In this document: positions 1 to 64,000 of the stretch, piece by piece
Numbering within the stretch: position 1 is the first letter of the stretch
How the letters are laid out: the number at the start of each line of letters is the position of its first letter
Assembly: GCA_030431455.1 (NCBI GenBank)
Contig: JAUIJE010000002.1
Span: forward strand, 65,294-129,293
DNA length: 64,000 nt
Direction: 5' to 3'
Origin: a bacterium
GTDB lineage: Bacteria > Myxococcota > UBA727 > JAUIJE01
Program-made: the position numbers and the translations under genes
The notes under the pieces: generated by a model
Told to the model about the DNA's origin: nothing
The model's input: the letters and a program-made list of their open reading frames with translations, nothing else
Databases searched by the model: none

Positions 1-1247
1 TGCAGCGGGCCGGCGGGGACCTTGGCCAGGACCGCGTCGTACAGCCCGAGGTGGGTGGGGGCGAGCAAGGTGCGTTCGAACACCGCCTGCAGCCGCAACA
101 GCAATGTACCTGCTTCGTCGGGGCTGACCTCGAGGAGTTCGCGCACCGCGGCGACAAAATCGTCGCGCCGGCTCTGGGCCGTCTCCAGCTGGGCCTGGGT
201 CTGGCCGTCGAGCTCGGCCGCGAGCTGGGCGAAGCCCCGGGCGTGGCGGGCCCGCAACGCGGCCGCGTCGTCCCGCTCGGCGAGGCGGTCCCGGGCGAAC
301 GCCCGCACCGGGTGCAGCACCCGGTAGACGCCGTCGTCACCCGCGCGCACCAACATCGACTTGCGCCACAGGGTGGCGAGCATGGGCCCGGCCGCGTCGG
401 GGTTCTCGAGCATGTGGGCGAACCGCGCGGGGTCGACGTCGCCTTGGTGCAGCGCGCACAACAGCAGGGCCCGCTCCTCGTCGGGGCGGAGGGTCTCGAA
501 GCTCTGCTCGATGGTGGCCCGCAGCGACCGGTGCCGCGCGGACGAGCGCGGGTTTTTGGTCTGGAGCAACCGCAGCGAACGCTGCAGCCGCTCTTCGATC
601 TGGGCCACGCTGAGCACCTCGGCCCGGGACGCGGCGAGCTCGATGGCGAGGGGGAGGTTGCTCAACCGCTCGAGGAGCCGGGGCAAGGCCGGGTCCTTGG
701 GGTTGAGGGGGTGGTCAGGGCGCAGGCCCGAGGCCCGCTCCAAAAAGAGCGCGGCCGCGGCCTTGTCGTCGAGGGGCTCGAGGTTGAACACCCGCTCGCC
801 GGGCAGGCCGGTGGGGGCGCGGGCGGTGAACACCAACCGCGACTCTTGGGCCCGGGCCAAAAACGGTGCCACCAACTCGGGCAAGACCTCGGCCATGAGG
901 TGCTCGACGTTGTCGATCACGAGCAGGAGTTCGCCCCGCAATGCCACTGCACGACTGAGGCGGGCAAACGCTTCGTCCCGGTCCCCGACCCCGCCCGCGG
1001 AGATGTCGAGATGCTGGGCCGCCACCGCGAGGATGTCCTCGGGGGTCTCGGCGTTGGCGAAATCGATCGCCACCCCGCGGAACGGGTCCTGGTCAGACTC
1101 GAGCAGCTGGCGCGCGAGCGCGGACTTGCCCACCCCCGCGGGCCCGGTGATGGTGACGATGCGCGGGCCCTCGGCGATGAGCGCGCGCAGGCGCCGCTCG
1201 TCGTGATCGCGGCCAAACAGGCCCCCGGGGGCTTTGCGCTGGGGCAT
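1..1247 (-). CDS. STAND-type AAA+ NTPase (NB-ARC/AfsR/MalT-like), N-terminal part; 3' end runs off the window
   Basis: Minus-strand frame from ATG 1245-1247 reads MPQRKAPGGLFGRDHDERRLRALIAEGPRIVTITGPAGVGKSALARQLLESDQDPFRGVAIDFANAETPEDILAVAAQHLD... (Walker A GPAGVGKS), open down to position 1. It is absent from the ORF track only because its stop lies off-window. The start overlaps the kinase stop (ATGA). Confidence 0.65.
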   Translation of the reverse strand, partial: MPQRKAPGGLFGRDHDERRLRALIAEGPRIVTITGPAGVGKSALARQLLESDQDPFRGVAIDFANAETPEDILAVAAQHLDISAGGVGDRDEAFARLSRAVALRGELLLVIDNVEHLMAEVLPELVAPFLARAQESRLVFTARAPTGLPGERVFNLEPLDDKAAAALFLERASGLRPDHPLNPKDPALPRLLERLSNLPLAIELAASRAEVLSVAQIEERLQRSLRLLQTKNPRSSARHRSLRATIEQSFETLRPDEERALLLCALHQGDVDPARFAHMLENPDAAGPMLATLWRKSMLVRAGDDGVYRVLHPVRAFARDRLAERDDAAALRARHARGFAQLAAELDGQTQAQLETAQSRRDDFVAAVRELLEVSPDEAGTLLLRLQAVFERTLLAPTHLGLYDAVLAKVPAGPL

Positions 1248-2866
1248 CAGGTGCTCTCCGGGGCCGGGCGCCGCACGGTGTCGTCCACGACGTCAAAACC
1301 GAGCTCTTCCAGGGCGATCCGCAATGTCTGCGCAGAGACCGCGGGCAGGGCCACCGCCTTTTGCAGGTCGGTCATCGAGACCGGCCCCTCGGGGTGGGAT
1401 TGGAAAAAGAGCGCGACCCGGGCCTGCACCAGGTCATTTTCGAGTTCGGCCACCCGTTGGTTGCGCTCGGAGAAGCGGTTGCCCAACGTCCGCACAAACG
1501 CGCCCAGCCAGGAGTCGAGCCCCACCGCGTCGGCGAGGTAGCGGCCGGGCACGCTGATGAGCTCGACGTCGGTGAGGGCCCGCACCGAGGCGTTGCGCGG
1601 GCTGCCGGTGAACACCGCGGTCTCGCCGAACACATCCCCCGCGGCCAGGGTCTCGTAGCGGTGCTCGACCCCGTCCCGCTCGACGAACACCTCGCACTGG
1701 CCTTGGCGGATGTAGAACGCGTCGTCGCCCTGGTCCCCGGCGGTCACGATCAGGTCCCCGGCCCGGCAGTGACGCACCGGGAACCGGATGCGCCCCCGCA
1801 GCACCTGCTGCACCGCGTTCTTGAATGCAGTGACATTTTGGAAACGGTCGGTGGGGTCTTTGCGCATCGCGCTCTTGGCCACCTCCAGCAACGCCCGGCG
1901 GAGGGTGTTCATGCGGTGGGTCTTGATCTCGGGCAGGCGCGACTCCGCGGCCCGGGCCAGCGAGTCGAACGCGTTGGTGCCCTCGAAGGGGGCACGCCCC
2001 ACCAACACCCGGTAGAGCACCGCCCCGAGCCCGAACACGTCGGTGCGCTCGTCGATGTTCTCGACGTCGCCCCGGGCTTGCTCCGGCGCCATGTACGCGT
2101 AGGTGCCAAGCACCACCCCTTCCTCTTCCACCGGGGCCGCGGTGAGGGTGGTGGTGCGGCGCCGGATGACCTGGGTGTCGGTCGGATTGATATTTTCAGA
2201 AACATCAAACTCAGGCGCGTCGCCCAGCACCGCGGTGTGGGCCATGACCCGGGCGATGCCCCAGTCCATGAGGTACACCTGACCGTGTTCGCCGACCATG
2301 ATGTTGGCGGGCTTGATGTCCCGGTGCACCACCCCCCGGCTGTGGGCGAAGGACAGGGCGTCACAGACCCGGAAAAAGATGTCCAGCGCCGCCTCGATGT
2401 CCTCGTCGGACAGGGGGGCCCGGTGGCGCAGCCATTCGCTCAGGGTCTCGCCTTCGATCAGCGGCATGGTGAAGAACATCACCCCGTCGTCGTCGGTGCC
2501 GAGCTCGTACACCGACACGATGTTGGGGTGCTCGAGCTGCCCCGTGACCTGGGCCTCGGCCAAGAACCGGTTCCGGTACTTGGTGTCCTGGGCGAGGTCC
2601 TGGGGCAACAGCTTCATCGCCACGGTGCGGTGGAGCGAACGCTCCAGCACCCGGTGCACCGCCCCCATCCCCCCGTGGCCGATCTCGCCCTCGTCGACAA
2701 AGCGCTCGTCCAGCCCATAGACATTGGACTCGGCGGGACGGACCGCGACCTCCCGGGGGGCGCGCTCGCCGGGCGGTTTGCGCTCCAGGGCGGTGGTGGC
2801 GTCCGGGGTCAGGCGCAGCCGCCCTTTGGCCGCAGTGGAGGGGCCGGTGGAGTTGTCGTCGGTCAT
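1247..2866 (-). CDS. Ser/Thr protein kinase with C-terminal cyclic-nucleotide-binding (CAP-family) domain
   Basis: ORF 1247..3073; best start is ATG 2866 (MTDDNST...). Kinase motifs HRDIKPANIM, DWGIAR and APE are present. The C-terminal segment RFPVRHCRAGDLIVTAGDQGDDAFYIRQGQCEVF...GDVFGETAV is a typical cNMP-binding fold. Confidence 0.85.
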   Translation of the reverse strand: MTDDNSTGPSTAAKGRLRLTPDATTALERKPPGERAPREVAVRPAESNVYGLDERFVDEGEIGHGGMGAVHRVLERSLHRTVAMKLLPQDLAQDTKYRNRFLAEAQVTGQLEHPNIVSVYELGTDDDGVMFFTMPLIEGETLSEWLRHRAPLSDEDIEAALDIFFRVCDALSFAHSRGVVHRDIKPANIMVGEHGQVYLMDWGIARVMAHTAVLGDAPEFDVSENINPTDTQVIRRRTTTLTAAPVEEEGVVLGTYAYMAPEQARGDVENIDERTDVFGLGAVLYRVLVGRAPFEGTNAFDSLARAAESRLPEIKTHRMNTLRRALLEVAKSAMRKDPTDRFQNVTAFKNAVQQVLRGRIRFPVRHCRAGDLIVTAGDQGDDAFYIRQGQCEVFVERDGVEHRYETLAAGDVFGETAVFTGSPRNASVRALTDVELISVPGRYLADAVGLDSWLGAFVRTLGNRFSERNQRVAELENDLVQARVALFFQSHPEGPVSMTDLQKAVALPAVSAQTLRIALEELGFDVVDDTVRRPAPEST

Positions 2867-4230
2867 GCGTCCCGCTCGTCCAAGAACCCGTCCACCAGCC
2901 GGCGAATGAGCGGCTCGGTCTCGGGGTGGTCCCAACGTTGTTCGATCTCGTCGAGGGCGAGGACCTTTTGCATCAACGCGTCTTGGGCTCGCCCGTAGGC
3001 CTGGGCCTCGGCGTAGGGGCGGTGGGAGAACGTCACCATCGAATACAACGGGAGGTACCGGTCGCCGTACCATTGGGAGATCTTCTTCTCGATCTTCTTC
3101 TGGAGCACGAACCGGTCGTCGGCGACCCGGTCCCGCATCTCAATGAAATTGTACAAAGCGAGGTCGGCGATGGCGTCGGCGTCGGGTTTGCGCCGGGCGG
3201 AGTACAGGCCGAACGCGCGCCCCCAGTCCTCGCCGGTCTCGTCGAGGATCGCGGACAACACGGTGCAGTCCTCCATGCCCGCGTTGAGCCCCTGGCCATA
3301 AAAGGGCACCACCGCGTGGGCTGCGTCCCCGAGCAGGCACACCTTGTCCTCGAGATGAAAGGGGGCACAGCGAATGGTGCCGAGGGGCGAGGTGGGGTTG
3401 TCGAAAAAGTCCTGCACCAGCGTGGGCATGTGGGGCACGGCGTCGGCGAAGGTCTCGGCGAAGAACGCCTCGACCTTGCTCTTGTCGTCGAGGGCGGCGA
3501 AGGACACGTCCCCCTCGAAGGGCAAAAACAGAGTGCAGGTGAAGCTCCCGTCCGGGTTGGGGAGCGCGATGAGCATGAACGTGCCCCGCGGCCAGATGTG
3601 CAGGGCGTTCTTTTCGATGCGGTAGCCCCCCGCGGGGTCGGCGGGGATGTAGAGCTCTTTGTAGCCGTGGCTCAGCCACTGCTGGCTGTAGTCGAACCGC
3701 GGGGTCTTGAGCATCGACCAGCGCACCGCGGAGAAGGCCCCGTCGCAGCCGAACACGAGGTCGGCGTAGTCGGTGACCTGGGCCCCGTCGTCGCGCAGAA
3801 ACGTCGCCGCGGGGCGCGCGAAGTCCACGTCTTCGAGGGCGTGGCGGAAGTGAAAGCTGACGTTGCCGTCTTGTTCGGCGTGGTCCATCAGGCGTCGGTT
3901 GAGCGCGCCGCGGTCGACGCTGAAGATGGCCTGGTCGGCCTCGCCGTAGGGCTGGAGGTTGGTCGCCCCGTGTTCGTCGTGGATCATCCGGCCGCGCATG
4001 GGGATCGCCTCGCCCCGGATGAGGTCGCCGGCCCCGATCTTGTCGAGCGCGCGGAAGCCGCGGTCGCTCAGGGCGAGGTTGATCGAACGCCCGGCGCCGA
4101 TGTCCTCGGCGCGCATGTCCCCCCGCCGCTCGAACACGCGCACCCGGTGCCCCCGCTGGGCCAGCGCGCTGGCCCACATGGCCCCCACCGGTCCGGCCCC
4201 GACGACGATGATGTCCTTGGTCGCGCCCAT
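2863..4230 (-). CDS. kmo: kynurenine 3-monooxygenase
   Basis: ORF 2863..4305; start at ATG 4230 (MGATKDIIVVGAGPVGAMWA, FAD GxGxxG). Strong full-length similarity pattern to KMO (FHFRHALEDVDF..., LLGDAAHAVVPFYGQGLNAGMEDC). The stop overlaps the kinase start (ATGA). Confidence 0.85.
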   Translation of the reverse strand: MGATKDIIVVGAGPVGAMWASALAQRGHRVRVFERRGDMRAEDIGAGRSINLALSDRGFRALDKIGAGDLIRGEAIPMRGRMIHDEHGATNLQPYGEADQAIFSVDRGALNRRLMDHAEQDGNVSFHFRHALEDVDFARPAATFLRDDGAQVTDYADLVFGCDGAFSAVRWSMLKTPRFDYSQQWLSHGYKELYIPADPAGGYRIEKNALHIWPRGTFMLIALPNPDGSFTCTLFLPFEGDVSFAALDDKSKVEAFFAETFADAVPHMPTLVQDFFDNPTSPLGTIRCAPFHLEDKVCLLGDAAHAVVPFYGQGLNAGMEDCTVLSAILDETGEDWGRAFGLYSARRKPDADAIADLALYNFIEMRDRVADDRFVLQKKIEKKISQWYGDRYLPLYSMVTFSHRPYAEAQAYGRAQDALMQKVLALDEIEQRWDHPETEPLIRRLVDGFLDERDA

Positions 4231-4273
4231 TGGATCCTCCCGCACGCGGATGTGTGGGCCTTTGTAACGCCGT

Positions 4274-5770
4274 ATGACGTTTCCTTGCGCCCGAAGTTCG
4301 TCCAACCGGGGCCGACATGTCGTTTCTCCCCCGTGGAGGTGGGTGCCAGTCGTGATTTCGCAATGTTTTCAGCTATTTATCGTGCGCTGCACGGTGGTGC
4401 TGACGGTGCTGCTGTGCGCCGGGGCGACCCGCAGCGCGGACGAAGAGGCCCTGCGCTGGCTGGATCAGGCCGACGCGCTGCTCGAGACCACCTACGGCAC
4501 CTACCCCGCGCGGGAGCGCGACGGGCTGGCCCAGGCCAAGACGCTGATCGAACGCGCCACCCAGGCCCGCGCGCGCGTCGAGGCCGAAGCGGGCGCGCTG
4601 TCGGCGCGGCTGGCCACGGTGCGCACGCGGCTCGAGGTCGCCGAAGCCGCCCACGTGTGCTCGACCCGGTTGCGGCGCATCCGCGACCAACACCTGCGCG
4701 AGCAGCCCGCGGCCCCGCGCGACTTTGACCGCTTGGCGCGGGCCATCCACAAGTTGCGCCGGACCGCGCCCGAGGCCCGGCCCATCGCCGACCGCTACGC
4801 GGGGTTGCAAAAAGACCTCGCCGACCAGGACCGGCACCTGCGCGCGGTGGCGGTGGACCGGGACCAGCTCGAACAGGCCCGGCGCGCCCGGCTGCGGGCC
4901 CGGGTGGCGGTGGACAAAAGCCTCGCCCTGCTCGACCTCGCCCGGGCCGACGCCCGCGCCCAAAAGGACAGCGGCGCGCTGCACCATGTGCAGCTGTCCC
5001 TGCACGACACCACCCTGCCCGACGCCGTGCGCAGCTACATTGCGCACGAAGCGTTCCACGTCGCCCGGCAACTCGCGTTTGCGGGGTCGGACGAGGACGC
5101 GGGACGGTCCCTGGCCGCGCTCACCGAGGGCGATCTGCTGCGCACCGCCCGCACCAGCTCCCGGCACAACAGCTTCACCATCAAGGCCCAGGCCGGGCGC
5201 TGCTATGCCCTGTTCACCGCGATGGGTGAGCCCCAGTCCGCTCTCATCGACGTGCGCTTTTTCCGGCGCCGGGGCACCCCGGGGTTGACCCCGTTTTCGT
5301 CCGACGGGGGCCGCGAGGCCGGCGCCCCCCGGGTGTTCGGCTTTTGTTCGCCCGCCACCTTCGCGGTCCGGGTCAAGACCGTGCTCTCGCCGGGGGCGAG
5401 CGCACGCCACGCGGTGGTCGCGTTTGATCCAGTTGCATTCCCGCCTCACCTGGTGGCCCGGCTGGCCGTGCCCCCGCCCGACTGCGCCCACCACCGCCCG
5501 GTGGTGCCGGGCACGGTCGCGTATTGGGGAAAGCAGCCGGTGACGGTGGTCGACCCCGGTCCCGAGGGCGCGCTCCTCGTGCAGGTCGTGCCGTGGGGCA
5601 GCGCCGAAGCGGTGCAGGTCTCGCGCCGCGAGCTCAGCGCCAAGCCGGGGGAAAAGCCCGCCCCCGCCGGCGCCGCCCCGGGGTGTTCGGCCGCGCCCGC
5701 CCCGCGCCCCGACGCGCTCGCCGGCATGCGCCTGCGCTACCTCGTCGACGAACGGGACGCGACCCAGTAG
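4274..5770 (+). CDS. hypothetical secreted protein (signal peptide, coiled-coil region, SH3-like C-terminus)
   Basis: Strong GC3 bias throughout. A hydrophobic N-region VISQCFQLFIVRCTVVLTVLLCAGA suggests the real start may be GTG 4352. Divergent from kmo. Confidence 0.5.
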   Translation: MTFPCARSSSNRGRHVVSPPWRWVPVVISQCFQLFIVRCTVVLTVLLCAGATRSADEEALRWLDQADALLETTYGTYPARERDGLAQAKTLIERATQARARVEAEAGALSARLATVRTRLEVAEAAHVCSTRLRRIRDQHLREQPAAPRDFDRLARAIHKLRRTAPEARPIADRYAGLQKDLADQDRHLRAVAVDRDQLEQARRARLRARVAVDKSLALLDLARADARAQKDSGALHHVQLSLHDTTLPDAVRSYIAHEAFHVARQLAFAGSDEDAGRSLAALTEGDLLRTARTSSRHNSFTIKAQAGRCYALFTAMGEPQSALIDVRFFRRRGTPGLTPFSSDGGREAGAPRVFGFCSPATFAVRVKTVLSPGASARHAVVAFDPVAFPPHLVARLAVPPPDCAHHRPVVPGTVAYWGKQPVTVVDPGPEGALLVQVVPWGSAEAVQVSRRELSAKPGEKPAPAGAAPGCSAAPAPRPDALAGMRLRYLVDERDATQ

Positions 5771-5846
5771 CGACTCAACTTGGCACAGCCGCGCGCTGCA
5801 GAGACATGGGGCCGAGGCCTCGCGTTACCCTTTCCCGGGGGGGGCG

Positions 5847-6389
5847 ATGGCGGTTCTGTTCACAATGCTGTTGTTTTCGGGCGGGCTCGAACAAAGCGCC
5901 CCCGCGCCGCGGGCCGACGCGCGGGCCGAGGACCAGGTCCGCGACGAGAAGACCGACGACGACCGGCCCCGCCGGCGGCGAGAGGCCCGCGACGACGACG
6001 CGGCCGGGGCGGGCTGTGTGACCGGGGGGATGATCGCGGTGGTCGCGGTGGTGGCGGTGGCCGCGGTGGCCGCGGTGGTGGTCGCGGTGGTGGCGGTGTT
6101 CGGGGTGGCCGGCCTGGTGGTGTTGACCACCGGCGCGTTCGAGGAAGCGGTGTGCGGCCCGTTGTGCGCCTCGGCGTGCAGCCTGCTCGGCATCCCCGGC
6201 CTGTTGGCCGGCGTCTGTGACAACGTGGTCAGCGGCGTGTGCGGTGCGTTCACCGCCCCCCTCGACGCGGCCACCGGCGCCTGTGCGTCCGCCGCGTGCG
6301 CGGGCACGGTGGCGCCAACGGCGCCGGGCGGGTGGGCCGGGGCCACGCTTGCGGTCCCGCAGGCCGCGGCGGGCCCGATGCGGTTCTGA
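5847..6389 (+). CDS. small Cys-rich membrane protein (hypothetical)
   Basis: GC3-biased ORF with a poly-Val/Ala TM helix and a cluster of Cys (VCGPLCASACSLLG...GVCDNVVSGVCGAF...GACASAACAG). Its stop abuts the stop of the convergent gene 6390..7073. The opposite strand here is junk. Confidence 0.3.
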   Translation: MAVLFTMLLFSGGLEQSAPAPRADARAEDQVRDEKTDDDRPRRRREARDDDAAGAGCVTGGMIAVVAVVAVAAVAAVVVAVVAVFGVAGLVVLTTGAFEEAVCGPLCASACSLLGIPGLLAGVCDNVVSGVCGAFTAPLDAATGACASAACAGTVAPTAPGGWAGATLAVPQAAAGPMRF

Positions 6390-7073
6390 TCACTCCGCGA
6401 GCAAACCGACCACGACCAAACCACCGCCGACCCCGAGCGCGGCCGACGACATCGCCACGCCCCCGAGCGCGGCCCACACCCCGACCCGACCGATGTTGCG
6501 CACGTCGGGGTCGTGGGTCGGATAGACCAACCCCATGTACATGCTCCCCGCGGCCGCCGCGCAGAGGGCCAACGCCAGAGCCCCCGCCGCGGCGGTGAGC
6601 CCGCCGGCGGTGAGCCAAGGGAACGAAGCCGGGGCCGCCGCCGGCTGCGGGTCCACGGGGGCGGGGGCGGGGGCGGGGGCGGCCGGCACCGGGTCTGGGG
6701 CCGCGGGGGCGGCCGCGACCGGGCGGTCCTCGAGATACTCGCGTTTGACCAGGTCGAAGAACGCCTTGATTTTGGGCGGCTCGCCCGCGGGCAGGTCCGC
6801 CGCGGGGTCGATCTTGAGCGCTTCGCGAAAATGCAGCCGGGCCTCGACGTCGCGGTTGAGGATGCGCTGCACGCGGCCCGCTTGCATGTTGGCGGCGAAG
6901 CGGTCCTCGTCGGTGAGCGCGGGGTCGGTGAGCACCTCGAGGAGCAGCTCGCGGGCCTGCTCATACTCGAGCTCCTCGACCAGTTGGCGGCTCTCGGCCA
7001 GCCGCGGGTCGGACGCGGGGGCCGCGGCCACGAACAACAACAGCGCCGCACAGACCATGCGTCTTTGTACCAA
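6390..7073 (-). CDS. small TPR-like membrane-anchored protein, module copy 1 (partner of 7095..9425)
   Basis: N-terminal signal-like MVCAALLLFVAAAPA, then LEYEQARELLLEVL...RFAANMQAGRVQRILNRDVEARLHFREALKIDP...PPKIKAFFDLVKREY, a Pro/Ala linker and a C-terminal two-helix hydrophobic hairpin. Clear paralog of 55707..56435 and 56434..57189. Confidence 0.6.
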   Translation of the reverse strand: MVQRRMVCAALLLFVAAAPASDPRLAESRQLVEELEYEQARELLLEVLTDPALTDEDRFAANMQAGRVQRILNRDVEARLHFREALKIDPAADLPAGEPPKIKAFFDLVKREYLEDRPVAAAPAAPDPVPAAPAPAPAPVDPQPAAAPASFPWLTAGGLTAAAGALALALCAAAAGSMYMGLVYPTHDPDVRNIGRVGVWAALGGVAMSSAALGVGGGLVVVGLLAE

Positions 7074-7094
7074 GCCCGCGGCGTCCTGTGGGGG

Positions 7095-9425
7095 TCAGGG
7101 GCTTTCGCAACACCCGACGTCGGGCCCGGCCCCCGCGCTGCGCGAGGCCCCGTACAGGTCGCGCTCGTCGGGGTCGAAGCCCCCGGGGTCGGCGCTTTCG
7201 AACAGGTACCCGCCCGCGCTCGCCTGAAAGGTCAGCCCGTCCACCGCCACCGCCCCCATCGGGCAGGTCGGGTACGGCGCTTCGTCGACGAGCAGCCCAT
7301 AACAGGTCAAGGCGTCATTGACCGCGGGCGCGGGCGGCACCACCACCCCCGCCCCGACCGCCACCCCGGTGACCTTGCCGAACACGCTGTGGTTGACCGA
7401 CACCGCGGGCGCCGCCGGGGCCCCGCCGCCGGCGGGGTTTTTTCGAAACGGCACCACGTCCACCGCCTCCGGGCACCCGCCGAAGGAGAAGACGCTGTTG
7501 ATCACCGCGATGGAGAACGCATCGCCCACGTAGGCGGCCGCGGGGTACATCCCGCAGGCCCCGACCTGAAACAGCGACACCCCCACCAGGCGCACCACGT
7601 TGGCCTCCACCGCGTCCACCACCGCCCCGAAGCTCCCCAGCACAATGCTGTTGCGAAGCTGGGCAGATCCGCCCGCGCGCACCGCGGCGGGGACCGCGAC
7701 CCCGTTGGCGTAAAACGAGACGCGGTCGAAGGTGACGTTCTCCGTGGAGGCGTCGCCGTTCTGCGACAGCCACACCCCGACCTCGGCGGTCGACGCCACG
7801 TAGAACCCGATGTCCTCGAAGCTCACGTCGTGCGCCGCGATGACGCTGATGAGGCCATGCTCGACGGGCGCGGTGTTGGCCAAGAACACCTCAGGGGGCG
7901 ACGGGCTGTTCGCGCTTGACGCCATCGTCACCCCCGACGCGCCCAGGGCGAGCCCATCGGCGCGATACTGGAACAAGTCGGCGTCCGCGGGGGCGACCAA
8001 CTCGATGCGCACCCCCGGCAACACCGCGGCGATCGCGTCCTCGACCCCCTGGGCGCCCACAAAGTCGCAGTCGCGCCCCTCCACCTCTTGGCAACGGCTC
8101 TGGCTCGGGCCCACCAACAACACGTCCGAGAGCGCGCCGCTCCAGGCGCCCGACACCGCCCCGGGGGTGCGGCCGTCGCTGTAGTCCACCCCCATCAAGT
8201 CCACCGGGGGCAGGTCGGGGACATTGGTGGCCGCGATGTCGAGGGCGGCCACGCCCTCGGCGAGGTACGGGTTGTTGGCCGCGACCAGGCCGGGGTTGGC
8301 CGCGCTCACCAGGTTGCTGCCGCCGCCGGGGGGGCCTTGGTAGCCCCACACCACGTTGCCCTCCACCGTGGACAGCGCGCTGGCCGGGGTGGGGGCAAAC
8401 AGGGGGTCATCCTGCAGCGAGAGCGACACAAAGACATTGTTGACCGCGGACAGCTCGCTGGCTCCGCTCACGTTGATGGGGTTGGGCTCCACCACCACGA
8501 TGGTGTTGTGCACAAGGCTCGCCCCCGTGCTGCCCTCCGCGGTCACCCCCGCTTCGAACCACCCCGTGATGTAGCTCGTGGACAACTGTGAATAGCTGCC
8601 CAACCACACCGCCTCGTTGATGTAGTTGTGCCCGTCGTAGGCCGGGGCCAGGCCCCGGATGCGCAACCGCGAAAACCGGCAGTTCTCGGCCAAGGCCGCG
8701 TAGATGGCCCGGACCCCGCCCCCCTCGACGTCGATGCGCAGCCCCTGCAGGCTCACCCCATCGGCGGTGACCTGGATCGTGCCCACGCTCTCAGGCATGC
8801 CCTCGCCCACCACCCGCGGCCGGCTGGTCGCGAACAGGCCGTCGATGTGCACCGCCTTGTCGACGATCCACGGCCCTTGGTAGACCCCGTCGAACACGCG
8901 CAGGGTGTCGCCGTCGGCCATCGCGTCCAGCGCACTCTCGAACACCGCGGGCGCGGTGCCGACAAAATCGCACGGCCCCCCGCACCCGCCCGGGTTGGCC
9001 CCCAACGTGAACACCCCCGCCGGCGTGCCCGCGTCCCCGGGCATCACCCCCGCATCCAGCCCCGCGTCGGCCCGGCCGGCGTCGGCCCGACCGGCGTCGG
9101 CATCGCCATCCCCGTCGCCATCGCCATCCCCGTCGCCATCGCCATCCCCGTCCCCATCGCCGGACGAGCCGGCGTCGGTCCCCCCGTCCTCTGGTTCAAC
9201 AAAGCCGCCGTCCGGGGGCTCGTCGCCGTCGCCATCCCCGTCGCCGTCCCCGTCCCCATCCCCGTCGCCCCCGGGCTGGCAGGTGCCGTCCGCGGCGCAC
9301 ACTTGGTTCGCGCCGCAGTCGGCGTCGTCGTCGCAGAAGGTGGCCAACAGCAGACAGCCGGGGCTGAAAGACCCGGCCCACAACCCGATCAAAAATGCGG
9401 TGGTCGTCCGGCGCGCACGCGTCAT
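7095..9425 (-). CDS. large lipoprotein: N-terminal Cys knot, (GD)n linker, right-handed parallel beta-helix (pectate-lyase fold), module copy 1
   Basis: MTRARRTTTAFLIGLWAGSFSPGCLL..CDDDADCGANQVCAADGTCQPGGDGDGD...; repeated NxxxxG/beta-helix-like segments follow. It lies directly downstream of kynU (44-bp gap) and upstream of the small partner. Confidence 0.7.
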   Translation of the reverse strand: MTRARRTTTAFLIGLWAGSFSPGCLLLATFCDDDADCGANQVCAADGTCQPGGDGDGDGDGDGDGDGDEPPDGGFVEPEDGGTDAGSSGDGDGDGDGDGDGDGDGDGDADAGRADAGRADAGLDAGVMPGDAGTPAGVFTLGANPGGCGGPCDFVGTAPAVFESALDAMADGDTLRVFDGVYQGPWIVDKAVHIDGLFATSRPRVVGEGMPESVGTIQVTADGVSLQGLRIDVEGGGVRAIYAALAENCRFSRLRIRGLAPAYDGHNYINEAVWLGSYSQLSTSYITGWFEAGVTAEGSTGASLVHNTIVVVEPNPINVSGASELSAVNNVFVSLSLQDDPLFAPTPASALSTVEGNVVWGYQGPPGGGSNLVSAANPGLVAANNPYLAEGVAALDIAATNVPDLPPVDLMGVDYSDGRTPGAVSGAWSGALSDVLLVGPSQSRCQEVEGRDCDFVGAQGVEDAIAAVLPGVRIELVAPADADLFQYRADGLALGASGVTMASSANSPSPPEVFLANTAPVEHGLISVIAAHDVSFEDIGFYVASTAEVGVWLSQNGDASTENVTFDRVSFYANGVAVPAAVRAGGSAQLRNSIVLGSFGAVVDAVEANVVRLVGVSLFQVGACGMYPAAAYVGDAFSIAVINSVFSFGGCPEAVDVVPFRKNPAGGGAPAAPAVSVNHSVFGKVTGVAVGAGVVVPPAPAVNDALTCYGLLVDEAPYPTCPMGAVAVDGLTFQASAGGYLFESADPGGFDPDERDLYGASRSAGAGPDVGCCESP

Positions 9426-9468
9426 CGCACGAGGCTACCACAGCCACCACCGCGGCCCGGAGGGTGCC

Positions 9469-10743
9469 TCAGCCTTGCACCGACCGGCGCAACACCTCGG
9501 CGAACCGCCACACGTCGTCGAACGTGTTGTACAGCGGCACCGGCGCGATGCGGATGACGTCGGGGGGCCGGTAATCGGTCACCACCCCGTGGTCCTGCAA
9601 CACCGCCCGCAACGCCTTGGCGTCCTTTTTGGCCCGAATCGAAACCTGACAGCCGCGGTCTTTTTCCGCCCGGGGCGAGATGACCTCGAAGTGTTCGGTG
9701 CCGATGTCGTCGACGAGGGACAGCAGGTAGTCGATGAGCGCCACCGACTTTTTCCGCAGCCGGGTCATGCCCCCGGCCTCGGAAAAGATGCGCAGGCTGG
9801 CCAGGGCCGGGGCCATGGCGAACACCGGGGCGTTTGAGATTTGCCAGCCCGCCGCCCCCGGCTGGGGCACGAACACGTCCCCCATCTCGAACCGGGATGC
9901 AGGGTCATTGCCCCACCACCCCGCGAACCGGGGCAGCGACGCGTCCTTGGCGTGCCGTTCGTGCACAAACGCGCCCGCCACCGAGCCGGGCCCGCTGTTG
10001 AGGTACTTGTAGCTGCAGAACGCGGCGAAGTCCGGGCCCCAGTCGTGCAGGGACAGTGGCACGTTGCCCGCGGCGTGGGCGAGGTCGAAGCCGCACTTGG
10101 CCCCCGCGGCGTGGGCGGCTTTGGTGATGCGCAAAAGGTCGAACACCTGACCGGTCCGGAAGTTCACCCCGCCGAACATCACCACCGCGACCTTGTCGCC
10201 TTCGGCCTCGAGGTAGGCCTCGATGTCCTCGGTGCGCAGGAGGTCTTCGCCCTCCCGGGGGGCGAGCTCGACCACCGCGTCTTCGGGATCAAAGCCGTGG
10301 ACCTGGGCCTGGCTTTGCACCGCGTATTGGTCCGAGGGGAACGCGCCCTTCTCGACGACGATGCGGTACCGCTCCCTGGTCGGCCGGTAGAAGCTGACCA
10401 TCAACAGGTGCACGTTGGTGGTCAGGCTCTGCATCATCACCACTTCACCCGGCTTGGCCCCGACGACCTCGGCCGCGAGCTCGGTGAAATTCTCGTGGTA
10501 GCTGTACCAGGGCCGCGGGCCCTCGAAGTGACCGTCCACCGCGAGCTCGGCCCACACATCAAGCTCCTCGTTGAGGAGCGTACGCGCCGCTTTGGGCATC
10601 AAGCCCAGGCTGTTGCCGGTGAAGTACACAATGTCACTGCCATCTTTGTGCTTGGGAATGCAGAACCGCTCGCGGAAAGGCGCGAGCTCGTCTTGGCCAT
10701 CCAAGGTGTGGGCGTGTTCGCGGGAGAGGCGGCCTTGGCTCAT
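9469..10743 (-). CDS. kynU: kynureninase
   Basis: ORF 9469..10980; start at ATG 10743 (MSQGRLSREHAHTLDGQDELAPFRERFCIP...). PLP aminotransferase class V pattern with the conserved kynureninase lysine motif (SYKYLNSGPG). The start overlaps the kynB stop (ATGA). Confidence 0.9.
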   Translation of the reverse strand: MSQGRLSREHAHTLDGQDELAPFRERFCIPKHKDGSDIVYFTGNSLGLMPKAARTLLNEELDVWAELAVDGHFEGPRPWYSYHENFTELAAEVVGAKPGEVVMMQSLTTNVHLLMVSFYRPTRERYRIVVEKGAFPSDQYAVQSQAQVHGFDPEDAVVELAPREGEDLLRTEDIEAYLEAEGDKVAVVMFGGVNFRTGQVFDLLRITKAAHAAGAKCGFDLAHAAGNVPLSLHDWGPDFAAFCSYKYLNSGPGSVAGAFVHERHAKDASLPRFAGWWGNDPASRFEMGDVFVPQPGAAGWQISNAPVFAMAPALASLRIFSEAGGMTRLRKKSVALIDYLLSLVDDIGTEHFEVISPRAEKDRGCQVSIRAKKDAKALRAVLQDHGVVTDYRPPDVIRIAPVPLYNTFDDVWRFAEVLRRSVQG

Positions 10744-11537
10744 GACGTTCCTTCGGGGCGCACCGCGAACAGGAGCGGGCGGCTGGGGGCAGATTCGAAC
10801 ACGAAGGGCGGCACCTGCAGGTCGAGCAGGTAACGCCCGTCGTGGACCGCGTCCTCGATGCGGGCCATTTCGGTGATGGTGCGGCGGGCCTCGCCGGCGA
10901 AAAACGCCTTGTGCGCGGGGGTGCCGCCCCCGTCGTCCTCGCGGTCGATGGAGGGCAGGTCCGTGACCAGGTGGCGGCACCCGAGCTCACGCAAAAAATC
11001 GATCGCGGCGGGGGTGAAGTAGGGCGGGTTGGTGCCGGTGAAGGACGGGGCCGCGGCGGCTTGGCCCACCGCCCGCACCACGATGGCGGTGTGGTGCACG
11101 CTCTTTTGCTGCAACAGCGGCGAGGCTTCGAGGGCGGCGCGCACGATGACGCGATCGGTGTCCGCGACCTTGCCCGCGGCTTCGTCGACGGTCCCGGCCC
11201 GGGGCGCGGGGTGCACGGTGACCACGGTGGCGGGGAGCAATCCCTCGTCGAGGGTGGCGTGCACGTCCCCGCCCCCCGGGGTGATGTGGCCGCGGCACTC
11301 GGTGTGGGTGCCGGCCCCGTGGGTACACAGTGACATGGTGTAGCAGTTGACCGAGCCGCCGCGGGCCACGTCCCCCACGAACGAGCCCGCCACCACCGGG
11401 GCGGCGGTGGGCCGGGGCAGACCAAACGCCTCGGGGTTGTGCCCCGCGGGGTCGAAGCGAAGCGGCCAGCTGAGGGGGGCGGGGGCCGCGAGGTCGACGG
11501 TACACGGGGCGTCGTCGAGGACGAGCCGGGCCTTCAT
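10740..11537 (-). CDS. kynB: kynurenine formamidase (cyclase family)
   Basis: C-terminal 265 aa of ORF 10740..12020, from ATG 11537 (MKARLVLDD...). Cyclase-family metal motif THGAGTHTECRGH. The start overlaps the ACMSD stop (ATGA). Confidence 0.75.
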   Translation of the reverse strand: MKARLVLDDAPCTVDLAAPAPLSWPLRFDPAGHNPEAFGLPRPTAAPVVAGSFVGDVARGGSVNCYTMSLCTHGAGTHTECRGHITPGGGDVHATLDEGLLPATVVTVHPAPRAGTVDEAAGKVADTDRVIVRAALEASPLLQQKSVHHTAIVVRAVGQAAAAPSFTGTNPPYFTPAAIDFLRELGCRHLVTDLPSIDREDDGGGTPAHKAFFAGEARRTITEMARIEDAVHDGRYLLDLQVPPFVFESAPSRPLLFAVRPEGTS

Positions 11538-12589
11538 GAGGCTTCGCCGCGCAACATCGCCGAGTGGGCCTCGCTTTGTGCGGTGATGAAGTCGAGCCGG
11601 CGGCGCCCGAGGAACTCGAGGGCGGTGCCGGACAGGAGCTGCTCTTTGACCGTGGGGGACAGGCCCATGTCCTCGATGAGCTTGCCCGGGTGGTGCTCGC
11701 CGAGGGGGAAAGGATAGTCGCTGCCCAGGGCCACGCGGTTCGGGCCGAAGGTGTCGATCAACATGTGCAGGGCGTTCTCGGTGTGCACCAGGCTGTCGAC
11801 GTAGATGCGTTGCAAAAGCGCGCTCGGGGGGGTGGTGGTCACGGTCTGGCAGAGGTCGGGCCGCACGTTGAAGCCGTGTTCGATCCGGCCCAATGTCGCG
11901 GCATAGGCCCCACCCCCGTGGGCGAAACACATCTTGAGTTGGGGGAACTTCTCGACCACCCCGCCCATCACCACCGAACAGATCGCGAGGGTGGTCTCGG
12001 CGGGCATGCCCACCAGCCAACGCATCCAGTAGTTCTGCATGCGGTCTTCGCCCAGCATCTCCCAGGGGTGCACAAACAGCGCCGCCCCGAGCTTCTCCGC
12101 TTCCTCGTAGAGGGGGAACAGGCGCTGGTCGTCGAGGTTCCAGCCTTGCACGTGGGTGCCGATCTCAATCCCGCAGAGGCCGAGCTCGGTCACGCACCGG
12201 CGCAGCTCCTGGCAGGCGAGCTCGGGGTCTTGCAGGGGCACGGTGCCGAGGCCGAGGTACCGCTTGGGGTATTGCGCGACCACAGACGCGATGTGGTCGT
12301 TGAGGAAGCGCGATAGATCGAGCGTGTCCTTCGGCTTGGCCCAATAAGAGAACATCACCGGAACGGTGGAGAGCACCTGCACGTCGACGTGCTGGTGATT
12401 GCACTCCTCGATGCGCACGTCGGGGTCCCAGAGGTTGTGGTCCACCGCGCGGAAGAAGCGCTCGTCCTGCATCATCCGCGCGGTGCACGCGTCGGTGTGC
12501 TCCAGCCGGATGAAGCCCCCGTAGCCGTACCGCTCTTTGAGGTTCGGCCAGTTCTTGGGGAGGATGTGACAGTGGAGATCGACCTTCAT
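11534..12589 (-). CDS. 2-amino-3-carboxymuconate-6-semialdehyde decarboxylase (amidohydrolase 2 family)
   Basis: ORF 11534..12757; start at ATG 12589 (MKVDLHCHILPKNWPNL...). Metal ligands HxH...H...D in ACMSD spacing; FAHGGGAY motif. Confidence 0.85.
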   Translation of the reverse strand: MKVDLHCHILPKNWPNLKERYGYGGFIRLEHTDACTARMMQDERFFRAVDHNLWDPDVRIEECNHQHVDVQVLSTVPVMFSYWAKPKDTLDLSRFLNDHIASVVAQYPKRYLGLGTVPLQDPELACQELRRCVTELGLCGIEIGTHVQGWNLDDQRLFPLYEEAEKLGAALFVHPWEMLGEDRMQNYWMRWLVGMPAETTLAICSVVMGGVVEKFPQLKMCFAHGGGAYAATLGRIEHGFNVRPDLCQTVTTTPPSALLQRIYVDSLVHTENALHMLIDTFGPNRVALGSDYPFPLGEHHPGKLIEDMGLSPTVKEQLLSGTALEFLGRRRLDFITAQSEAHSAMLRGEAS

Positions 12590-12597
12590 CGGCGTCG

Positions 12598-13116
12598 TCA
12601 CCCCGCCCGGGGGGGCATGGTCCAGCCACATTTGTCGCAGGTGCGGTGGGCCTCGTCGGAATAAAAACGGTCGAACACCGGGGGGAAGTCCTTGGTGATG
12701 TCCTGGAGCTGAAGCGTCTCCTCGTAGAGGGGGTGGGCACACTGTTCGCAGTACCAACGCAACCCGTCGAGCTCGCCTTCGTTGCGGCGTCGCTCGACCA
12801 CCAACCCGACGGTCTGGGCCTTGCGTTGGGGGGAGTGCGGCACGTTGGCGGGGAGCAAGAAGATCTCGCCTTCTTTGATCTCGATGTCGCGCAATGTGCC
12901 TTCATCTTCGACCCGCAGCACCATGTCCCCCTCGACCATGTAGAAGAACTCCTCGGCGGGGTCGATGTGGAAATCCGTGCGGGTGTTGGGCCCCCCCACC
13001 ACCATGATGATGAACTCGGTGTCTTCGTAGACCACCTGATTGCCCACCGGGGGCTTGAGCAGGTGGCGGTGTTCTTCGATCCAGGTCTTGAAGTTGATCG
13101 GGGGGGTGAGCGACAC
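12598..13116 (-). CDS. nbaC: 3-hydroxyanthranilate 3,4-dioxygenase
   Basis: [29 protein letters not shown]...[29 protein letters not shown]...[12 protein letters not shown]...WYCEQC..CDKCG matches the HAAO cupin plus rubredoxin-like Cys site. GTG 13116 is preceded by GAGGAGG at -5 nt, so it is preferred over ATG 13179. Confidence 0.85.
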
Positions 13117-13241
13117 CGCGTCCTCCTCGCGTGATTCGTGAACGCCCCTTCGCCTACCGCCGATGGTCGACAAATACACGGGGGGCTCGGGTTTTTTGTC
13201 CCCGGTTGGCGCCGTGCTTCTGATCCGGTAGCCCTGACGCC

Positions 13242-14042
13242 ATGCGCAAAATCATCCTCCTGTTCGCCCTCGCCCTGTCCCCGCTGGCTTTGACCGCCTG
13301 CCCCGCCACCTCCGGCGATGGCGACGGAGACGGAGACGGAGATGGCGACGGCGACGGCGACCTCGACGGCGGGACCGGGGACGGAGACGGAGACGGAGAC
13401 GGAGACGGAGACGGGGACGGCGATGGTGACGGAGACGGGGACGGGGATGGCGATGGCGACGGGGACGGAGATGGCGACGGAGATGGCGACGGAGACGGCG
13501 ATGGCGATGGCGATGGTGACGGGGACGGAGATGGCGTGGACGCGGGGTTGCCGTTTGATTTTGACGGGGGCTTCCCCAACCCGTTCGGCGATGGGGGCTT
13601 TTCGTTCGGCGACGGGGGGTTGTTCCCGGCGACCGACGGGGGCCTGGTCGACCTGATGGAGTACCGCGGGGAGATCGAGGACGGCGTGCGCTGCGGCGAG
13701 ACGCTCGATGCCTGCGAGGTCGACGACACCTGCTGCGTGAGCTTGTTGTTTGGCACCACCTGCGTCTCCGACGCGAGCCAGTGCAGCTCCTTTCCGTTTT
13801 CGTGCGACGGGGACGAAGACTGCGCGGGCGGGGAAGAGTGTTGCCTGACCAACAATGTGCAGGCATTCCAATCACAGAGCGAGTGCCGGCCCGCCGGACA
13901 GTGCAACCAGACCGACGACTACCGCGTGTGCGTCGAGCCCGAAGACTGCGAACCGATGGGCCAGACCTGCTGCGGCACCGACAACCTCTTCGGGTTCATG
14001 ATCCCCCTCGACCTCGGCTTCTGCCAAGACAGCTGCGGCTGA
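13242..14042 (+). CDS. lipoprotein with long (GD)n linker and C-terminal Cys-rich (about 20 Cys) domain
   Basis: [21 protein letters not shown] lipobox, about 50 GD dipeptides, then [15 protein letters not shown]...[14 protein letters not shown]...CQDSCG. Divergent from the kyn operon. Confidence 0.6.
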
Positions 14043-14091
14043 CGGGGCCGAGGTCGTTCCGAGGCGGTCGCGGCCGATTTCGCGACGTGAC

Positions 14092-15942
14092 CTACAGCCG
14101 CTCGAGGATGTCGAGGGCGAGGCGCACCTTGCCGAAGGGGGGCATGATGTACGCGCCCTGGACCCGGCTTTTCACCGCCGCGAGCATCTCCGCGGCGATG
14201 CGCACGCCTTCTTGGGCCGCGTCGTCGGCTTTGCGCAGCCGGTCCAAGATGTCGTCGGGCACGCGCATGCCGGGCACGTTGTTGCTCAAGAACTCCGCGT
14301 TGCGCACGCTGGCCAACGGCAGGATGCCCACCAGCACCGGGACGTGAACGTCCTGGATGGCGCCCAGGAACGTCTCCAATGTGTCTGGATCATACACCGG
14401 TTGGGTCATCACCAGCTCGGCCCCGGCCTCGACCTTGTCCCGCACCCGTTCGATCTCGCGGGCAAAGTCGAGCGCGGCCGGCTCCGCCCCGGTGGCGAGC
14501 ACAAACTGGGTGGTGCCTTTGACCGCCTTGCCCGCAGGATCGATGCCCGCGTTGAGCCCGGACGCCATCTGCAGCATGCCCACCGAGTCGAGGTCAAACA
14601 CCGCGGTGGCGTCCGGGTAGTCGCCCACCTTGGGCGGGTCCCCGGTGATGACCACGAGGTTGTGGATCCCCAATGCATGTGCACCGAGCAGGTCCGATTG
14701 CAGCCCGAGCAGGTTGCGGTCTCGGGCGCAAAAGTGCACCAACGGCTCCATGCCCGTCTCGTCGAGCACGCGCTTGGCCATGGCGATGTTGCTCATGCGC
14801 ACGGTGGCGCGCGGCCCGTCGGGGATGTTGACCACGTCGACGCCCGAGCCCTCGAGCGACCGAATTTTCTCCAGGGTCTTTGTCGGGTCCAGCCCCAAGG
14901 GGGGGCTGACCTCGACGCTGATGGCGAACTCCCCGCGGGCGATTTTTTGGCCCCACCGCGACCGCTCCGCGAGCGGCACCCCCGGCTCCTTCACCGTCGC
15001 CACCGGGGCCCGGGAGCGTTGGCTCTGCGTGCCCCCGCCCATCATGCGCGCGGCCGCCACCACCCGGCGCATGTGCTCGGGGGTGGTGCCACAGCAGCCC
15101 CCCACCGCGCGGATGCCGCGCTTGAACGCGCGCCGGGCCACCACCCCGAACGTCTCCGGCGAGGCTTGGTAGATCGCGCGGCCGTCGACGGTGCGGGGGT
15201 AGCCGGCGTTGGGCTGCATGATCAGCAACGTCTCACCGTCGACCATGGGGTCCATGATGTCGAGCAGGCGCTCGGGCCCGAGCACACAGTTGGCCCCGAT
15301 GACGTCGACCCCGAGGGACAGGAGCCGGCTCTTGACCTCCTCGGGCCCGGCCCCGTCGAGGGTGAGGCCCTCGTCGTCAAAGCTCACCTGCGCCACCAGC
15401 GGCACCCGCACGTCGTAGGACGCCTCGATGGCGATCTCGAGCTCGCCCAAATACCCAAACGTCTCGAACAGCAAGAGGTCGGCCCCCGACGAGGCCAACG
15501 TGGTCGTCACCACCCGAAACGCATCGAACGCGTCGCGCCGGGTGCGGTTGCGCAGCAGGTCCTTGGGCAAAAGCCCGGTGGGGCCCACCGAGCCCGCGAC
15601 GTACACCCGGCCGGCGGAGGCTTGCTGGGCGACATCCACCGCGGCCCGGCAGATGGCTTCGCTCTTCTCTTCGAGCCCGTGCTGGGCCAATGCCAATGGG
15701 TTGGCCCCGTAGCTGTTGGTCTGGATGACCTGGACGCCCACGTCGATGTAGTCGCGGTGGACGTCGCGCACCAGCTCGGGCCGGGACAGGCACAGCTCGT
15801 CAAAGCTGCGGCTGAGGTAGATGCCGCGGTCGTACAACATCGTACCCGTGGCCCCGTCGAACACCATGGGGGCGGCCTTGAGCGCGTCGAGGAACAGCGG
15901 ACGTGGGTCCATGCCCCACATCATAGCGTCCCCGTCGGCCAC
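14092..15942 (-). CDS. bifunctional homocysteine S-methyltransferase / 5,10-methylenetetrahydrofolate reductase
   Basis: N-terminal Hcy-binding domain (GATGTMLY...GCCGTTPEHM) fused to a MetF-like domain (PPLGLDP...FCARDRNLLGLQSDLLGAHALGIHNLVVITGDPP). The start is ambiguous among Met 1, 7, 8 and 11. Confidence 0.85.
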   Translation of the reverse strand: MADGDAMMWGMDPRPLFLDALKAAPMVFDGATGTMLYDRGIYLSRSFDELCLSRPELVRDVHRDYIDVGVQVIQTNSYGANPLALAQHGLEEKSEAICRAAVDVAQQASAGRVYVAGSVGPTGLLPKDLLRNRTRRDAFDAFRVVTTTLASSGADLLLFETFGYLGELEIAIEASYDVRVPLVAQVSFDDEGLTLDGAGPEEVKSRLLSLGVDVIGANCVLGPERLLDIMDPMVDGETLLIMQPNAGYPRTVDGRAIYQASPETFGVVARRAFKRGIRAVGGCCGTTPEHMRRVVAAARMMGGGTQSQRSRAPVATVKEPGVPLAERSRWGQKIARGEFAISVEVSPPLGLDPTKTLEKIRSLEGSGVDVVNIPDGPRATVRMSNIAMAKRVLDETGMEPLVHFCARDRNLLGLQSDLLGAHALGIHNLVVITGDPPKVGDYPDATAVFDLDSVGMLQMASGLNAGIDPAGKAVKGTTQFVLATGAEPAALDFAREIERVRDKVEAGAELVMTQPVYDPDTLETFLGAIQDVHVPVLVGILPLASVRNAEFLSNNVPGMRVPDDILDRLRKADDAAQEGVRIAAEMLAAVKSRVQGAYIMPPFGKVRLALDILERL

Positions 15943-16050
15943 GAAAAGAAAACAGCGCCTTGTCCCCTCGACGTGGCCCCGGACACAGCTTGATCCCGCC
16001 GCGGAACATTTCTCGACGAGCTTCCGTTTCTACCCGGAACCGGGGGTGCC

Positions 16051-18840
16051 ATGCCGCGCGAACACTCGACCTCTCTGCCTCTTCCGCACGAGCCCATCAC
16101 CAAGGCCCGGGTGCTGCAGGTGCTCGACCACGCGCCGCTGTCGGCCGACGAGGTCGCCCAGGTGTGCACCACCGCGGCGGCGTCGACCGCGTTTTGGACC
16201 CCCACCCCCCGGTCGCTGCTGCGGTTTTTGAAAGCCCACTTCCTCGCCGCGGGCATCGTCGCCCTCACCGTGGGCGCGATCTTTTTTGTCGCCGCCAACT
16301 GGACCGCGCTGTCGGGCGCGACCCGCATCGGCCTCGTCGGGCTGAGCATTTTTGCCCTGTCCCTGACCAGCCTGCGGCTGACCCTCACCACCGCCTCGGG
16401 CCGCGCGTGCCTGGCCCTCGCGGGCTTGCTCATCGGCCCGTTGCTCGCGGTGTATGGGCAGGTGTACCAGACCGGGGCTGACGCCTACGACCTGTTCGTG
16501 GCTTGGGCGCTGTTGCTCACCCCGTTTTCGTTGCTGGTGCGCTGGCCCGCGCTCTACGTCGTGCAGGTGGTGCTGGTCGAGCTCGCGGTGACGCTGTTCG
16601 CGTCGCAACGACTGGGGCTCGACTTCGGCGAGGACTGGCCGGTCAACTACGTGCTCGTCGGGCTCAACCTCGTGTTCCTCGTCGGGGTCGAGTGGCGGGC
16701 CCGTCGACAAGAACGCGCGGCGCGCACCATGCCGCGCGCGTTTGCGTTGGTGACGTACCTGTTTGCCGCCGCCCCCGCGTTGGTGTTGGTCAGCGACCAT
16801 TCGTGGCACCACGCGGTCCAGCGCGCCGGGTTCGGCATGCACATGCTCGCCCTGGTGCTCTCCACCATTGCGATGTTCGCGTTCTATGTGCGGCGGCCGC
16901 GCGACATCTTTCCGCTCTCGCTCAGCCTCGGGGGGGTGGTGTGGTTCGTGGCCGCGCTGCTGGAGAGCGCGCGGGTGTTCTCGGGGCGCTCGGCCAACCA
17001 GGTGTTGGTGGGGGCGTTTATTCTCGTCAGCAGCTTGGTGGGGGTGCTGTTCTTGCGGCGCCTGTACGAACGCGAAGACGACGACCCCGCCGACGACGAG
17101 GACCGCTTCAGCCTGCAGCGGCTGTTGTCCCGCCGCCCCGAGCGCCTGACCGTGGCGGGCTTTTTTGACCGGGCCGGCATCGACCTCGAGACGCGCGGGG
17201 TGCTGTCCGCGTTGCGGGTGCCGCCGGAGTTTCCCCTCTCGGTGCGCGTGGTCATGGCCCTCGGCATCTGGGTGGGCGCGGCCTTTTTTGTGGCCTTGCT
17301 GAAGTGGACCGGGGTGCTCGATTGGGCCAAGCCGCTGCAGCTTTTGCTCGCGGGTCTTTGTTTCGCCGCCGCCGCGGTGGTCTCGCGCACCCGCTGGCAC
17401 GACGTGCGCGTGCACCTCACGGTGGTGTCGGTGGTGTTCGGCGAGGTGCTGCTCGGTTCGGTGTTCGAACGGGTCGATCACTTCGCGTTTTTGTTCGCGG
17501 GCATCCAGCTGTTGATCATCGCGGTGGTGCGCAACCCGTTGACGCGGTTTTTTGCGTCGCTGTCGATGTTGTTCGCGCTGTGCATCGGGGTGCTCGACAC
17601 CTTTGGCAAAGAGCCGCACCTGCTCGGCGCGCTCACCGCCGGCATCGCGCTGGTGGGCATCGCCGCGTTCGGCGCGCGCGACCGCCTGCTGCGCTGGCCG
17701 GTGACCCGGCGGGTGTTCCGCCCGGTGGCGTTTGCGTTTGTGGGCTTCGGCCTCGCCCTCGCCTTCGGCCTGCAGCGGGTGGCCGGGGCCGAGGGCAGCG
17801 AAGCCTGGGCCTGGATTTGGCTGCCCTTGGTCGCGGCCACCGTCTGGGTCGCGGCCAAAGCCCACCACCTCCGCGCCCGGGGCGAGCCCTACCCCGAAAG
17901 CAAGTTCCTCGGCTGGCTCGCGGGGGTGATCCTGCTCGGCCTCGTCGTCGCCGCGGTGACCCAGCCGCTGGTCGGGCTCGGCATCGCGGTGATGGCCCTC
18001 GGCCACCTCGTGCGCGAGCGGTTGGTGTACTTCCTGGGCGCGGCCACCGCCGCGGCCGAGCTGTTCACCTGGTACTACGAGCTGTCCGCCACCTTGCTGA
18101 TCAAGTCCGCGCTCCTGGTCGCTCTCGGCGCGGTGCTGTTGCTCTGCCGCTATGCCCTGCAGCGGGCGTTCGACACCGACGACGAGCGCGTGGCCCGGGA
18201 CCCGGCCCCGATGTCCTACGGCCAGGCCGCCCAGGGCTCGGCGGTGGTGCCCGCGGTGGTGGCCCCCGCCCGCCGGCACCGCGGCTGGTTTGCCGGGCCC
18301 CGCCCGGTGGCGGCGGTGTCGCTGTCGACTGCATTGGCATTGTTCGTGCCGCTGGGCCTGAGCGTACACAAGGAGCTCATCGTGCGCTCCGGCGACGTGG
18401 TGCGCTTCGAGCTGCGCCCCACCGATCCGCGCTCTTTGATGCAAGGCGACTACATGACCCTGCGCTACAGCCTCGACGCGTCGGCCAGCGCCTTGGTCTC
18501 CGACGCGGACAGCGTCGGCTGCGACCTTCCGCGGTTGCCCCTCGACGTCGACCCCGTGACCCGGGTGGCGCGGGTGCCGGGGCTGACCCCGTTCACCTGT
18601 GACCTGCGCCCCGACCACGCCGCCGACCGCGTGTCGATCAAGTACCATTGGACCAACCACCACCGGGCGGTCACGTTCGCCCCCCACAGCTATTTCTTCG
18701 CCGAGGGCCAAGGCGCGACCTACGCCCGGGCCCGCTACGCGGAGTTCAAGGTCAGCGACGCCGGGACCATGGTGCTCACCGGCCTGCTCGACGAACACCG
18801 CGTGCGCCTCGTCGACCAGGACTGGCCCACCAAAGACTGA
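16051..18840 (+). CDS. polytopic membrane protein, DUF2157/DUF4401-like with C-terminal GDYXXLXY domain
   Basis: More than 20 predicted TM helices, followed by a soluble C-terminus containing MQGDYMTLRY (GDYxxLxY signature). The 1286-aa antisense ORF 16030..19890 is an artifact. Confidence 0.7.
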   Translation: MPREHSTSLPLPHEPITKARVLQVLDHAPLSADEVAQVCTTAAASTAFWTPTPRSLLRFLKAHFLAAGIVALTVGAIFFVAANWTALSGATRIGLVGLSIFALSLTSLRLTLTTASGRACLALAGLLIGPLLAVYGQVYQTGADAYDLFVAWALLLTPFSLLVRWPALYVVQVVLVELAVTLFASQRLGLDFGEDWPVNYVLVGLNLVFLVGVEWRARRQERAARTMPRAFALVTYLFAAAPALVLVSDHSWHHAVQRAGFGMHMLALVLSTIAMFAFYVRRPRDIFPLSLSLGGVVWFVAALLESARVFSGRSANQVLVGAFILVSSLVGVLFLRRLYEREDDDPADDEDRFSLQRLLSRRPERLTVAGFFDRAGIDLETRGVLSALRVPPEFPLSVRVVMALGIWVGAAFFVALLKWTGVLDWAKPLQLLLAGLCFAAAAVVSRTRWHDVRVHLTVVSVVFGEVLLGSVFERVDHFAFLFAGIQLLIIAVVRNPLTRFFASLSMLFALCIGVLDTFGKEPHLLGALTAGIALVGIAAFGARDRLLRWPVTRRVFRPVAFAFVGFGLALAFGLQRVAGAEGSEAWAWIWLPLVAATVWVAAKAHHLRARGEPYPESKFLGWLAGVILLGLVVAAVTQPLVGLGIAVMALGHLVRERLVYFLGAATAAAELFTWYYELSATLLIKSALLVALGAVLLLCRYALQRAFDTDDERVARDPAPMSYGQAAQGSAVVPAVVAPARRHRGWFAGPRPVAAVSLSTALALFVPLGLSVHKELIVRSGDVVRFELRPTDPRSLMQGDYMTLRYSLDASASALVSDADSVGCDLPRLPLDVDPVTRVARVPGLTPFTCDLRPDHAADRVSIKYHWTNHHRAVTFAPHSYFFAEGQGATYARARYAEFKVSDAGTMVLTGLLDEHRVRLVDQDWPTKD

Positions 18841-18848
18841 GCGTGTCG

Positions 18849-21236
18849 CTAGAGAAAGAGCGTGGCCCCGAGGCGCACCATGCGCGGCGAGCCCGCGTAC
18901 CAGTGCTGCACCGGGAGTTGGCTGCGCGGGGCGTCGGCCTGCCAGTGCGAGGCGAACATGCCCGCGCCCTCGGCGTACCGGGCGTCCAAGAGGTTGTCGA
19001 CCTCGAGCGACAGCTCCACGAGGGGGAGCCGGTAGCGCACAAAGGCATTGGTCACGGCCACCGCCGGCGCCACCGCTTGGTACCGGAGGGGGCGCGGCCC
19101 GAGCAGGCTGGTGGACAGGCCGGTGCGCAGGCCGGGCCAGAGGTCCATCGCCACCTGCACCGCCCCGCTCACCACCGGCACCCCCGGCACCGCGTCCCCG
19201 CGGTCGGTCCACACCGCGGCCAGGCTCTGGTCCTGCAACAGCCGCGCGTCGACCACCACCACGTTGCCGCTGGTCTCGAGCCAGGGCAGCGGCCGCAGGG
19301 CCGCGCGCGACTCCACCCCCAACCGCCGGCTCTGGCCCGCGACGGTGGTGGTGCGGGCCACGTGGTCGAACAACACCTCGCCCGCGTTGTACGTCGCGAA
19401 CCCGGCGAGCGCGGCCTCGACCCGCGCCCCGTCGTAGCGCACCCCCACCTCGGCCCCCTCGGTGCTGACCACGCCGGGGGTGCGCAGCAGCCACCACGTC
19501 GCCGGCTGGGGGGATGTCGCTTGGGGCGGGCGCACCCCGCGCCCGACGGCAAAGAAGCCGCGCAGCCCCGGCACCCCGAGGCGCACCGACCCGCTCACCC
19601 GCGGCGAGAGGGCCGCGTCCCACCCCGGCTTGTCCTCGCCGGCCGGGGCCTGGGAAAACAATGAAAAGGCATCCGCCCGCAGCCCGGCGGACAGCCGCCA
19701 CCACCGCTGCACGATGTCCAGGGACATTCCGGTGGCCGCGGCCCCGAACAGCTTTTGCCCCGCCGACACCGTCTGGTGCGCGAGCCCCTTGGCGTCCACC
19801 GCGTACACCGCCTGGTCGAGCCCGACCCCCCGCGCCTCGGCCACCCCGCGCAGCCGCACCCCGGGCCACAGCGAAAGCCGCGCGTGCCACCGGGTGCCCG
19901 CATCGAGGTGCACCTGGCGCTGGCGCTGCGCGTCCCCGAGCCCCGGGAAGCGGCTGTCTCCCGTGAAATTCTCAAGCAAAGTCATATACTTAGCGCCAGA
20001 CCAGGCGGTCCCTTGGGCGCGCACGGGCCCCTCGGCGATGCGCACCGAGGTGTCCACCAGCGCGCGGGCCACCCGGCCTTCGCCGGGGGCGTAGCTGTCG
20101 GTGAGCCCGATGCGCCCGGCCCGCACGTCGTCGAGCCGGACCGCGCCGGGCAGGGCAAACCGCGCCGCGTACAGGTGGGTGCCCACGTCGCCGGTCACGG
20201 CCCCGCGGCCGATCGCGGCCCGGCCGGTGCCGGTCACCCGCTGGGCCTGCCGCCCCTGGCCGAAGCCGGCCGAGGTCATGGCCTCGGCCGCGGCGTAGGT
20301 GCGCTCGTCCACCGCGGCGATGGCCAGGCCCCGGGCCCGGAGGGGGGCGCCCGCTTCGGTGGACAGCCGCAGCCCGGGCCCGGGCGCGGCCTCGCGAAAT
20401 CGTAATGTACCTGCATTGGCGAACGGGCCCTGGCCGAGGGCGAACGCGCCCTTTTGCACATCCACCGCCTGGACCAACTCGGGGATGATGAAGCCGAGGT
20501 CGAGGTAGCCGTGACCGTGCACGTGGCCGGGCTCGTTGAGGGGCACGTCCCCGAGGCGCACCTCGACGTCGCTGCCGTGGACCGCGTCGAACCCGCGCAG
20601 ATAGAGCTGCGGGCCTTTGCCCTCCGCCCCGTGCTGCACCAGCGTCACCCCCGGCACCCGGCGCAACAGGTCCTCGGCGCTCTTGGTGTTGGTGTCGCGC
20701 AATGTGTGTGCATCCAGGGTCTGGCCCGACGCGGTGGGCGACGGCGCGCGGCCGCGCACCACCGTGTCCAGGGCTGGCGGAGGCGGCGGCGGGGCCGCGG
20801 TCGGCGCCGGCGGGGGCGCGGGCGGGGTCTCGGTCTCGGGCGCGGGCGCGGGCGGGTCTTGGCCCGGGGGAGAATGAAAATGCACCGGCACTTGCAAACG
20901 CACGGCGATGGGCACGTCCCCCCGGCGCGCGGGAGCGAACACGGTGCCCTGCATGGCCGAGACCGCGGCGGTGTCGAAGGCGGGCCCCGCCGATTGCACG
21001 ACCTCGACCCCGGTCACCGCCCCGGTGGCGTCGAGGTCGACGAGCAGCTCGATGGCCACGTCGGTCTCGCGCGGCGGTTCGCCCGGGGGCCAGTCCAAGG
21101 GCGCGGCCTCGATGACCTCGGGGGGCGTGACCGCGCCGTCGCGGGGGGCGGCCACCGCTTGCGGGGTCGTGTCGTGCGCGCCCGCCGACAGCGGGGCGGA
21201 CAACAACAAGACCAAACAGGAAACGGTGCCGCCCAT
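18849..21236 (-). CDS. TonB-dependent outer-membrane receptor with N-terminal TonB C-terminal-like domain
   Basis: Signal peptide, TonB-C-like segment (IELLVDLDATGAVTGVEVVQSAGPAFDTAAVSAMQGTVFAPA), Pro-rich linker, plug domain (EDLLRRVPGVTLVQHGAEGKGPQLYLRGFD) and a beta-barrel ending ...RLGATLFL (terminal aromatic/hydrophobic). Confidence 0.8.
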   Translation of the reverse strand: MGGTVSCLVLLLSAPLSAGAHDTTPQAVAAPRDGAVTPPEVIEAAPLDWPPGEPPRETDVAIELLVDLDATGAVTGVEVVQSAGPAFDTAAVSAMQGTVFAPARRGDVPIAVRLQVPVHFHSPPGQDPPAPAPETETPPAPPPAPTAAPPPPPPALDTVVRGRAPSPTASGQTLDAHTLRDTNTKSAEDLLRRVPGVTLVQHGAEGKGPQLYLRGFDAVHGSDVEVRLGDVPLNEPGHVHGHGYLDLGFIIPELVQAVDVQKGAFALGQGPFANAGTLRFREAAPGPGLRLSTEAGAPLRARGLAIAAVDERTYAAAEAMTSAGFGQGRQAQRVTGTGRAAIGRGAVTGDVGTHLYAARFALPGAVRLDDVRAGRIGLTDSYAPGEGRVARALVDTSVRIAEGPVRAQGTAWSGAKYMTLLENFTGDSRFPGLGDAQRQRQVHLDAGTRWHARLSLWPGVRLRGVAEARGVGLDQAVYAVDAKGLAHQTVSAGQKLFGAAATGMSLDIVQRWWRLSAGLRADAFSLFSQAPAGEDKPGWDAALSPRVSGSVRLGVPGLRGFFAVGRGVRPPQATSPQPATWWLLRTPGVVSTEGAEVGVRYDGARVEAALAGFATYNAGEVLFDHVARTTTVAGQSRRLGVESRAALRPLPWLETSGNVVVVDARLLQDQSLAAVWTDRGDAVPGVPVVSGAVQVAMDLWPGLRTGLSTSLLGPRPLRYQAVAPAVAVTNAFVRYRLPLVELSLEVDNLLDARYAEGAGMFASHWQADAPRSQLPVQHWYAGSPRMVRLGATLFL

Positions 21237-21246
21237 CGGTGCCTCT

Positions 21247-22020
21247 TCAGTTGGTGTCGCAGTGGCCTTCGCCGTCGATGTGCCCGACGGTTTGGCTTTG
21301 GGCTTCGATGAAGGTCCAGAGGTCCTCGACGTCGGCGCTGCCCACCTGGTAGCGGGCCTCGTCGACGATCGAGAGCGCGCGCAGCTCCGTCTCGGTGATG
21401 GCGCCGTCAGCGTCGGTGTCGGCTTCGGCGATGAGGTCGAAGGCGACGTGGGGCTCTTCGCTGACGAGGTCGTCGTAGAAGAGGTGATCGGCGTGTACGG
21501 TGACCTGGCTTTCGCCGCGCGCGTCCACCGGGACCTCGGCGGTGGTCTCGCAGGCTTGGTAGGTGGTCTGCCGGGTCAAGCACCAGTCGAACGTCTTTTC
21601 GTCCCCGGCCTTGGTGGCATCGCCCACCACGTGCAACGCGCAGCCTTCGCCCTCCCCAATGTCATAGTCCAGGCTCGCGAGCATGCCCGCGGGCACCTCG
21701 CGCTCGCCCACGTCTTGTCCCGCCCCTTCGCTGGAGATGGTGAGGTCGTAGGTGGTCATGTCGTCGAGGCGGGCCAGCTCCTGTCCGGTGGCGTCCCGGC
21801 CCACCACCGCGCCGAGCCGCACGTCGAAGGTCGAGAAGCTCACCGCCCATCCGTCGACAAACTCTTCGGCCGCGATCCCGTCTTCGATGAACTCTTCGCC
21901 ATACACCGTCACCGCCCAGGTCCCGTTGCCGCCGCAGGCGGACAACAAGGCCAGACCAAACACAAGGGTTCCTCGGGCGGCGAGGCCGCGCATCTTCCGT
22001 TCCATATTCATTGTCTCCAT
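21247..22020 (-). CDS. lipoprotein with C-terminal EF-hand calcium-binding loop
   Basis: Possible starts are M at 22020, 22011, 22005 or 21993 (MRGLAARGTLVFGLALLSAC lipobox). Canonical EF loop DTDADGAITETE. Immediately upstream of the TBDR on the same strand. Confidence 0.55.
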   Translation of the reverse strand: METMNMERKMRGLAARGTLVFGLALLSACGGNGTWAVTVYGEEFIEDGIAAEEFVDGWAVSFSTFDVRLGAVVGRDATGQELARLDDMTTYDLTISSEGAGQDVGEREVPAGMLASLDYDIGEGEGCALHVVGDATKAGDEKTFDWCLTRQTTYQACETTAEVPVDARGESQVTVHADHLFYDDLVSEEPHVAFDLIAEADTDADGAITETELRALSIVDEARYQVGSADVEDLWTFIEAQSQTVGHIDGEGHCDTN

Positions 22021-22027
22021 CGCGCGT

Positions 22028-22831
22028 TTAGAGCTCGCCAGGGTCAAACGCGGACACCAGGTAATGATCGTGGCTCGACAGCCCGCGGCGCAGGCGGTTG
22101 TGCACCTCGTCGCCGGGCCGGATGTCGAGCTGGTCGCCCCCGGCGGCCTCGAGGAGCGCGCCGAAATCCACCCCGTCAAAGAAGGAGTCGCCCTCGAAGG
22201 GGTCTTGGGTCACAAACTGCACGCGAAAGCCGACCGCGGTCTCGTCGTCGAGCCGCACCGTCTCCGGCACCACCGGGGCACCGGCCAGGGCGGTGTCTTC
22301 GTCGAGATCGAGGGCGGCGGTGAACGTCACCGTGTCGTCGCCGCGCTGGGCCTCTCCGGCCAACCACGCGTGGTGGCCGTGCACCGGGTCATCCTCCGCC
22401 AACGCCTCGCCGCCGGCGGCGGCGAGCAAAAAGTCCACGCTGGTGACGTCGTCCACCACCGCGGTGGCCGTGCCCAGTGTCACTGGATCAGTGCTCGCGA
22501 AGTCGACCACGAAGTCGCCGCGCAGCTCGCCCACCACCGTGCCCCCCGCGCCGTGACCGGGGTGGGCGTAGGCGGACGGAATCAGGGCCTCGCTCACCCA
22601 CCGAAAGGACCGCTGCAAAAAGGCGTGCTTGTCTTCCCCGTTCTTGAGCAGGGGCTCGGCGAGCGTGACGCGGGCCACGTCGAGCCGCACCGTCCAGCCC
22701 AGATCTGTGTCCGCCGAGATCGGCCCTTCGCCCCCCGCGGCGAGCGGCACCTCGACCTGGGCCGCGTCGCCGCCGTCGCAGGCGGCCAACGAACACAGCG
22801 CAAAAAGCAGCAAGGTCTTGTTCATGACCAC
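22028..22831 (-). CDS. lipoprotein, hypothetical
   Basis: MNKTLLLFALCSLAACDGG lipobox; acidic, His-containing (HPGHGAGG, HGHHAW). First gene of the lipoprotein-lipoprotein-TBDR unit. Confidence 0.55.
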   Translation of the reverse strand: MVMNKTLLLFALCSLAACDGGDAAQVEVPLAAGGEGPISADTDLGWTVRLDVARVTLAEPLLKNGEDKHAFLQRSFRWVSEALIPSAYAHPGHGAGGTVVGELRGDFVVDFASTDPVTLGTATAVVDDVTSVDFLLAAAGGEALAEDDPVHGHHAWLAGEAQRGDDTVTFTAALDLDEDTALAGAPVVPETVRLDDETAVGFRVQFVTQDPFEGDSFFDGVDFGALLEAAGGDQLDIRPGDEVHNRLRRGLSSHDHYLVSAFDPGEL

Positions 22832-22901
22832 TCTACGTACCGGAGGCGAAGCCGGTTCGGGGATGCGTCATGATGTCGCAGGGCTGTGGTTGCGGACCCG
22901 C

Positions 22902-23441
22902 TCAGTCTTGGGGAATGGGCGTGCGCTGCAACTTGCGTTGCAGCGACCGCCGGTGCAGCCCGAGCCGGCGCGCGGCCTCCGAGATGTTGCCGCCGCAATC
23001 GTGCAACACCCGCTGGATGTGTTCGTACTCGACCCGGTCGAGCGAAGGCACCTTGGTCGGGTCGGTCGCGGGCGGCGGCGCGTCCCCGAACGCGGCCAGC
23101 AACTGATCGGCATCCACCGGCTTTTGCAGGTAGTGCACCGCCCCGCGCTTGGTCGCGTCCACCGCGGTGGCGATGCTGCCGTAGCCGGTGAGCATCACCA
23201 CCGCGAGGTCGGGGCACACCGCGCGCAGCTGTTCGATGACATCCAGGCCCGAGCCGGTGGGCATGCGCAGGTCCACCACCGCCCGGCCAGGGGCGTGGGC
23301 CTTCGCCAATGCCACTGCTTGTTCACCGCCGGGGGCGGTGAACACAACAAGGCCCCGATCGCGCAGGGCGCGGGCCAAGCGCTCGCGATAGCGCTCGTCG
23401 TCGTCCACCAACAGCAGGGTCCCGGCCCCGGGCTCAGACAC
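22902..23441 (-). CDS. response regulator, ActR/PrrA/RegA family (receiver plus Fis-type HTH)
   Basis: LLLVDDDERY...VVDLRMP receiver domain; C-terminal HTH EAARRLGLHRRSLQRKL. Confidence 0.85.
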   Translation of the reverse strand: MSEPGAGTLLLVDDDERYRERLARALRDRGLVVFTAPGGEQAVALAKAHAPGRAVVDLRMPTGSGLDVIEQLRAVCPDLAVVMLTGYGSIATAVDATKRGAVHYLQKPVDADQLLAAFGDAPPPATDPTKVPSLDRVEYEHIQRVLHDCGGNISEAARRLGLHRRSLQRKLQRTPIPQD

Positions 23442-24372
23442 GGTCCGCCTCCGGCCGGGGCACGCGCATCAACACCCGGGTGCCGGCCCCGGGCGACGAC
23501 TCGATGTCGAGGCTCCCGTCCAGGCGCTCGGCGAAGGACGCGGCCAGAAAGAGCCCGAGCCCCATGCCCGCGCGGCCGGCCGCGTCCCCGGGCTTGGTGG
23601 TGAAAAAGGGCTCACGGGCCCGGCTCAGCTCCGCGGCGGTCATGCCCCGGCCGGTGTCGGCCACGAGCAGGTCCGAGACCCCCGGGCCCCCGCCGAACAC
23701 CACCTGCACCGGGTCCGCGCCGTCGCTGGCCAGCAGCGCGTTGTCGACGAGGGCGGCCAACACCTGGGCGGTGGCCCGCGGCGGCACATGCCAGGCCGTG
23801 TCCGGCGCCTCGTGGGCGACCTGCACCCGCGCGCGTTGGGGCGGGGACAAATGGGCCAAGCCAGCCTCGACGAGTTGGTCTGCGCTCACCCAGCTGAGCC
23901 CCTCGCCAGCGAGCTCGCCCCCCTCGGCGGACAGCTGGTCGAGCACCGCCCGGCACCGCGCCACCTCCTCCTGAATCAGGCGGGCGTCGTCCTCGGCCGC
24001 GGCGTCCCCCCGTTGCGCGGCCGCGCGCAGCATCTCTTTGGCCGCGACGGAAATGGTGCCAAGCGGCGTGGCCAACTCGTGGGCCGCTCCCGCGGCGAAG
24101 CTCGTCAACGCCGCGATGCGCTCGGCCCGTTGGCGGCGCTCTTCTTCGGCCCGCAGCTCTTGTTCGCGGCGTTGCAGGCGGGCGGCGAGGCCCGCGACCA
24201 ACCACACCGCCACCGCCGCGGTGAACGCCTCGATGCCGTGCACCACCTCGTGCATGTGGGGCACGGCTTGGTTGGCGAGAGCGGCGGCGAACAAACAGAT
24301 CACGATCGCCGCCACCGGGTGACGCAACCACGCGGCGAGGCCGCGGCGGGGCGGGGCGGCGGGGTTCGCCAT
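23434..24372 (-). CDS. sensor histidine kinase (ActS/PrrB/RegB-like), 2 TM
   Basis: C-terminal 312 aa of ORF 23434..25257, from ATG 24372. H-box AAHELATPL; N, G1 and G2 boxes (DTGRGM, GMGLGL). Overlaps the RR start by 8 bp. Confidence 0.8.
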   Translation of the reverse strand: MANPAAPPRRGLAAWLRHPVAAIVICLFAAALANQAVPHMHEVVHGIEAFTAAVAVWLVAGLAARLQRREQELRAEEERRQRAERIAALTSFAAGAAHELATPLGTISVAAKEMLRAAAQRGDAAAEDDARLIQEEVARCRAVLDQLSAEGGELAGEGLSWVSADQLVEAGLAHLSPPQRARVQVAHEAPDTAWHVPPRATAQVLAALVDNALLASDGADPVQVVFGGGPGVSDLLVADTGRGMTAAELSRAREPFFTTKPGDAAGRAGMGLGLFLAASFAERLDGSLDIESSPGAGTRVLMRVPRPEADRV

Positions 24373-24422
24373 GCCGGTTGTGTACGAGGTGGACGGAGCG
24401 GGCACAACCGGTCCGGCCGCGC

Positions 24423-24959
24423 TCAGTCGAACACGAACCAGCACAGGTGGTTGCGCTTGTGCTGGTCGTCGAGCACCAGGTCGCGCACCGCCTCCGGGAG
24501 CTGCGCGCGTTGCCACGCGCACTCGCGCCGGCCGGCGTCGTCCGCTTCGGTCTCGTCCGCGCCGTCTTGCGCGGCCGCGGCCCGGGCCGCGCGGATCGCG
24601 TACGCGGCCGCGCCCAGGTCGTGCGCGGCCACGTGCGAGACCACCACCGCCTGGGACGCGCTCAGCCCCGCAAACTTGGCCGCCCCCGTGGTGGCCCGGG
24701 CGGCCTGGGCCGCGAACGATTGTTGCCGCGCGGCTTTCATGCCGAGCTCGCCCCGGCCCCAGGCCCGGGCCATCTCGACGGTGTGGCGCACGCGCTCGTC
24801 GCCGGGGTGGGCCGCCTCGTACAGCGGCACCACGTGGGCGGCGCAGTCCGCGGCCCACAGCGCCAACAGCCGGTGGTGCGCGTCGGTGAGCGTGCCCCCG
24901 CGGCGGATGGTGGTCAGCCGCGGGTCGCGCTCCTCGCTCAAAATCATGCGCCGGCCCAT
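24423..24959 (-). CDS. alpha-helical protein resembling the 'putative immunity protein' family common in actinobacteria
   Basis: TLTDAHHRLLALWAADCAAHVVPLYE...RHTVEMARAWGRGE...AAHDLGAAAYAIRAA matches my memory of that family. Start at M 24959 or 24947. No family search was possible. Confidence 0.45.
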   Translation of the reverse strand: MGRRMILSEERDPRLTTIRRGGTLTDAHHRLLALWAADCAAHVVPLYEAAHPGDERVRHTVEMARAWGRGELGMKAARQQSFAAQAARATTGAAKFAGLSASQAVVVSHVAAHDLGAAAYAIRAARAAAAQDGADETEADDAGRRECAWQRAQLPEAVRDLVLDDQHKRNHLCWFVFD

Positions 24960-25000
24960 GCCCGCCCCCTCGACGAGGGTGTAGCACGGCGCGGGCGCGT

Positions 25001-25621
25001 TCACAGCCCGAAGGTGACCAGGGCGACCAGGGCCGACAATGCCCCTGCACAAAGGAGCATCCACCCCGGCGGCCGGTGCGCGCCGTACAGCCGCCAAAAG
25101 GCGACCGCCCCGAGCCCAAACGCCCCCAGCAAGCACACGCACCAGAACAGGCACACGTCGAGGGTGGGCGGCCCCATCGCGTGGTTGAGGTCGTTTTCGC
25201 CCCGGGCGGACAGGTACGGCACCGCGTGCCAGAGGATGTCCCCCAATGGCACAGCATACCCCCACCAGAACAGGCCCGCGCCCACCACCGGGGGCCAGCG
25301 CCACAAGGACAGGCCGGCGGTGAGCGCCATCAGGCCCGCCCACAGCAAGGTGGGGCCGGCCGCGACCAGGGGCGAAAGCGCGGGGTCGGGGAGCAGGTAC
25401 TGGATGTGGCCGAGCGAGCCCTCGCCCGGCAGCACCGAAAAGGCCGTGACCGTGCCCCCGAGGGCCCAGACCATCGCCGCGTGGGCCAGCTCGTGCAAAA
25501 AGGTGACCCCCACCAGGGCCATCGGCGGGACGAGCAACAGGTGCACCGCGTGCAGGCGGAGCTGGGCCCAGGTTTGATCGAGGGGGGTGATGAGGGCGCG
25601 GGACCAGGTGGTGGTGTTCAT
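25001..25621 (-). CDS. integral membrane protein with HExxH motif (putative zinc metalloprotease, M50B-like)
   Basis: FLHELAHAAMVWALGG within a TM helix; 5-6 TM segments. Confidence 0.5.
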   Translation of the reverse strand: MNTTTWSRALITPLDQTWAQLRLHAVHLLLVPPMALVGVTFLHELAHAAMVWALGGTVTAFSVLPGEGSLGHIQYLLPDPALSPLVAAGPTLLWAGLMALTAGLSLWRWPPVVGAGLFWWGYAVPLGDILWHAVPYLSARGENDLNHAMGPPTLDVCLFWCVCLLGAFGLGAVAFWRLYGAHRPPGWMLLCAGALSALVALVTFGL

Positions 25622-25799
25622 GGGGGGAGCATGAGGCCGACGCGGCCGCGGTCAGGCCATTTTTGCTCCGAACGGTCGCAGGGCCCCCCTGGGCGGTCGG
25701 CGGGGGTCCCTGAAACCGTCTGATGTTTCGTTGAAACCGCGCGCGGGGCCCTTGCCGCCCAGGGCGCGTCAGTTAGACATGGGATGTTGGAGGTTCGTG

Positions 25800-26498
25800 A
25801 TGCCGTCTGCCACGCCGTCCCCGTTTGCCCGTGCCGCGGTGTGCGTCGACGACGCGCAGAACATGTTCAATGAATATGTGTCCTTTCTCGAACGGGCCCC
25901 GGACATCAAGATCGACCAGCTGAAGAGCGAAATGAGCCTGAACGAGCAGGTGCTCGACCGCATGTGGAAAGCCATCGAGACCGGCTACGGGCTGCTCGAA
26001 AAAGAGGGGCTGCGGTCCCGCGTCATCGAGGACGCCATCGCGCAGGTGAACCGCACCCGGCGGAGCGGGGTGGTGCTGGAGTTCGGGGGGCTGGCCAAGC
26101 TGGGCGCCGCGCAGGTGGGTCTCAACCTCGAGCCGGGGGTTCACCGCACGCCCCACCAACTCGAGGCGCCCAGCCGGGAGGCCATCGTCGCGCTGCGCGA
26201 CCTGCTCCCGCGGGAGCACCGGCGCCCGCCCCACGAGGCCGGGGCGTACACCTTCCAGGCCCAACGCGGCCTGTTCGATGGGGAGGCGGGCCGGGCCAAG
26301 CTCTTCGGGCTTTTGGGCCTGGTCGCCATCGTCGGGGCGGTGCTGCTGGGCGGCACCCTCGGCGGGGTCCTGGTGCTGGTCACCCCGGTGCTGCTGTTCC
26401 AGGCGGTCAAGGCCGCCTGGCGCCATGGTCAGTTCAAAAAGCGCCGCCGCGAACGTCTCCACTGGCCGGTGCCCGGTCGTCCCGGATCCCCGGCCTAG
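25800..26498 (+). CDS. hypothetical protein with C-terminal TM helix
   Basis: Strong GC3 bias; start taken at ATG 25800 (MPSATPSP...), with an alternative at 25731. No recognisable domain. Confidence 0.45.
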   Translation: MPSATPSPFARAAVCVDDAQNMFNEYVSFLERAPDIKIDQLKSEMSLNEQVLDRMWKAIETGYGLLEKEGLRSRVIEDAIAQVNRTRRSGVVLEFGGLAKLGAAQVGLNLEPGVHRTPHQLEAPSREAIVALRDLLPREHRRPPHEAGAYTFQAQRGLFDGEAGRAKLFGLLGLVAIVGAVLLGGTLGGVLVLVTPVLLFQAVKAAWRHGQFKKRRRERLHWPVPGRPGSPA

Positions 26499-26514
26499 GG
26501 GGGCATCGAGGCGC

Positions 26515-27114
26515 TCAGAAGCTCGAGCCCGGCTCCTTCAAGAACGCTTCTTCCTCGGGCGTGCTCTTGCGGCCCAGAATGTCATTGCGGTGCGGGAACC
26601 GTGAAAAGCGTTCGATGATGTCGCGGTGGCGCTTGGCGAACTCGACGTTTTGCATGAAGCGATCTTTTTGCCGCGGGCTGGCGGTGCGCACCATCTCTTC
26701 GAACAAGGCCACGCAGCGGTTCTGCAGGCGCAGCTGCTCGGCGTGCATCAACGGCATGTAGAAGAACACCCGTTGGTGGCCTTTGAGATACTGGTCGACG
26801 TCTTGGGACAGGCCCGCGAGCACCAGGTCCTGGCAGGTGCGGTCCATCGCGTACATCTTCTTGTCGTCGCGGAACATGTTGCGCGAGAACTGATCGAGCA
26901 CGATCACCACCGCCAAACGTCCGTGGGGGGTTTCGTTCCAGTCGTCGAGCTCGCCCTTGGCGATGTTCTCGTACACCTCCAAAAAGCGCTCACGGATCTC
27001 CGCGTCGAAGTCCGGGTCTTTTTTGAACCAGCGCTGGCTGGTCGCTTCATCGGCCAAGCCGTCGTCGTCCAGCTGGCCAAACCAAAACTCGAGGATCGCG
27101 TCGGGGGTGGGCAT
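26515..27114 (-). CDS. DUF924 family protein
   Basis: Start at ATG 27114 (MPTPDAILEFWFGQ...). Conserved DUF924 pattern RWFKKD...LDQFSRNMFR...YMPLMHAE. Confidence 0.7.
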   Translation of the reverse strand: MPTPDAILEFWFGQLDDDGLADEATSQRWFKKDPDFDAEIRERFLEVYENIAKGELDDWNETPHGRLAVVIVLDQFSRNMFRDDKKMYAMDRTCQDLVLAGLSQDVDQYLKGHQRVFFYMPLMHAEQLRLQNRCVALFEEMVRTASPRQKDRFMQNVEFAKRHRDIIERFSRFPHRNDILGRKSTPEEEAFLKEPGSSF

Positions 27115-27239
27115 CGTCACGTGGGCATTCTCCGGTGCGGCCGAACGGGCGCGGGGCGGACGCAAGGCGACGCAGGGCCAGCCTTGACTCGCAAAGGGCG
27201 GGGGCGGATCATGAACCATCTCCCGCAGGGGTCATTGTT

Positions 27240-27665
27240 ATGCGCCGTATCGCATTGTTGAGCCTGATTGTCGCGCCGCTGTTGTCCGCTTGTCCGGGCG
27301 ACCCCCCGCCCCTCGACGCGGGGTCCGCGGACGGGGGCGCCGACGCGGGCCGGGACGCGGGCCTGCCCGACGTCGATCCCGGCGCGCCCGACGCGGGGCT
27401 GGACGCGGGCTTGCCCGATGTCGATCCCGCGTTCGACGCGGGCCCCGATGCCGGCCTGGACGCGGGGTTCGACGCGGGCCTGGACGCCGGGTTCGACGCG
27501 GGGCTCGACGCCGGATTCGACGCGGGCCTCGACGCGGGGCTGGACGCGGGCCTCGATGCCGGGCTGCCCGATGTCGACCCCGGCCTGCCCGACGCGGGCC
27601 TGGACGCCGGGATCGACGCGGGCCTCGACGCCGGCGCGCCCGATGCGGCCGACAGCGGCACCTGA
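27240..27665 (+). CDS. lipoprotein made of DAG(L/F) repeats
   Basis: MRRIALLSLIVAPLLSACPGD lipobox, followed by about 25 copies of DAGxDAG(L/F) or DVDPG. Confidence 0.5.
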   Translation: MRRIALLSLIVAPLLSACPGDPPPLDAGSADGGADAGRDAGLPDVDPGAPDAGLDAGLPDVDPAFDAGPDAGLDAGFDAGLDAGFDAGLDAGFDAGLDAGLDAGLDAGLPDVDPGLPDAGLDAGIDAGLDAGAPDAADSGT

Positions 27666-27697
27666 CCGGCGCGCGCCGCCCCCGCGGGTCAAGACGG

Positions 27698-28855
27698 TCA
27701 ATACAAAAGCGCCCATTGGCCCCCGTCGGGCTCCTTGTCCGGGTCTTTGTCCCCGTCGGGGGTGCCGTCCTTTTTCGGCGGCTGGTCGAGGGGCTCGGGC
27801 GGGTCTTTGGGCCCTTTGAACAACGCGAAGTTGAGGCACGGCCCGCACCACGAGTCGAACAGAGCACACCCGCACCCGCTGGCGAACAACGCGGGCAGGC
27901 CGACGCACGCGCACGCCCCGAGCCCACACAAGCTGCAGCAACCGCCCCCCTCCTCCTCGGGCGCGGGGCCGGCCAATGGCTTTTCGGGCGGGGGCAGCGG
28001 TTCTTTTTGCAGGCCTTCGCGCCCGGTCTCGGCGGTGGCCAGACCGGTCACGTCGATGGGGGGCGAAAACGAAAAAAACGTGTGGGACACGTCGCTGGTG
28101 GGCCGGTGATCGAACCGCTCGAGGGCGATGACGTGGGTCTTGTCGGGGCTGACAAACAGCGCGGCGATGGTCAGCTCGCGCCCCACCTCGCTCTGGTCGT
28201 CGAGCACCTGGTAGCGGCTGTAGAGGATGCGGTCCCCGACGAGGAGCCGTGTCAATGCCACTGGACCCTGGGCCGCGGCCAGCCCCGGCACCTGGGCGCG
28301 GTCCTCGTCGGCCACCCGGCGCGACAGGGCGCGCAGCACCACCGGCCCGTCTTGGGTGGTGAGGCGAAACTGGTCTTCCCGGCCCGACGGCCGCACCGGT
28401 TGCGGGGGCTCACCGGGGCGCAGACCGAGGCGCGCGGCTTCCTCCCGGGCCGCTTGTTCGCGCGCGGCCACGTCCGACGGCGGCAGGCACGCGTCCTTTG
28501 TCCGGGCCGGGGCGCGGATGGGCATCACCCGCACGAGCACGTCGCCCGCGCCGTCGTAGATGCCCCACACCTCGTAAAAGCCGGCGTCGAGCCCGTCGTA
28601 ACCACAGTCGACCCCGGCCGCGAGGTGGCGCCCCGGGTCCCCGCGCAGGCCGTACACATGGCGGAACAACACGTGGGATTTGTCGAAATCGATCGCGAGC
28701 ACATCGAACGATCGGGTCTGGACATCGATGTCGTAGCCGAGATCGGTCACCGGGCCACGCACCCGCGCGCCCTCCGCGGGGGCCGGGCCCGCGGCCGCGG
28801 GCAGGGCCAGGCAGCACATTGTCGCGAGCACGCCCAGCGCCTTCATGCGCGGCAT
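27698..28855 (-). CDS. secreted protein with unusual Cys-rich hydrophobic C-terminal segment
   Basis: Start at ATG 28855 or 28846 (MPRMKALGVLATMCCLALPAAAG signal). C-terminus EEEGGGCCSLCGLGACACVGLPALFASGCGCALFDSWCGPCLNFALF followed by a K/P/D-rich tail. GC3 bias is strong. The 5' 600 nt of the listed 586-aa ORF is artifact. Confidence 0.55.
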   Translation of the reverse strand: MPRMKALGVLATMCCLALPAAAGPAPAEGARVRGPVTDLGYDIDVQTRSFDVLAIDFDKSHVLFRHVYGLRGDPGRHLAAGVDCGYDGLDAGFYEVWGIYDGAGDVLVRVMPIRAPARTKDACLPPSDVAAREQAAREEAARLGLRPGEPPQPVRPSGREDQFRLTTQDGPVVLRALSRRVADEDRAQVPGLAAAQGPVALTRLLVGDRILYSRYQVLDDQSEVGRELTIAALFVSPDKTHVIALERFDHRPTSDVSHTFFSFSPPIDVTGLATAETGREGLQKEPLPPPEKPLAGPAPEEEGGGCCSLCGLGACACVGLPALFASGCGCALFDSWCGPCLNFALFKGPKDPPEPLDQPPKKDGTPDGDKDPDKEPDGGQWALLY

Positions 28856-28933
28856 CTTGGCAACCACCGCCCAGCGAGACAAGGCGGGCGGCGAGATTTT
28901 CGACCCGCGCACCGACGGGGGTATATTCCGCGC

Positions 28934-29464
28934 ATGGTGCGCGCTTGGGCCTTTGTCGTCTTGTGTCTGTCGCTGGGGTGCGCGTCGAGTCCCGATGTCG
29001 CCGACGCCCCGGCCGAACAAGACGACCCCGAGGTGCAGCACGCCACCGCCGCGAGCTTGTTGTCCGCGGCCGACCGCGAGCTGCGCGAGCTGTTCGACGA
29101 GATCGATCAGATTTCCGAGGAGTTCGGCACCGCCTTGTACGCGGTCAACCGCATGCTGGTGCGCCACCCGCATTGCATCGACGACTGGTTTTCGCGGGCC
29201 GCCGAGCTCGACCAGTCCATCGCCACCGCCGACACCACCGCCGACCAACTCCGGGTCAAGCTGCGCAAACAACACGACGCGCTCAAGACCCTGACCGTCG
29301 ACCTCGACATCGTCACAAAGCTGCGCAACCAAATCCGGCTCCAACGCGACACCGTCGCCGGCCTGCGCCCCCAGCTCGCCTACCTGCTCGCCGACACCAT
29401 GAACCGGCAGAACCCCTGCCCCGCGGTGGCCGACGAAGAGCGCCAAGCCAACACCCACCGCTGA
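28934..29464 (+). CDS. lipoprotein, coiled-coil (hypothetical)
   Basis: MVRAWAFVVLCLSLGCASS lipobox; in frame with the tail of artifact ORF 27290..29464. Followed by the hairpin at 29510..29528. Confidence 0.55.
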   Translation: MVRAWAFVVLCLSLGCASSPDVADAPAEQDDPEVQHATAASLLSAADRELRELFDEIDQISEEFGTALYAVNRMLVRHPHCIDDWFSRAAELDQSIATADTTADQLRVKLRKQHDALKTLTVDLDIVTKLRNQIRLQRDTVAGLRPQLAYLLADTMNRQNPCPAVADEERQANTHR

Positions 29465-29509
29465 CCGCGCGCCGTCTCACATGTTACTGCATCAGCGCGC
29501 GCGGGCCGA

Positions 29510-29528
29510 GGGGGGAGGAACTCCCCCC
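29510..29528. terminator. GC hairpin GGGGGGAG-gaa-CTCCCCCC between convergent genes (bidirectional terminator candidate)
   Basis: Perfect 8-bp stem with a 3-nt loop, lying between the stops at 29464 (+) and 29536 (-). The same motif recurs at 49087..49108. Confidence 0.4.
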
Positions 29529-29535
29529 GCAAGAA

Positions 29536-30195
29536 TCAATACAGCTGCTCGCCGGGCAGGCCTTCCTCGTCGTCGCGGCCGCCGTCGATCTGAAACAGCA
29601 CGAGCCGGTGCGCGCGGTCCCGCGTGCGGTTGAACCGGTCGACGAGGCTGCGCACCTCCCAATAGTCCACCGCGTTGACGAGCAGCCACCAGACCCCCGA
29701 CGTGCCGAGCCCCGCCGAGCTGAGCACGCCCACGGTGGCGCCGCCGGCGAGGCCGGCGAGGATCGTCCAGACCAGCCCCCCCGCCAACGGGGCCCACAAC
29801 AACGGCAGGGCGATCCCGGCGACGAGGCCCACCCCGACGAACAGCGCCGGGGCCATACACGCCGAGAGCTGCAGCGTGCAGCAAGGCAACGCCGAGGCGT
29901 CCTCGCGGCCCCGCAACGAGCGGATCTCGGCCGCGAGGTCCTCGCGGCCCTCGGCGCGGAAGATGCGCTCGAGGTTGTCCATGGTCTCGTCGTTGGTGAC
30001 CGGGATTTGGCGGCCCTCGAACCAGACCCCGACCTCGGTGTCGAACACCGGCCCGTCCTCGGGCACCGGAGCCCAATGTTGCTGGACCGAGACCGCGGTG
30101 TGAAGAATCAGAATCGTGGCCGCCAGATGCACGCGCCAAGTGTACCGCAGGACCCGGCGCGGCCGCGTGACCTGTGCCATTTCCCCCAGCCCCAA
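29536..30195 (-). CDS. membrane protein, hypothetical
   Basis: GC3-biased; likely start at M6 (30180), MAQVTRPRRVLRY. TM helices in the C-terminal half. Confidence 0.45.
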   Translation of the reverse strand: MGLGEMAQVTRPRRVLRYTWRVHLAATILILHTAVSVQQHWAPVPEDGPVFDTEVGVWFEGRQIPVTNDETMDNLERIFRAEGREDLAAEIRSLRGREDASALPCCTLQLSACMAPALFVGVGLVAGIALPLLWAPLAGGLVWTILAGLAGGATVGVLSSAGLGTSGVWWLLVNAVDYWEVRSLVDRFNRTRDRAHRLVLFQIDGGRDDEEGLPGEQLY

Positions 30196-30278
30196 CGGGT
30201 CCCGCGACCCGCCCGCGCGCCACCGCGCGCCCGGCCGGGGCCGCGACCGTTTGGCACAGCCGGTGCTTTACCCCGGGC

Positions 30279-31535
30279 ATGAAACGCATCGTCATCCTCG
30301 GCGCGGGCACCGCGGGCACCACCCTGGCCAGCCGCCTGCGCCGGGTCCTGTCGGACCAAGACTGGGCCATCACCGTCGTCGACCGCGACAATGTTCATGT
30401 CTACCAACCGGGCTTGTTGTTTGTGCCCTTCGGCACCTACCGCGAAGACGAGCTGTACAAGCCGCGCGACAGCCTGTTGCCCGCCGGGGTGGAGCTGCGC
30501 TTGGCGCCGGTCGACCGGGTCGCGCCCGACGAGAACACCGTGGTGTTCGCCGACGGCGAGACCTTGCCCTATGACGTGCTGGTCGTCGCCACTGGCTGCG
30601 ACATCGACCCCGCCCGGCTCGAGGGGCTGGCCGGCCCTGGCTGGCAAAAGACCGCGTACGATTTTTACACCCCGGCGGGGTCGGTGGCCCTGGCCCGCGC
30701 GCTCGACGGCTTTTCCGGGGGGCGGCTGGTGGTCAACCCCGTGGAGATGCCGATCAAGTGCCCGGTGGCCCCGCTCGAGTTCGCCTTCCTCGCGGACGCG
30801 TTTTTGACCGCGCGCGGCCTGCGGGACAAGACCGAGATCGTGTACGCCACCCCGCTCGACGGGGCGTTCACCAAGCCGGTGGCCTCGCGCCTGCTCGGCG
30901 ACATGTTGCACAAACGGCGCATCCAGCTCGAGCCCGACTTCGCGGCCCAGTCCGTCGACGGCGAACGCCGCGTGCTCACCGCCTACGACGGCCGCGCCCT
31001 CGACTACGACCTGCTGGTGAGCGTGCCCCCGCACGGCGGCAGCGACCTCATGGTGCGCTCGGGTCTCGGCGACGACCTCGGCTTTGTGCCCACCGACCCG
31101 CACACGCTGCAGACCAAAGCCCACGCCAACATCTTCGCCCTCGGGGACGCCACCGATCTGCCCGCGTCCAAGGCCGGCTCGGTGGCGCACTTCCAAGCCG
31201 AGATCCTCGAGGACAACATCCTGCGCTTCGTCCGGGGCCAGGCCCCGCTCCCGGCCTTTGACGGGCACTCCAACTGCTTCATCGAGACCGGCTTTGGCAA
31301 AGCCATGCTCATCGACTTCAACTACGAGACCGAACCTCTGCCCGGCCGATTTCCCTTGCCCGGCATCGGCCCCTTCACCCTGCTCGAGGAGAGCGCCACC
31401 AACCACTGGGGCAAGCTCGCCTTCAAGTGGGCGTACTGGAACTTGCTCGTCAAAGGCGAGCCCCTCCCCCTCGAGCCCCGCATGTCCCGCCTCGGCAAAT
31501 GGGGCGTGCCCACCGCCGGAGCCCACCATGGCTGA
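30279..31535 (+). CDS. sqr: sulfide:quinone oxidoreductase (FAD-dependent pyridine nucleotide-disulfide oxidoreductase family)
   Basis: Start at ATG 30279 (MKRIVILGAGTAGT, FAD fold). SQR-type Cys positions and C-terminal amphipathic region. Confidence 0.8.
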   Translation: MKRIVILGAGTAGTTLASRLRRVLSDQDWAITVVDRDNVHVYQPGLLFVPFGTYREDELYKPRDSLLPAGVELRLAPVDRVAPDENTVVFADGETLPYDVLVVATGCDIDPARLEGLAGPGWQKTAYDFYTPAGSVALARALDGFSGGRLVVNPVEMPIKCPVAPLEFAFLADAFLTARGLRDKTEIVYATPLDGAFTKPVASRLLGDMLHKRRIQLEPDFAAQSVDGERRVLTAYDGRALDYDLLVSVPPHGGSDLMVRSGLGDDLGFVPTDPHTLQTKAHANIFALGDATDLPASKAGSVAHFQAEILEDNILRFVRGQAPLPAFDGHSNCFIETGFGKAMLIDFNYETEPLPGRFPLPGIGPFTLLEESATNHWGKLAFKWAYWNLLVKGEPLPLEPRMSRLGKWGVPTAGAHHG

Positions 31536-32439
31536 GTCCCGCGAAGACATCGCCCGCCTCGAGCAGAAGCTCGACGCGCTCAGTGCCCAAGTCCAAGACC
31601 TGCACCGGACCCAACAGATGTTGGCCAGTCTCTACGAGGACATGGTCCCGGTCGCCACCACCGCGCTGCACAGCGCCAGCGTGCGCCTCGCGGAGCTGGA
31701 GCAAAAGGGCTACTTCGACTTCGCCAAAGAATCGATGCACGTGCTCGACGAGGTGGTCCAAGGCTTTTCCCCCGACGACGTGCACGCCCTGGCCGAGAAC
31801 ATCGTGGGCATCCTCGGCGCGGTCAAGCGCGCGACCCAGCCCGAGGTCCTGGCCTTCGCCGAACACACCGCGGATGTGCTCGAGGGCGAAGCCGCGCGCA
31901 AACCCAAAGGCATTGTCTCGATGCTGCGCCAAGGCACCAAAGACGAAAACGTGCGCCGCGGTCTCGCGGTGGCGTTCGAGGCGTTGCGCCAAGTGGGCAA
32001 GGCGGCCAACCCCGCGCTGCGGGTGCGCCACCGCTCGTTCGGGGCGGCCCTCGCGGCCCACGAGGTGCACGCGCCCGCGGCCCCCGCTGCGGGCGCGCCA
32101 GAACCGGCCCCCGCCGCGGCCTCGGCCCCGGTGGCGGCCGCGACCCTGGCCGGGCTCGACCTCGACGCGGAGGGCTTTTTGCTCACCCCCGAGGACTGGA
32201 CCGAGGCCTTCGCCGAGCAGGCCGCGGCCGAGGCCGGCGTCACGTTGACCCAGACACATTGGGACGTGTTGCGTTTTGTGCGCGCGGAGTACTTCGCGGC
32301 CCACGGCGCGCCCAACATCCGGCGCATCACCGTGGGGGCGGGCATTCCCACCAAGGACCTGTTCGCTCTTTTTCCCCGGGCGCCGGCCAAGACCGCGGCC
32401 CGCTTGGCCGGGGTCAAAAAGCCCGTCGGCTGCATCTGA
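31528..32439 (+). CDS. DUF1641 domain fused to TusE/DsrC-family sulfur-relay domain
   Basis: Start at ATG 31528, overlapping the SQR stop by 8 bp. The C-terminus ends KKPVGCI, the characteristic penultimate Cys of TusE/DsrC. Confidence 0.7.
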   Translation: MAESREDIARLEQKLDALSAQVQDLHRTQQMLASLYEDMVPVATTALHSASVRLAELEQKGYFDFAKESMHVLDEVVQGFSPDDVHALAENIVGILGAVKRATQPEVLAFAEHTADVLEGEAARKPKGIVSMLRQGTKDENVRRGLAVAFEALRQVGKAANPALRVRHRSFGAALAAHEVHAPAAPAAGAPEPAPAAASAPVAAATLAGLDLDAEGFLLTPEDWTEAFAEQAAAEAGVTLTQTHWDVLRFVRAEYFAAHGAPNIRRITVGAGIPTKDLFALFPRAPAKTAARLAGVKKPVGCI

Positions 32440-32463
32440 CCTTTTTCCTTCACGAGGCTTTTT

Positions 32464-32925
32464 ATGTCTACGCGCAAGGTCGCCATCATCGTCAGCAAGG
32501 GGGGCATGGACGAGGTCTACCCCTCCCTCATCCTCGCCAGCGGCGCGCGCCAGTCGGGCATCGACGTGGCGATGTTCTTCACCTTTTATGGTCTCGACGC
32601 CATCACCGAGGACAAGGTCGACCACCTGCACGTCAACATGACCGGCAACGCGTCGAGCCCGATGCCCACCGTGGTCGCGGGCCTGCCAGGCATGGAAGCG
32701 GTGGCGGCGAAGATGATGAAAAAGCAGCTCGACGATCTTGAGATCCCGCCCGTGCGGGAGATGATCGAGATGATCGCGGACATGGGCGGCGAGGTGTACG
32801 CGTGCGAACTGGCGATGAAGATGTTCAAGCTGGAGCGCGACGATTTGATTCGGCAGGTCAAAGGCGTGCTCACGGTGGGCGACTTTTACGGCGTCTCCGA
32901 AGGAGCGCAGATCATCTACACCTGA
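32464..32925 (+). CDS. DsrE/DsrF-like family protein
   Basis: MSTRKVAIIVSKGGMDEVYPSLILASGA...VYACELAMKM matches the DsrE-like fold. Confidence 0.75.
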   Translation: MSTRKVAIIVSKGGMDEVYPSLILASGARQSGIDVAMFFTFYGLDAITEDKVDHLHVNMTGNASSPMPTVVAGLPGMEAVAAKMMKKQLDDLEIPPVREMIEMIADMGGEVYACELAMKMFKLERDDLIRQVKGVLTVGDFYGVSEGAQIIYT

Positions 32926-32926
32926 G

Positions 32927-34195
32927 TCACGCGTCGTCGTCCGCGGGCGCGGTGACCGTGACCTGCGCCGGATAGGCATCGTCGGCCAAGCCCTCGGCCC
33001 AGGCGTCGAGTTCGTCGTCGTGGGTCCCGAGACGCGGCAAACCAAAGAACGCTTCGAACAAGGGCGCGTCCGCGTACGTGAACGCGGACACCCCCGACGC
33101 GGGCAGCGCGGCCAAGGCCGCTTCAATGGACGAGGCCAGGCTCGCGGTCCCGTCGCCGGCAATGCCGAACTCGGGCGCGTAGAACGGCCGCTCGGTCACC
33201 TCCCGCCAAGCGGAAAGACCCGCATCCAATGCATAGGCAAGGTCGCCCACGTCGTCGTTGTGCATCGCCTCGTCGTCGCTGAAGTAGAGGCTCTGCCCGA
33301 TCCAGTCCACGTATTCGTCCCCCGGGTAGACGTAGCCCGGGTGGCCCCAGGTAAAATCGCCCACCGCTTCGTTCATGTAGCCCGTTGAGGTGTACAAAAA
33401 CCAAGTGACATTGTCGGCCCCGACCGCGCGGAACACATCGACGATGTGGCGGTAAATGTCCCGCGTTCGCTCGGGCCCGTCCGGCCAGGCGGGGTCGCCG
33501 TACGCGTCACACACCGACGTGGTGCTCTCGGCGGTCTCCGCCCCCGACGCGCCGTAGCCAAAGTCGCTGGCGAGGCCAAACTCGCCAAAGGGGGAGAGCA
33601 TCACCGGCACGTCCAGCGCCTTGACCTGCGCGGCCACGTGCTCGATGTACGCGTCGTAGGTCCCGTCCAGGATCGCGGCTTGGGTGATCGTCCGCGTGTC
33701 CAGGCCGAGGAAATAGCCGGGCTCGAGCGCGTAGTAGCCGAGGCAATCCCACGCCAGGGCGAGCACCGCCCCGTCGTTGGCGAGGGTTTTCGCGAGTTCG
33801 GCCGGGGTGATCGTTTCGCCCTCGAGGGGCGTGTCCAGCGTGCGCAGGGTCCGCCCATCGACGTCAAAGCCACCCGCCTCGGCTTCGCCCCCCCAATCGT
33901 GAAACGTGAACACCACCGGCGGGGTCCGCTCTCCACTTTTGTCCACGAACGCAGCCAGGCCCTGCTCGACGTCGCCGATGCTGTAAAAACCCGCGTACAC
34001 CGCGCCCGGGCCCGGGGCGCGCACCTTGCGCGCGTTCGCGGGCGGTGCGGAGGTCGGCGCGGGCCGCTCAAGTTCGGCCCAGGGGCGGCAACTTTGCGCA
34101 TCGGGGGGCGAGGACGTGCAGCCCGCGAGGGCGCTCAGGCCCACGGCCACCGCCGCAAACACCAAAAACCGAACGGACCAGCCGTGACCGCGCAT
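32927..34195 (-). CDS. secreted lipoprotein, putative glycoside hydrolase (GH26-like)
   Basis: C-terminal 422 aa of ORF 32927..35158, from ATG 34195 (MRGHGWSVRFLVFAAVAVGLSALAGCTSS). The family assignment is by weak pattern only. Confidence 0.5.
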   Translation of the reverse strand: MRGHGWSVRFLVFAAVAVGLSALAGCTSSPPDAQSCRPWAELERPAPTSAPPANARKVRAPGPGAVYAGFYSIGDVEQGLAAFVDKSGERTPPVVFTFHDWGGEAEAGGFDVDGRTLRTLDTPLEGETITPAELAKTLANDGAVLALAWDCLGYYALEPGYFLGLDTRTITQAAILDGTYDAYIEHVAAQVKALDVPVMLSPFGEFGLASDFGYGASGAETAESTTSVCDAYGDPAWPDGPERTRDIYRHIVDVFRAVGADNVTWFLYTSTGYMNEAVGDFTWGHPGYVYPGDEYVDWIGQSLYFSDDEAMHNDDVGDLAYALDAGLSAWREVTERPFYAPEFGIAGDGTASLASSIEAALAALPASGVSAFTYADAPLFEAFFGLPRLGTHDDELDAWAEGLADDAYPAQVTVTAPADDDA

Positions 34196-34248
34196 GTATG
34201 TTGGACACCGCAGCGCGGACAGAAAGAAAGTCTCGCCCGCGGGCGACA

Positions 34249-35406
34249 TCAGTCGCGGTCGAACAGCCAGGACAGCTCGGTGTGGGGGCCGAGCTCGTCG
34301 ATGACGTGCTGGCGGAAACGTTTTTTGATCCGGGTCGCGAGCTGGCCCATGCGCTGCTTGGACACCCCGTAGCGTTTGCCCAGGTCGACGAGGCTCACGG
34401 GGTCGAAGGACACGAGGTGTTCGTTCCAGATCGCGAGGTCGCGCTCGTCCTCGAGCTTGTCGGCGTAACTCTGGGTGAGGCGGACCATCACGTCGCGCAT
34501 CTCGTTTTCGTGGGCGTAGCCCTCGGGGCTGTCCGAGTCCGCCTCGAGCATGTCCCCGAGGGTGCTGCCGTCGTCGGTGCCCCCGATGGGCGCGGACAGC
34601 GACGCCTCGCGTCCGTCGAGCCGCGCCACCACGCGCTGCACTTCCTCGACGTCTTCGCCGACCTCTTTGGCGATGTTCTCGATGCTGGCGGCTTTGCCCT
34701 CGGCGAGCAGCTTCCGCCGCACCCGCGGCAGTTGGTAATAGAGCTTGCGGCCCGCGCGGGTGTTGCCGGTGTGGATGATGCGCCCGTGCGTCATCAAGAA
34801 CTTCGTGAGCTGGGCGCGAATCCAATACACCGCATAGGTGCCAAACCGCGTGCCCTGGTCCGGGTCCCATTTCTCGGCCGCGATGGCCATGCCCGCGGAC
34901 GCCTCCTGCACGAGGTCCATGAGGTTGGTCCAGGTCCGGCGATACTGGTGCGCCATCTTGATCGCCAACCGGAGGTTGTGCACCACGAGGCGACGGGCCG
35001 CGTCTTTGTCCCCGTGGTCGCGCACCTTGAGCCCCAGCGCGCGCTCTTGCTCCTCGGACAGGCGCTCGTATTTGGTCGCCTCGCGCACGAACGCCCGGTA
35101 CAGGTCCTCGACCCGGCCCGGGCGCTCGCTGGTGCTGGTGGTGTCGTCCTTGACCCACTCGCCGGCTTCGTCCGCGAGCACCACGCCGCTGCGTTTGGTC
35201 AGGCCTCCGCCGCCGACGTCGACGACCTCGTAAGCGCCGTCCTCGTCTTCCCCGTCTTCGTTGGGGTTGAAGACGTCGTCCTTGTCGTCGTCGTCCTCGA
35301 CGATCTCCGGTGCGATGGGCTCGGGCGATTTCGCCGTCCGCTTTTCGTGTGCCCCCGCGTTCGCCACCGTCGACCCTCCGTGCGCTTGGTCTACCACCAT
35401 AACCAC
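34249..35406 (-). CDS. RNA polymerase sigma factor, RpoH-like (group 3) with acidic N-terminal extension
   Basis: Region 2 (DLVQEASAGMAIAAEKWDPDQGTRFGTYAVYWIRAQ), region 3, and region 4 (LGKRYGVSKQRMGQLATRIKKRFRQ). Confidence 0.85.
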   Translation of the reverse strand: MVMVVDQAHGGSTVANAGAHEKRTAKSPEPIAPEIVEDDDDKDDVFNPNEDGEDEDGAYEVVDVGGGGLTKRSGVVLADEAGEWVKDDTTSTSERPGRVEDLYRAFVREATKYERLSEEQERALGLKVRDHGDKDAARRLVVHNLRLAIKMAHQYRRTWTNLMDLVQEASAGMAIAAEKWDPDQGTRFGTYAVYWIRAQLTKFLMTHGRIIHTGNTRAGRKLYYQLPRVRRKLLAEGKAASIENIAKEVGEDVEEVQRVVARLDGREASLSAPIGGTDDGSTLGDMLEADSDSPEGYAHENEMRDVMVRLTQSYADKLEDERDLAIWNEHLVSFDPVSLVDLGKRYGVSKQRMGQLATRIKKRFRQHVIDELGPHTELSWLFDRD

Positions 35407-35522
35407 CGCGGCGAACAGCGACCAGACCGCCCTCCCCGATCGGCCAGGGACGCGCCGGGCCCGCCTTTTGCCGGCCCTTTCGCCGCGATTTTCAAGGCCG
35501 GATGCCGTACCCTGCGCCCGCG

Positions 35523-36194
35523 ATGATCGAGCTGTACCACGTGCAAAAGCGTTACCCCGGGCAGGACGCGCCCGCGCTCGACGACATCAACCTGCAGGTC
35601 GACAAGGGCGAGTTCTGCCTGCTCACCGGGCCGTCGGGGGCGGGCAAGTCGACCCTGTTGCGCCTGCTGTTTCTCGCCGAGGAAGCGACCCGGGGCCAAG
35701 TGCTCATCGGGGGCAAGAACGTCGCCCAGGTCAAAAAGCGCCACCGCCCGATGATGCGGCGCAACCTCGGGGTGGTGTTCCAAGACTTTAAGCTCCTGGA
35801 GCGCTACTCGGTGTTCGACAACGTGTCCCTCGCGCTCGACGTGCAGGGCCGGCGCAAAGACGACGTCCGCCAACGCACCGACAAGATGCTCGAACAGGTC
35901 GGGCTCGCGCACAAAAGCGACCAGAAGATCGCCCACCTCTCCGGGGGCGAACAACAACGGGTGGCCATCGCCCGCGCCCTGGTCACCGATCCCGCCATCC
36001 TGCTCGCCGACGAGCCCACCGGCAACCTCGACCCCGAACGGTCCAATGACATTATGGACCTGCTGCTGCGCGCCCACGCCCGGGGCACCACCATCCTCGT
36101 CGCCACCCACGACCCGGCGTTGCTCGAGCGCTACCGCCACCGGGTGGTCTCGCTGAAAGCGGGCCGGGTCGAAAAAGACGAACGTTTCCGCTGA
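35523..36194 (+). CDS. ftsE: cell-division ABC transporter ATP-binding protein FtsE
   Basis: Start at ATG 35523 (MIELYHVQKRYPG...). Walker A GPSGAGKST, signature LSGGEQQR, Walker B ILLADEP. About 224 aa. Confidence 0.85.
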   Translation: MIELYHVQKRYPGQDAPALDDINLQVDKGEFCLLTGPSGAGKSTLLRLLFLAEEATRGQVLIGGKNVAQVKKRHRPMMRRNLGVVFQDFKLLERYSVFDNVSLALDVQGRRKDDVRQRTDKMLEQVGLAHKSDQKIAHLSGGEQQRVAIARALVTDPAILLADEPTGNLDPERSNDIMDLLLRAHARGTTILVATHDPALLERYRHRVVSLKAGRVEKDERFR

Positions 36195-36311
36195 GGGGCG
36201 CGCGCCGCCCGGTATCCACCGCAGGCCACAGATTTTTGTCACCGCCCCCGACGGGGCCATGCGCTGTCGGGGCTGGCGCGGGTTCTGCATTGACCGGGGC
36301 CGGAGGGTCGC

Positions 36312-36878
36312 ATGGCGCACAAAGGGGTCCGGTGGTGGCCGTGGCTGGGGGTGGCGGGCGTGCTCGGCGGCGGGTGTGTTCTCGACGTCACGCCGGTGAC
36401 CGACGACGTTGACCTCGTCGCGCACACCGACGTGCGGGACTGCCCCGCGCACGCGGACTGGCCGAGCGAGGTGGTCAGCGAAGCCGAGCAGCGGGTGGTG
36501 CTCGGCGACGGCACCCGCACGGTGTTGGTCTACCGGACCTGGGACGGCCCGGGGGGCGGCCGCACCGCGCGGTACTTGCCCGCGGGCTTTGGCCTCGACG
36601 ACGGAGTGCAGGTCCATTGTGTCGCGGACGAGGACCGGCTCGGGTACGCCTGGACCCACCACAACTGGGAGGACGAGGCCTGGGCCCGAAGCGGAGAGGT
36701 CACGTGGCGGCTGGCGATGGTGCTCGACCTCGAGGGGGGGTGGACGTTTGCGCTCACCACCGAAGATCAGAACGGGACGGTCATCGACGGTCCCCATGCG
36801 TTGACGTTGCGCGAGGGTGTGCACAACGGCCAGGTCGGCGAAGACGACCGCCGGGCGCGCGCCGGTGATGTGTTGTGA
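36312..36878 (+). CDS. lipoprotein, hypothetical (paralog A)
   Basis: GVAGVLGGGCVLD lipobox. Shares ...VLVYRTWDGPGGG..YLPAGFGLDDGVQVHCV...HHNWEDEAWA with the next gene. Confidence 0.5.
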   Translation: MAHKGVRWWPWLGVAGVLGGGCVLDVTPVTDDVDLVAHTDVRDCPAHADWPSEVVSEAEQRVVLGDGTRTVLVYRTWDGPGGGRTARYLPAGFGLDDGVQVHCVADEDRLGYAWTHHNWEDEAWARSGEVTWRLAMVLDLEGGWTFALTTEDQNGTVIDGPHALTLREGVHNGQVGEDDRRARAGDVL

Positions 36879-36906
36879 GCGGCGGGCGCCGCGAGGAGAG
36901 AACAAA

Positions 36907-37635
36907 ATGTTGTGGCGGGTGATGTGTTTGGTGTCGGTGTTGTCGTTGCCGGTGGTGGTGGCCTGTCCCGGCCAACCGGAGCCGGGTGATGGAGACGGCG
37001 ACGGGGACGGCGACGGGGACGGGGACGGGGATGGAGATGGCGACGGGGACGGCGACGGGGACGGAGATGGCGACGGCGACGGGGACGGAGATGGAGATGG
37101 CGACGGGGACGGAGACGGCGACGGGGACGGCGATGGAGATGGAGATGGCGACGGGGACGGCGATGGCGACGGGGACGGAGATGGAGACGGCGATGGAGAC
37201 CTGGCGGACACCGCCGCGGTGGAGGCATGCCCGTCGACGGCCAGCTGGCCGGACCCGGACGTGCCGGAGAGTTTCCAACGCTTGGTGTTCGCCGACGAGA
37301 CCCGCGCGGTGATCGTGTACCGCACCTACGCCGGGCAAGGCGCGGGCTTCACCGCGGTGTTCGAGCCCGGCGGGTTCGGCCTCGACGACGGCACCGACGT
37401 GACCTGCGTGAACGACCCCGCCGACCTCGAATACGATTGGAGTCATCACAACTGGGCGGACGAAGCCCGAGCCACCATCGGCGACCTGACGTATCACCAG
37501 ACCATCAACTACCAGCCGGTGGGCGATCCCGTGACCTCGGACTGGGTCTGGACCTTCATCCTCACCGCCGAGAACGAAAACGGTGACGTGGTCGAAGGCC
37601 CCTATGCATTGACTTTGGTGTCGGGCATGACCTGA
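36907..37635 (+). CDS. lipoprotein, hypothetical (paralog B, with inserted (GD)n linker)
   Basis: Start at ATG 36907 (MLWRVMCLVSVLSLPVVVACPGQPEPGDGDGD...), then a domain paralogous to 36312..36878 (VIVYRTYAGQGAGF..FEPGGFGLDDGTDVTCV..HHNWADEARA). Confidence 0.6.
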   Translation: MLWRVMCLVSVLSLPVVVACPGQPEPGDGDGDGDGDGDGDGDGDGDGDGDGDGDGDGDGDGDGDGDGDGDGDGDGDGDGDGDGDGDGDGDGDGDGDGDLADTAAVEACPSTASWPDPDVPESFQRLVFADETRAVIVYRTYAGQGAGFTAVFEPGGFGLDDGTDVTCVNDPADLEYDWSHHNWADEARATIGDLTYHQTINYQPVGDPVTSDWVWTFILTAENENGDVVEGPYALTLVSGMT

Positions 37636-39272
37636 GCCGGCCGGGCGCTGACCGCCTTGGCGTCGCGCAGCTCGAACGAAAACACAGTGCCCTTGGGCTC
37701 GTTGTCGCGCACCGCGATGGCGCCGTCCATGCCGCTCACGAGGTGTTTGACGATGGACAGGCCGAGGCCGGTGCCGCCCATGGCTTTGCTGCGCCCCTCG
37801 TCGACCCGGTAAAAACGCTCGAACAACCGCGCGTGGTGCTCGGCCGGGATGCCGGGCCCGTTGTCGGACACGTACAGCTCGATCCAGCCATCGCGCACCC
37901 GGCGGGTGCCGATGGTGATGGTGGACTTTTCGGGGGTGTACTTGACCGCGTTCTCGACGAGGTTGATCAACACCTGCTCCAGCCCTTGGCGGTCGGCGAG
38001 CACGCTGGCCCCGCTTTCGAGCTGAAGCTTGACCCGGGTGTCCTTCTGCTCGATGCGTTCGGCGAGCACATCGCCCACCGCCCCCACCGCGTCGGCCACG
38101 CGCACGGGCTTGAGCTCGGGGTCAAAGCCCCCCGACTCGATGCGCGCGAGGTCGAGCAGGTCGTCGATGAGATTGGTCAGGCGCTCGACGTTGCGGCGCA
38201 TGGCCTCGAGAAAACCCGTGGCGCGCTCTTTGTCGTCCATCGCCCCGTCGAGCAAGGCCTCGACGTTGGCCCGCAGCACCGCCACCGGGGTGCGCAGCTC
38301 GTGCGACACGTTGGCCACAAAGTCTTGCCGCATGCTCACCAGCCGGCGCAGCTCGGTCACGTCGACCACCGCCAACGACGCGCCCTTGGTCTCGCGGTGG
38401 GGCGTGAGCCGCGCGAGCAGCTGGCGCTTCATCGGCCCGGGCAGCGCAAACTCCACCGTCTCGGTCTGGCCGACCTCGAGCTCGCCCACCTTGGCGAGCA
38501 GCGCTTCGAGCTCGGGCGAGGTGATGAGCTCGGTGAGGTGGTGGTTGCGCACGTCCTTGTCGGTCTTGCGCAACAGCTCCAGCGCGGCCCGGTTGGCGAG
38601 CTTGATGCGGCCAGTGCGCCCGAGGGCGAACACCGCTTCGTCCATGTTGGACAGCGCGGTGCGGAACCGGTCGCGCTCCTTGGCCAGCCGGCGCATCGCC
38701 CGGCGCAGGTCCTCCTCGAGCCGGTTGAACGACCCGGCCAACGCTTGCACCTCGTCGCCCACGGGGGATTCCCGGCCGTGCTCATCGAGCTGGCGGGCGC
38801 GGACGACCAAGGACTTGAGCCGCCGGGTGAACGTGGACGCGGTCACGAACAGCACCAGGGACAGCGCCATCAACGCCGACGCGCCCCCGAGCACGAGCGC
38901 GATGCGCAGCTCGCGCAACACCCGCTGCACCTCGAGGAGCGACCCGGTGATCTCCACCCGGTGCGGGGTCCCGTCGCGCACCACGTCGGTGACCACCACC
39001 AAGTCGGTGCGCCCCTCGTGCACGCCCACCGGGTCCTCGACGCCGGTGCGCACGGTGAGGCCCGGGGGCAGGTCTTGGCCCCCCACCGCGGCCGCGGCCC
39101 AGGCGGTGAGCCGGTCGGCGTCGCGGGTGACCAGCCGGTGGTGCAGCGCGCGCTCGGCCAGGGCCCCGACCCCCATGCCGAAAACAATGAATAGCCCGGC
39201 GCCAATGATCATGACCTGGGCCCGCAAGCCCAGCCGTTGCCAGAGCAACCAGCGCGAAGGGCGGCCCGCCAT
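37602..39272 (-). CDS. sensor histidine kinase (PhoR-like: TM, HAMP, PAS, HisKA, HATPase)
   Basis: H-box SHELRTP; N-box NLVENAVKYT; G-boxes DNGPGI and GGTGLGLSIV. Confidence 0.85.
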   Translation of the reverse strand: MAGRPSRWLLWQRLGLRAQVMIIGAGLFIVFGMGVGALAERALHHRLVTRDADRLTAWAAAAVGGQDLPPGLTVRTGVEDPVGVHEGRTDLVVVTDVVRDGTPHRVEITGSLLEVQRVLRELRIALVLGGASALMALSLVLFVTASTFTRRLKSLVVRARQLDEHGRESPVGDEVQALAGSFNRLEEDLRRAMRRLAKERDRFRTALSNMDEAVFALGRTGRIKLANRAALELLRKTDKDVRNHHLTELITSPELEALLAKVGELEVGQTETVEFALPGPMKRQLLARLTPHRETKGASLAVVDVTELRRLVSMRQDFVANVSHELRTPVAVLRANVEALLDGAMDDKERATGFLEAMRRNVERLTNLIDDLLDLARIESGGFDPELKPVRVADAVGAVGDVLAERIEQKDTRVKLQLESGASVLADRQGLEQVLINLVENAVKYTPEKSTITIGTRRVRDGWIELYVSDNGPGIPAEHHARLFERFYRVDEGRSKAMGGTGLGLSIVKHLVSGMDGAIAVRDNEPKGTVFSFELRDAKAVSARPAQVMPDTKVNA

Positions 39273-39974
39273 TCAGCCGCGCGCCTCGGGGGCTTTTTGG
39301 GCAAAGCGGTAGCCGAACCCGCGCACGGTCTCGACGTAGCCGCCGGCCTCGCCGAGCTTCTCGCGCAGGCGCTTGACCGTGGTGTCCACCGTGCGGGTGG
39401 TGAGGTCGGGCCGCACCTCCCACACGTCGGAGAGCAGGGTCTCGCGGGTCTGCACCCGGCCCTTGCGAAGAAAAAGTGTCTCCAACAGACGGAACTCGAG
39501 CGAGGTGAGCGCGACCTCGTCCTCACCCACGAACACTTGTTTGGCGTCCATGTCGATGGTGAGCACGCCGAACTTGCCGAGCTTGCTTTTGGTCGGCTCT
39601 TGTTTGCGCCGAAGGATCGCCTTGACCCGAAGCAGGAGCTCACGCACCGAGAACGGCTTGACCACGTAGTCGTCGGCGCCCATCTCGAAGCCCACCACCC
39701 GGTCGATCTCGTCCCCCCGCGCGGTGGCCATGATGATGGGCACGTCGGCGAGCTTCTCGTCGTTGCGGATGGACCGGCAGATGTCGAGACCGCCCATGTC
39801 CGGCAACATCAGGTCGAGGATCACCAGGTCGGGGGGCGGCAACTCCCGGGCCTTCTCGAGGGCGGTCTTGCCGTCTGGGGCGGCCACGGGCTCGTAGCCT
39901 TCTTTCTCCAGTGAATAGCAGACGGCCTGCAACAGGTCCGCTTCGTCTTCGACCACCAAGATGCGTTGGGCCAT
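39273..39974 (-). CDS. response regulator, OmpR/PhoB family
   Basis: Start at ATG 39974 (MAQRILVVEDE...). Winged-helix C-terminus ...VETVRGFGYRF. Confidence 0.85.
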   Translation of the reverse strand: MAQRILVVEDEADLLQAVCYSLEKEGYEPVAAPDGKTALEKARELPPPDLVILDLMLPDMGGLDICRSIRNDEKLADVPIIMATARGDEIDRVVGFEMGADDYVVKPFSVRELLLRVKAILRRKQEPTKSKLGKFGVLTIDMDAKQVFVGEDEVALTSLEFRLLETLFLRKGRVQTRETLLSDVWEVRPDLTTRTVDTTVKRLREKLGEAGGYVETVRGFGYRFAQKAPEARG

Positions 39975-40110
39975 GCGGGCGCTCCGACGAGAAGTGTGCA
40001 CGGTTCGGGTAGTGGGTTGGCCCGGGGGTGTCAAAACCGCATTGCACGAGATCAATGCCATTGTGACAGGCGGGTGACAGGCGCGCCACCTCGGCGGGGC
40101 ACGGCGAAGC

Positions 40111-41760
40111 TCAGTACCGCTCGGGGGTGGCGGGGAGCGCGGAGGGGGCTTCGATGTTCTGACGAACGGTGGCGAGCCACTGGTCGCTGCGCACCGAAGC
40201 GGAGACCCGGACCTCGTCGATGTCGCCCTCGGTGGGCCAGGCGCCGGCGAGACTCCAGACGTTGCCGACGACCAGGCGGTCGGTGTCGGCGGTGAAGGTC
40301 TGGCCTGAAGTCACCGTGGCGGACGCGTTCTGGTCGGCGTTGAGGGTGCCTTGGGCGGTGGGCCCGGCCCCGCTGAAGTCCAGCCGGGTGACCAGAAAGC
40401 GGGGCGCGGTGTCCGACCCGGGCACGATCACCGCCGCCGCGTAGGCACTGTTGGCCGCCCGCCCATCGAACAGAAACGCGCTCCCGTTGAACCAGATGTT
40501 CAAGCTGTAGTCCGAGCCCGGCGCGCCGCCGGGCTGCTCGAGGCCGGCGACCTGGTAGCCGCTGTTGTCGTCGTTGTTGTCCAGCCACGCCGACACCGTG
40601 GCCGCGGGCATGCTCGCCACCAGGGGCAGGTCGTTCCACCTGCACCCCCCGCTGCCCGGGTTGTTGGGGGTGCGCTGGGCGTACCCAATGTGGTTGCTCC
40701 CAAGCGCCAATGTTGTTTGGTCATCGCACTGGTCGGCGGGCGCGCCGGTGATCACATCGGTGGGCAGACCCGCTTGGTTCGGGGTCATGTGGGTCACAAA
40801 CGCGTAGCCCGCGTCGAGCCACACCGCGACGGGGTCGTTGCCCGGGGGCGGCGCGGGCTCGACCAGCTCGTCGTAGATGTCGATCACCACCGGGGCGGTC
40901 GCCGACAACCCCGCGCTCACCCACATGTAGCCGGGCTGGTCCTCGTCGGGGGCGAGCTCGATGTCGTACGCCGCGGCCTGGCCGTTGGCCACCACCCGCG
41001 CGTCCTCGGTGAGCACGGTCTGGGCCGGCACCTCGACCAACCAGGGGAAGGGCGCGGCGAGCGCGACCTGGGAAAAGCCCGCCCCCACCGTGCGGTACCG
41101 CTGGCGGCGGTTGAGGTCGGCCCAGTCGGCCGGCACCGCGGTGGTCTCGAGCTCGAGCTCGACCTCGTGGCCGGCCGCGGCCCGCAGCGTGACCGCGAGA
41201 CGGGCCGCGCAGGGGTCGACAAACGCCACCGCCACCGTGAGGTCGGGGCCGCTCAGGTCGGTCATGGCCGACGGCAACGTGGCGCAGTCGTGCAGGGGTT
41301 GGACCACGACGTCCACCTGGCCGTTTTGCAGCCCGGTCACCGGCCCGGTCACCGACAAGACCGTGGGGGTGACGTCGTTGTTCAGGACCGTGCGGTGCAC
41401 AAGCGCCACCGCCCACGTCGGGTCGCCGTCGCCTGAAGAACCGGCGTCGACGGCGCCGCCATCAGGCGGCCCGTCGCCGTCACCGTCGCCGTCGCCGTCG
41501 CCGTCACCTGAAGAGCCGGCGTCGACGGCGCCGCCATCAGGCGGCCCGTCACCGTCACCGTCACCGTCGCCTGAAGAGCCGGCGTCGACGGCACCGCCGT
41601 CGGGGCGCCCGTCACCGTCACCGTCACCGTCACCGCCCCCCGCGTCGGCGGCGCAGGTCGGCCCTTCGCACGGGGCTGCCCACCAGAACGAACACCCCCC
41701 GCCCGCGAGCGCCAACCAGAGCACCGCCAACCCGAGCGGGACGCGAACCGCCTCCTTCAT
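40111..41760 (-). CDS. lipoprotein with N-terminal Cys motif, (GD)n linker and C-terminal LamG/concanavalin-like domain
   Basis: LALAGGGCSFWWAAPCEGPTCAAD, then GDGDGD repeats; the C-terminal ...VGNVWSLAGAWPTEGDIDEVRVSASVRS has the LamG pattern. Confidence 0.65.
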   Translation of the reverse strand: MKEAVRVPLGLAVLWLALAGGGCSFWWAAPCEGPTCAADAGGGDGDGDGDGRPDGGAVDAGSSGDGDGDGDGPPDGGAVDAGSSGDGDGDGDGDGDGPPDGGAVDAGSSGDGDPTWAVALVHRTVLNNDVTPTVLSVTGPVTGLQNGQVDVVVQPLHDCATLPSAMTDLSGPDLTVAVAFVDPCAARLAVTLRAAAGHEVELELETTAVPADWADLNRRQRYRTVGAGFSQVALAAPFPWLVEVPAQTVLTEDARVVANGQAAAYDIELAPDEDQPGYMWVSAGLSATAPVVIDIYDELVEPAPPPGNDPVAVWLDAGYAFVTHMTPNQAGLPTDVITGAPADQCDDQTTLALGSNHIGYAQRTPNNPGSGGCRWNDLPLVASMPAATVSAWLDNNDDNSGYQVAGLEQPGGAPGSDYSLNIWFNGSAFLFDGRAANSAYAAAVIVPGSDTAPRFLVTRLDFSGAGPTAQGTLNADQNASATVTSGQTFTADTDRLVVGNVWSLAGAWPTEGDIDEVRVSASVRSDQWLATVRQNIEAPSALPATPERY

Positions 41761-41778
41761 ACACGCCAGTGTAGCCCG

Positions 41779-44073
41779 CTAGCGTCGCCGACGACGCGCG
41801 GCGAAGGCCAGACCGAACAGGCCGAGCCCCGCCCACGCCGCGTCGGCCGGGGTCTGGCTGTCGCAGGTGCAGCCCCAAGGCCCATCCTGGCCGGGCCCGG
41901 CATCCTGACCCCCGGGTACCCGGCCTCCATCGAGCCTGGTCCCCGCGTCCCCGGAGCGCCCCGCGTCGATGACGGGCGCCGCGTCGGGCATCGCCGCGTC
42001 GGGGGTGTTCGCCGCCGCGTCGGGGGTGCTCGCCGCCGCGTCAGGGGTGTGGGCCGCCGCGTCGGGGGTGTGGGCCGCCGCGTCGGGCACGGCCGCATCG
42101 GACGCGCCTCCGTCGATGACGACCACACCCGCGTCGACCCCGGCGTCTGGGGGCTCGGGCATGGGCTCCACCGCCCGGTTGGGTCCCGCCTCGGACGTCG
42201 CGCCATCGCTGTTCACGGTCAGCGCGGTCACGGGCATCCCCAATGCCACTGGTGTGTTGAGGGCCGTGGGCATGGGCAGCACACAATCAAACTGCCCGGC
42301 CAAGACCGGGCACGCCCCGAGATGGTCCCCGGGCTCTCCGTGCGGGACCGCGGCCCCGCCGGGCGTGGTGGCGCCGGCGTTGTCCCCGTCGTCGTTGGCC
42401 ACGTGCACGCGCACCTCCGTGACCCCCGGGGAGCCCACCGTACCCACCACCCACAGGTCCCCGTCGTCGGTGAGCGCAGCCAGAGTCAAGACCGGCATGT
42501 CCACGGGCGCGCCTTGGCCGTCGTTGGGCGTGACCCCCGGGCCCGCGAGATCGACGCCGAGCCCGGCGCTGTCTGCGCTCACGCTGCGATCCCAGGCCAC
42601 GACGTCGGCCGCCCCCTGCGCACGCACCGCCGCGCCCCCGTTCTGGGTGAACCAAGACCGCCGCACGGTGCTCAACGTGCCCGGCCCCCCGATGAACACC
42701 CCGTCGCCGGCCGCGCCGGTGAGGGTGCTGTCCTCGATGAGCAACCCCCCACCGCCCCCGCCGAACGCGTCGAGGTACACCCCGCTGAACCCGCTGTCCC
42801 GCACCACGGAGCGCACGATCTCGTCGCCGGTGGTGCCGGACAAAAACACCGCGGGGGGGCCACTCGCGGCCACGCCCTCGACCACACACTCCTCGAGCCG
42901 GACCTGGCCCCCCATCATCTCGACCGCGCCGCCCGACACCGCAATGAGACTGCGCTTGATCGTGAAGCCGGTCTCGCCGAAGGCGTTGAACGCGCCGAGC
43001 GGATAGAGCGCCCCGAGGCCCGGCGGCACCGGCGCGCCCAGTTCGTCAACCCCGATGAACATGTCCTCGACCACCGCGTCATCCCGCTGGGCCACCACCC
43101 CCGCCCCCTGCAGTCCCATGGCGCGCACGCTGCCCGCGGGGGCGGCGAGGCTGAGCGGAAATTCTAAGGTCGCCCACAACATCGGCACGGCCAGAGGCGC
43201 GACCTCGAGTTCGTCCCCGGACTGCGCGATGCCGTCGGGCCCGACCCCCACCGGGCCCACCGGGTAGCTGGCCCCGGTCCAGACCCGCTGCGCGCCGAGG
43301 GGACAGGTGATGCCGTTGCACCACGCGCGTCCGTCGACGGGCACGGTCAGCGACGGCAGGGGGCTCAGCGGCGTCACCCGGAACACCTCACCTCCAGGAT
43401 CATTGGGCGGCACCGCGGGCACAAAACGCACCGCGTCGGCCACCCCGACTTCAGCATTTTGCAGCGCCTGGCGGAACGAGCCCTGGACGGTCTGGGCGCC
43501 GGGGGGCACGTCGTCGCCGTCGCGCGGATGGGTCACGACCCCGGCGGCAAACCCGAACACCAAGGCCTCGGGACCCGCTCCGCTGGCTTCTGCCACGTGT
43601 TCGGCCACGCCCACGTTCTGGAGTTGTACATCGGACCCTCCGCCGGTGCGGCCGCCGAAGCAGGGGCCTGGCGCCCCCCGCTGCAGGGTGCCTCCACTCC
43701 CGTCGGCACAGAACGCCCCGCGGCCGCCGTAGGTTTGTTCGGCCCACGCGGGAGCGGGCAGCACCGTGAAGCTGTTGACGGCAAACCACCAGGTCCCGTC
43801 GACCACGGTGAACACGGCCGTCCCGGTCGCATCGGTGGTGGCGAAGGCGAGGGGCAAATCGTCGATGCCCGTCGGTACGCCGTCGAGGAGGTCTTGGTAC
43901 GCGATGACCTCGACGCCCTCGAGGGGCACCCCATCGGCGATGTCCCCGTCGCCGTTGGGATCGAGCAGCACCGTCACGGTCACGTCGAGGGCGGCCGCCC
44001 CGGGGGCCCAAAGGCACGTCAACAGCCCGAGGGCGCGCAGGGAATGGGTGGGCCATGGGTGGCGTGTCGTCAT
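41779..44073 (-). CDS. secreted right-handed beta-helix protein with MYXO-CTERM sorting tail
   Basis: Signal peptide; DVTVTVLLDPNGDGD (Cna-B-like); beta-helix region with SFRQALQNAE motif. The C-terminus GCTCDSQTPADAAWAGLGLFGLAFAARRRRR is Cys plus TM plus Arg tail. Confidence 0.75.
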   Translation of the reverse strand: MTTRHPWPTHSLRALGLLTCLWAPGAAALDVTVTVLLDPNGDGDIADGVPLEGVEVIAYQDLLDGVPTGIDDLPLAFATTDATGTAVFTVVDGTWWFAVNSFTVLPAPAWAEQTYGGRGAFCADGSGGTLQRGAPGPCFGGRTGGGSDVQLQNVGVAEHVAEASGAGPEALVFGFAAGVVTHPRDGDDVPPGAQTVQGSFRQALQNAEVGVADAVRFVPAVPPNDPGGEVFRVTPLSPLPSLTVPVDGRAWCNGITCPLGAQRVWTGASYPVGPVGVGPDGIAQSGDELEVAPLAVPMLWATLEFPLSLAAPAGSVRAMGLQGAGVVAQRDDAVVEDMFIGVDELGAPVPPGLGALYPLGAFNAFGETGFTIKRSLIAVSGGAVEMMGGQVRLEECVVEGVAASGPPAVFLSGTTGDEIVRSVVRDSGFSGVYLDAFGGGGGGLLIEDSTLTGAAGDGVFIGGPGTLSTVRRSWFTQNGGAAVRAQGAADVVAWDRSVSADSAGLGVDLAGPGVTPNDGQGAPVDMPVLTLAALTDDGDLWVVGTVGSPGVTEVRVHVANDDGDNAGATTPGGAAVPHGEPGDHLGACPVLAGQFDCVLPMPTALNTPVALGMPVTALTVNSDGATSEAGPNRAVEPMPEPPDAGVDAGVVVIDGGASDAAVPDAAAHTPDAAAHTPDAAASTPDAAANTPDAAMPDAAPVIDAGRSGDAGTRLDGGRVPGGQDAGPGQDGPWGCTCDSQTPADAAWAGLGLFGLAFAARRRRR

Positions 44074-44241
44074 GCTGTCCCCCTCGATGAAGCCGTGCGC
44101 CAGTGTACGGCCTGCCGAGACCGCGCAGACGAAGCGCCCCCGGATGAGGCATCAACGAGCGGACCCGCACCCGCGCCGAGGGCCGCGTGCGCCCCGCGGT
44201 GGGCCGGGCCCGTTGTTCCGCGTGGGGTGCGGGGTCGCCCG

Positions 44242-46431
44242 CTAGCGGCGGCGTCGCCGACGACGCGCGGCGAAGGCCAGACCGAACAGGCCGAGCCCCG
44301 CCCCCGCCGCGTCGGCCGGGGTCTGGCTGTCGCACGTGCAGCCCCCCCCGTCGCCGTCGCCGTCGCCGGCATCCGCGCCCGGCCCCGCGTCGGCCGCGAC
44401 CGGCCCCGCGTCTTGTCCGGCATCGGGCACGACCACGGCCGCGTCGGGCGCCCCCGCGTCGATGCCCGCGTCGATGCCCGCGTCGATGCCCGCGTCGATG
44501 CCCGCGTCGGGCGGCATCGGGACCGGCTCGACCGCGCGGTTGGGGCCCGCCTCCGAGGTGCGCCCGTCGGGGGCGTGGGCGAGCGCGGTGAGCGGCACAT
44601 CCAATGCCACTTGGCCGTCGAGGGCCGCGGGCACCGCGATCACACAATCGAACGCGCCTTGGTCGTCGACGGGGCATTCGCCCAACCGGTCGCCGGGCTC
44701 GCCGTGCGGGCCCGTGGTCGCCCCCGGGAACGCGACCCCGTCGTTGTCCCCGTCGTCGCGGGCGAGGTGCACACTCACCACGTCGAGGCCCACCGTCCAC
44801 GCGGTCCCGGGCAGCCCGACCGCGCCGCGCATCCACAGGTCACCCTCGTCGGTGAGCGCGGCCAAGGTCAGCACCGGCATGTCGATGGGCCCTTCCGCCC
44901 CGTCGTTGGGGGTGACCCCGGGTGAATCCAGGTCGGGGCTCGGCCCCACGTTGTCGTGGCTGACGTTGTGCGTGTAGGTCACGTCGCTCGCCGCCACCGA
45001 CGCGCGCAGGCCCGGACCGGCGTTGTTCGCCAACCACGACCGCTGCACCGCGTGCGCGCCCGCGGGCCCGAGGTAGACGCCCTCGCCCTGCGCGGCCTGC
45101 ACGGTGCTGTCCTCGACGGAAAGGCCGATGCTCGTGCCGAGCCCGTCGAGGTAGATGCCCGCGCCGGCGGTGTCGTGCACGAAGGTGCGCACGACCTGGT
45201 CTTGGCCCCGGTCCCCGGACAGGAAGATCGCCGGCGGCCCGCCCGCGGCCGGGCTCTTGATTTCGCAGTCTTCGACGAGAATCGATCCCCCGGCCATCTC
45301 CACCGCGCCGCCCTCGACCCCCACGAGGCTGTGTCGGAGCACCGCCCCGGTGACCGCGGCCGTGCTCGAGACCCCAATGGGGAACAGCGGGCCGGGACCG
45401 GGCGCCACCGGCGCGCCGTCCCCATCGACCCCCATGAACACATCCTCGACCACCGCGTCGTCGCGCTGGAGCACGATGCCGGCGCCGTTGATGCCGATGC
45501 CCCGCACTTCGCCCGCGGGCGCGGCCACCGACAAGGGGTACTCGGTGTTGATCCACAAGCCCGGCACCGCGAACGGTTCCACCACCGCCTCGTCCCCGGA
45601 GTCGGCGATGCCGTCGGCCCCGACCCCCACCGGGCCCCCGCCGAGGGTCGCGGCCGGGCGCGGGGCGCCCAGGTCGCCGACAATGCCGTTGTATAGAGGC
45701 CGGCCATCGAACGGCACCGTCACCGGGGGCAGCGCGTTGGGGGCCAACACGGTGTACACGTCTTCGCCTTGGCTGCCTGTGGCCGCGGGCGCGTCCGCGG
45801 GCACAAACCGCACGCTCTGTACCGCGCCGGCTTCGGCGTTTTGCAGGGCCTGGCGCAACGAGCCCTGGACGGTGCGCAGGGTCGCGGCGTCGTCATCCCC
45901 GTCGCGGGTGTTGGTCACCACCGCGGCGGAAAAGCCAAACACCAACGTGACTGTGCCCGGCCCCGCGACCTCCGCGATGTGCTCGGCGAGCGCGGGGTTG
46001 GGCGCCAGCGCGTCCGAAGCGCCCGCGGAGCGCCCGCCAAAACAAGGACCGTCGTCGGCCCGTTGCATGGTCCCGCCGACCCCGTCGGCGCAGAACGCCC
46101 CCGTGCTGCCGTACACCTGCTCGAGCCAGACCGGCGCCGCGGACAGGCTCGCGCTCGCGACCGTGATCCAAAAGGTCGAGTCCGCGAGGCTGAACGTCGC
46201 CTGGCCGCCGCTGTTGGTGTTCTTGGCGTCGGACAGCACATCGGTCACGCCGGGGATGCCGTCCCCGTTGTCCAAATACGCGAGCACCTGCGCGCCCTGG
46301 TCGGGGGCCGCGTCCGACAGGTCACCGTCCCCGTTGGGGTCGATCATCACCGTCACCGTCACGTCGAGGGCGGCCGCCCCCGACGAGAAAAGACCCACCA
46401 CCGCCGCCACCCACACCGCTGCTCCGCGCAT
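44242..46431 (-). CDS. secreted right-handed beta-helix protein with MYXO-CTERM tail (tandem paralog)
   Basis: Real start at ATG 46431 (MRGAAVWVAAVVGLFSSGAAALDVTVTVMIDPNGDGD). It ends ...GCTCDSQTPADAAGAGLGLFGLAFAARRRRRRR. The listed 1552-aa ORF 44242..48900 is this gene fused in-frame to antisense of PBP1A. Confidence 0.75.
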   Translation of the reverse strand: MRGAAVWVAAVVGLFSSGAAALDVTVTVMIDPNGDGDLSDAAPDQGAQVLAYLDNGDGIPGVTDVLSDAKNTNSGGQATFSLADSTFWITVASASLSAAPVWLEQVYGSTGAFCADGVGGTMQRADDGPCFGGRSAGASDALAPNPALAEHIAEVAGPGTVTLVFGFSAAVVTNTRDGDDDAATLRTVQGSLRQALQNAEAGAVQSVRFVPADAPAATGSQGEDVYTVLAPNALPPVTVPFDGRPLYNGIVGDLGAPRPAATLGGGPVGVGADGIADSGDEAVVEPFAVPGLWINTEYPLSVAAPAGEVRGIGINGAGIVLQRDDAVVEDVFMGVDGDGAPVAPGPGPLFPIGVSSTAAVTGAVLRHSLVGVEGGAVEMAGGSILVEDCEIKSPAAGGPPAIFLSGDRGQDQVVRTFVHDTAGAGIYLDGLGTSIGLSVEDSTVQAAQGEGVYLGPAGAHAVQRSWLANNAGPGLRASVAASDVTYTHNVSHDNVGPSPDLDSPGVTPNDGAEGPIDMPVLTLAALTDEGDLWMRGAVGLPGTAWTVGLDVVSVHLARDDGDNDGVAFPGATTGPHGEPGDRLGECPVDDQGAFDCVIAVPAALDGQVALDVPLTALAHAPDGRTSEAGPNRAVEPVPMPPDAGIDAGIDAGIDAGIDAGAPDAAVVVPDAGQDAGPVAADAGPGADAGDGDGDGGGCTCDSQTPADAAGAGLGLFGLAFAARRRRRRR

Positions 46432-46590
46432 CGCGTCCCCCTGATTCCGAGCGTCCCCGCCCGTCGAGTCACCTACCTTTTCCCACAAATGCCACCCCCG
46501 CCGCCACTTTCTTGCCCCCGGCGAAATGGGTGCTAGCTTGGCGCCGTTGGTCTCCCTGAGGGGCCACTGGACCCATCCCCTGAGGGCAGC

Positions 46591-49080
46591 ATGCGGGCGC
46601 GCATCATCTGGCTTTTGAAAATCGCGGGCTTCATCGGCTCGGTCGGCCTGGTCGGCGGCGTGCTCGCCGGCGGGGCCATGTACGTGGTCTGGAGCAAAGA
46701 CCTCCCCGACCTCGAGAAGCTCGAGGACTACAAGCCCGAGCAGGTCAGCCGGGTGTACTCGGTGGACGGCCGGCTCATCGGCGAGTTCGGCACCAAGCGC
46801 ATCATGGTGCCCTACGAACGCATCCCCAAGCGGCTGGTGCAGGCCTTCGTCGCCACCGAGGACAAGAAGTTCTTCGACCACCACGGCATCGACTACATCG
46901 GCATTGTGCGCGCGGTGATCTACAAGGTCGTGGGCAAGTCCAAGCGCATCGGCGGCACCTCGACCATCACCCAGCAGCTGGCCAAGGGCCTGCTCATCGA
47001 CCACGTCGGCTTTGACAAAGGCACCGAGCGCAGCATCCGGCGCAAAGCCCGCGAGGCCATCCTCGCCCGGCGCCTGGAAGAGACGTTCAACAAAGAAGAG
47101 ATTCTCTGGATTTACCTCAACCAGGTCTACCTCGGGCACGGCGCCTACGGGGTGCAGGCCGCCGCGGAGAACTACTTCCGCAAAGACGTGCAGGAGCTCA
47201 ACGTCGCCGAGATGGCGCTCATCGCCGGCCTGCCCCAAGCCCCGAGCCGCTTCTCCCCCTTCGTGAACCCCAAGTCCGCCCGCGCCCGCCAAAAGATCGT
47301 GCTCGGCCGCATGGTCGCCAACGGCTACATCTCCAAGGCCGAGCGCGACGCGGCCCTGGAAAAATCCGTCGAGCAGACCGCCCACGCCCGCGACGACCGC
47401 TTCCGCGACACCGCCCCGTACTTCACCGAGCACGTGCGCCGCTACGTCTACGACACCTACGGCGAAAAGACCCTCTACGGCGGGGGGCTGCAGATTTACA
47501 CCACCCTCGACCTCGAGCGGCAGCACTACGCCGAGAACGCCCTCGTCGGGGGCCTCCGCGCCCTCGACAAGCGCCAGGGCTACCGCGGCCCGGTGGCCCA
47601 TCTCGACGAGAAGAACATCCCCGCCGCCATCGCCGCGATCGAAAAAGAGTTCGTGCGGGGCGAGCCCATCCCGTCGGGCGAATCGCTGCTCGCGGTGGTG
47701 ACCAAGGTCGACCGCAAGAACGCCTGGGCCGAAATTCAGGTCGGCGACACCAAAGGCATCCTGCCCCTCGCGGGCATGCGCTGGGCCCGCACCCCCAACT
47801 TCCTCAAGTGGTGGGAGTACGACCTGCAAGAGACCGTGCGCGGGGTGCTGCGCCGCGGTGACGTGATTTTGGTGATGAAGGCCAAGCGCAAAAGTCTCGT
47901 CGAGGCCGCCCGGGACAAAGCCGTCGCCAACAAGATCCCCGAGGACGGCGAGCTGTTCAAGCTCGACCAAGTCCCTGAGGTCGAGGGCGCGCTCATCGCC
48001 ATGAACCCCCACACCGGGTACGTCGAGTCGATGATCGGCGGCTATGCCTTCGAGGACAGCGAGTTCAACCGCGCGTTCCAGAGCTGTCGCCAACCCGGGT
48101 CGGCGTTCAAGCCCATCGTCTACAGCGCGGCGGTGGTGCGCGAGGACTACACCCCCGCCACAATGATTCTGGATACGCCGATCACGGTGCGCGACACCGC
48201 CATCGGCAAAAGCTACAAGCCGCAGAACTTCGAAATGAACTACAAGGGCGAAGTCACCTGCCGCGAAGCGCTCATGATGTCCATGAACGTGCCCGCCCTG
48301 CACACCATGGCCAAGGTCGGGGTCAAGGAGGTCGTGCAGTTCGCCCACCGCATGGGGATCAAGACCGAACTCAAAGAAGAGATGGGCACCGCCATCGGCA
48401 GCTCCTGCGTGTCTTTGTGGGAGCTCACCCACGTCTACACCACCTGGGCGCGGGGGGGCTTGCGCCCCGAGCCGGTGTTCATCAAGCGCATCACCGGGCC
48501 TCAAGGCGAGCTCTACGAGGAGCAGGCCTCGCCCAACGACCCCTGGCAGACCCACGACCAACGCCTCGACGCCCTCTACGCCCTCCTCGACAAAGCGCCG
48601 GTGCGCGTGCTCGACGCGGTGGACGCGTACATCGTCAACTACCTGCTCACCCAGGTCGCCACCCACGGCACCGCGGCCCGCGCGTCGCGCCTGCGCAAAC
48701 CGGTGGCGGGCAAAACCGGCACCACCAACGACAGCTTCGACACCTGGTTCGCCGGGTACACGCCGAGCCTGGTCACCACCGTGTGGGTCGGCCACGACAC
48801 CAAGCGCACGCCCCTCGGGGCCCGCGAACAAGGCGGCCGCACCTCGCTGCCCATCTGGCTCAACTTCATGCAACACGCGCTCAAGGGCGTCGACGAGCAA
48901 CCTTGGCCCGAGCCGCCCGGCATCTGCACCGCCCGCGTCGACCCCCGCACCGGCAACCGCGTGTACGAGCAGACCCCAGGCAGCTTCGTCGCCCCCTTCC
49001 GCTGCGGGACCGAACCCAAGGTCGCGCCCGTGGCCGGCCTGTCCACCGCCGCGGACTTCATGAAGACCGGCGGCATCTAG
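46591..49080 (+). CDS. mrcA: penicillin-binding protein 1A (bifunctional transglycosylase/transpeptidase)
   Basis: N-terminal TM; GT51 motifs (EDKKFFDHHGID, QQLAKGLL); transpeptidase SxxK, SxN and KTG(T) motifs (e.g. KTGTTND). Confidence 0.9.
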   Translation: MRARIIWLLKIAGFIGSVGLVGGVLAGGAMYVVWSKDLPDLEKLEDYKPEQVSRVYSVDGRLIGEFGTKRIMVPYERIPKRLVQAFVATEDKKFFDHHGIDYIGIVRAVIYKVVGKSKRIGGTSTITQQLAKGLLIDHVGFDKGTERSIRRKAREAILARRLEETFNKEEILWIYLNQVYLGHGAYGVQAAAENYFRKDVQELNVAEMALIAGLPQAPSRFSPFVNPKSARARQKIVLGRMVANGYISKAERDAALEKSVEQTAHARDDRFRDTAPYFTEHVRRYVYDTYGEKTLYGGGLQIYTTLDLERQHYAENALVGGLRALDKRQGYRGPVAHLDEKNIPAAIAAIEKEFVRGEPIPSGESLLAVVTKVDRKNAWAEIQVGDTKGILPLAGMRWARTPNFLKWWEYDLQETVRGVLRRGDVILVMKAKRKSLVEAARDKAVANKIPEDGELFKLDQVPEVEGALIAMNPHTGYVESMIGGYAFEDSEFNRAFQSCRQPGSAFKPIVYSAAVVREDYTPATMILDTPITVRDTAIGKSYKPQNFEMNYKGEVTCREALMMSMNVPALHTMAKVGVKEVVQFAHRMGIKTELKEEMGTAIGSSCVSLWELTHVYTTWARGGLRPEPVFIKRITGPQGELYEEQASPNDPWQTHDQRLDALYALLDKAPVRVLDAVDAYIVNYLLTQVATHGTAARASRLRKPVAGKTGTTNDSFDTWFAGYTPSLVTTVWVGHDTKRTPLGAREQGGRTSLPIWLNFMQHALKGVDEQPWPEPPGICTARVDPRTGNRVYEQTPGSFVAPFRCGTEPKVAPVAGLSTAADFMKTGGI

Positions 49081-49086
49081 TTCTTT

Positions 49087-49108
49087 CCGGGGGGAGTTCC
49101 TCCCCCCG
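49087..49108. terminator. GC hairpin CCGGGGGGAG-ttc-CTCCCCCCGG immediately after the PBP1A stop
   Basis: Stem of 9-10 bp with a 3-nt loop, starting 7 nt after TAG at 49080. It is not followed by a U-run. Confidence 0.4.
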
Positions 49109-49180
49109 CCCCTTCACGGCTCGCAAGCTCACCGAGTCAGGGGCCCCACCCCCGAGTCGCCGCTCCAACGGCCTCCGGCC

Positions 49181-49550
49181 GGTCGCGGCGGCGCCGTATG
49201 CCGTGGCCATTCCGGAGGAATGGCTGAAGCAACGCGAAGCGTTGCCATCGCATACGGCCCGCTTCGGCGTCCAGGCCGTCCCCTTGCATCGCAAGGGGAA
49301 CGCAACGCGTGCGTTGCCCCTCACCCTCATACGTGTTCTGCGCCGTGAAGGTCGCCGGTCGCGGCGGCGCCGTATGCCGTGGCCATTCCGGAGGAATGGC
49401 TGAAGCAACGCGAAGCGTTGCCAGGACATTCCGGAGGAATGGCTGAAGCAACGCAAGGCGTTGCCAGGACATTCCGGAGGAATGGCTGAAGCAACCCAAG
49501 GCGTTGCCAGGACATGCCGGAGGAATGGCTAGAGCGAGGGTGTTGGCGAC
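49181..49550. repeat. array of about 43-bp hairpin-containing repeats (core CATTCCGGAGGAATGGCTGAAGCAACGCGAAGCGTTGCC)
   Basis: Core copies start at 49207, 49383, 49427, 49470 and 49513 (the last is degenerate). Copies 2-5 are head-to-tail with a 43-44 bp period. Each carries two palindromes (CCATTCC-gga-GGAATGG and GCAACGC-gaa-GCGTTGC). A longer 66-bp unit is duplicated at 49181 and 49357. Confidence 0.7.
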
Positions 49551-49772
49551 CCGTCATACATGAACATTGTGTCCGGCGCGTCTCAAGACCGACGCGAGGG
49601 GAAACGGCGGCGCGCAACGGGCTGAAAGGTCGCTGAATCCCGTGCCGTCTGCGGGGCCTCACCGCCTGGCCTGCGCGCGCCCAACGACAAAACGCACCCG
49701 AGGGTGCGTTTTGCCGGTCACGGGCGATCACCGTCGATCGCAATGTGACAGTGTGGTTGTCTGGGGAAAAAC

Positions 49773-50249
49773 CTATTGGGCCACCGGGCCGGCGTCGCTG
49801 TCGCCGGTCCCCGCGTCGTCGCCGCCCTCTTCGATCACGGTGCACTCGCCGTCGATCACACCCGCGTCGCCTTCGTCGATGGGGTTGCCCGCGTCGTCGA
49901 GGGCTTCCACCGGGGCCGGCTCGTCACAGCCGTCGCAGTCATGGTCGACGCCGTCGCCGGCGAGGTCCTCGGAGCCGGGGTGGATGAGCTCGTTGTTGTC
50001 GTTGCAGTCGTCGATCTCGGCGCAGTAGCCGTCGCCGTCGTTGTCGGTGCAATCGAGACCGGTGCCCACCCCGTAGCAAGCCATCAAGGTCACGCTCAGC
50101 GCGCTGCCCACCGTCGTGGCCATCAGGCCCCGGTAGATTTTGGTGATCGACAGACCCGGCCCGGCGATGCGGGCGTCGCAGTGGGGACAGACGCGTGCGC
50201 CCGTCGGCAAGAACCCTTCACAAGACGAACAAGAACTCAGTTTTGGCAT
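49773..50249 (-). CDS. zinc-ribbon / single-TM protein with MopE-like putative metal-binding Cys/Asp motifs
   Basis: Start at ATG 50249, with GGAGGG 8 nt upstream. CSSCEG...CPHCDAR zinc ribbon, a TM helix, then DCTDNDGDGYCAEIDDCNDNN...DHDCDGCDE. Confidence 0.55.
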   Translation of the reverse strand: MPKLSSCSSCEGFLPTGARVCPHCDARIAGPGLSITKIYRGLMATTVGSALSVTLMACYGVGTGLDCTDNDGDGYCAEIDDCNDNNELIHPGSEDLAGDGVDHDCDGCDEPAPVEALDDAGNPIDEGDAGVIDGECTVIEEGGDDAGTGDSDAGPVAQ

Positions 50250-50508
50250 TTTTCCACCCTCCGATTTTGTCAGTGCCATTGCGCCAGGGGCGCGGTTGCC
50301 ATGAGCACAATCCACGCACCGTGCCAGGTGACTCTGCCCGCCTGGCATCGCGATCTGCGGCCTCGGCACCGCGACAGACGCGCCCGCCGGGGGACACGGA
50401 TGTCGCGATCGGCGCCGCCCCCAGGGCCCGCGACCGGCTCGCCCCGGGCCTTTCCGGCTTTGACCCGCCTGGCGCACGCATTGCACTGTAGAGCCGCGGG
50501 AGGTGTTC

Positions 50509-51732
50509 ATGTCCAATCGCCGGCGCATCGAGATCAAAGACCACGGCTTCTACCCGGCCTATGTCGTCTGGGAGCTGACCCTCAAGTGTGACCACCTCTG
50601 CCACCACTGTGGCTCCCGCGCGGGCCGGGCCCGGGACGAAGAGCTCGACCTCGAGCAGGCCCTCTCGGTGGTGGACCAAATGGCGGCCATGGGCACCCGC
50701 GAGGTCGTGCTCATCGGCGGCGAAGCCTACCTCTACGAGCACCACCTCGCGGTCATCCGCGCCCTGCGCGCCCACGACATCAACGTGTGCATCACCACCG
50801 GCGGCCGCGGCATCACCCGTGAGCGTGCACAAGCATTGGCGGAGGCCGGCGTACGCCTGGTGTCCGTGTCCATCGACGGCCTCGAGGCCGAACACAACCA
50901 AATCCGCAACAGCCAGGGCAGCTTCCAATCCACCATGCGCGCCCTCGACAACCTGCGCGCGGCCGGCATCAAGACCGGCTCCAACATCAACATCAACCGC
51001 ATCAACCAACACTGCCTCGAGGACCTCTACGAACACCTCAAGGGCAAGGGCATCGACGTCTGGCAGGTACAGATCACCTCCGCCCTCGGCCGGGCCGCGG
51101 ACCGCCCCGAAATGTTGCTGCAACCCTACGACTTGCTCACGGTCATGCCCCGCATCGCCGCCCTCAAGGAGCGCGCGATCCGAGACGGCATCTCCATGAT
51201 GCCGGGCAACAACCTCGGCTACTTCGGGCCCGAAGAGAAGCTTTTGCGTTCGCTCAAAAAAGACCACCAAGACCACTGGGCCGGCTGCCAGGCGGGACGC
51301 TTCGTGATGGGCATCGAGTCCGACGGGGGGGTCAAGGGCTGCCCGTCCCTGCAGTCAGACAGTTACATTGGGGGGCACGTGACCGAACGCCCCTTGCGCG
51401 AGATCTGGGACCAGACCGAGCGGCTCGCCTTCGCCCGGTCCCGCACCCGTGAAGACCTCTGGGGGCACTGCGCGGAGTGTGTGTTCGCCGATACCTGCCT
51501 CGGGGGGTGTTCGTTCACCGCCCACGCGTTGTTCGGGCGGCCGGGCAACAATCCGTATTGCCACTTCCGCGCCCAGCAGTTCGACAAGCGCGGCCTGCGC
51601 GAACGCCTGGTGCGCACCGAGGCCGCGCCCGGGCTGCCCTTCGACCACGCCAAGTTCGAGATCGTCGTCGAGGAAGTGCCCGCCACCGACCGCGAAGCCT
51701 CCGCGCCCCGCCGCCTCAAGGTCGTCGCCTAG
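50509..51732 (+). CDS. radical SAM / SPASM-domain enzyme (peptide-modifying or anSME-like maturase)
   Basis: CDHLCHHC (CxxxCxxC) radical-SAM cluster; C-terminal SPASM Cys pattern GCQAGRF...GGVKGCPSL...GHCAECVFADTCLGGCSF...YCHF. GGGAGG RBS 6 nt before the ATG. Confidence 0.85.
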   Translation: MSNRRRIEIKDHGFYPAYVVWELTLKCDHLCHHCGSRAGRARDEELDLEQALSVVDQMAAMGTREVVLIGGEAYLYEHHLAVIRALRAHDINVCITTGGRGITRERAQALAEAGVRLVSVSIDGLEAEHNQIRNSQGSFQSTMRALDNLRAAGIKTGSNININRINQHCLEDLYEHLKGKGIDVWQVQITSALGRAADRPEMLLQPYDLLTVMPRIAALKERAIRDGISMMPGNNLGYFGPEEKLLRSLKKDHQDHWAGCQAGRFVMGIESDGGVKGCPSLQSDSYIGGHVTERPLREIWDQTERLAFARSRTREDLWGHCAECVFADTCLGGCSFTAHALFGRPGNNPYCHFRAQQFDKRGLRERLVRTEAAPGLPFDHAKFEIVVEEVPATDREASAPRRLKVVA

Positions 51733-51796
51733 GCCCTCCACGGGCCAAAAAAAAAGCGCACCCCGTGGGGGTGCGCCTTTTTGTGCACAGCGGGGT

Positions 51797-53158
51797 TTAG
51801 ATCACGCCGGGCAGACGAGCGCCGAGGCCGCCTTTGAGCTTGGGCGCTTTGCCACCCTCGGCGCGCGAGCTGAACACCAGCTCGATGGCTTTGCCCGCGA
51901 CGTTTTCGTTGTCGCGCGGGGTGACCACCAAGGGGTCGCCCTCTTGCACGTTGCCGAGGTTGAGGTTGAGGGTGCGGTCGTCGGGGATGGTGGCGGTGAA
52001 GGTCTCGCCCGAGCGGGTGTTGAGCACCGTGACCGTGGCCCGCGGCTCCATCGCCCCGAAGCCGGACAGGCTCACCGAACGTTTGAAGTTGCGCACCAGC
52101 GCCAGGTCGTTGCGGCTGATGATGCCGTCCTCGGCCGAGTTGTTGACCTGCTCGAACGCGGCGAAGCGCTCCTTGTCCGAGGTGAGCTCCTTGAGCGCGT
52201 TGCGGGTGGTCTCCGACAGCGTCTCGTCTTTGCTCGCCTTGACCAGGTCGTCGAGGTTGAGGTTGGCGTTGTTGTCCTTGCCCGCGGCCTTGGCGATGTT
52301 GCCGTATTGGCCGTAGAGCACGTTGGCGACCGCGGAGTCGTTCTCGTCGAAGCGACAATCCTCGACGAGGCTGAGCTTGTCCTCGAGGATCTGCGGCGGA
52401 CGGGTGTCGTTGACCGCTTTGATGATGAGATTCTTGCGGGCGGCCTCGCCGTCGAGGGCGTTGAGCTGGCCGCCGCGGGTGGCGACGTTGCGGTTGTCGA
52501 CCCGCTCGGTGACCATGCCGTTGGCCCAGTCGTCGGGCTCGAACTCGCCGGTGACGGGCATCGAGGGGTTGCCCGAGTGGTCGACCTGGCGGAGCTGGAA
52601 CACGTCGCCCGGCTCGATGCCGAACTTCTTCATCTGGTCCGCGTTGAGGTACACCGCGCCTTCGCGGCGCTCGACGTTGCGGCCGGTGAGGGTCAGCTCG
52701 GTGACGTCGTTTTTGCGCTCAAAGTTGGCGCTGGGGTCTTTGGAGAGGTTGATCAGCTGCAGGGTGCTGCCGAGCTCGACGTTGCGCAGCTCGAGGTACA
52801 CCGGATCGCGGCCCGCGGGGCGGATGGTGGTGGTGCGGTTGGGGCGGAAGGTGGCGCCCTCGGCCGCCCGGTCGAACGCGCGGGCGTTGACGATCTGCGG
52901 GGTGGGCGCGGGCTCCATGTCCGACTTGTCGTGGCGGGAGCACGCGTTGAGGAAGTTGACGATGGCCTGTTTGGCGTCGCCGTCGAGCTTGGGCCCGAGC
53001 TGGGTCACGATGCCCTCGAGGTCTTTGCGCTCGTTTTTGGACAGGCGGTTGCCGTCGCGGGCCGCGTCGAGGAGCTGTTGCGCGTCCTGTTGGCTGATGT
53101 TGCCGTCTTGGATGGCTTGGGTGTACGCGGAACGAATCTTCGAGTCGCGGATTTGCAT
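51797..53158 (-). CDS. hypothetical cytoplasmic protein (N/K/D-rich, EF-hand-like tandem DGNxS motifs at N-terminus)
   Basis: 453 aa, GC3-biased, GGAG RBS, no signal peptide. It sits 180 bp downstream of large module gene 2 and is convergent with the rSAM gene. Confidence 0.5.
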   Translation of the reverse strand: MQIRDSKIRSAYTQAIQDGNISQQDAQQLLDAARDGNRLSKNERKDLEGIVTQLGPKLDGDAKQAIVNFLNACSRHDKSDMEPAPTPQIVNARAFDRAAEGATFRPNRTTTIRPAGRDPVYLELRNVELGSTLQLINLSKDPSANFERKNDVTELTLTGRNVERREGAVYLNADQMKKFGIEPGDVFQLRQVDHSGNPSMPVTGEFEPDDWANGMVTERVDNRNVATRGGQLNALDGEAARKNLIIKAVNDTRPPQILEDKLSLVEDCRFDENDSAVANVLYGQYGNIAKAAGKDNNANLNLDDLVKASKDETLSETTRNALKELTSDKERFAAFEQVNNSAEDGIISRNDLALVRNFKRSVSLSGFGAMEPRATVTVLNTRSGETFTATIPDDRTLNLNLGNVQEGDPLVVTPRDNENVAGKAIELVFSSRAEGGKAPKLKGGLGARLPGVI

Positions 53159-53337
53159 GAGGGTGTCTCCAGGGGTGAGGAACTCGGTCGAAAGGTTCTA
53201 TCCAACCAGCGCGGTTTTGGCGCTCCGGGGGAAACGAATTGAGACGGTCGGGTGGACGAGATCTGCAGACATTGTCGTTGTCTGTCGCACACTGTGCGAT
53301 TCGGGCGGGCCGCGATCGGACCGTGCCCCCGGGGGCT

Positions 53338-55710
53338 TCAGGGGAGCAGCTGCACGGTGGTGGCGGGCAGGGCGCGGGTGTACAGGCGCACCTCGTCGAT
53401 GGTGCCGGGGAACCAGTACCCGCCTTCGTAGGTGCCGAGGGTCATCGGCTCGCTGCCCGCGATGGAGCCGAAGGTGGGCGGGATGAGCGCGAGATCGACC
53501 AACGCGGCGTCGACATACCCCCGGGCTTCGCCGGCCGCGCGATCGAACACCAATGACAAACAATGGGGGGCGCCAGCGAGGGCGTCGGTCCCGAAATCGA
53601 CCACCACCACGGTTTCGTTCACGTCGACGATGTTGGCGTACCAAGACCCCGCGCCCGCGTTGAACAACACCCCCGCTTGGTCGGGGGTGCCGCCGCCGAG
53701 GGAAAAGGGGTTTTCGTTGACGTCGCTGGGGGGCGCCTGGTTGACGCAGGCAAACACGGTGAACGATTCGGCCCCGAGCAGGTCGGAGGTCACGCTGGGA
53801 ACGGTCACATAGGTGTTGGGGCCCGTGACAATGCCATTGCCCAACACGCCGGGGGCCTGGCCGGGGTTGCCCACCAGGACCCCGTCGTGGCCCGCGCCGG
53901 TGTGGTCGGTGACGCCGCCCACCGTCGACTCGAAGCTGTAGTACAGGAGCAGGTCGTCGGGGGGCCCTTGGTGTTCGATGGCGCCGCTGTCGCAGGCCGC
54001 GCCCACCGGGCGGGGGCGCCCGAAGATGTCCGTGGCCGGACACGGGCCGACCGCGCGGTCGATGGCCAATGATGACAAGCGCTGGCCCCAGGGCAAGCCA
54101 AAGCCAAAGGGCTCGTCGGCAAACGGGGACACCGCGGTCGGGGACACGACGTCGCTGGGGCCGGTGCAGATGGGGTCTGGCCCGACGAACACATTCTGGC
54201 CTTGGGAGGTCACGGTGCCGCCCCCGCCGATGAGGCACAGGGCGCTGGCGCTGCCTTGATCAAACACATTGGCGCGAATGTTGACGCTCGGCCCCAAAAA
54301 CAGGTGAAGGCCCACCGGGGTGTTGTTGATGAAGGTGCTGAACGCCACCGTGTTGGTGCTGTTGCCGCAGAACAACACCGCGCCTTCGGTGCCCGGCGAG
54401 GTGTTGTCGACGAACAAGCTCCCGGTGATGGTCAGGCTGACCGGGTCGCAGTTCTGGTCGATGGCGGCGCCCCCCGACGTGGCGGTGTTGCCCTCGAACA
54501 CGCTGGCTTCGATGGTGCTCGAGAACGCGCCCCCGATGAACGCCACCGCGCCACCGAAATCGGTGGCCTGGTTGGACTCGAACCGCGCGCCCACGATCGT
54601 GGTGGGCGTGTCCCGCAGGGCGAGCGCGCCCCCCTTGGTGCCGCCTTGGGCGGCGTTGCCGCTGAACCACGCGTCGCGCACCGTGAGGTCCGAGAGCTCG
54701 GCGCTGATCGCCCCCCCGCCGTCGCTGTCGACGTCGCCCGGCGCGTCCTGCGCGACGTTGTTCACAAACTGGCAGTCGTCGACCACCAACGTCGTGTTCA
54801 GGGCCCGGACCGCGCCCCCCCCGTCGGCGTCGCTGGTCACGCCGTTGCTGAACGCGAGGTGGCGCAGCTCGACGGTGGTGTCCTCGAACCGAAAAAACCG
54901 CTCCAACGACGCAAACGACGTGTGCGCGGCCAAGCCGCCCTCGATGATCATCGCGTCGACATCGCCCATCACCACCTGGGCCAACAGGGTCACCGACGGC
55001 ACCCCCAGCCGCACAAACCAGGGCCCGTTGGGCGCGGCTTGGGCCTCGGCCAACGCCGCCCGCAGCGTGCAGGTGCCGGCCCCGGTGGCACACACCCCGT
55101 CGCCCGGGGTCAGGTCCACCTCGTCGCCGCCGTCGTCGACAAGCAGGTAGGCGTGGTCCGCCTCAACACAAACCGCGTGGGCCTCGGCCGCGGGCACGCC
55201 GCCCGGGGTGCCGCCCAACCCGCACCACACCGCGTCACAGCGCACCGGCTCGAGGAGGCCGCACGCCGGGTCCGGCGCGCCGCAGCCACAATCGCACACC
55301 GCGTCGCCGTGCCGCGCCGGGTCGCAGAACCAATCGCCCGGCACCCCGCCATCGGGCCCGACCACACCCGCATCTCCCGCGTCGCTGACCCCGGCGTCCG
55401 CATCGCCGTCGCCATCGCCATCCCCGTCGCCATCCCCGTCCCCGTCGCCGTCGCCATCCCCGTCCCCGTCGCCATCGCCGTCCCCATCGCCATCCCCGTC
55501 CCCATCCCCGTCCCCATCTCCATCCCCGTCCCCATCGCCGTCCCCGTCCCCGTCGCCGTCGCCGTCGCCCGCTTGGCACACCCCGTCGAGGCACCGGTCG
55601 CCACCGGGACAGTTGGCGTCGCCGTCGCACGGCAGCGGCGTGAGCCCCCAGGTCAAACACCCGGTGCTCGCCACCCCCCAACACAAAAGCCACGCCCCCC
55701 GCCAGGTCAT
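53338..55710 (-). CDS. large lipoprotein: Cys knot, (GD)n linker, right-handed beta-helix, C-terminal LamG-like domain, module copy 2
   Basis: Start at ATG 55710 (MTWRGAWLLCWGVASTGC...CDGDANCPGGDRCLDGVCQAGDGDGD...). CTLRAALAEAQ motif; beta-helix repeats; the C-terminal ...GYWFPGTIDEVRLYTRAL has the LamG pattern. The start overlaps the small partner's stop (ATGA). Confidence 0.75.
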   Translation of the reverse strand: MTWRGAWLLCWGVASTGCLTWGLTPLPCDGDANCPGGDRCLDGVCQAGDGDGDGDGDGDGDGDGDGDGDGDGDGDGDGDGDGDGDGDGDGDGDGDGDGDGDGDADAGVSDAGDAGVVGPDGGVPGDWFCDPARHGDAVCDCGCGAPDPACGLLEPVRCDAVWCGLGGTPGGVPAAEAHAVCVEADHAYLLVDDGGDEVDLTPGDGVCATGAGTCTLRAALAEAQAAPNGPWFVRLGVPSVTLLAQVVMGDVDAMIIEGGLAAHTSFASLERFFRFEDTTVELRHLAFSNGVTSDADGGGAVRALNTTLVVDDCQFVNNVAQDAPGDVDSDGGGAISAELSDLTVRDAWFSGNAAQGGTKGGALALRDTPTTIVGARFESNQATDFGGAVAFIGGAFSSTIEASVFEGNTATSGGAAIDQNCDPVSLTITGSLFVDNTSPGTEGAVLFCGNSTNTVAFSTFINNTPVGLHLFLGPSVNIRANVFDQGSASALCLIGGGGTVTSQGQNVFVGPDPICTGPSDVVSPTAVSPFADEPFGFGLPWGQRLSSLAIDRAVGPCPATDIFGRPRPVGAACDSGAIEHQGPPDDLLLYYSFESTVGGVTDHTGAGHDGVLVGNPGQAPGVLGNGIVTGPNTYVTVPSVTSDLLGAESFTVFACVNQAPPSDVNENPFSLGGGTPDQAGVLFNAGAGSWYANIVDVNETVVVVDFGTDALAGAPHCLSLVFDRAAGEARGYVDAALVDLALIPPTFGSIAGSEPMTLGTYEGGYWFPGTIDEVRLYTRALPATTVQLLP

Positions 55711-56435
55711 TCGACAAGCCCCCACACCAACAGGCCCGCGCCGGCGGCGAGGGACACGACGACGACCACCGGCCCGGCCACGGTGTTGGCCCGGCCCCAC
55801 AGCACCAAACCCGCGCGAACGTCCCCCGGGCTCGACGGGGTGGACAACAGCTGCTCGACGAGCAGGGCTTGGCCGAGCACCGCGGTCGCGGCGAGCGCGC
55901 CGAGCACCAACGCGCCGCCCCCCGCCCACAACATCCACGGCACGCCGCCGGCCGGGGTTTTGGCCGGGGCCACCGGGTCGGGGGGGTGGGCCGCGCCGGT
56001 GGTGAACTTGACCTCGTCGCGCACGAGCTCGAAGAAAGACAGAATCTTCGGCGGGGTGTCCGGCGGCAGTTGGTGGTCGGGCTCGCGCTGCAACACGTGC
56101 AGGAAGTTGAGGCGGGCCTGGACGTCATGGCCGATGACGACGTTGGCCATGCCCGCGTAGAGGTTGGCTTCAAAACGTTGCGCCTTGGTGGCGCCTTTGT
56201 CGCTGGCGGCGATCATCAACTCGTCCGCGGCGGTCTGGTACTCGAGGTTCTCCAGGGCCGCCTTGCCCCGCTCGATGTGGCGGTCGACGTCGTCCGGCGA
56301 GGACAGCGGGGCCAACCAGAGGATGCACACGGCGGTGAGCACAGGGTCGTGACTATCGCAAAACCGCCCCGCCGCCGTCGAGCGACCGCGCGCATACAAA
56401 GTGCGACATCGGGCGCGGCCGGGCCGGGCCGGCAT
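55707..56435 (-). CDS. small TPR-like membrane-anchored protein, module copy 2
   Basis: ...CDSHDPVLTAVCILWLAPLSS signal-like region, then NLEYQTAADELM...RFEANLYAGMANVVIGHDVQARLNFLHVLQREP...PPKILSFFELVRDEV, a Pro linker and a TM hairpin. The start is uncertain (ATG 56435 or GTG 56342). Confidence 0.6.
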   Translation of the reverse strand: MPARPGRARCRTLYARGRSTAAGRFCDSHDPVLTAVCILWLAPLSSPDDVDRHIERGKAALENLEYQTAADELMIAASDKGATKAQRFEANLYAGMANVVIGHDVQARLNFLHVLQREPDHQLPPDTPPKILSFFELVRDEVKFTTGAAHPPDPVAPAKTPAGGVPWMLWAGGGALVLGALAATAVLGQALLVEQLLSTPSSPGDVRAGLVLWGRANTVAGPVVVVVSLAAGAGLLVWGLVE

Positions 56436-57189
56436 GACAAACCCCGGCGCGCGGTGCGAACATGACCGGGTGTCGCTGCTCGTGTTGTTGCCCTGGATCG
56501 CCCTCGCGACGTTCGACGCCGACGCGGCGCTGCAGCGGGCCGACGCCCACGTGCAGAACCTCGACTACGAGCTCGCGCGCGAAGAGCTGCTGGAGCTGCT
56601 CGAGCACAACGACGAGCTGACCCCGGCCCAGCGCCGCGACGCCCACATGATGGCCGGGACCGTGGCCCGCATCCTCAACCGCGACACCGAGTCGCGCATG
56701 CACTACGCGGCCGCGCTCGAGGCGGACCCGGAAGCGTCGCTGCCCCCGGGGCAGCCGCCCAAAATCACGACCTTTTTTGACCTGGTCAAACAAGAGCGCG
56801 CGGCCCGGGCGCCCTTGCCCGCGCCCGCGCCCGAGGTGGCCCCGCCCCCCGCGCCGCCGCCGGCGGCGCCGGCCTCGACCCCCCACCTGCTCTACCTCGG
56901 GGCGGTGGCCGGCGGGGTCGCGGCCGCCGGGTTGGGCGCGGCGGTGCTCGGCGTCGGGCTTTTGCCCCTCGCCCAGTACGGCCTGGCCAAGACCGCCCTC
57001 GACGACAAAGTCTCGCAACGGGACGCGTCGGGGGTGCGCGACCTCTACACCCAACAGGACAACGCCGCGTCGAGCTTCGAGACCTGGGGCCTGCCCCTGG
57101 TGGTGGTGGGGGCGGCCACGGTGGGGCTCGGCGTGGTCGTCGGCGGCAGCGCCGGCGGTCTGTGGCTGGTCGACGGAATGGGAGAATGA
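56434..57189 (+). CDS. small TPR-like membrane-anchored protein, module copy 3
   Basis: MTNPGARCEHDRVSLLVLLPWIALATF, then NLDYELAREELLELLEH...RRDAHMMAGTVARILNRDTESRMHYAAALEADP...PPKITTFFDLVKQE, a Pro linker and a TM hairpin. Its ATG overlaps the ATG of the divergent copy-2 gene by 2 bp. Confidence 0.6.
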   Translation: MTNPGARCEHDRVSLLVLLPWIALATFDADAALQRADAHVQNLDYELAREELLELLEHNDELTPAQRRDAHMMAGTVARILNRDTESRMHYAAALEADPEASLPPGQPPKITTFFDLVKQERAARAPLPAPAPEVAPPPAPPPAAPASTPHLLYLGAVAGGVAAAGLGAAVLGVGLLPLAQYGLAKTALDDKVSQRDASGVRDLYTQQDNAASSFETWGLPLVVVGAATVGLGVVVGGSAGGLWLVDGMGE

Positions 57190-59459
57190 TGCTGCATGCA
57201 CGCGTGGTGATGCTGGGGGCGCTGCTGTGCGGCGCCGGGTGCACGCTGCCCCGCACCGAGCTCGGCAAGCCGTGTGCGGTCGACGGCGACTGCGCCGCGG
57301 GGTTTGTGTGTGTGGATGGGTTGTGTCTCGGCGACAACTTCGACGAGGTCGGCGACGGCGATGGAGACGGAGACGGAGATGGGGACGGGGACGGAGATGA
57401 CGCCGGGTCTTCTGGCGACGGAGACGGAGATGGGGACGGGGACGGCGACGACGGGGGCATGGTCGAGCCCGCGGACGGGGGCGTGACCGATGCCGCTTCG
57501 TCGGGCGACAGCGGTGTGACCGATGCCGCCGACGGGGGCGCCCAGGTCGGGCCCGACGGCGGAGCTGCCGACGCGGGGTCTTCAGGCGACGGGGATGGCG
57601 ATGGCGACGGCGATGGCGATGGCGACGGCGACGGCGATGTGACGTTTGTCGTCGACACCACCGTGGACGATTGGGACATGGATCCCGGCGACAGCGCGTG
57701 CGTGAGCTGGTCGGGGGGCTGTACGCTCCGCGCCGCGATCGAAGAAATCGGCGCGCTCGGCGGCGGGGGCACGGTGGTGGTGCAGGTCAACGCGCCCATC
57801 GAGCTCACCCAGCTCCTCGGCGTCCACCAGGACGTGACCGTGCACGGCAACGGGCTGTCTCTTTTGCCCGCGGGGGCGGACCTGCACCGGGCGTTCTACG
57901 TCGACTTCGGGGCGACCCTGACCATGGACAACGTGGCCATGCGCGGGTTCGCCACCGAGCTCGACAACCCCACCGGGGGGGCCATGGCCATCAACGGCAC
58001 CGTGCTCGGGCAGCGGTTGGTGTTCGAGGACAACCTGGCCGAGGCGTCGCCCGGCAGCGCGTCGGGGGGCGCGGTGGTGATCTGGTCCGGGGCCACCTTT
58101 GACTGCACGGGGTGCATCTTTCGGTACAATCGCATTGTGGGGCCGGGCAGCGGGGGGGCCATCGCCGCGGTGGATGGGTCGAGCCTGCGCCTGGTGGACA
58201 CCACCTTCGACAGCAACAGCGCGGACGTATACGGCGGGGCGATCTACCTGCAAGGGGGCGACACCACCCTCGACCGGTTGACGTTTGTTGACAATGTCGC
58301 TGGAGAAGGGGCCGCGTTTGGTCTGGACTGTTTTACCCCTGGCGACCATTTGGTCACCACCAGCCTGTTCGTGCGCAATGTCGCCACCAGCCCGTCCAGC
58401 GGGGCGGGGGTGGTGCACGGCTGCTCCGGGTCGGTGATCGAGTTCGCCCAGGCGACGTTTTTCCGCAACCAGCCGAGCCTGGTGGGCGGCGACCCCGCGG
58501 TGACGTTCACCGCGTCGATCCTCGACGAGACCACCACCGGGGGCATCTGCCACACGTTTATGCCCCTGGTGTTTTCCGGGGACTACAACGTGTCCGCGAT
58601 CGCCGACCCCAACTGCAGCCTCACCGGGGCCAACGACGAGGGCTCGGTGCCCACCGGGGCCTTGATCCCGGTGTGGGACTCGACGGACACCGCGTCGTGG
58701 CCGAGCCGGTCGTCCCGGGCCTGGGACAAAGTGCCGTTTGTGTTTTGCCCCCCCACCGATCGGTTTGGCCGGGCCCCGACGCCGGGGGGCGCGTGTCCCG
58801 CGGGCGCGGTGTTTGGCCCGACCGGGCTCGATGGGTTGATCAGCGGCTACTGGTCGTTCGACGACGGGCAGGGCACGGTCGCGGCCAACTACGCGAGCGC
58901 CACCAGCGCGGCCCTCGACTTTTCGTTCACCACCCCCGGGGTCTGGGTCAAGGCGCCGTTCGGGGGCCGGGCCTTCGACGTGTCGGGCACCACCGCGTCG
59001 GTGCCCATCTCGCTGCCCTGGGGCACCACCAGCACCTACAGCTTCTCCATCTGCGTGGCCCCCGATGTCGACAACAACACCGACCTCGCCATCGTCGCCC
59101 GGCTCTCGGACATCGTGACCCCCTCGGAGCTGGTGGTCGAGGTCGGCGCGATGGCCAACAAGATTTACGTGTCCAATGGGCCGGAGCTCTTGCTGCACAA
59201 CCTCGGGGACCCCAACCGCACCGAGTGTGTGGCCCTCGTCGTCGACCACCCCAACGACACAATGCGTGTGTACCGGGACGGCGCGTTGTGGGCCACCGAC
59301 TCAGCCCCCACCACCGTGTCCTTTGGCTCTTCGGTGTTGACCCTCAACCCCTCTCCCGAGTTCAGCAACTACGCCGGCCTCGTCGACGAGATGTTGGTGA
59401 TCAACCGCGCGATGTCGGTGGACGAGATCGGCTACCTGCACTCGCGCTTCGCCCCCTGA
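57186..59459 (+). CDS. large lipoprotein: Cys knot, (GD)n linker, right-handed beta-helix, C-terminal LamG-like domain, module copy 3
   Basis: Start at ATG 57186 (MMLHARVVMLGALLCGAGC lipobox ... CAVDGDCAAGFVCVDGLCLG, then GD repeats). GGCTLRAAIEE motif; beta-helix; the C-terminal ...RVYRDGALWATD...GLVDEMLVINRAMSVDEI has the LamG pattern. ATGA overlap with the small partner. Confidence 0.75.
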   Translation: MMLHARVVMLGALLCGAGCTLPRTELGKPCAVDGDCAAGFVCVDGLCLGDNFDEVGDGDGDGDGDGDGDGDDAGSSGDGDGDGDGDGDDGGMVEPADGGVTDAASSGDSGVTDAADGGAQVGPDGGAADAGSSGDGDGDGDGDGDGDGDGDVTFVVDTTVDDWDMDPGDSACVSWSGGCTLRAAIEEIGALGGGGTVVVQVNAPIELTQLLGVHQDVTVHGNGLSLLPAGADLHRAFYVDFGATLTMDNVAMRGFATELDNPTGGAMAINGTVLGQRLVFEDNLAEASPGSASGGAVVIWSGATFDCTGCIFRYNRIVGPGSGGAIAAVDGSSLRLVDTTFDSNSADVYGGAIYLQGGDTTLDRLTFVDNVAGEGAAFGLDCFTPGDHLVTTSLFVRNVATSPSSGAGVVHGCSGSVIEFAQATFFRNQPSLVGGDPAVTFTASILDETTTGGICHTFMPLVFSGDYNVSAIADPNCSLTGANDEGSVPTGALIPVWDSTDTASWPSRSSRAWDKVPFVFCPPTDRFGRAPTPGGACPAGAVFGPTGLDGLISGYWSFDDGQGTVAANYASATSAALDFSFTTPGVWVKAPFGGRAFDVSGTTASVPISLPWGTTSTYSFSICVAPDVDNNTDLAIVARLSDIVTPSELVVEVGAMANKIYVSNGPELLLHNLGDPNRTECVALVVDHPNDTMRVYRDGALWATDSAPTTVSFGSSVLTLNPSPEFSNYAGLVDEMLVINRAMSVDEIGYLHSRFAP

Positions 59460-59582
59460 GCCCCGGTCAAGAAATTCGCCGGGGTGATTTTCTCGGCCAA
59501 AAACTTTCGTCGCACCCCCTTCGCCCTCATTCTGTGACCCGTGGCGCCAACCGCCGCCACTTGTCACCCGGGAGGGCATGGA

Positions 59583-60512
59583 ATGGTCAGCGCAACCGCC
59601 GAAGAACGCCGCAAATCTGAGACCAAACAAACCGGCTGGCAGCCGGGCGAGGTCGAACCTTTGGACGTGGGCCAACCCTACGAACCCGTGCCCCCGCCCA
59701 AGGTCCACCAGCACCAGCGCAGCGGCATCATCCCCATCGGCAACCAGCTCTACCAAGGCGACACCGTCGAGACCTTGCAGAGCTTCGCCGACGACACCTT
59801 CGACTGCGCCATCACCGACCCGCCCTACAACATCGCCAAGAAGGGCAAGAAGGGCCTGGCCTGGGCCTTCTCCTCCCACGTGACCATGGACGAACAGTGG
59901 GACGCGTACTCCACCGACGAATACGAAAAGTTCACCGCGGCGTGGCTGTCCGAACTGTGCCGGGTGGTCAAAGAGAACGGCAACATCTTCATCTTCGGCA
60001 GCTACCACAACATCTACACCATCGGGGCCATCGCCACCCGCATGGACCTGCGTATTGTGAATAGCATCATCTGGGCCAAGCCGAACGCCCAGCCCAACAT
60101 CACCTGCCGGATGTTCACCGAGAGCACCGAACAGGTCATCTGGATCTGCAACAACACCAACAAGAAGGCCAAGAAATGGACGTACAACTACCAGCACATG
60201 AAAGAGCTGAATGGTGGCAAGCAGATGCGCAACTTCTGGGAGATTCCCGTCACGCCGAAGCGTGAGCGCGTGCACGGCAAACACCCGTCGCAAAAGCCCT
60301 TGCGGGTGATGGAGCGCTTGGTGCTCGCGGGCACCAACCCCGGGGACCGGGTGGTGGACTGCTTCGCGGGGTCCGGCTCGACCCTGCTCGCCTGTGACCG
60401 GCTCGACCGGCGCTGGGTCGGCATCGAACGCGACGAAGCCTACTGTGACATCGCCCACCGCCGCCTCGACGACGAACGCCGCCAGCGCCGGCTGCTCAAG
60501 ACCAACACCTGA
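59583..60512 (+). CDS. beta-class N6-adenine DNA methyltransferase, CcrM/M.HinfI family
   Basis: Start at ATG 59583, with GGGAGGG 6 nt upstream. Motif IV DPPYN comes before motif I DCFAGSGST. Strong collinear similarity to CcrM (WDAYSTDEYEKFTAAWL, GSYHNIY, HPSQKP, VGIERDEAY). No restriction-enzyme-like gene is adjacent. Confidence 0.85.
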   Translation: MVSATAEERRKSETKQTGWQPGEVEPLDVGQPYEPVPPPKVHQHQRSGIIPIGNQLYQGDTVETLQSFADDTFDCAITDPPYNIAKKGKKGLAWAFSSHVTMDEQWDAYSTDEYEKFTAAWLSELCRVVKENGNIFIFGSYHNIYTIGAIATRMDLRIVNSIIWAKPNAQPNITCRMFTESTEQVIWICNNTNKKAKKWTYNYQHMKELNGGKQMRNFWEIPVTPKRERVHGKHPSQKPLRVMERLVLAGTNPGDRVVDCFAGSGSTLLACDRLDRRWVGIERDEAYCDIAHRRLDDERRQRRLLKTNT

Positions 60513-60524
60513 CGGAGGCGCGCG

Positions 60525-61292
60525 ATGGGTTCGCCCCGTCCAGCCCACATCGCGGCCTGCGTGCTCCTGGCCTTCGCCACCCCCGCGGGGGCCCAGAGCG
60601 TGCTCTCCGACGACGACCTGCAGTTCCGCACCGACCAGGAGCTGGTCCGGCCCTACGAGGACAAGGTCCAGGCCACCCGGCGCCGGGACATCCAAGCCGG
60701 CATCATCACCGTGGGCTCCGGCGCGCTGGTGGCCGGCACCGCCGCCATCGTGGGCGCGGTGTGGGCCGGCCTCGACGCCGAACAAGGCCCGGTGAGCGAA
60801 GTCCAACTGCTCGGCGGGGGGGCGGTGATCCTCGCCGCCGGGGTCGCGGTGCTCGCGGTCCCGATCATCGACATTGTGCTGTCGCTGTCCCAAGGCAACA
60901 ACACCATTCTTCCCTACAGCTACATTGAGCCCAGCCTGTCCGGGGTGGACGGCGACGACCTCGCCGAGGACGCGGCCCGCGAAGAGGAAGTGCGCTGGCT
61001 GCTCGCGGCCTTGTGCGGCGCCACCGCCATCACCGCCTGGGTCACCGCCGCGGGGGTGGGCGCGGTGTCGGCCCTGCCCCGGGTGTTCAACGCCCCCGGC
61101 TCCACCGTGGCCTTGACCGGCATCGATCGCATCTTGCTCGGGGCCAGCGCGGTGCTGTTCGGGGCCGGCGTGACCGCGGCGGGGGTGGGCGTGTACCTGC
61201 CCTTCTCGCGCGGCAACCGCGAGATCGAACGCGACCTGCGCGACGCGGGCCCACCAGCGGCCCCCGAAGACGGGGCCGAGCCCACCGAATAA
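60525..61292 (+). CDS. secreted/membrane protein, Gly/Ala-rich TM helices (hypothetical)
   Basis: Signal peptide AACVLLAFATPAGAQS; 3-4 hydrophobic helices; GC3-biased. Confidence 0.5.
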   Translation: MGSPRPAHIAACVLLAFATPAGAQSVLSDDDLQFRTDQELVRPYEDKVQATRRRDIQAGIITVGSGALVAGTAAIVGAVWAGLDAEQGPVSEVQLLGGGAVILAAGVAVLAVPIIDIVLSLSQGNNTILPYSYIEPSLSGVDGDDLAEDAAREEEVRWLLAALCGATAITAWVTAAGVGAVSALPRVFNAPGSTVALTGIDRILLGASAVLFGAGVTAAGVGVYLPFSRGNREIERDLRDAGPPAAPEDGAEPTE

Positions 61293-61312
61293 GGTGCTAA
61301 CGTGCGTCCGCC

Positions 61313-62032
61313 ATGACCGCGCCGCTGTTCCTGCTCTGTCTCGCCGTCGGCCAAGCCCCCGCGAGCCAACCCGCGCCCGCGAGCCAACCCGCGTCGATGC
61401 CGGCGTCGATGCCCGCGTCGATGCCCGCGTCGCAACCCGCGATGACCGAGGCGCCGTTGCTCGACCCCGACGACGGGGTGTTCTCCCCCGCCGAACAGCG
61501 CGCCTACACCCGCGAGGCCTTCGCGGTGCAGGCCCGCGCGATCTGGGCCGGGACCGCCATCGTCGGCGGCGGGGTGCTCGCCACCGGCACGTTGCTCGCG
61601 GCCTTGGCCGGGGCCCAGCCCGCCCTGTGGATCGCTGCAGGGGCATTGTGGGCGGGGGCCGGGCTCTCCTTTGTCGCCGCCGGGGTCATGGCCGTGTCCT
61701 ACCAGGTGGTGATGAACGACCTGGCCCTCGGGCCCGCCCTCGAGCTGCGCGCCTGGCCGGCCAGCGACCTCGACCGGGACACGCTGGCCACCTTTCGCTC
61801 TGTCGCCCGGTGGTCGCGCTACGCGGCCGCGGCCGGGCTCGTGGGCGGCGGGGTCACGGTGGCGAGCGCGCTGGCCGGGGTCCAGCTGTTGATGCCCAGC
61901 CTCGACCTCAACCTGCGCGCGGCCTCGGCGGTGGGCACCGGGGCGGCGCTGTCCGCGGCCGGCTTCGGGGTGCTGCTCGCGATCTCACCCACCCCGTATG
62001 AAGTCGAAGCGGTGATCCGCCTCGGCGAGTAG
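61313..62032 (+). CDS. secreted/membrane protein with (ASxP) repeats, Gly/Ala-rich TM helices (hypothetical)
   Basis: MTAPLFLLCLAVGQAPASQPAPASQPASMPASMPAS...; similar architecture to the previous gene. Confidence 0.5.
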   Translation: MTAPLFLLCLAVGQAPASQPAPASQPASMPASMPASMPASQPAMTEAPLLDPDDGVFSPAEQRAYTREAFAVQARAIWAGTAIVGGGVLATGTLLAALAGAQPALWIAAGALWAGAGLSFVAAGVMAVSYQVVMNDLALGPALELRAWPASDLDRDTLATFRSVARWSRYAAAAGLVGGGVTVASALAGVQLLMPSLDLNLRAASAVGTGAALSAAGFGVLLAISPTPYEVEAVIRLGE

Positions 62033-62150
62033 CCCACGCCAAACTGTGAAGAGCGCTAGAGCGCATCTCAAAATCGAAGATGCCGTGCGCTCGCCAGGGC
62101 CACGATGAGCGCCCCATCGGGCGTCTCGTCGCTGGACACTAGAGCGCATC

Positions 62151-62552
62151 TCAGAATCGCCTGAGCAGTAGGGTTACGGCGGCGAGATGGACAAAACCGA
62201 GGTAGTTCTCGGCCTTCTCGTCCCATCTGACCGCCACTCTTCTGAAGCGTTTGAGCCAAGCGAACAGGCGCTCCACCATCCATCGTCGGCGGTACCTTCT
62301 GAACGAACGGCCGTCTTGTTTCCGCTTCGAGGGGCGAATCCCCCGCTTCTTCGGCGCGATGAATTCGATGTCGCGCGCAGCGAGAATCCGGTCGTGCTTC
62401 CCGCTGTCCCACGCCTTGTCACCAATTAGGCGTGGCGGGAGTTCATCCACGAACGCAGCGTCGAGTGTTCGTTCGGTGAGAGCAACATCGTGTCGGTTTC
62501 CTGGAGCAATAGCGAGAGCGAGAGGAAGACCATCTCCGTTTGCGATTGCCAT
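62151..62552 (-). CDS. IS5-family transposase OrfB (catalytic part; in-frame upstream extension to about 62605 via -1 frameshift)
   Basis: ...KGGSCVGVSRAGSTTKLMAIANGDGLPLALAIAPGNRHD...DKAWDSGK...WMVERLFAWLKRFRRVAVRWD shows DDE-region conservation. The stop TGA lies inside IR-L. Confidence 0.75.
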   Translation of the reverse strand: MAIANGDGLPLALAIAPGNRHDVALTERTLDAAFVDELPPRLIGDKAWDSGKHDRILAARDIEFIAPKKRGIRPSKRKQDGRSFRRYRRRWMVERLFAWLKRFRRVAVRWDEKAENYLGFVHLAAVTLLLRRF

Positions 62553-62923
62553 GAGTTTGGTCGTCGAGCCAGCCCGCGAAACCCCAACACATGATCCCCC
62601 TTTTTCGCGGGCACGTAGGTTCCGTCGATGAAGGCTTCCAAGTTGTTGATGCCGCCGCGTTCCACAAGGTCATCCCAAAGTGACTGGAGGATCTTCACAA
62701 AGACGCCCGCCTTGACCCACGACTGAAAGCGCCGATGGCACGTTTGGTACGAGGGGTACTGGCTCGGGAGGTCTGCCCATGGCGCACCCGTCCGGAGCAC
62801 CCACAAGATTCCATTCAGCACCGCACGAGCAGGCTGCGCTGGCCGCCCGCTTCCGTTCGGTCCACGCTTTTGCTCGGGAATCACTGCTTCAATCGTGGCC
62901 CACTGCGCGTTCGTAAGTTTCAT
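62426..62923 (-). CDS. IS5-family transposase OrfA (N-terminal part)
   Basis: MKLTNAQWATIEAVIPEQKRG...ILWVLRTGAPWADLP... is the typical IS5/IS427 OrfA. Productive translation ends near the slippery site GCG AAA AAG GGG (plus-strand 62600..62606). Confidence 0.8.
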   Translation of the reverse strand: MKLTNAQWATIEAVIPEQKRGPNGSGRPAQPARAVLNGILWVLRTGAPWADLPSQYPSYQTCHRRFQSWVKAGVFVKILQSLWDDLVERGGINNLEAFIDGTYVPAKKGDHVLGFRGLARRPNSWQSQTEMVFLSLSLLLQETDTMLLSPNEHSTLRSWMNSRHA

Positions 62924-63125
62924 TCCGCCCGTAGATCAGAACGAGTCCCAGCCGTCGATCGCCGTGGGCGGGAGCAATGCAATGGCGCACTCTCCAGACC
63001 CAACGGCGCCAGCTTCTCGACGTGGGTGAGGCGACCTGCGCGCCGAACAAGCAGAACCTCTTCGAAGCCCAAATGCCCGAAGAAGGCCCGGCTCGAAAGC
63101 GCCGAAGGCGATTTTGAGACGTGCT

Positions 63126-64000
63126 CTAGCCGTAGAGCTCCGACAGGGGGCCAGCGGCCATGCGGGTGGGCCCCTCGGCGCCGAACTCGTCGAGGGCCTG
63201 GCCCGCGCAGTAGCCGAACGTGTTGAACACGTTGGACACCTGCCGGTGCCCCGGCTGGTTGAGCCCGGGGAACACCAAGGTGCGCCCGCCGGTGGTGAGG
63301 CCGAGGGCGCTGCCCCCAAGAAGCAGCATGGGCCAGTCGCTGGCGGTGGAGTGGTGCTGCTCCCCGTTGTCCCCCATGAACACGATGCAGGTGTGGTCGA
63401 GCATCGATCCGCTCTGCCCCGGCTCGGGGGTGGCTTTGAGATTCTTGGCCAGGGTGGTGACCATCTCGATGTGTTGGCGGGTGACCTCGTGGATCGCGGC
63501 CAGGTAAGTGGCATTGCCAGCCGACCCGTGGTGCAGGTCGTGGCGGCCGACGTTGCTCACGCTCGCGTAGCGTACACCGAAGTGCGCGGCCCCGGTCCCC
63601 GAGGCGATCACCGCGACGTTGGTGAGGCCCCCCTTGAGCGCGGCCTCGACGATCTCGAACTGCGCGCGCAGGGTGTCGAGCGGGTTGCCGGACAGGACCA
63701 GGGGGTTGACGTCGGGGTTGGCGGGTTTGACCGCGGTGAGGGCCCCGGCTTGTTGCTCGAGGTCGATGAGGGTCTGTTGGCGGGCGGAGAGTTTTTCCAC
63801 CGCCGCGAGGTAGGTCTCGAGCTTCTCGCGCTCGGTGCTGCTGCCGGAAAAGGTGGAGAGCGAGGCCTCGATGTCGTCCTTGGCGAAGTCGAGCAATGAG
63901 CTTCGCTGGGCGAACGTGGCCTGGCCCCCGGGCGACGCCACCGAGCCGAAGAGCGAGTTGAACGCGGTGTCCGGCGACAGCAAAATCCCCGCCGCCTTGC
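63126..64000 (-). CDS. DUF1552 domain protein (C-terminal part; gene continues past the window end)
   Basis: ...DHTCIVFMGDNGEQHHS...WPMLLLGG matches DUF1552. The stop codon TAG (63126..63128) lies inside the IS right inverted repeat. Confidence 0.65.
   Translation of the reverse strand, partial: KAAGILLSPDTAFNSLFGSVASPGGQATFAQRSSLLDFAKDDIEASLSTFSGSSTEREKLETYLAAVEKLSARQQTLIDLEQQAGALTAVKPANPDVNPLVLSGNPLDTLRAQFEIVEAALKGGLTNVAVIASGTGAAHFGVRYASVSNVGRHDLHHGSAGNATYLAAIHEVTRQHIEMVTTLAKNLKATPEPGQSGSMLDHTCIVFMGDNGEQHHSTASDWPMLLLGGSALGLTTGGRTLVFPGLNQPGHRQVSNVFNTFGYCAGQALDEFGAEGPTRMAAGPLSELYG

What the first reader, a model, noticed from the sequence alone, without database searches (positions are those of the whole stretch)
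49773..53158. Radical SAM/SPASM maturase with no obvious precursor peptide, flanked by a zinc-ribbon/MopE-motif membrane protein and a 453-aa N/K-rich cytoplasmic protein
The rSAM/SPASM enzyme (CxxxCxxC plus a full SPASM Cys set) is of the type that matures RiPPs or installs cofactors or formylglycine. No short (<100 aa) GC3-biased ORF is evident in the 260-bp divergent intergenic region or downstream. The nearest candidates are atypical. One is the divergent 158-aa protein with an N-terminal zinc ribbon, one TM helix and an extracellular Cys/Asp-rich MopE-like segment; Cys/Asp-rich segments are classic SPASM substrates (thioether or Cys modification). The other is the convergent 453-aa protein with EF-hand-like DGNxS repeats.
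Basis: inference. Interest (0 to 1): 0.55.

Follow-up and report, generated by a model that had tools for sequence, protein, structure and literature searches.

The report
Splicease-type radical SAM with lipoprotein substrate
The "orphan" radical SAM enzyme is most likely a tyramine-excising splicease whose substrate is the neighbouring 158-aa zinc-ribbon lipoprotein precursor, at an invariant Cys-Tyr-Gly site, and this unannotated gene pair is conserved across myxobacteria.

Summary
The three genes exist as described. The radical SAM/SPASM enzyme (50509-51732, +) is not an anSME, PqqE or thioether synthase. Its only strong matches are TIGR04103, the family of the PlpX splicease (429 bits), and TIGR03913 (411 bits). 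Both are below the curated cut-offs, and the next family scores 148 bits.

It belongs to a distinct, unnamed family, 59-66% identical across Myxococcota. In 80 related genome loci the only conserved neighbour is a homologue of the divergent 158-aa protein. That homologue was found in 75 of 80 loci, in three different gene arrangements.

The MopE-like Cys/Asp segment is not what is conserved in that protein (present in 26 of 70). The conserved parts are an N-terminal CxxC...CxxC zinc ribbon and a short hydrophobic segment ending in a lipobox-like T-L-[M/S/A]-A-C followed by Y-G. A-C-Y-G is present in 70 of 70. Rare variants keep A/I/L/E-Y-G with a separate upstream Cys. XYG is the known splicease motif.

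The 453-aa protein is an unrelated neighbour.

[quoted passage not shown] This is untested biochemically. I could not read Scott et al. 2022, so prior description cannot be excluded.

The parts
49773..50249 (-). 158-aa partner and putative substrate: zinc ribbon, signal-peptide-like segment, lipobox Cys-Tyr-Gly, acidic tail with MopE-like motif
   Evidence: ORF. Identical 158-aa gene call in public data. Homologue adjacent to the rSAM in 75 of 80 loci.
50178..50231 (-). N-terminal zinc ribbon, residues 7-24 (C7, C10, C21, C24). Candidate recognition or leader element.
   Evidence: The four Cys are invariant in 52 of 52 and 55 of 55 aligned partners. Weak Pfam DZR, Zn_ribbon_3 and UPF0547 hits. 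pLDDT 86-91.
50079..50132 (-). Hydrophobic h-region, residues 40-57, ending in T54-L55-M56-A57 (lipobox positions -4 to -1)
   Evidence: The uncharged stretch is typically 16-17 aa. 67 of 70 partners fit the lipoprotein signal-peptide pattern. Position -3 is L in 69 of 70, -2 is M/S/A, -1 is A in 70 of 70.
50070..50078 (-). C58-Y59-G60: proposed XYG splice site, with X being the lipobox cysteine
   Evidence: CYG in 70 of 70 partners. Y and G are invariant even in variants where X is A, I, L or E. The reverse complement of 50070-50078 reads TGC TAC GGG.
49926..50009 (-). MopE-like 'putative metal-binding motif', residues 81-108. Variable cargo, not the conserved feature.
   Evidence: PF11617 at 25.5 bits, cut-off 27. 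A comparable motif is present in only 26 of 70 partners.
50250..50508 (.). Divergent intergenic region shared by the two genes. Both genes have strong Shine-Dalgarno sequences.
   Evidence: Sequence. No sigma-70 consensus found.
50509..51732 (+). Radical SAM/SPASM enzyme, 407 aa, splicease-like
   Evidence: TIGR04103 1.1e-128 and TIGR03913 3.7e-123, next family 2.6e-43. Pfam. Conserved family. AlphaFold2 pTM 0.80. Closest solved folds are SkfB, PqqE, SuiB and anSME.
50587..50610 (+). CxxxCxxC radical SAM cluster motif (C27, C31, C34)
   Evidence: Invariant in alignment A1. Sequence.
51286..51561 (+). SPASM auxiliary-cluster cysteines C260, C278, C321, C324, C330, C334, C351
   Evidence: All invariant in A1. 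Positions. Pfam SPASM at residues 262-326.
51756..51776 (.). GC-rich hairpin flanked by an A-run and a T-run: bidirectional terminator between the rSAM and the convergent 453-aa gene
49685..49716 (.). Terminator-like hairpin about 57 nt downstream of the 158-aa gene
   Evidence: Inverted repeat I1, 15-nt arms, 93% complementary.

Best explanation
This is a two-gene module made of an enzyme and its protein substrate.

The cytoplasmic radical SAM/SPASM enzyme is a splicease-type maturase. It acts on the newly made 158-aa protein at C58-Y59-G60. By analogy with PlpX-type spliceases, it excises a tyramine equivalent from Tyr59 (a loss of 135.07 Da) and rejoins the backbone. [quoted passage not shown]

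The substrate's conserved N-terminus would serve as a combined leader and export signal. It consists of a zinc ribbon, a basic linker, and a 16-17-residue hydrophobic segment ending in L-M-A-C. After export, the lipobox cysteine would be lipidated and the leader cut off by signal peptidase II. That would leave a short, acidic, variable lipoprotein whose first residues carry the ketoamide.

Shown here:
- enzyme family relationships;
- conserved adjacency of the two genes;
- invariance of the zinc-ribbon cysteines and of A-x-Y-G;
- the lipobox-like pattern.

Inferred:
- the chemistry;
- the leader role of the zinc ribbon;
- lipidation and cleavage;
- the order of events.
For: (1) The enzyme's two top NCBIfam matches are TIGR04103 (429 bits) and TIGR03913 (411 bits), full length. 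The third match scores 148 bits. Ten relatives give 380-467 bits. PlpX, the founding splicease, belongs to IPR026482, which I equate with TIGR04103 from memory, and excises tyramine at Xaa-Tyr-Gly (PMC11002830; PMC11414181; PMC9811515).

(2) In unbiased clustering of all ORFs within 5 kb of the enzyme in 80 loci, the partner was the only conserved neighbour. The HMM found it in 75 of 80 loci. A further locus (L076) retains only a contig-truncated partner C-terminus. Of the 72 loci with a complete partner, 34 are divergent, 32 are on the same strand directly upstream (median gap 24 bp) and 6 are downstream. Some loci carry two or three partner paralogues.

(3) A-C-Y-G is present in 70 of 70 partners. 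Everything after it is variable.

(4) Natural variants keep Y-G while X changes. Examples are AYGVPPC, IYGLPPC, LYGVPC and EYG/AYG repeats, each with a separate lipobox-like Cys a few residues upstream. This argues for Tyr-Gly-directed chemistry rather than Cys-directed chemistry.

(5) The extended motif A-X-Y-G-[LVM]-P-P resembles the core of a Nif11 precursor next to a bona fide TIGR04103 enzyme in Nostoc (...IALYGLPPELF). It also resembles PlpA splice tags (PIRPLYGLPI). DUF1843 peptides next to TIGR03913 enzymes carry PYG.

(6) Binary splicease systems without a Y protein are known.

(7) Lipoprotein reading: 67 of 70 partners fit the signal-peptide and lipobox pattern. UniRef names one orthologue 'Lipoprotein'.
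Against: - No biochemical data exist for this family.
- The enzyme scores below the curated cut-offs of both named families, so its chemistry could differ.
- Cys is the residue at X in at least 90% of partners, which leaves room for Cys-specific chemistry.
- The lipobox Cys lies at residues 50-65, far later than in typical lipoprotein signal peptides. The hydrophobic segment could instead be a membrane anchor.
- It is unknown whether Lgt, LspA and Lnt would accept a ketoamide cysteine.
- Four of 80 loci show no adjacent partner.
- No enzyme-substrate complex could be modelled with the tools available.
Confidence: 0.65

Rival explanations
1. One reading: the rSAM/SPASM enzyme forms thioether or other cross-links in the Cys/Asp-rich MopE-like segment of the 158-aa protein, in the manner of ranthipeptide or sactipeptide synthases.
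For: The window protein has a Cys/Asp-rich segment (PF11617 at 25.5 bits). SPASM enzymes of this kind exist, and weak hits to StsB and SkfB-type maturases appear.
Against: The MopE-like motif is present in only 26 of 70 partners, and many partners have Cys-free tails. Thioether-synthase families score 82-89 bits, against 411-429 bits for the splicease-related families. The invariant residues lie elsewhere.
Confidence: 0.05
2. The enzyme modifies Cys58 itself, or links Cys58 to Tyr59. Possibilities include oxidation to formylglycine, a Cys-Tyr thioether, or another reaction at the lipidation cysteine. Tyramine is not excised.
For: Cys is at this position in at least 90% of partners, directly next to an invariant Tyr. 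The enzyme is below the cut-offs of the characterised families.
Against: Variants with A, I, L or E before an invariant Y-G are still encoded next to the same enzyme family. The anSME model scores only 58 bits. Sister families sit next to PYG and LYG peptides without Cys at X.
Confidence: 0.15
3. The adjacency is not an enzyme-substrate relationship. The zinc-ribbon membrane protein would be a regulator, anchor or partner, and the rSAM would act on an unlinked peptide or a cofactor.
For: Nif11-type precursors can be encoded far from their maturases (general knowledge). Four loci lack an adjacent partner.
Against: Only the splice-motif region and the zinc ribbon are conserved in the partner. 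No sigma factor, regulator or third gene is conserved nearby. The operon arrangement with a 24-bp gap is typical of a precursor-maturase pair.
Confidence: 0.1

Closest known systems
Spliceotide pathways: PlpX/PcpX (type I, with a Y protein) and RhaX/RcsX/RasX (type II, binary) radical SAM spliceases; NCBIfam TIGR04103 / InterPro IPR026482
   Same: rSAM plus full SPASM architecture. TIGR04103 is the best-scoring HMM, matching full length at about 45% identity to a Nostoc member. The adjacent substrate has an invariant X-Y-G followed by [LVM]-P-P-like residues. The system is binary, with no Y protein, like the non-cyanobacterial types.
   Different: It scores below the family cut-off (429 against 725 bits). 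The substrate has no Nif11 or NHLP leader; instead it has a zinc ribbon fused to a signal-peptide-like segment. The splice-site residue X is normally a lipobox cysteine. The product would be a membrane lipoprotein rather than a secreted peptide. The pair is conserved across a whole phylum (59-66% identity), unlike typical patchy RiPP clusters.
TIGR03913 'GDL motif peptide-associated radical SAM/SPASM maturase', found with DUF1843 and DUF1842 proteins (Burkholderia, Azospirillum)
   Same: Second-best HMM (411 bits), at about 43-45% identity. The neighbouring small proteins also carry X-Y-G (PYG).
   Different: It scores below the cut-off (592 bits). The partner here is not DUF1843 and has no GDL motif. 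TIGR03913 enzymes are longer (about 490-515 aa).
Bacterial lipoprotein precursors (lipobox L-[ASTVI]-[GAS]-C, processed by Lgt, LspA and Lnt)
   Same: A basic stretch, a 16-17-residue uncharged h-region, and L-[M/S/A]-A-C.
   Different: The n-region is about 35-45 residues long and contains a folded zinc ribbon. Positions +2 and +3 are invariant Y-G. Processing is untested.
MopE / PF11617 'putative metal-binding motif' proteins of myxobacteria
   Same: The window protein and about a third of its homologues carry one such motif.
   Different: The motif is dispensable in this family and is not what links the protein to the rSAM.

Membership tests
Splicease / spliceotide system (PlpX-like) | Radical SAM CxxxCxxC plus a SPASM domain with a full auxiliary Cys set | tested here: met
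Splicease / spliceotide system (PlpX-like) | Sequence membership in TIGR04103 above the curated cut-off | tested here: not met
   429 bits against a cut-off of 725. It is nevertheless the top hit, far above unrelated SPASM families. The same holds for 10 relatives.
Splicease / spliceotide system (PlpX-like) | Co-encoded precursor with a conserved X-Y-G motif | tested here: met
   CYG in 70 of 70 partners. YG is invariant in variants. Adjacency in 75 of 80 loci.
Splicease / spliceotide system (PlpX-like) | Nif11 or NHLP leader on the precursor, and a PqqD-like Y protein (type I only) | tested here: not met
   The partner has no NCBIfam or Pfam leader match. No third conserved gene. These features are not required in binary types.
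Splicease / spliceotide system (PlpX-like) | [quoted passage not shown] | not testable with these tools
   Requires co-expression and MS/MS.
TIGR03913 GDL-motif peptide maturase | HMM score above the cut-off, and DUF1843 (GDL-motif) peptide neighbours | tested here: not met
   411 bits against a cut-off of 592. The partner is unrelated to DUF1843.
Anaerobic sulfatase-maturating enzyme (anSME) | TIGR03942 membership | tested here: not met
   58 bits against a cut-off of 349. The anSME fold appears only as a generic SPASM neighbour.
PqqE, mycofactocin, heme (AhbD, NirJ) cofactor rSAMs | Equivalog HMM above the cut-off | tested here: not met
   82-127 bits against cut-offs of 265-515.
Sactipeptide / ranthipeptide thioether synthases | Family HMM, and a Cys-rich core conserved in the substrate | tested here: not met
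   StsB 89 bits and SkfB 82 bits. The Cys/Asp segment is absent from most partners.
Bacterial lipoprotein precursor | Positively charged n-region, short h-region, lipobox [LVI][ASTVIM][GAS]C | tested here: met
   67 of 70 fit the pattern. This is a pattern match only. The Cys position (residues 50-65) is atypically late.
Bacterial lipoprotein precursor | Lipidation and LspA cleavage | not testable with these tools
   Needs globomycin or lipid-labelling experiments.
PF11617 MopE-type metal-binding motif | Pfam gathering score | tested here: inconclusive
   25.5 bits against 27. The precomputed annotation lists PF11617 for the identical protein.

The most novel reading that the evidence does not exclude
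[quoted passage not shown] The signal peptide, extended by a zinc ribbon, would double as the RiPP leader, and signal peptidase II would act as the leader peptidase. The result would be a membrane-tethered electrophilic ketoamide, for example a natural inhibitor or covalent trap for an envelope serine or cysteine protease. That would give spliceotides a first physiological, non-secondary-metabolite role.
Probability: 0.3. Interest if true: 0.85.

Novelty: new variant of a known kind. Interest (0 to 1): 0.6.

Why it matters
Spliceases are the only known route to backbone beta-amino acids and ketoamides in ribosomal products. According to a 2022 review, their final natural products in native hosts remained elusive (PMC9811515).

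This pair is conserved across Myxococcota. Its splice site coincides with a lipoprotein lipidation site. That would point to a housekeeping role in the cell envelope and to a new kind of leader: a zinc ribbon plus a signal peptide.

Both families are currently annotated only as 'radical SAM protein' and as 'hypothetical' or 'putative metal-binding motif-containing protein'. A simple annotation rule could therefore be added. The prediction is directly testable by co-expression and mass spectrometry.

Tried and rejected
- **Short precursor ORF.** I looked in the 260-bp spacer and downstream. Only overlapping high-GC shadow ORFs are there, and none is conserved.
- **The 453-aa protein as partner.** tblastn found no homologue in 80 loci. 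It has no Pfam, NCBIfam or PDB match. It belongs to a small uncharacterised family (128 representatives). Its LYGQYG is not conserved in that family.
- **PBP1A upstream.** Not conserved next to the rSAM.
- **anSME, PqqE, heme or mycofactocin assignment.** Rejected on HMM scores.
- **Literature.** Scott et al. 2022 (Chem 8:2659), which catalogues 939 predicted splicease systems, is not in the library. Searches for splicease together with myxobacteria, lipoprotein or zinc ribbon found nothing relevant.
- **PDB.** No solved splicease structure. The closest folds are generic SPASM enzymes. The fold search with the partner gave only insignificant zinc-finger hits.
- **Modelling the enzyme-substrate complex.** Not attempted. 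The structure tool takes single chains of window or database sequences and returns no coordinates.
- **Loci without a partner.** Four loci (L031, L048, L062, L066) showed no alternative YG precursor that I could recognise.
Full report
**Observation.** The region holds three genes.
- A 158-aa gene on the minus strand (49773-50249).
- A divergent 407-aa radical SAM/SPASM gene (ATG at 50509, stop at 51732).
- A convergent 453-aa gene (51797-53158).

A public contig with an identical 158-aa product carries the same three gene calls of 158, 407 and 453 aa. Both divergent genes have strong Shine-Dalgarno sequences. A GC-rich hairpin flanked by A and T runs (51756-51776) separates the rSAM from the 453-aa gene. 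Another hairpin (49685-49716) follows the 158-aa gene. In this window the two divergent genes are therefore separate transcription units sharing a 260-bp spacer.

The enzyme has the C27-x3-C31-x2-C34 motif and a complete SPASM cysteine set. Its AlphaFold2 model (pTM 0.80) is a partial TIM barrel plus SPASM domain. The nearest solved folds are SkfB, PqqE, SuiB and anSME. No splicease structure exists in the PDB.

**What the enzyme is related to.** Against NCBIfam there are two full-length matches: TIGR04103 'nif11-class peptide radical SAM maturase 3' (429 bits, 1.1e-128) and TIGR03913 'GDL motif peptide-associated maturase' (411 bits). They stand far above everything else. The next family scores 148 bits, PqqE 82 and anSME 58. 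Both top matches are below their curated cut-offs of 725 and 592 bits. Ten relatives behave the same way, at 380-467 bits.

The enzyme therefore belongs to a third, unnamed family in the same clade. That family is large and unusually conserved. 6737 database proteins score below 1e-20, and the best 120 are 60-66% identical. Where a source names them, they are called 'radical SAM protein', with one labelled 'heme biosynthesis protein'. At least 565 species-level genome loci encode a relative. The best 80 loci are 58-65% identical. By record title they are Myxococcota (Sorangium, Polyangium, Archangium, Nannocystis, Plesiocystis, Kofleriaceae, Labilithrix and others). The exceptions are one Oligoflexales MAG and a few MAGs labelled only Proteobacteria or Deltaproteobacteria.

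**Which neighbours matter.** I clustered all ORFs within 5 kb of the enzyme in the 80 loci. Apart from antisense shadow ORFs of the enzyme itself, only one neighbour family is conserved: homologues of the 158-aa protein. tblastn finds them in 71 loci. An HMM of the N-terminal module finds them in 75 of 80 loci plus the window. One further locus (L076) retains only a contig-truncated partner C-terminus.

Of the 72 loci with a complete partner:
- 34 are divergent;
- 32 are on the same strand directly upstream (median gap 24 bp, operon-like);
- 6 are directly downstream.

Adjacency preserved through three arrangements indicates functional coupling. Several loci carry two or three partner paralogues. 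The 453-aa protein and the upstream PBP1A have no homologue in any of the 80 loci.

**What is conserved in the partner.** All 70 extracted partners contain A-C-Y-G. Position -4 is T (66 of 70), -3 is L (69 of 70), -2 is M, S or A, and -1 is A (70 of 70). Position +4 after the motif is usually P (48 of 70). The sequence then becomes variable, acidic and often low-complexity, with a median mature length of about 75 aa.

The four zinc-ribbon cysteines are also invariant.

The segment before the Cys is a 16-17-residue uncharged stretch preceded by basic residues. 67 of 70 partners fit the lipoprotein signal-peptide and lipobox pattern. UniRef labels one orthologue 'Lipoprotein'. AlphaFold2 models a confident zinc ribbon (residues 1-30), a low-confidence helix ending at residue 58, and a fairly confident MopE-like knot.

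**Informative variants.** A few Myxococcaceae and Archangiaceae partners separate the two features. In ...LAASSC-GPALMA-AYG-VPPC...VSSSC-SPVA-IYG-LPPC...LSNC-GSQMA-LYG-VPC and ...ANNC-NTAVA-LYG-VPC, a Cys ends the hydrophobic segment and X-Y-G follows five or six residues later, with X being A, I or L. Plesiocystis paralogues have canonical L-V-G-C or L-T-G-C lipoboxes followed by AYG and EYG repeats.

Tyr-Gly is therefore the constant, X can vary, and the Cys keeps its lipobox-like context. This favours Tyr-Gly-directed chemistry over Cys-directed chemistry. It also supports the lipoprotein reading.

**Link to known chemistry.** PlpX, the founding splicease, is a member of IPR026482, which I equate with TIGR04103 from memory. 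[quoted passage not shown] Non-cyanobacterial systems are binary, with no Y protein, and are sorted into types by enzyme phylogeny and precursor identity (PMC11414181).

I checked the sister families directly on plasmid records.
- A Nostoc TIGR04103 enzyme sits after a Nif11 precursor ending ...IALYGLPPELF.
- TIGR03913 enzymes in Burkholderia and Azospirillum, and an unnamed relative in Aureibacter, sit after DUF1843 peptides carrying PYG.

All three branches of the clade are thus encoded next to X-Y-G proteins. The myxobacterial A-X-Y-G-[LVM]-P-P resembles the cyanobacterial core.

**Most likely mechanism.** The enzyme binds the nascent partner in the cytoplasm. The zinc ribbon and/or the hydrophobic helix would act as leader; this is inferred. 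The enzyme abstracts a hydrogen with the 5'-deoxyadenosyl radical and excises tyramine from Tyr59. That converts Cys58 to a ketoamide residue, by inference from family and motif. The protein is then exported, lipidated on that cysteine and cleaved by LspA; this is inferred from pattern only. The tail is variable cargo and in the window carries one putative metal-binding motif.

I put 0.65 on the splicease-substrate reading and roughly 0.5 on the lipoprotein step.

**Rivals.**
- Thioether formation in the Cys/Asp segment: 0.05.
- Cys58-specific or Cys-Tyr chemistry: 0.15.
- A non-substrate relationship: 0.1.

Reasons are given in the rival entries.

**The 453-aa protein.** It is a genuine gene (GC3 0.93) from a small uncharacterised family: 128 representatives at E no greater than 1e-3, with a conserved C-terminal ...RLPGVI. 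It is unrelated to the module.

**Novelty and caveat.** Neither family has an NCBIfam or Pfam model, nor a functional name. I found no paper in the library linking spliceases to myxobacteria, lipoproteins or zinc ribbons. The key survey is Scott et al. 2022, with 939 predicted systems in 189 genera. It is not held, so this type may already be listed there. I therefore rate the finding as a new variant of a known kind, of moderate to high interest.

Noticed in passing
window 49178-49535: The intergenic region between PBP1A and the 158-aa gene holds a 70-nt exact duplicate (49178-49247 and 49354-49423). It also holds four or five tandem 43-nt units, each containing the palindrome-like CATTCCGGAGGAATG. 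This looks like a REP/MITE-like repeat array.
   Followed up: partly
window 51797-53158 (-): The 453-aa protein belongs to a small uncharacterised family (128 representatives) with a conserved C-terminal ...GKAPKLKGGLGARLPGVI. Its N-terminal 75-aa module with DGNIS and DGNRLS motifs is present in only a few members and also occurs in other proteins. It has no Pfam, NCBIfam or PDB match.
   Followed up: partly
L069 3-830 (Plesiocystis pacifica SIR-1): Two extra tandem paralogues of the partner, about 7 kb from the rSAM. They have canonical LVGC and LTGC lipoboxes and several downstream AYG/EYG-[VL]-P repeats, which suggests multi-site substrates.
   Followed up: partly
L082 560-751; L083 2299-2754; L085 1701-2414: DUF1843 'GDL motif' peptides next to TIGR03913-type rSAMs carry an N-terminal P-Y-G. 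This is consistent with these being splicease substrates too. One Aureibacter copy has LYA instead.
   Followed up: partly
L084 3630-3899 (Nostoc sp. C057 plasmid): A Nif11-like precursor ends ...GGRGSIALYGLPPELF directly upstream of a TIGR04103 enzyme and a 71-aa hypothetical protein that may be a Y protein. The extended YGLPP motif matches the myxobacterial partners.
   Followed up: no
window 40111-44073, 53338-55938 and 13242-14042: Several large secreted proteins carry long (DG)n repeats. At least one has a C-terminal Cys-containing hydrophobic tail ending in an Arg run, which resembles MYXO-CTERM. This is typical of marine or Nannocystineae-type myxobacteria.
   Followed up: no
window 50070-50060 (residues 58-64 of the 158-aa protein): The window's partner reads CYGVGTG. 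It lacks the Pro-Pro that follows the motif in most homologues.
   Followed up: no
L031, L048, L062, L066: Four loci, including the only non-Myxococcota one (an Oligoflexales MAG, GC 49%), have the rSAM but no recognisable partner within 8 kb.
   Followed up: partly

Follow-up and report, generated by a model that had tools for sequence, protein, structure and literature searches.

A recurrent Myxococcota gene pair encoding a small, predicted TPR-like membrane protein and a knot-bearing lipoprotein: a candidate lipoprotein-handling partnership

Slam homologs are encoded adjacent to a lipoprotein gene in 185 of 353 cases, or about half (PMC5449769). In Myxococcus, the SitB-SitA-SitI system is built on a modular lipoprotein with a family-defining N terminus and a variable C terminus, with an accessory gene immediately upstream (PMC8546572). 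Here, open reading frames and translations from a 64,000-nucleotide stretch of Myxococcota DNA (the window) revealed three small genes (c1, c2, and c3), each with an adjacent gene for a large lipoprotein (L1, L2, and L3), as the first-pass annotation of this DNA had claimed. The same pair is encoded by many uncultured myxobacteria and suggests a partnership in lipoprotein handling that is not yet described. We tentatively favor the reading that it forms a conserved two-gene Myxococcota cassette, in which the small protein would act as a dedicated periplasmic partner (an escort or a dock) for the N-terminal knot of the lipoprotein.

Three gene pairs in the window

Two of the pairs diverge from a common region. 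On the minus strand, c2 (55707..56342 from its probable start, GTG 56342; 55707-56435 as the longest open reading frame, from ATG 56435) is followed by L2 (53338..55710). On the plus strand, c3 (56434..57189, starting at ATG 56434 or GTG 56470; listed as an open reading frame from 56401 or 56434 to 57189 and as public gene call P0005) is followed by L3 (57186..59459). The ATGA coupling claimed for these two copies is exact in the sequence: ...GTC GAA TGA CC... at 55710-55707, where the L2 ATG (55710-55708) overlaps the c2 stop, and ...GGA GAA TGA TG... at 57186-57189, where a Shine-Dalgarno-like GGGAGA also precedes the L3 start. Beyond L2 lies a gene for a 453-amino-acid (aa) protein without known function and beyond L3 a gene for a DNA methylase, in each case on another strand or in a different context. 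The third pair, on the minus strand, has the reverse order: L1 (7095..9425) comes first, upstream of c1 (6390..7073; family HMM E value of 1e-38), which lies 21 nucleotides (nt) downstream and starts at TTG 7073 or at ATG 7058, the start used in public gene call P0155.

The large proteins, which had been described as giant, are 757 to 790 aa long. Each carries a lipobox (FSPGC in L1, ASTGC in L2, and CGAGC in L3), assigned here and below by pattern match only ([LVI..][ASTG][GAS]C). At the predicted mature N terminus follows a 4-Cys knot of ~20 aa with the pattern C-x5-6-C-x5-6-C-x4-5-C (9279-9335 in L1, 55576-55629 in L2, and 57273-57326 in L3) and then an acidic spacer, which occupies 9102-9269 in L1 as (GD)n, 55402-55569 in L2 as (GD)28, and blocks of (GD)n within 57351-57638 in L3. 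A simpler 4-Cys pattern matched exactly L1, L2, and L3 in the window. The knot scored below Pfam thresholds for EB (18.6 versus 24.3), DUF7107 (17.8 versus 24.6), and Dickkopf_N (16.6 versus 25), so that these are resemblances only.

Beyond the N-terminal module of lipobox, 4-Cys knot, and (GD)n, L1 shows no significant similarity to L2 or L3. L2 and L3 both have a C-terminal Laminin_G_3 domain, preceded in L2 by a right-handed beta-helix and in L3 by a CSLREA N-terminal motif and a PMP-repeat beta-helix; together, the Pfam and NCBIfam matches in the two proteins comprise Beta_helix, Chlam_PMP, CSLREA, and Laminin_G_3. Laminin_G_3 (PF13385; cut-off of 27.6 bits) scored 41.0 in L2 and 30.4 in L3 and was not matched in L1. 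L3 exceeded the cut-offs of CSLREA_Nterm (TIGR04214; 27.8 versus 25), POMP_repeat (TIGR01376; 23.4 versus 15), and Chlam_PMP (PF02415; 24.6 versus 20.6), while L2 passed Beta_helix and fell below CSLREA (13.5 versus 25) and PMP (14.4 versus 20.6), with no match in L1. The L1 body gave a weak NosD-like/beta-helix match, LamG, CSLREA, and PMP being absent from it in Pfam and NCBIfam. Choice-of-anchor Q, which had been suggested for the large protein, was not among the NCBIfam matches of L1 to L3 at an E value of ≤0.1. An AF2 model of L3, built from a two-sequence alignment, was poor (pLDDT of 46); only residues ~90 to 280 show periodic beta strands.

The small proteins share a 94-aa core with 34 to 52% identity, which bears out the conserved core reported earlier (at about 30 to 40%). 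Within this core, c3 is nearer to c1 (50 to 52%) than to c2 (34 to 36%), and an alignment of L2 with L3 over 626 aa has only 29% identity; the proposal that copies 2 and 3 represent an inverted duplication of one unit is thus too simple. The related idea of three copies of one module fits copies 2 and 3 but not copy 1, with its reversed gene order and a large protein whose body is unrelated to those of L2 and L3. That c1 and c3 are 50% identical, yet the bodies of L1 and L3 are unrelated, fits a conserved handle with swappable cargo.

The sequence CATG at 56433-56436 does supply one ATG on each strand, in line with the overlapping head-to-head start codons noted earlier. These are longest-ORF starts, however, and the overlap is probably an artifact of that choice, because the proportion of codons with G or C at the third position (GC3) drops to 22/31 (71%) between ATG 56435 and GTG 56342, compared with 196/211 (93%) in the c2 body (P value of 2e-4), and because public gene call P0004 (211 aa) begins c2 at GTG 56342. 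The true c2 start is probably this GTG, leaving 91 to 127 bp between the genes (intergenic spacer 56343..56433, 91 bp, or 127 bp with GTG 56470 as the c3 start). The claim that no room is left for promoters rested on the probably wrong starts, and both promoters presumably lie in this spacer. Searches of 56300-56520 gave no sigma-70 consensus, Rfam family, or notable palindrome. The spacer is identical, with zero substitutions, in a contig from a near-identical strain (L017).

The small-protein family and its lipoprotein neighbors

The small protein is predicted to comprise a signal peptide, a TPR-like domain of ~95 aa (6735-7016 in c1 and 56010-56303 in c2, both on the minus strand, and 56509-56799 in c3 on the plus strand), a Pro/Ala-rich linker of 30 to 50 aa, and a C-terminal transmembrane (TM) hairpin. 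The AF2 model of c1 (pLDDT of 88.9) has helices at residues 18 to 111, a disordered linker, and the TM hairpin at 147 to 221, the helices of which are joined by a short loop only. The TPR-like domain is modeled as two helical hairpins and a capping helix (pLDDT of ~98) and contains an invariant segment, LP-x4-PK(I/V)-xx-FF-x-LV. The TPR-like fold is assigned by model only: Foldseek returned generic TPR folds only, PilF and ActH among them, with a probability of 1.0 but E values of ≥0.06, and Pfam TPR models scored below the gathering threshold (TPR_16, 23.7 versus 32.7 bits for c3; TPR_2, 19.5 versus 27 for c1; no match for c2). In NCBIfam, PilW gave a weak match (12.6 bits versus a cut-off of 154). 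The small protein is not covered by any model of Pfam, NCBIfam, or PADLOC, and the family profile had no match among PDB sequences. The topology and signal peptide cleavage are predictions only, with the C-terminal hairpin probably in the inner membrane.

Word-indexed protein searches returned 2, 6, and 2 matches and were swamped by low-complexity P/A words; an exhaustive profile search was productive, yielding 1,314 representatives at an E value of ≤1e-3 and 178 (counted as 50%-identity clusters) at ≤1e-10, mostly of 200 to 250 aa. In most members, the domain is followed by at least two hydrophobic segments, and the last residue is Glu in 58 of 110. Within the window, the family HMM matched exactly c1, c2, and c3. 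Contig scans with a pattern derived from the alignment gave 22 unconfirmed stretches, and a degenerate pattern matched only 3 MAG contigs, each of which belongs to the unpaired clade described below.

Gene neighborhoods were compared in a small and biased sample of 27 loci, many on short contigs, which had been found via one motif or as top-scoring matches. Beyond the window, a lipobox gene lies directly next to the small gene at 10 more loci, which represent 6 additional sequence clusters; in all, paired loci span 8 family clusters defined at 50% identity. The 4-Cys knot is present at 8 of these 10 external loci and an ATGA/GTGA overlap at 6 (L008, L009, L010, L020, L023/24, and L025, all with the lipobox and 4-Cys gene downstream). 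Downstream genes with lipobox and knot also occur at L018, where the gene has a TTG start and (GD)n, and at L016, in a 43%-GC organism, where a gap replaces the overlap. The partner at L021 has a lipobox and (GE)n, L001 is the ortholog of copy 1 with an L1-like gene upstream (the C terminus of L1 is conserved there), and L023 has a second knot lipoprotein upstream as well. The lipoboxes of the external partners read ATSGC, AGSGC, WCAAC, MIAAC, LDGAC, VASGC, LTPGC, LAGSC, and LAGGC. The 4-nt overlap is kept across clusters that are only 23 to 50% identical.

These neighborhoods bear on the possibility that the arrangement is a lineage-specific accident, in which copies 2 and 3 stem from an old operon duplication and copy 1 from chance adjacency in a genome rich in GD/beta-helix lipoproteins. 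The window does hold at least six (GD)n lipoproteins and several beta-helix proteins in 64 kb, and copy 1 differs both in gene order and in its unrelated large protein. An accident, which we consider highly improbable, is largely refuted by the recurrence of the pairing in unrelated samples and in 8 clusters, one organism with 43% GC among them, where the knot is shared and, in most cases, the 4-nt overlap as well.

What varies among the partners is the passenger: beta-helix plus LamG, NosD-like, DUF2341 plus LamG (the L025 partner), and a 582-aa protein. The last of these looks C-type-lectin-like by eye, without a supporting Pfam match. A beta-helix/LamG body is therefore not the conserved partner feature that it had been taken for; the lipobox, the 4-Cys knot, and an acidic low-complexity spacer of (GD)n, (GE)n, or DAGD repeats are the constant part. 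It is the 4-Cys knot, rather than the GD linker, that tracks with the small gene. Lipoproteins with GD linkers are common in the genome; in the window, those at 13242-14042, 36817-37635, and 40111-41760 have neither a small partner nor a knot. When ~217 kb (the window and the collected loci) was scanned in six frames for a lipobox followed by the 4-Cys pattern, the matches fell at neighbors of small genes; the few additional matches were internal Cys-rich or out of frame, none of them convincing, and the scan missed L3 and the upstream gene at L023. The association between small gene and knot lipoprotein exceeds chance.

The pairing is not strict. An unpaired clade (cluster 27) comprises 8 syntenic loci among glutaredoxin-rhodanese, MGMT-like, and cyclic-nucleotide-monophosphate (cNMP)-binding genes; L022, L004 (a PEGA variant), and L002/3 (degenerate) likewise have no lipoprotein neighbor, and the lipoprotein neighbors at L026 and L027 lack the knot. 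The earlier suggestion of a conserved, probably obligate pair with no described counterpart is supported in its central point by the recurrent adjacency (10 external loci, 6 clusters, 6 overlaps, and one 43%-GC organism); strict pairing across the family is not, given that cluster 27, L022, L004, and L002 are unpaired.

Such unpaired members are what would be expected if the two genes were co-expressed but their products were not specific physical partners, with the small protein as a general envelope factor (for example, a periplasmic spacer or scaffold) whose gene often leads secreted-lipoprotein operons and the knot as a generic stabilizing cap for lipoproteins with long disordered spacers. 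The 8-locus clade and L022, situated among housekeeping genes, keep the domain, linker, TM hairpin, and terminal Glu without a lipoprotein neighbor, and a mirror-tree comparison of the TPR domain with the knot gave a weak correlation that was not significant (Mantel r=0.26, p=0.087). Co-expression accounts less well for a lipobox and 4-Cys module that occurs almost only beside family members in the ~217 kb, for an overlap conserved over clusters of such low identity, and for the other (GD)n lipoproteins of the window, which have no small gene. We regard this explanation as rather unlikely.

A proposed partnership at the lipoprotein N terminus

Under the dedicated-partner reading that we tentatively prefer, the small protein would be exported by its Sec signal peptide and anchored in the inner membrane via the C-terminal two-helix hairpin; the lipoprotein gene is usually translationally coupled to the small gene by the ATGA/GTGA overlap. 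The periplasmic TPR-like domain may bind the conserved knot beside the lipid anchor of its cognate lipoprotein. We infer a physical interaction and a role in sorting or anchoring: the small protein would escort or dock the lipoprotein during maturation and sorting, or would position it in the envelope. The acidic spacer could keep the passenger, which is variable and of carbohydrate-binding or adhesin type, at a distance from the membrane. The final location of the lipoprotein is a prediction only. Electrostatic binding of the acidic (GD)n by a TPR groove was considered and dropped, as the TPR-like domains are on inspection themselves rich in Asp and Glu.

A periplasmic helical domain combined with membrane segments could also belong to a signaling device of sensor or anti-sigma-like type, in which the surface lipoprotein would signal through the small protein across the inner membrane, or to a chaperone-usher accessory; resemblances to both had been pointed out. 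Any cytoplasmic part of the small protein would be limited to the short loop of the TM hairpin in the AF2 model, which speaks against the anti-sigma resemblance, and the protein is all-alpha, which speaks against the chaperone-usher one. Anti-sigma, sigma-70, PapD, and usher families had no match in the pair proteins, nor were anti-sigma, sigma, PapD, or usher families matched in the scanned flanking genes; the sigma-70 gene at L002 lies ~5 kb off, at a locus with a degenerate family gene. A role of this kind appears very unlikely.

To our knowledge, lipoprotein sorting, docking, and surface exposure in diderms outside Proteobacteria and Bacteroidota are largely unknown, and myxobacteria encode hundreds of lipoproteins. 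The cassette offers a testable handle on this problem, namely, a short tag (lipobox, 4-Cys knot, and acidic spacer) and a TPR-like membrane partner. If the partner recognizes the tag, the pair would define a new lipoprotein-handling route and would offer a sequence rule for predicting client lipoproteins in metagenomes and a small, portable display or anchoring tag. Even without an interaction, the small protein and the knot module are two unannotated families that current Pfam and NCBIfam models miss.

Relation to known systems

Parts of the cassette recall proteins described elsewhere. CSLREA/PMP-repeat beta-helix and LamG surface proteins resemble L2 and L3 only, in which those domains are fused behind a lipobox, 4-Cys knot, and (GD)n spacer. 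Like (GD)n, the Ser-Asp repeats of staphylococcal Sdr/Clf adhesins form a long acidic dipeptide repeat between anchor and ligand-binding domain. Repeats of this type were the only NCBIfam matches to the (GD)n region, at ~23 bits versus cut-offs of 1,000 to 2,500, and the likeness is compositional; the anchor is an N-terminal lipid in the knot lipoproteins but a C-terminal LPXTG in Sdr/Clf. PilF/PilW and ActH are, like the small protein, short TPR modules, and the known ones bind, escort, or activate one envelope partner. In contrast to the small protein, pilotins are lipoproteins without a C-terminal TM hairpin, and the resemblance is that of generic TPRs.

SitA cassettes share with the knot cassette a myxobacterial host, a modular lipoprotein, and an accessory gene upstream. 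We considered whether the cassette might be a SitBAI-type system of polymorphic lipoprotein effectors, with the small gene as accessory or immunity gene. A constant N terminus with a variable C terminus, and an accessory gene placed immediately upstream as sitB is for sitA (PMC8546572), would suit it. However, SitA has an escort domain of ~375 aa, a C-terminal nuclease toxin, and a downstream immunity gene, none of which was seen in the knot cassette: its conserved N-terminal part is ~20 aa plus the spacer, its passengers are beta-helix, LamG, and DUF2341 rather than nucleases, and no small immunity gene follows the lipoprotein. PADLOC gave no defense-system match. There is little likelihood that the cassette is an effector system of this kind.

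The closest parallel to the dedicated-partner reading is Slam/T11SS of Neisseria, Moraxella, and Pasteurella, where a periplasmic TPR membrane protein is likewise encoded beside its lipobox-bearing substrate and the substrates are diverse. The fraction of Slam homologs with an adjacent lipoprotein gene is similar to that in the small-protein family. Slam has a 14-stranded outer membrane beta-barrel (DUF560), whereas the membrane part of the small protein is a hairpin of alpha-helices, presumably located in the inner membrane, and DUF560 gave no Pfam match in it at an E value of ≤0.1; the two share no sequence homology and occur in Proteobacteria and Myxococcota, respectively. On the best reading, the small-protein/lipoprotein pair is analogous, not homologous, to Slam-lipoprotein pairs. 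A bolder version, possible though more doubtful, is that of an undescribed Myxococcota lipoprotein-handling system in which a hairpin-anchored TPR receptor would recognize a disulfide-knot tag immediately behind the lipid anchor and route, dock, or surface-display modular lipoproteins whose passengers are interchangeable; with the knot as its portable signal, it would be a counterpart of Slam/T11SS assembled from unrelated parts.

Gene layout and relationships of the three copies

All of the small and large open reading frames (ORFs) named in the first-pass annotation for three copies of the pair are present in the window (GC content, 70%). We confirmed ORFs for the small TPR-like membrane proteins c1 (6390-7073, minus strand), c2 (55707-56435 as the longest ORF, minus strand), and c3 (56401/56434-57189, plus strand) and for the adjoining large lipoproteins L1 (7095-9425, minus), L2 (53338-55710, minus), and L3 (57186-59459, plus). 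The ATGA stop/start overlaps described for c3/L3 (GAATGATG at 57184-57191) and c2/L2 (GAATGACC at 55712-55705, minus strand) are exact. Copy 1, listed as a further two-gene module, does have adjoining small and large genes, but their order is reversed, with L1 first and c1 21 nt later.

The CATG at 56433-56436 holds an ATG on each strand, as had been noted; the proposed overlap of the c2 and c3 start codons is nevertheless a longest-ORF artifact, as judged from GC3 and public gene calls. GC3 was 22/31 in the codons from ATG 56435 to GTG 56342 versus 196/211 in the c2 body (P = 2e-4), and 9/12 in the first 12 c3 codons versus 224/239 in the c3 body (P = 0.035). Public calls start c2 at GTG 56342 (P0004) and c3 at ATG 56434 (P0005), and family proteins generally start at, or shortly before, the hydrophobic segment. 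Because of GC3, these calls, and the usual family start position, we place the c2/c3 spacer at 91 to 127 bp, which suffices for divergent promoters; the promoter-less picture was wrong. No sigma-70 consensus, Rfam match, or striking palindrome was found in this spacer.

With low-complexity N termini removed, L2 and L3 shared 29% identity over 626 amino acids (aa) (E = 4e-23), which makes them true, though distant, paralogs, while L1 showed no significant similarity to either and had no LamG, CSLREA, or PMP match in Pfam or NCBIfam. Common to L1, L2, and L3 are an N-terminal lipobox, a four-cysteine (4-Cys) motif directly behind it (the knot), and an acidic (GD)n spacer. The c3 core (94 aa) was 50 to 52% identical to that of c1 and 34 to 36% identical to that of c2, and the small-protein tree differs from the large-protein tree. 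Since c3 is closer to c1 than to c2, copies 2 and 3 are not the simple inverted duplication first suggested; passengers, the variable lipoprotein bodies, were apparently swapped while the N-terminal module in front of them stayed constant. Taken alone, L2 and L3 are ordinary CSLREA/PMP beta-helix plus LamG proteins.

Copy 1 lies within an apparent kynurenine/NAD pathway cluster (2866-4368, 9469-10980, 11534-12757, and 12598-13179, all minus). Two of its genes were identified as encoding an FAD monooxygenase and a kynureninase, and two more look, from sequence alone, amidohydrolase-like and 3-hydroxyanthranilate-dioxygenase-like. A homolog of 4274-5770 also adjoins the c1 ortholog at an external locus, L001. 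Tandem paralogous beta-helix proteins, encoded at 41779-44073 and about 44245-46431 (both minus), have a C-terminal G-C-T-C-D...hydrophobic...RRRRR, and the product of the former passes the MYXO-CTERM model (21.9 versus 20 bits), which makes it likely that the window comes from a member of the Myxococcota; both are surface proteins with another, C-terminal sorting route in the same neighborhood as the cassettes. A gene for a radical SAM/SPASM enzyme (50464-51729, plus) precedes the cassette region and adjoins a 453-aa gene without assigned function (51797-53158, minus). At 59541-62029 (plus), just downstream of L3, lies an N6/N4 DNA methylase gene (PF01555, E = 7e-50), and behind it come two genes on the same strand without a Pfam or NCBIfam match; these genes, convergent with L3, could form a restriction-modification or other mobile module.

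The small-protein family

The small proteins gave only subthreshold TPR matches in Pfam and nothing beyond noise in NCBIfam; PADLOC returned no match, nor did the family profile when searched against PDB sequences. When the profile was compared exhaustively with 1.84 billion cluster representatives, 1314 proteins scored E ≤ 1e-3, of which 178 reached E ≤ 1e-10. Usually 200 to 250 aa long, a typical member has a short N-terminal hydrophobic signal, a core of ~95 aa with near-invariant L..Y..A, A..AG, and LP-x4-PK(I/V)-xx-FF-x-LV, a linker (median, 36 aa; Pro+Ala, ~40%), and two hydrophobic segments. Variants carry an inserted PEGA domain or 2 to 4 core copies. Relatives with 2 to 4 tandem ~95-aa cores (locus L027, 1517-3646; P0023 and P0110) still have a hydrophobic C terminus; multicore P0108 (709 aa) lies behind a He_PIG/RCC1 lipoprotein after an 8-nt gap.

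The C-terminal residue, right behind the second transmembrane helix, is Glu in 58 of 110 members and Pro in 19. In overlapping pairs the Glu codon is GAA, so that GA-ATG-A supplies the partner start; the corresponding window positions are 6390-6392, 55710-55712, and 57184-57186. The Glu looks like a protein-level feature, because a clade of unpaired small genes keeps it too.

In an AF2 model of c1 built from an alignment of 57 sequences (pLDDT, 88.9), residues 18 to 111 form five helices, that is, two TPR-like hairpins and a capping helix, followed by a linker modeled as disordered and, at 147 to 221, a helical hairpin. Foldseek matched the model to generic TPR proteins only in the PDB (E ≥ 0.06). 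If the signal peptide is cleaved, the TPR-like domain would be expected to be periplasmic and the C-terminal hairpin to sit in the inner membrane.

Knot lipoproteins and neighborhoods outside the window

A six-frame scan of ~217 kb for the lipobox plus 4-Cys pattern found matches at small-gene neighbors plus a few internal Cys-rich or out-of-frame matches, and missed L3 and the upstream gene of L023; with a simpler 4-Cys pattern, L1, L2, and L3 were the only matches in the window. Resemblance of the knot to EB, Dickkopf_N, and DUF7107 modules is only weak, and all three score below cutoff. Behind it, the passengers are beta-helix plus LamG in L2 and L3, a weak NosD-like/beta-helix match in L1, and DUF2341 plus LamG_3, frameshifted in the assembly, at L025. 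L023 has knot lipoproteins on both sides of the small gene, the upstream one a 582-aa protein that is C-type-lectin-like by eye, without a supporting Pfam match. The pair is defined by the N-terminal knot and not by the large-protein body, which varies.

At L025 (1643-2957), the ORF for the knot lipoprotein (1643-2323) overlaps, in another frame, the DUF2341 plus LamG_3 ORF (called from 1989). This implies that the reading frame shifts within the acidic repeats or beyond them, through misassembly or because the gene is a pseudogene; public annotation omits the lipoprotein N terminus entirely. Lipoproteins with (GD)n are common here: three others in the window (13242-14042, plus; 36817-37635, plus; 40111-41760, minus) carry the spacer directly behind the lipobox, with neither a 4-Cys knot nor a small TPR gene. 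Encoded by (GGCGAC)n, (GD)n seems to serve as a linker throughout the genome, and its tract length could change through slippage. The product of 36312-36878 is paralogous to the 36817-37635 C-terminal domain (48% identity).

External loci came from a metagenome scan, a DNA-pattern scan of GTDB genomes, exact-protein lookups, and ORF/translation analysis. A 4-Cys knot lipoprotein lies downstream with a 4-nt ATGA overlap at L009, L010, L020, L023/L024, and L025 and with a 4-nt GTGA overlap at L008. The downstream lipoprotein of L018/L019 has a TTG start and a knot plus GDGDGD; that of L016 (43% GC) follows a gap of ~80 to 90 nt and has a knot, then further Cys repeats; and that of L021, after a 2-nt spacer, has a lipobox plus (GE)n, its visible mature part being 22 residues. 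At L001, the copy 1 ortholog, the partner is upstream and ends ...GAGPDVGCAEAP versus ...GAGPDVGCCESP in L1.

The unpaired clade comprises eight syntenic loci (L005-L007 and L011-L015), the longer of which read glutaredoxin-rhodanese, MGMT-like DNA-binding protein, small gene, and cNMP-binding protein or citrate synthase. Also unpaired are L022 (flanked by aldehyde dehydrogenase and HGLS protein), the PEGA variant L004 (adjoining an alginate-export-like barrel), and L002/L003, which carry a frameshifted small gene. The lipoproteins encoded upstream at L026 and L027 lack the knot. In L002 (9998-10852) and L003, which are independent JGI contigs, gene calling breaks the family gene into three short ORFs (101, 110, and 77 aa); the copy is probably degenerate, and a T2SS ATPase (T2SSE) gene adjoins. 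Core clustering at 50% identity placed paired loci in 8 clusters and unpaired or knot-less loci in 6 groups. The pairing noted at first pass is genuine and conserved, and the libraries we searched hold no description of it, but it is not universal in the family.

Proposed role and comparison with known systems

These analyses establish a conserved, mostly translationally coupled two-gene cassette in which the passenger varies while the small TPR-like membrane protein and the lipobox-knot-acidic-spacer N terminus stay constant. Chance adjacency of the two genes is contradicted by the tested features. We infer that the TPR-like domain may bind the knot, that the small protein would serve its cognate lipoprotein as a dedicated escort or dock, and that the acidic spacer could hold a glycan-binding or adhesin-type passenger off the anchor. 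The main rival is that both genes are coexpressed but their products form no specific complex; this is favored by the unpaired clade, whose members retain every feature of the small protein. A mirror-tree test of the TPR domain versus the knot gave r = 0.26 (p = 0.087).

The anti-sigma-like and chaperone-usher comparisons offered at first pass are contradicted by the tested features, as is a SitBAI-type toxin cassette. SitBAI shares with the cassette a myxobacterial setting, a modular lipoprotein, and an upstream accessory gene but differs in escort-domain size, toxin content, and immunity gene (PMC8546572). The closest analogy is Slam/T11SS, in which a TPR-bearing membrane protein is encoded beside its own lipoprotein substrates and 52% of Slam homologs adjoin a lipobox gene (PMC5449769). 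The DUF560 beta-barrel that defines Slam/T11SS is missing from the small protein (Pfam, AF2 model), and we therefore suggest that the cassette works like this system, not that it is a member of it.

Follow-up and report, generated by a model that had tools for sequence, protein, structure and literature searches.

Solitary adenine methyltransferases that are conserved throughout a clade, e.g., Dam, CcrM and CamA, have each brought to light a layer of epigenetic control, be it over replication, repair, development or virulence. According to three papers, the hallmarks of such regulatory or housekeeping orphans are that they are solitary, vertically inherited, conserved across a clade and native in composition (PMC8187626, PMC6105098, PMC6471742). 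In CcrM, residues D31-Y34 hold the flipped adenine, with D31, P32, Y34 and K193 forming hydrogen bonds to its N6, N1 and N7 (PMC6787082), and two arginines read bases of the target, Arg44 the G1 and Arg129 the T4 (PMC6787082, PMC7672430). Seven Loop-45 residues (N120, P123, N124, F125, G127, R129 and N132) are conserved in CcrM/HinfI-type enzymes. A C-terminal segment is present in, and needed by, both CcrM and M.HinfI, its deletion abolishing all CcrM activity; M.HhaII recognises GANTC without it (PMC7672430). Enzymes of the DpnA (M2.DpnII) type are found in three-gene RM cassettes on mobile DNA, next to a Dam-like enzyme and a DpnII-family nuclease; one of them, LlaDCHIB, belongs to the DpnII-type GATC system of the Lactococcus plasmid pSRQ700.

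We have analysed a gene found in a 64,000-nucleotide stretch of DNA (the window) from an uncultured member of the Myxococcota. It is a 309-aa ORF on the plus strand (59583-60512, stop codon included) and encodes a predicted beta-class N6-adenine DNA methyltransferase. From the comparisons presented below we consider it rather probable that this is a solitary enzyme, encoded by a native, vertically inherited chromosomal gene and serving a housekeeping role. Like Dam, CamA of C. difficile and the cyanobacterial and halobacterial orphans, the gene is solitary, vertical, clade-conserved and of native composition, but it differs from all of them in enzyme subfamily and host clade, and its hosts are all uncultured. 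In contrast to the DpnA-type genes, it is solitary and chromosomal.

The gene and its surroundings

The gene, its putative ribosome binding site and its neighbours are as follows:

57162..59459, plus strand: upstream neighbour, a 765-aa secreted beta-helix/LamG protein with (Gly-Asp)n tracts (Pfam Laminin_G_3, Beta_helix and Chlam_PMP; tandem repeats)
59570..59576, plus strand: Shine-Dalgarno-like GGGAGGG, read off the sequence, 6 nt before the ATG at 59583
59583..60512, plus strand: methyltransferase coding sequence (ORF, PF01555, match to CcrM 6pbd, AlphaFold2/Foldseek, identical 309-aa database protein P0001)
60525..61292, plus strand: downstream neighbour 1, a predicted membrane protein of 255 aa, multi-pass and signal-like at its N-terminus (Kyte-Doolittle)
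61313..62032, plus strand: downstream neighbour 2, a 239-aa predicted membrane protein (hydrophobic segments)
62139..63129, minus strand: IS5-family element with two overlapping transposase ORFs, both matching NF033580 transpos_IS5_3

The ATG at 59583 was preferred over the GTG at 59541 as the start because of the spacing of the GGGAGGG and because the homologues have MVA/MVS as their N-terminus, which is also what is read from this ATG. Scanning for promoters and terminators around the gene gave nothing exceeding shuffled sequences. Autoregulation through GATC or GANTC was also considered and rejected, since the 200-nt upstream regions of 31 loci have no excess of either motif. By eye, an inverted repeat (CCCCGG...CCGGGG, with a 12-nt loop) can be spotted at 59461-59484, uncalled by the terminator scan.

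In the window the gene is flanked by ordinary chromosomal genes, namely those of a two-component system, of PBP1A and of a radical SAM enzyme. According to its Pfam matches the upstream neighbour is not a nuclease, and LamG and beta-helix genes likewise flank the methyltransferase in one of the relatives (locus L089). Much of what the preliminary description said about the surroundings and the composition of the gene agrees with our results. The genes downstream, described as coding for membrane proteins, are two and both predicted to be multi-pass from their hydrophobic segments; they are weakly similar to each other (BLASTP E 5.5e-5), and neither had a Pfam or NCBIfam match. The IS5-family element, placed 1.5 kb further on, lies 1.6 kb past the stop codon and is bounded by 24-nt terminal inverted repeats (62139-62162 and 63106-63129). 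The codon usage, described as native-like, has a GC3 of 0.887 (0.86-0.93 in the neighbours) and its synonymous-codon fit ranks third among the 39 ORFs of the window; the IS5 ORFs, with GC3 of 0.63-0.72, have the worst fit. Around the methyltransferase the G+C dips locally to 0.58-0.62, which stems from amino-acid composition.

Family, fold and motifs

The Pfam family PF01555 (N6_N4_Mtase) matched residues 74-292 (E 6e-50, 170.7 bits vs. a cutoff of 26.7), spanning positions 2-220 of the 221 of the profile. The nearest solved relative by sequence is CcrM (6pbd, E 7e-49; residues 54-295 against 14-258 of the chain), and the same chain, 6pbd_A, was the top Foldseek match (E 5e-23) of the AlphaFold2 model, the core of which is confident (pLDDT >90). 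All the top structural matches were beta-class enzymes. The collinearity with CcrM through the catalytic motifs that had been pointed out for this protein is borne out, with DPPY, FAGSG and the adenine pocket all present, and the order of the motifs is that of the beta class, DPPY (79-82) being ahead of FAGSG (261-265) with the target-recognition region between them. The adenine-pocket residues D79, P80, Y82 and K238 are invariant within the family in our alignments. The parts of the protein (all on the plus strand) are:

59583..59741, plus strand: N-terminal extension, residues 1-53, low-confidence or disordered (alignment, pLDDT)
59817..59828, plus strand: catalytic motif IV, DPPY, residues 79-82, invariant in both alignments and aligned with CcrM D31-Y34
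59829..59903, plus strand: Loop-2B equivalent, residues 83-107, NIAKKGKKGLAWAFSSHVTMDEQWD, family-specific and without CcrM Arg44/Pro45
60072..60134, plus strand: Loop-45 equivalent and next strand, residues 164-184, WAKPNAQPNITCRMFTESTEQ, invariant in the alignment, a family signature
60357..60383, plus strand: SAM-binding motif I, DCFAGSGST, residues 259-267, with D259, F261, G263, G265 and T267 invariant
60468..60509, plus strand: short basic C-terminal tail, residues 296-309, DDERRQRRLLKTNT, in the place of the ~80-residue DNA-binding domain of CcrM

These parts are conserved to very different degrees. The N-terminal extension, in which residues 1-50 have a pLDDT of 49-72, has a conservation relative to the window sequence of only 0.25 in Myxococcota and 0.08 in Poribacteria, and contains a motif of the Myxococcota clade (GEVxPxDxxxxYEPV, residues 22-36). 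Along similar lines, conservation of the motif ER[RK]QRRL of the tail is confined to that clade. The Loop-45 equivalent, presumed to be the target-recognition element, reaches 0.92 in Myxococcota and 0.86 in Poribacteria, and the GLxWAFSSHVT core of Loop-2B is nearly invariant in both clades alike. Residues 84-104 of the Loop-2B equivalent have a pLDDT <50 in the model, as expected if this loop were ordered by DNA. Judged by sequence, the methyltransferase belongs to a separate subfamily, the hallmark of which is the motif KPNAQPNITCRMFTESTEQ.

Relatives and inheritance

We retrieved 1749 protein matches at E<=1e-20, the best 120 of which are 60-83% identical and ca. 300 aa long, and relatives of the methyltransferase are present in 364 species genomes. 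The closest ones all come from Myxococcota or "Deltaproteobacteria" metagenome-assembled genomes, in agreement with the myxobacterial context proposed for the gene. There was no cultured myxobacterium among the best 80 genome matches, the close relatives being all from uncultured, metagenome-assembled genomes. Our literature search brought up no relevant work on either a conserved methyltransferase of Myxococcota or the methylome of a myxobacterium.

For comparison we used 35 Myxococcota loci from metagenome-assembled genomes with a G+C of 0.32-0.72, and in 35 out of 35 the methyltransferase is solitary. The absence of an adjacent endonuclease, reported before for this locus, applies to the window and to every one of the 35 homologues; a HinfI-like endonuclease next to the gene in related strains, which would have made the enzyme part of an ordinary type II system, was looked for and none was found. 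Clustering of the flanking ORFs (81 loci) gave no conserved nuclease beside the Myxococcota genes, PADLOC recognised no restriction endonuclease among 105 flanking ORFs, and the 25 listed of the 71 Pfam families matched by these ORFs include no restriction-endonuclease family.

The relatives are flanked by fmt, YscJ and FliG genes, none of which is present in the window, indicating that in this lineage the gene has moved or the locus has been rearranged, and eight flanking window proteins had no tblastn match outside the same genome among 83 related loci. As the window locus is rearranged, synteny was assessed among the relatives. There, fmt is found immediately upstream in 16-19 of the 35 Myxococcota loci, over the whole G+C range of 0.32-0.72 and sometimes overlapping or abutting, with YscJ-like and FliG-like genes downstream. 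In 18 genomes the mean identity of the methyltransferase was 67% vs. 47% for Fmt, the former being higher in all 153 genome pairs (153/153), and the two proteins co-diverge (Mantel r 0.80, p<=0.0002). The gene is intact throughout the Myxococcota loci, 57-83% identical across divergent genomes, and in an NJ tree the Myxococcota clade is monophyletic except for one sequence (L035). No phage homologue was above 36% identity (best 35.5%) and no plasmid homologue above 40% (best ca. 40%), and a phage or plasmid origin was rejected. The gene is native and vertically inherited, not a recent import. The preliminary description had left two possibilities, a regulatory gene or a remnant of a degraded RM or phage module. 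The first, in the sense of a regulatory or housekeeping gene, is favoured, and the second, a recently degraded remnant, is disfavoured by the solitary status in 35/35 loci, the co-divergence with Fmt and the lack of any close phage or plasmid homologue.

One could still think of the enzyme as belonging to an ordinary type II RM system, the nuclease of which is located elsewhere in the genome or was recently lost, leaving a decaying remnant. The Poribacteria offer a situation of this kind. Their members belong by tree and motif to the same subfamily, are 51-59% identical and have near-invariant DNA-contact loops (Loop-2B and Loop-45), and in at least 23 Poribacteria loci a MutH/Sau3AI-family gene is located 40-60 bp downstream of the methyltransferase, sometimes in 2-3 tandem copies. 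Since these members adjoin a nuclease of this family, the subfamily includes RM-like pairs, and it can also shed the nuclease from them, the MutH-like gene having disappeared more than once from loci of the same synteny. The IS5 element in the vicinity and the rearrangement of the locus with respect to its relatives point in the same direction. However, a functionless remnant would decay, not stay so similar across divergent genomes, and this gene is intact everywhere, more conserved than the Fmt with which it co-diverges, and has a codon usage among the most typical in the window. Moreover, not one of the Myxococcota loci, whatever their G+C, has an adjacent nuclease; the MutH/Sau3AI-family gene is adjacent in Poribacteria only, and tblastn of the 64-kb window found no match to it. 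On this evidence we regard it as unlikely that the gene is part of an ordinary RM system or a decaying remnant of one. As to the Poribacterial MutH-like proteins, 27 out of 30 copies have Asn in the place of the catalytic Asp70 of MutH, so that it is uncertain whether they are active and whether they are linked to the methyltransferase. The Poribacterial members also differ from the Myxococcota gene in that they have neither its N-terminal motif nor its basic C-terminal tail, and in their synteny (PhyH, oxidoreductase).

Comparison with CcrM

The protein had been assigned at the outset to the CcrM/HinfI group of GANTC enzymes, and in this respect our results are different. CcrM is its best NCBIfam match, but the score against the CcrM equivalog (NF050803) is 223.1 bits vs. 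a cutoff of 830, only positions 4-253 of the 350 of the profile are covered, and the identity to CcrM in the alignments is 37-41%. The CcrM C-terminal extension is missing, as had been observed, the protein stopping 14 residues past the catalytic core while CcrM runs for ca. 100 more. Contact residues are replaced as well. Opposite CcrM Arg44 there is A93 or W94 (the aligners differ), in neither case Arg, and opposite Arg129 there is M177. Four of the seven conserved Loop-45 residues have changed (F125 to I173, G127 to C175, R129 to M177 and N132 to E180) and three are retained (N168, P171 and N172, equivalent to CcrM N120, P123 and N124). Out of the Loop-2B residues that are fully conserved in the CcrM/HinfI group (L42, R44, W57 and D58), L92, W106 and D107 are retained here, in a loop that differs in sequence from that of CcrM and is 1-3 residues longer. 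CcrM His134 and Phe63 are likewise replaced or absent, and the GADGQ insertion that CcrM has before HPTQKP is missing. Given that neither the C-terminal domain of CcrM nor its guanine- and thymine-reading arginines are present, the target is probably not GANTC.

What the two enzymes do share is the beta-class motif order, DPPY, the adenine pocket, the SYHNI motif and a probable dimeric core, and both are orphans conserved within a lineage, although the host range here is Myxococcota, Poribacteria and Chloroflexi, not Alphaproteobacteria. These common traits, together with the retained L92, W106, D107, N168, P171 and N172 and with CcrM being the best match in the PDB (by sequence and by structure) and in NCBIfam, might suggest a CcrM-type GANTC methyltransferase and cell-cycle regulator that works by the CcrM mechanism in truncated form, for which M.HhaII would be the precedent (PMC7672430). 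We find this quite improbable, in view of the score far below the equivalog cutoff, of the lack of a domain without which CcrM itself is inactive (PMC7672430) and of the replacement or absence of Arg44, Arg129, Phe125, Gly127, Asn132, His134 and Phe63. In addition, GANTC is not depleted in the window as it is in Caulobacter (69 observed vs. 79 expected, O/E 0.87), and the nuclease paired with the Poribacterial relatives is of the MutH/Sau3AI type, not of the HinfI type. There is a trap for annotation in this, as a best hit to CcrM does not imply GANTC or cell-cycle control. That the enzyme is an N4-cytosine methyltransferase or acts on a non-DNA substrate is hardly credible, for although PF01555 spans N6 and N4 enzymes and the rotifer N4CMT and M.PvuII are among the PDB matches, motif IV is DPPY and N4 enzymes typically carry SPP[YF] there, the adenine-binding D31, P32, Y34 and K193 of CcrM are invariant as D79, P80, Y82 and K238, and the best matches are all adenine enzymes.

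Possible role

As a solitary housekeeping methyltransferase, which is the reading that we prefer, the enzyme would act after replication, methylating a short, fixed motif in the chromosome of its host and leaving an epigenetic mark that could be used for gene regulation, replication control or repair timing, like those of Dam, CcrM and CamA in their lineages. It would not be a component of defence. Binding to DNA may take place via two flexible loops, the equivalents of Loop-2B and Loop-45, which are almost invariant family-wide, and the enzyme would probably act as a dimer, by analogy with other beta-class enzymes, and would function without the C-terminal domain or the base-reading arginines of CcrM.

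A distinct beta-class subfamily with an evolutionary signature like that of Dam, CcrM and CamA, in uncultured Myxococcota of 32-72% G+C, is of interest because the target of this methyltransferase would tell at which motif a large and unstudied lineage methylates its DNA. The subfamily could also illustrate the passage of an RM-type enzyme, which in Poribacteria has a MutH-like nuclease as its partner, to a housekeeping gene. We would go one step further only tentatively, and with more doubt than conviction, and propose a third housekeeping adenine-methylation system comparable to those of Dam and CcrM: beta-class, probably directed to GATC, fixed as a solitary core gene beside fmt in a large, uncultured Myxococcota radiation and present also in Chloroflexi-type lineages. 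It would either have come from a MutH/Sau3AI-type nuclease module, of which the Poribacteria have survivors, or have been given to one. If this were true, a Dam-like epigenetic or strand-marking system would have been built from a non-Dam enzyme.

The candidate target

The leading candidate for the target is GATC, to which we would give about an even chance. It is put forward because in Poribacteria methyltransferases with these loops form an operon-like pair with a MutH/Sau3AI-family nuclease, and also because Loop-45 resembles that of the DpnA/LlaDCHIB class of GATC enzymes: in the alignment, WAKPNAQPNITCRMFTESTEQ is closer to the LlaDCHIB/DpnA-type KTNPAPNLSCRYFTHSTE than to the KSNPMPNFKGTRFANAHE of CcrM. 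The k-mer statistics do not separate GATC from GANTC, the O/E ratio of GATC being 0.80 (a mild deficit) for the window, 0.97 when the Myxococcota loci are pooled and 0.67-0.72 for Poribacteria, and that of GANTC 0.87-0.99, close to expectation.

The likeness to the DpnA type goes beyond this loop. Both are of similar length and have no C-terminal domain, both have PN[IL][ST]CR[MY]FT[EH]STE in Loop-45 and the next strand, a KKxK...NY..MK..N.GKQM block and an insertion-free GKHP[ST]QKP, and an association with GATC-type nucleases exists within the wider family. On the other hand, Loop-2B is unrelated, and the identity to LlaDCHIB/DpnA-like enzymes (35-37%) is no better than that to CcrM. A tree with three groups does not tell whether CcrM or the DpnA type is closer, as it can be rooted arbitrarily and its branches are of roughly equal length. 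Neither the window nor any of the Myxococcota loci has a GATC RM cassette in which a second, Dam-like methylase and a DpnII-family nuclease accompany the gene; pSRQ700 and a Staphylococcus plasmid do have one. The methyltransferase matches from these two plasmids are DpnA-like, and the one examined from Sphingomonas resembles an alphaproteobacterial CcrM.

Gene and surroundings

The gene at 59583-60512 (+) is a genuine ORF of 309 amino acids with GGGAGGG 6 nt 5' of its ATG at 59583, a start supported by the MVA/MVS N-termini that the protein and its homologues have in common in the alignment; an identical 309-aa protein (P0001) is found in the public protein collection. Pfam places PF01555 (N6_N4_Mtase) over residues 74-292 (E 6e-50), and the motif order, DPPY (residues 79-82) before FAGSG (261-265), is that of the beta class. 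Among solved structures Caulobacter CcrM comes closest (6pbd, E 7e-49, query residues 54-295), and from it an intact adenine pocket could be mapped (D79, P80, Y82, K238). An AlphaFold2 model built with 26 homologues had a confident core and retrieved CcrM first by Foldseek (E 5e-23), followed by the beta-class M.BceJIV, rotifer N4CMT, MboIIA, M1.HpyAVI and RsrI. The protein is a member of the PF01555 beta-class enzymes, and its gene is an intact, native and solitary adenine methyltransferase gene.

The native-like codon usage noticed in the preliminary description was borne out by a GC3 of 0.887 (0.86-0.93 in the neighbours) and by the third best synonymous-codon fit among the 39 ORFs of the window, the two IS5 ORFs having the worst. 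The fall in G+C to 0.58-0.62 across the gene is due to amino-acid composition. Elsewhere the window has the content of an ordinary chromosome, with genes for a two-component system, PBP1A, a radical SAM enzyme and secreted beta-helix/LamG proteins. We also agree with that description on the neighbours: searches with Pfam, NCBIfam and for MutH-like proteins found no nuclease adjoining the methyltransferase in the window, the two ORFs on its 3' side each have multiple hydrophobic segments, as membrane proteins would, and an IS5-family element lies downstream.

Features around the methyltransferase gene
55395-55571, 57350-57468, 57585-57639: (Gly-Asp)n tandem repeats of period 6/18
55707-56435 (-), 56401-57189 (+): divergent TPR-like ORF pair between two beta-helix/LamG genes
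62139-63129: IS5-family element with 24-nt inverted repeats, 1.6 kb from the methyltransferase gene

The TPR-like pair is flanked by two secreted beta-helix + LamG paralogues (53338-55938 (-) and 57162-59459 (+)), both carrying long (Gly-Asp)n tracts. Just 3' of the upstream gene's stop codon lies CCCCGG(12 nt)CCGGGG, an inverted repeat (59461-59484) with TGATTTTCT after it; it escaped the terminator scan because its loop is too long, and it may insulate the methyltransferase from upstream transcription. The IS5 element has two overlapping transposase ORFs of the frameshift type, with the most foreign codon usage of the window; a DUF1552 (HXXSHH) gene (63126-63983 (-)) has its stop codon right at the element's edge, and 84 bp beyond the element there is a solo extra copy of the left inverted repeat (62055-62076).

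Relationship to CcrM and M.HinfI

Although CcrM is the nearest solved structure, the family to which this methyltransferase belongs is not CcrM, as four lines of evidence agree in rejecting a CcrM/HinfI-type identity. First, the score with the NCBIfam CcrM equivalog was 223 bits where 830 are required, with the match limited to the catalytic core. Second, we transferred through phmmer and MAFFT alignments the base contacts known from the CcrM-DNA structure (PMC6787082) and the residues that the CcrM/M.HinfI group conserves without exception (PMC7672430), and found several replaced outside the adenine pocket. Arg44, which reads G1, is aligned with A93/W94, and Arg129, which reads T4, with M177; Phe125, Gly127, Asn132 and His134 become Ile, Cys, Glu and Thr, and Phe63 falls opposite a gap. 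Third, the protein lacks, as first described, the C-terminal segment of CcrM, a segment shared with M.HinfI and without which CcrM is inactive (PMC7672430). Fourth, the window shows no depletion of GANTC (69 observed, 79 expected). By its sequence the methyltransferase is thus outside the CcrM/HinfI group, and the earlier GANTC/CcrM reading loses its support.

Distribution and genomic context

In a collection of 5.8 billion proteins the methyltransferase had 1749 matches at E<=1e-20, the top 120 of which (60-83% identity, ca. 300 aa) were labelled only as Myxococcota, Myxococcales or Deltaproteobacteria MAG proteins. When one genome was scanned for each GTDB species, 364 species proved to have a relative. 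Uncultured Myxococcota-type genomes filled the first 32 places (57-76% identity), followed by Poribacteria and some Chloroflexi and Armatimonadia (51-59%), and no cultured myxobacterium appeared among the best 80. The NJ tree separates three clades: Myxococcota (monophyletic except for one locus, L035), Poribacteria, and Chloroflexi/other. The core of the family alignment is extraordinarily conserved, e.g., NSIIWAKPNAQPNITCRMFTESTEQ. An N-terminal motif, GEVxPxDxxxxYEPV (within 59583-59741), and a basic C-tail, ER[RK]QRRL (60468-60509), are conserved in the Myxococcota clade only; both elements, predicted to be disordered or of low confidence, could stand in for the C-terminal DNA-binding domain of CcrM or mediate turnover. 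One MAG, CAYLZW01, has two copies (contigs 36 and 375; 76 and 75% identity to the window protein) with identical downstream synteny, either from strain heterogeneity in the co-assembly or from a segmental duplication.

We clustered every ORF within 5 kb of the methyltransferase at 81 loci and annotated representatives. In 16-19 of the 35 Myxococcota loci the gene for methionyl-tRNA formyltransferase (fmt) is directly upstream and codirectional, sometimes abutting or overlapping. Downstream, on the opposite strand, this group has a YscJ/FliF-like and FliG-like gene pair, present also at the 81, 75 and 70% relatives found by exact look-up. The Myxococcota genomes involved span 32 to 72% G+C. Of the Pfam families matched by 105 ORFs at the flanks of the 35 Myxococcota genes, the two formyltransferase domains were the most frequent; the 25 families listed, of 71 matched, included no restriction endonuclease, and PADLOC found none in these ORFs. 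The window itself has no fmt, YscJ or FliG and shares TPR and beta-helix/LamG neighbours with two other loci, L089 and L087, so that its locus is a rearranged form of the common one. At L089 the LamG and beta-helix genes likewise adjoin the methyltransferase. In an Armatimonadia-labelled MAG (L046) a 5-formyltetrahydrofolate cyclo-ligase gene is adjacent upstream and fmt lies 1.8 kb upstream (L046:7338-7904 and upstream), perhaps by coincidence, through mis-binning or because the linkage extends more widely.

Inheritance and possible role

Over the 18 genomes with fmt adjacent, the mean pairwise identity was 67% for the methyltransferase and 47% for Fmt, the former being higher in all 153 pairs, and the two distance matrices were correlated (Mantel r 0.80, p<=0.0002). 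Such a pattern marks a gene that is old, has been transmitted vertically and is held under strong purifying selection. It does not fit a remnant left recently by an RM system or prophage, the kind of origin that the preliminary description had considered: the identities, the correlation with Fmt and the tree all point elsewhere, as do the searches for close phage (best <=36% identity) and plasmid (best <=40%) homologues, which found none. The orphan status proposed at the same time stands, the gene being solitary in the window and at the 35 Myxococcota loci.

The methyltransferase is probably a dimer, as other beta-class enzymes are (PMC7544214), and would flip the adenine to be methylated into its DPPY pocket, reading its motif with Loop-2B (residues 83-107, with the core GLAWAFSSHVT) and Loop-45 (KPNAQPNITCRM; residues 164-184 including the following strand), the equivalents of the CcrM DNA-contact loops. 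The chromosome would be marked after replication and, since the methylation would have no nuclease to oppose, it is most likely of use to the host's own physiology, be it in regulation, in replication or in the timing of repair. Constitutive housekeeping expression fits the level of conservation and the fmt linkage. The enzyme may work like lineage-conserved orphans such as Dam, CcrM, CamA and those of cyanobacteria and halobacteria. Conserved orphan methyltransferases are already a well-established phenomenon; we found no conserved Myxococcota one in the literature, and with this gene an uncultured lineage has a solid candidate for an epigenetic mark throughout the clade.

Target sequence and the putative Poribacterial partner

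In at least 23 Poribacteria loci an ORF of ca. 208 aa follows the methyltransferase by 40-60 bp on the same strand. It matches Pfam MutH (E 1e-8) and, in the PDB, full-length MutH (2aoq, E 1.4e-8) and Sau3AI (4pxg, E 9e-6). To our knowledge, all characterised members of the MutH/Sau3AI family are active at GATC. Five Poribacteria loci (L040, L042, L048, L051, L064) lack the ORF despite the same synteny, which indicates repeated loss. The presumed DNA-contact elements hardly vary between the Myxococcota and the Poribacteria: Loop-45 has an identity to the window residues of 0.92 in the former and 0.86 in the latter, where other parts of the Poribacterial proteins have 0.45-0.58. AlphaFold confidence is low exactly at the two loops (residues 84-104 and 170-180), which is what one would expect if DNA were needed to order them.

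We also compared the family with DpnA-type enzymes (LlaDCHIB, from the GATC system of three genes that pSRQ700 carries, and a homologue from a Staphylococcus plasmid). Unlike CcrM, these share with it PN[IL][ST]CR[MY]FT[EH]STE, a KKxK...NY..MK..N.GKQM block and an uninterrupted GKHP[ST]QKP. However, overall identity is 35-37% to the DpnA type and 37-41% to CcrM, and Loop-2B resembles neither; membership in the DpnA type is unproven. K-mer statistics and upstream-motif counts were uninformative on the target. We give GATC about an even chance of being the target, consider GANTC improbable, and leave the remainder to some other motif.

Of 30 copies of the Poribacterial MutH/Sau3AI-family ORF (L037-L083), 27 have Asn in place of the catalytic Asp70 of MutH (motif PN[AF]GSWELK), and some genomes carry two or three diverged copies in tandem, which is reminiscent of the catalytic-plus-effector MutH-like domains of Sau3AI.

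Tandem MutH-like ORF copies at two Poribacteria loci
L063:8913-9539, 9637-10266
L071:8796-9422, 9854-10480, 10581-11207

At another Poribacteria locus a 535-aa SIR2_2 and MutH-like fusion (L057:7346-8953) lies ca. 1 kb downstream of the methyltransferase; its MutH-like domain keeps the Asp, and the protein resembles an effector fusion of the defence type. In one unclassified MAG the family methyltransferase is followed directly by a gene for a DUF6996/DUF6997 protein (L080:4729-5448), a possible alternative partner.
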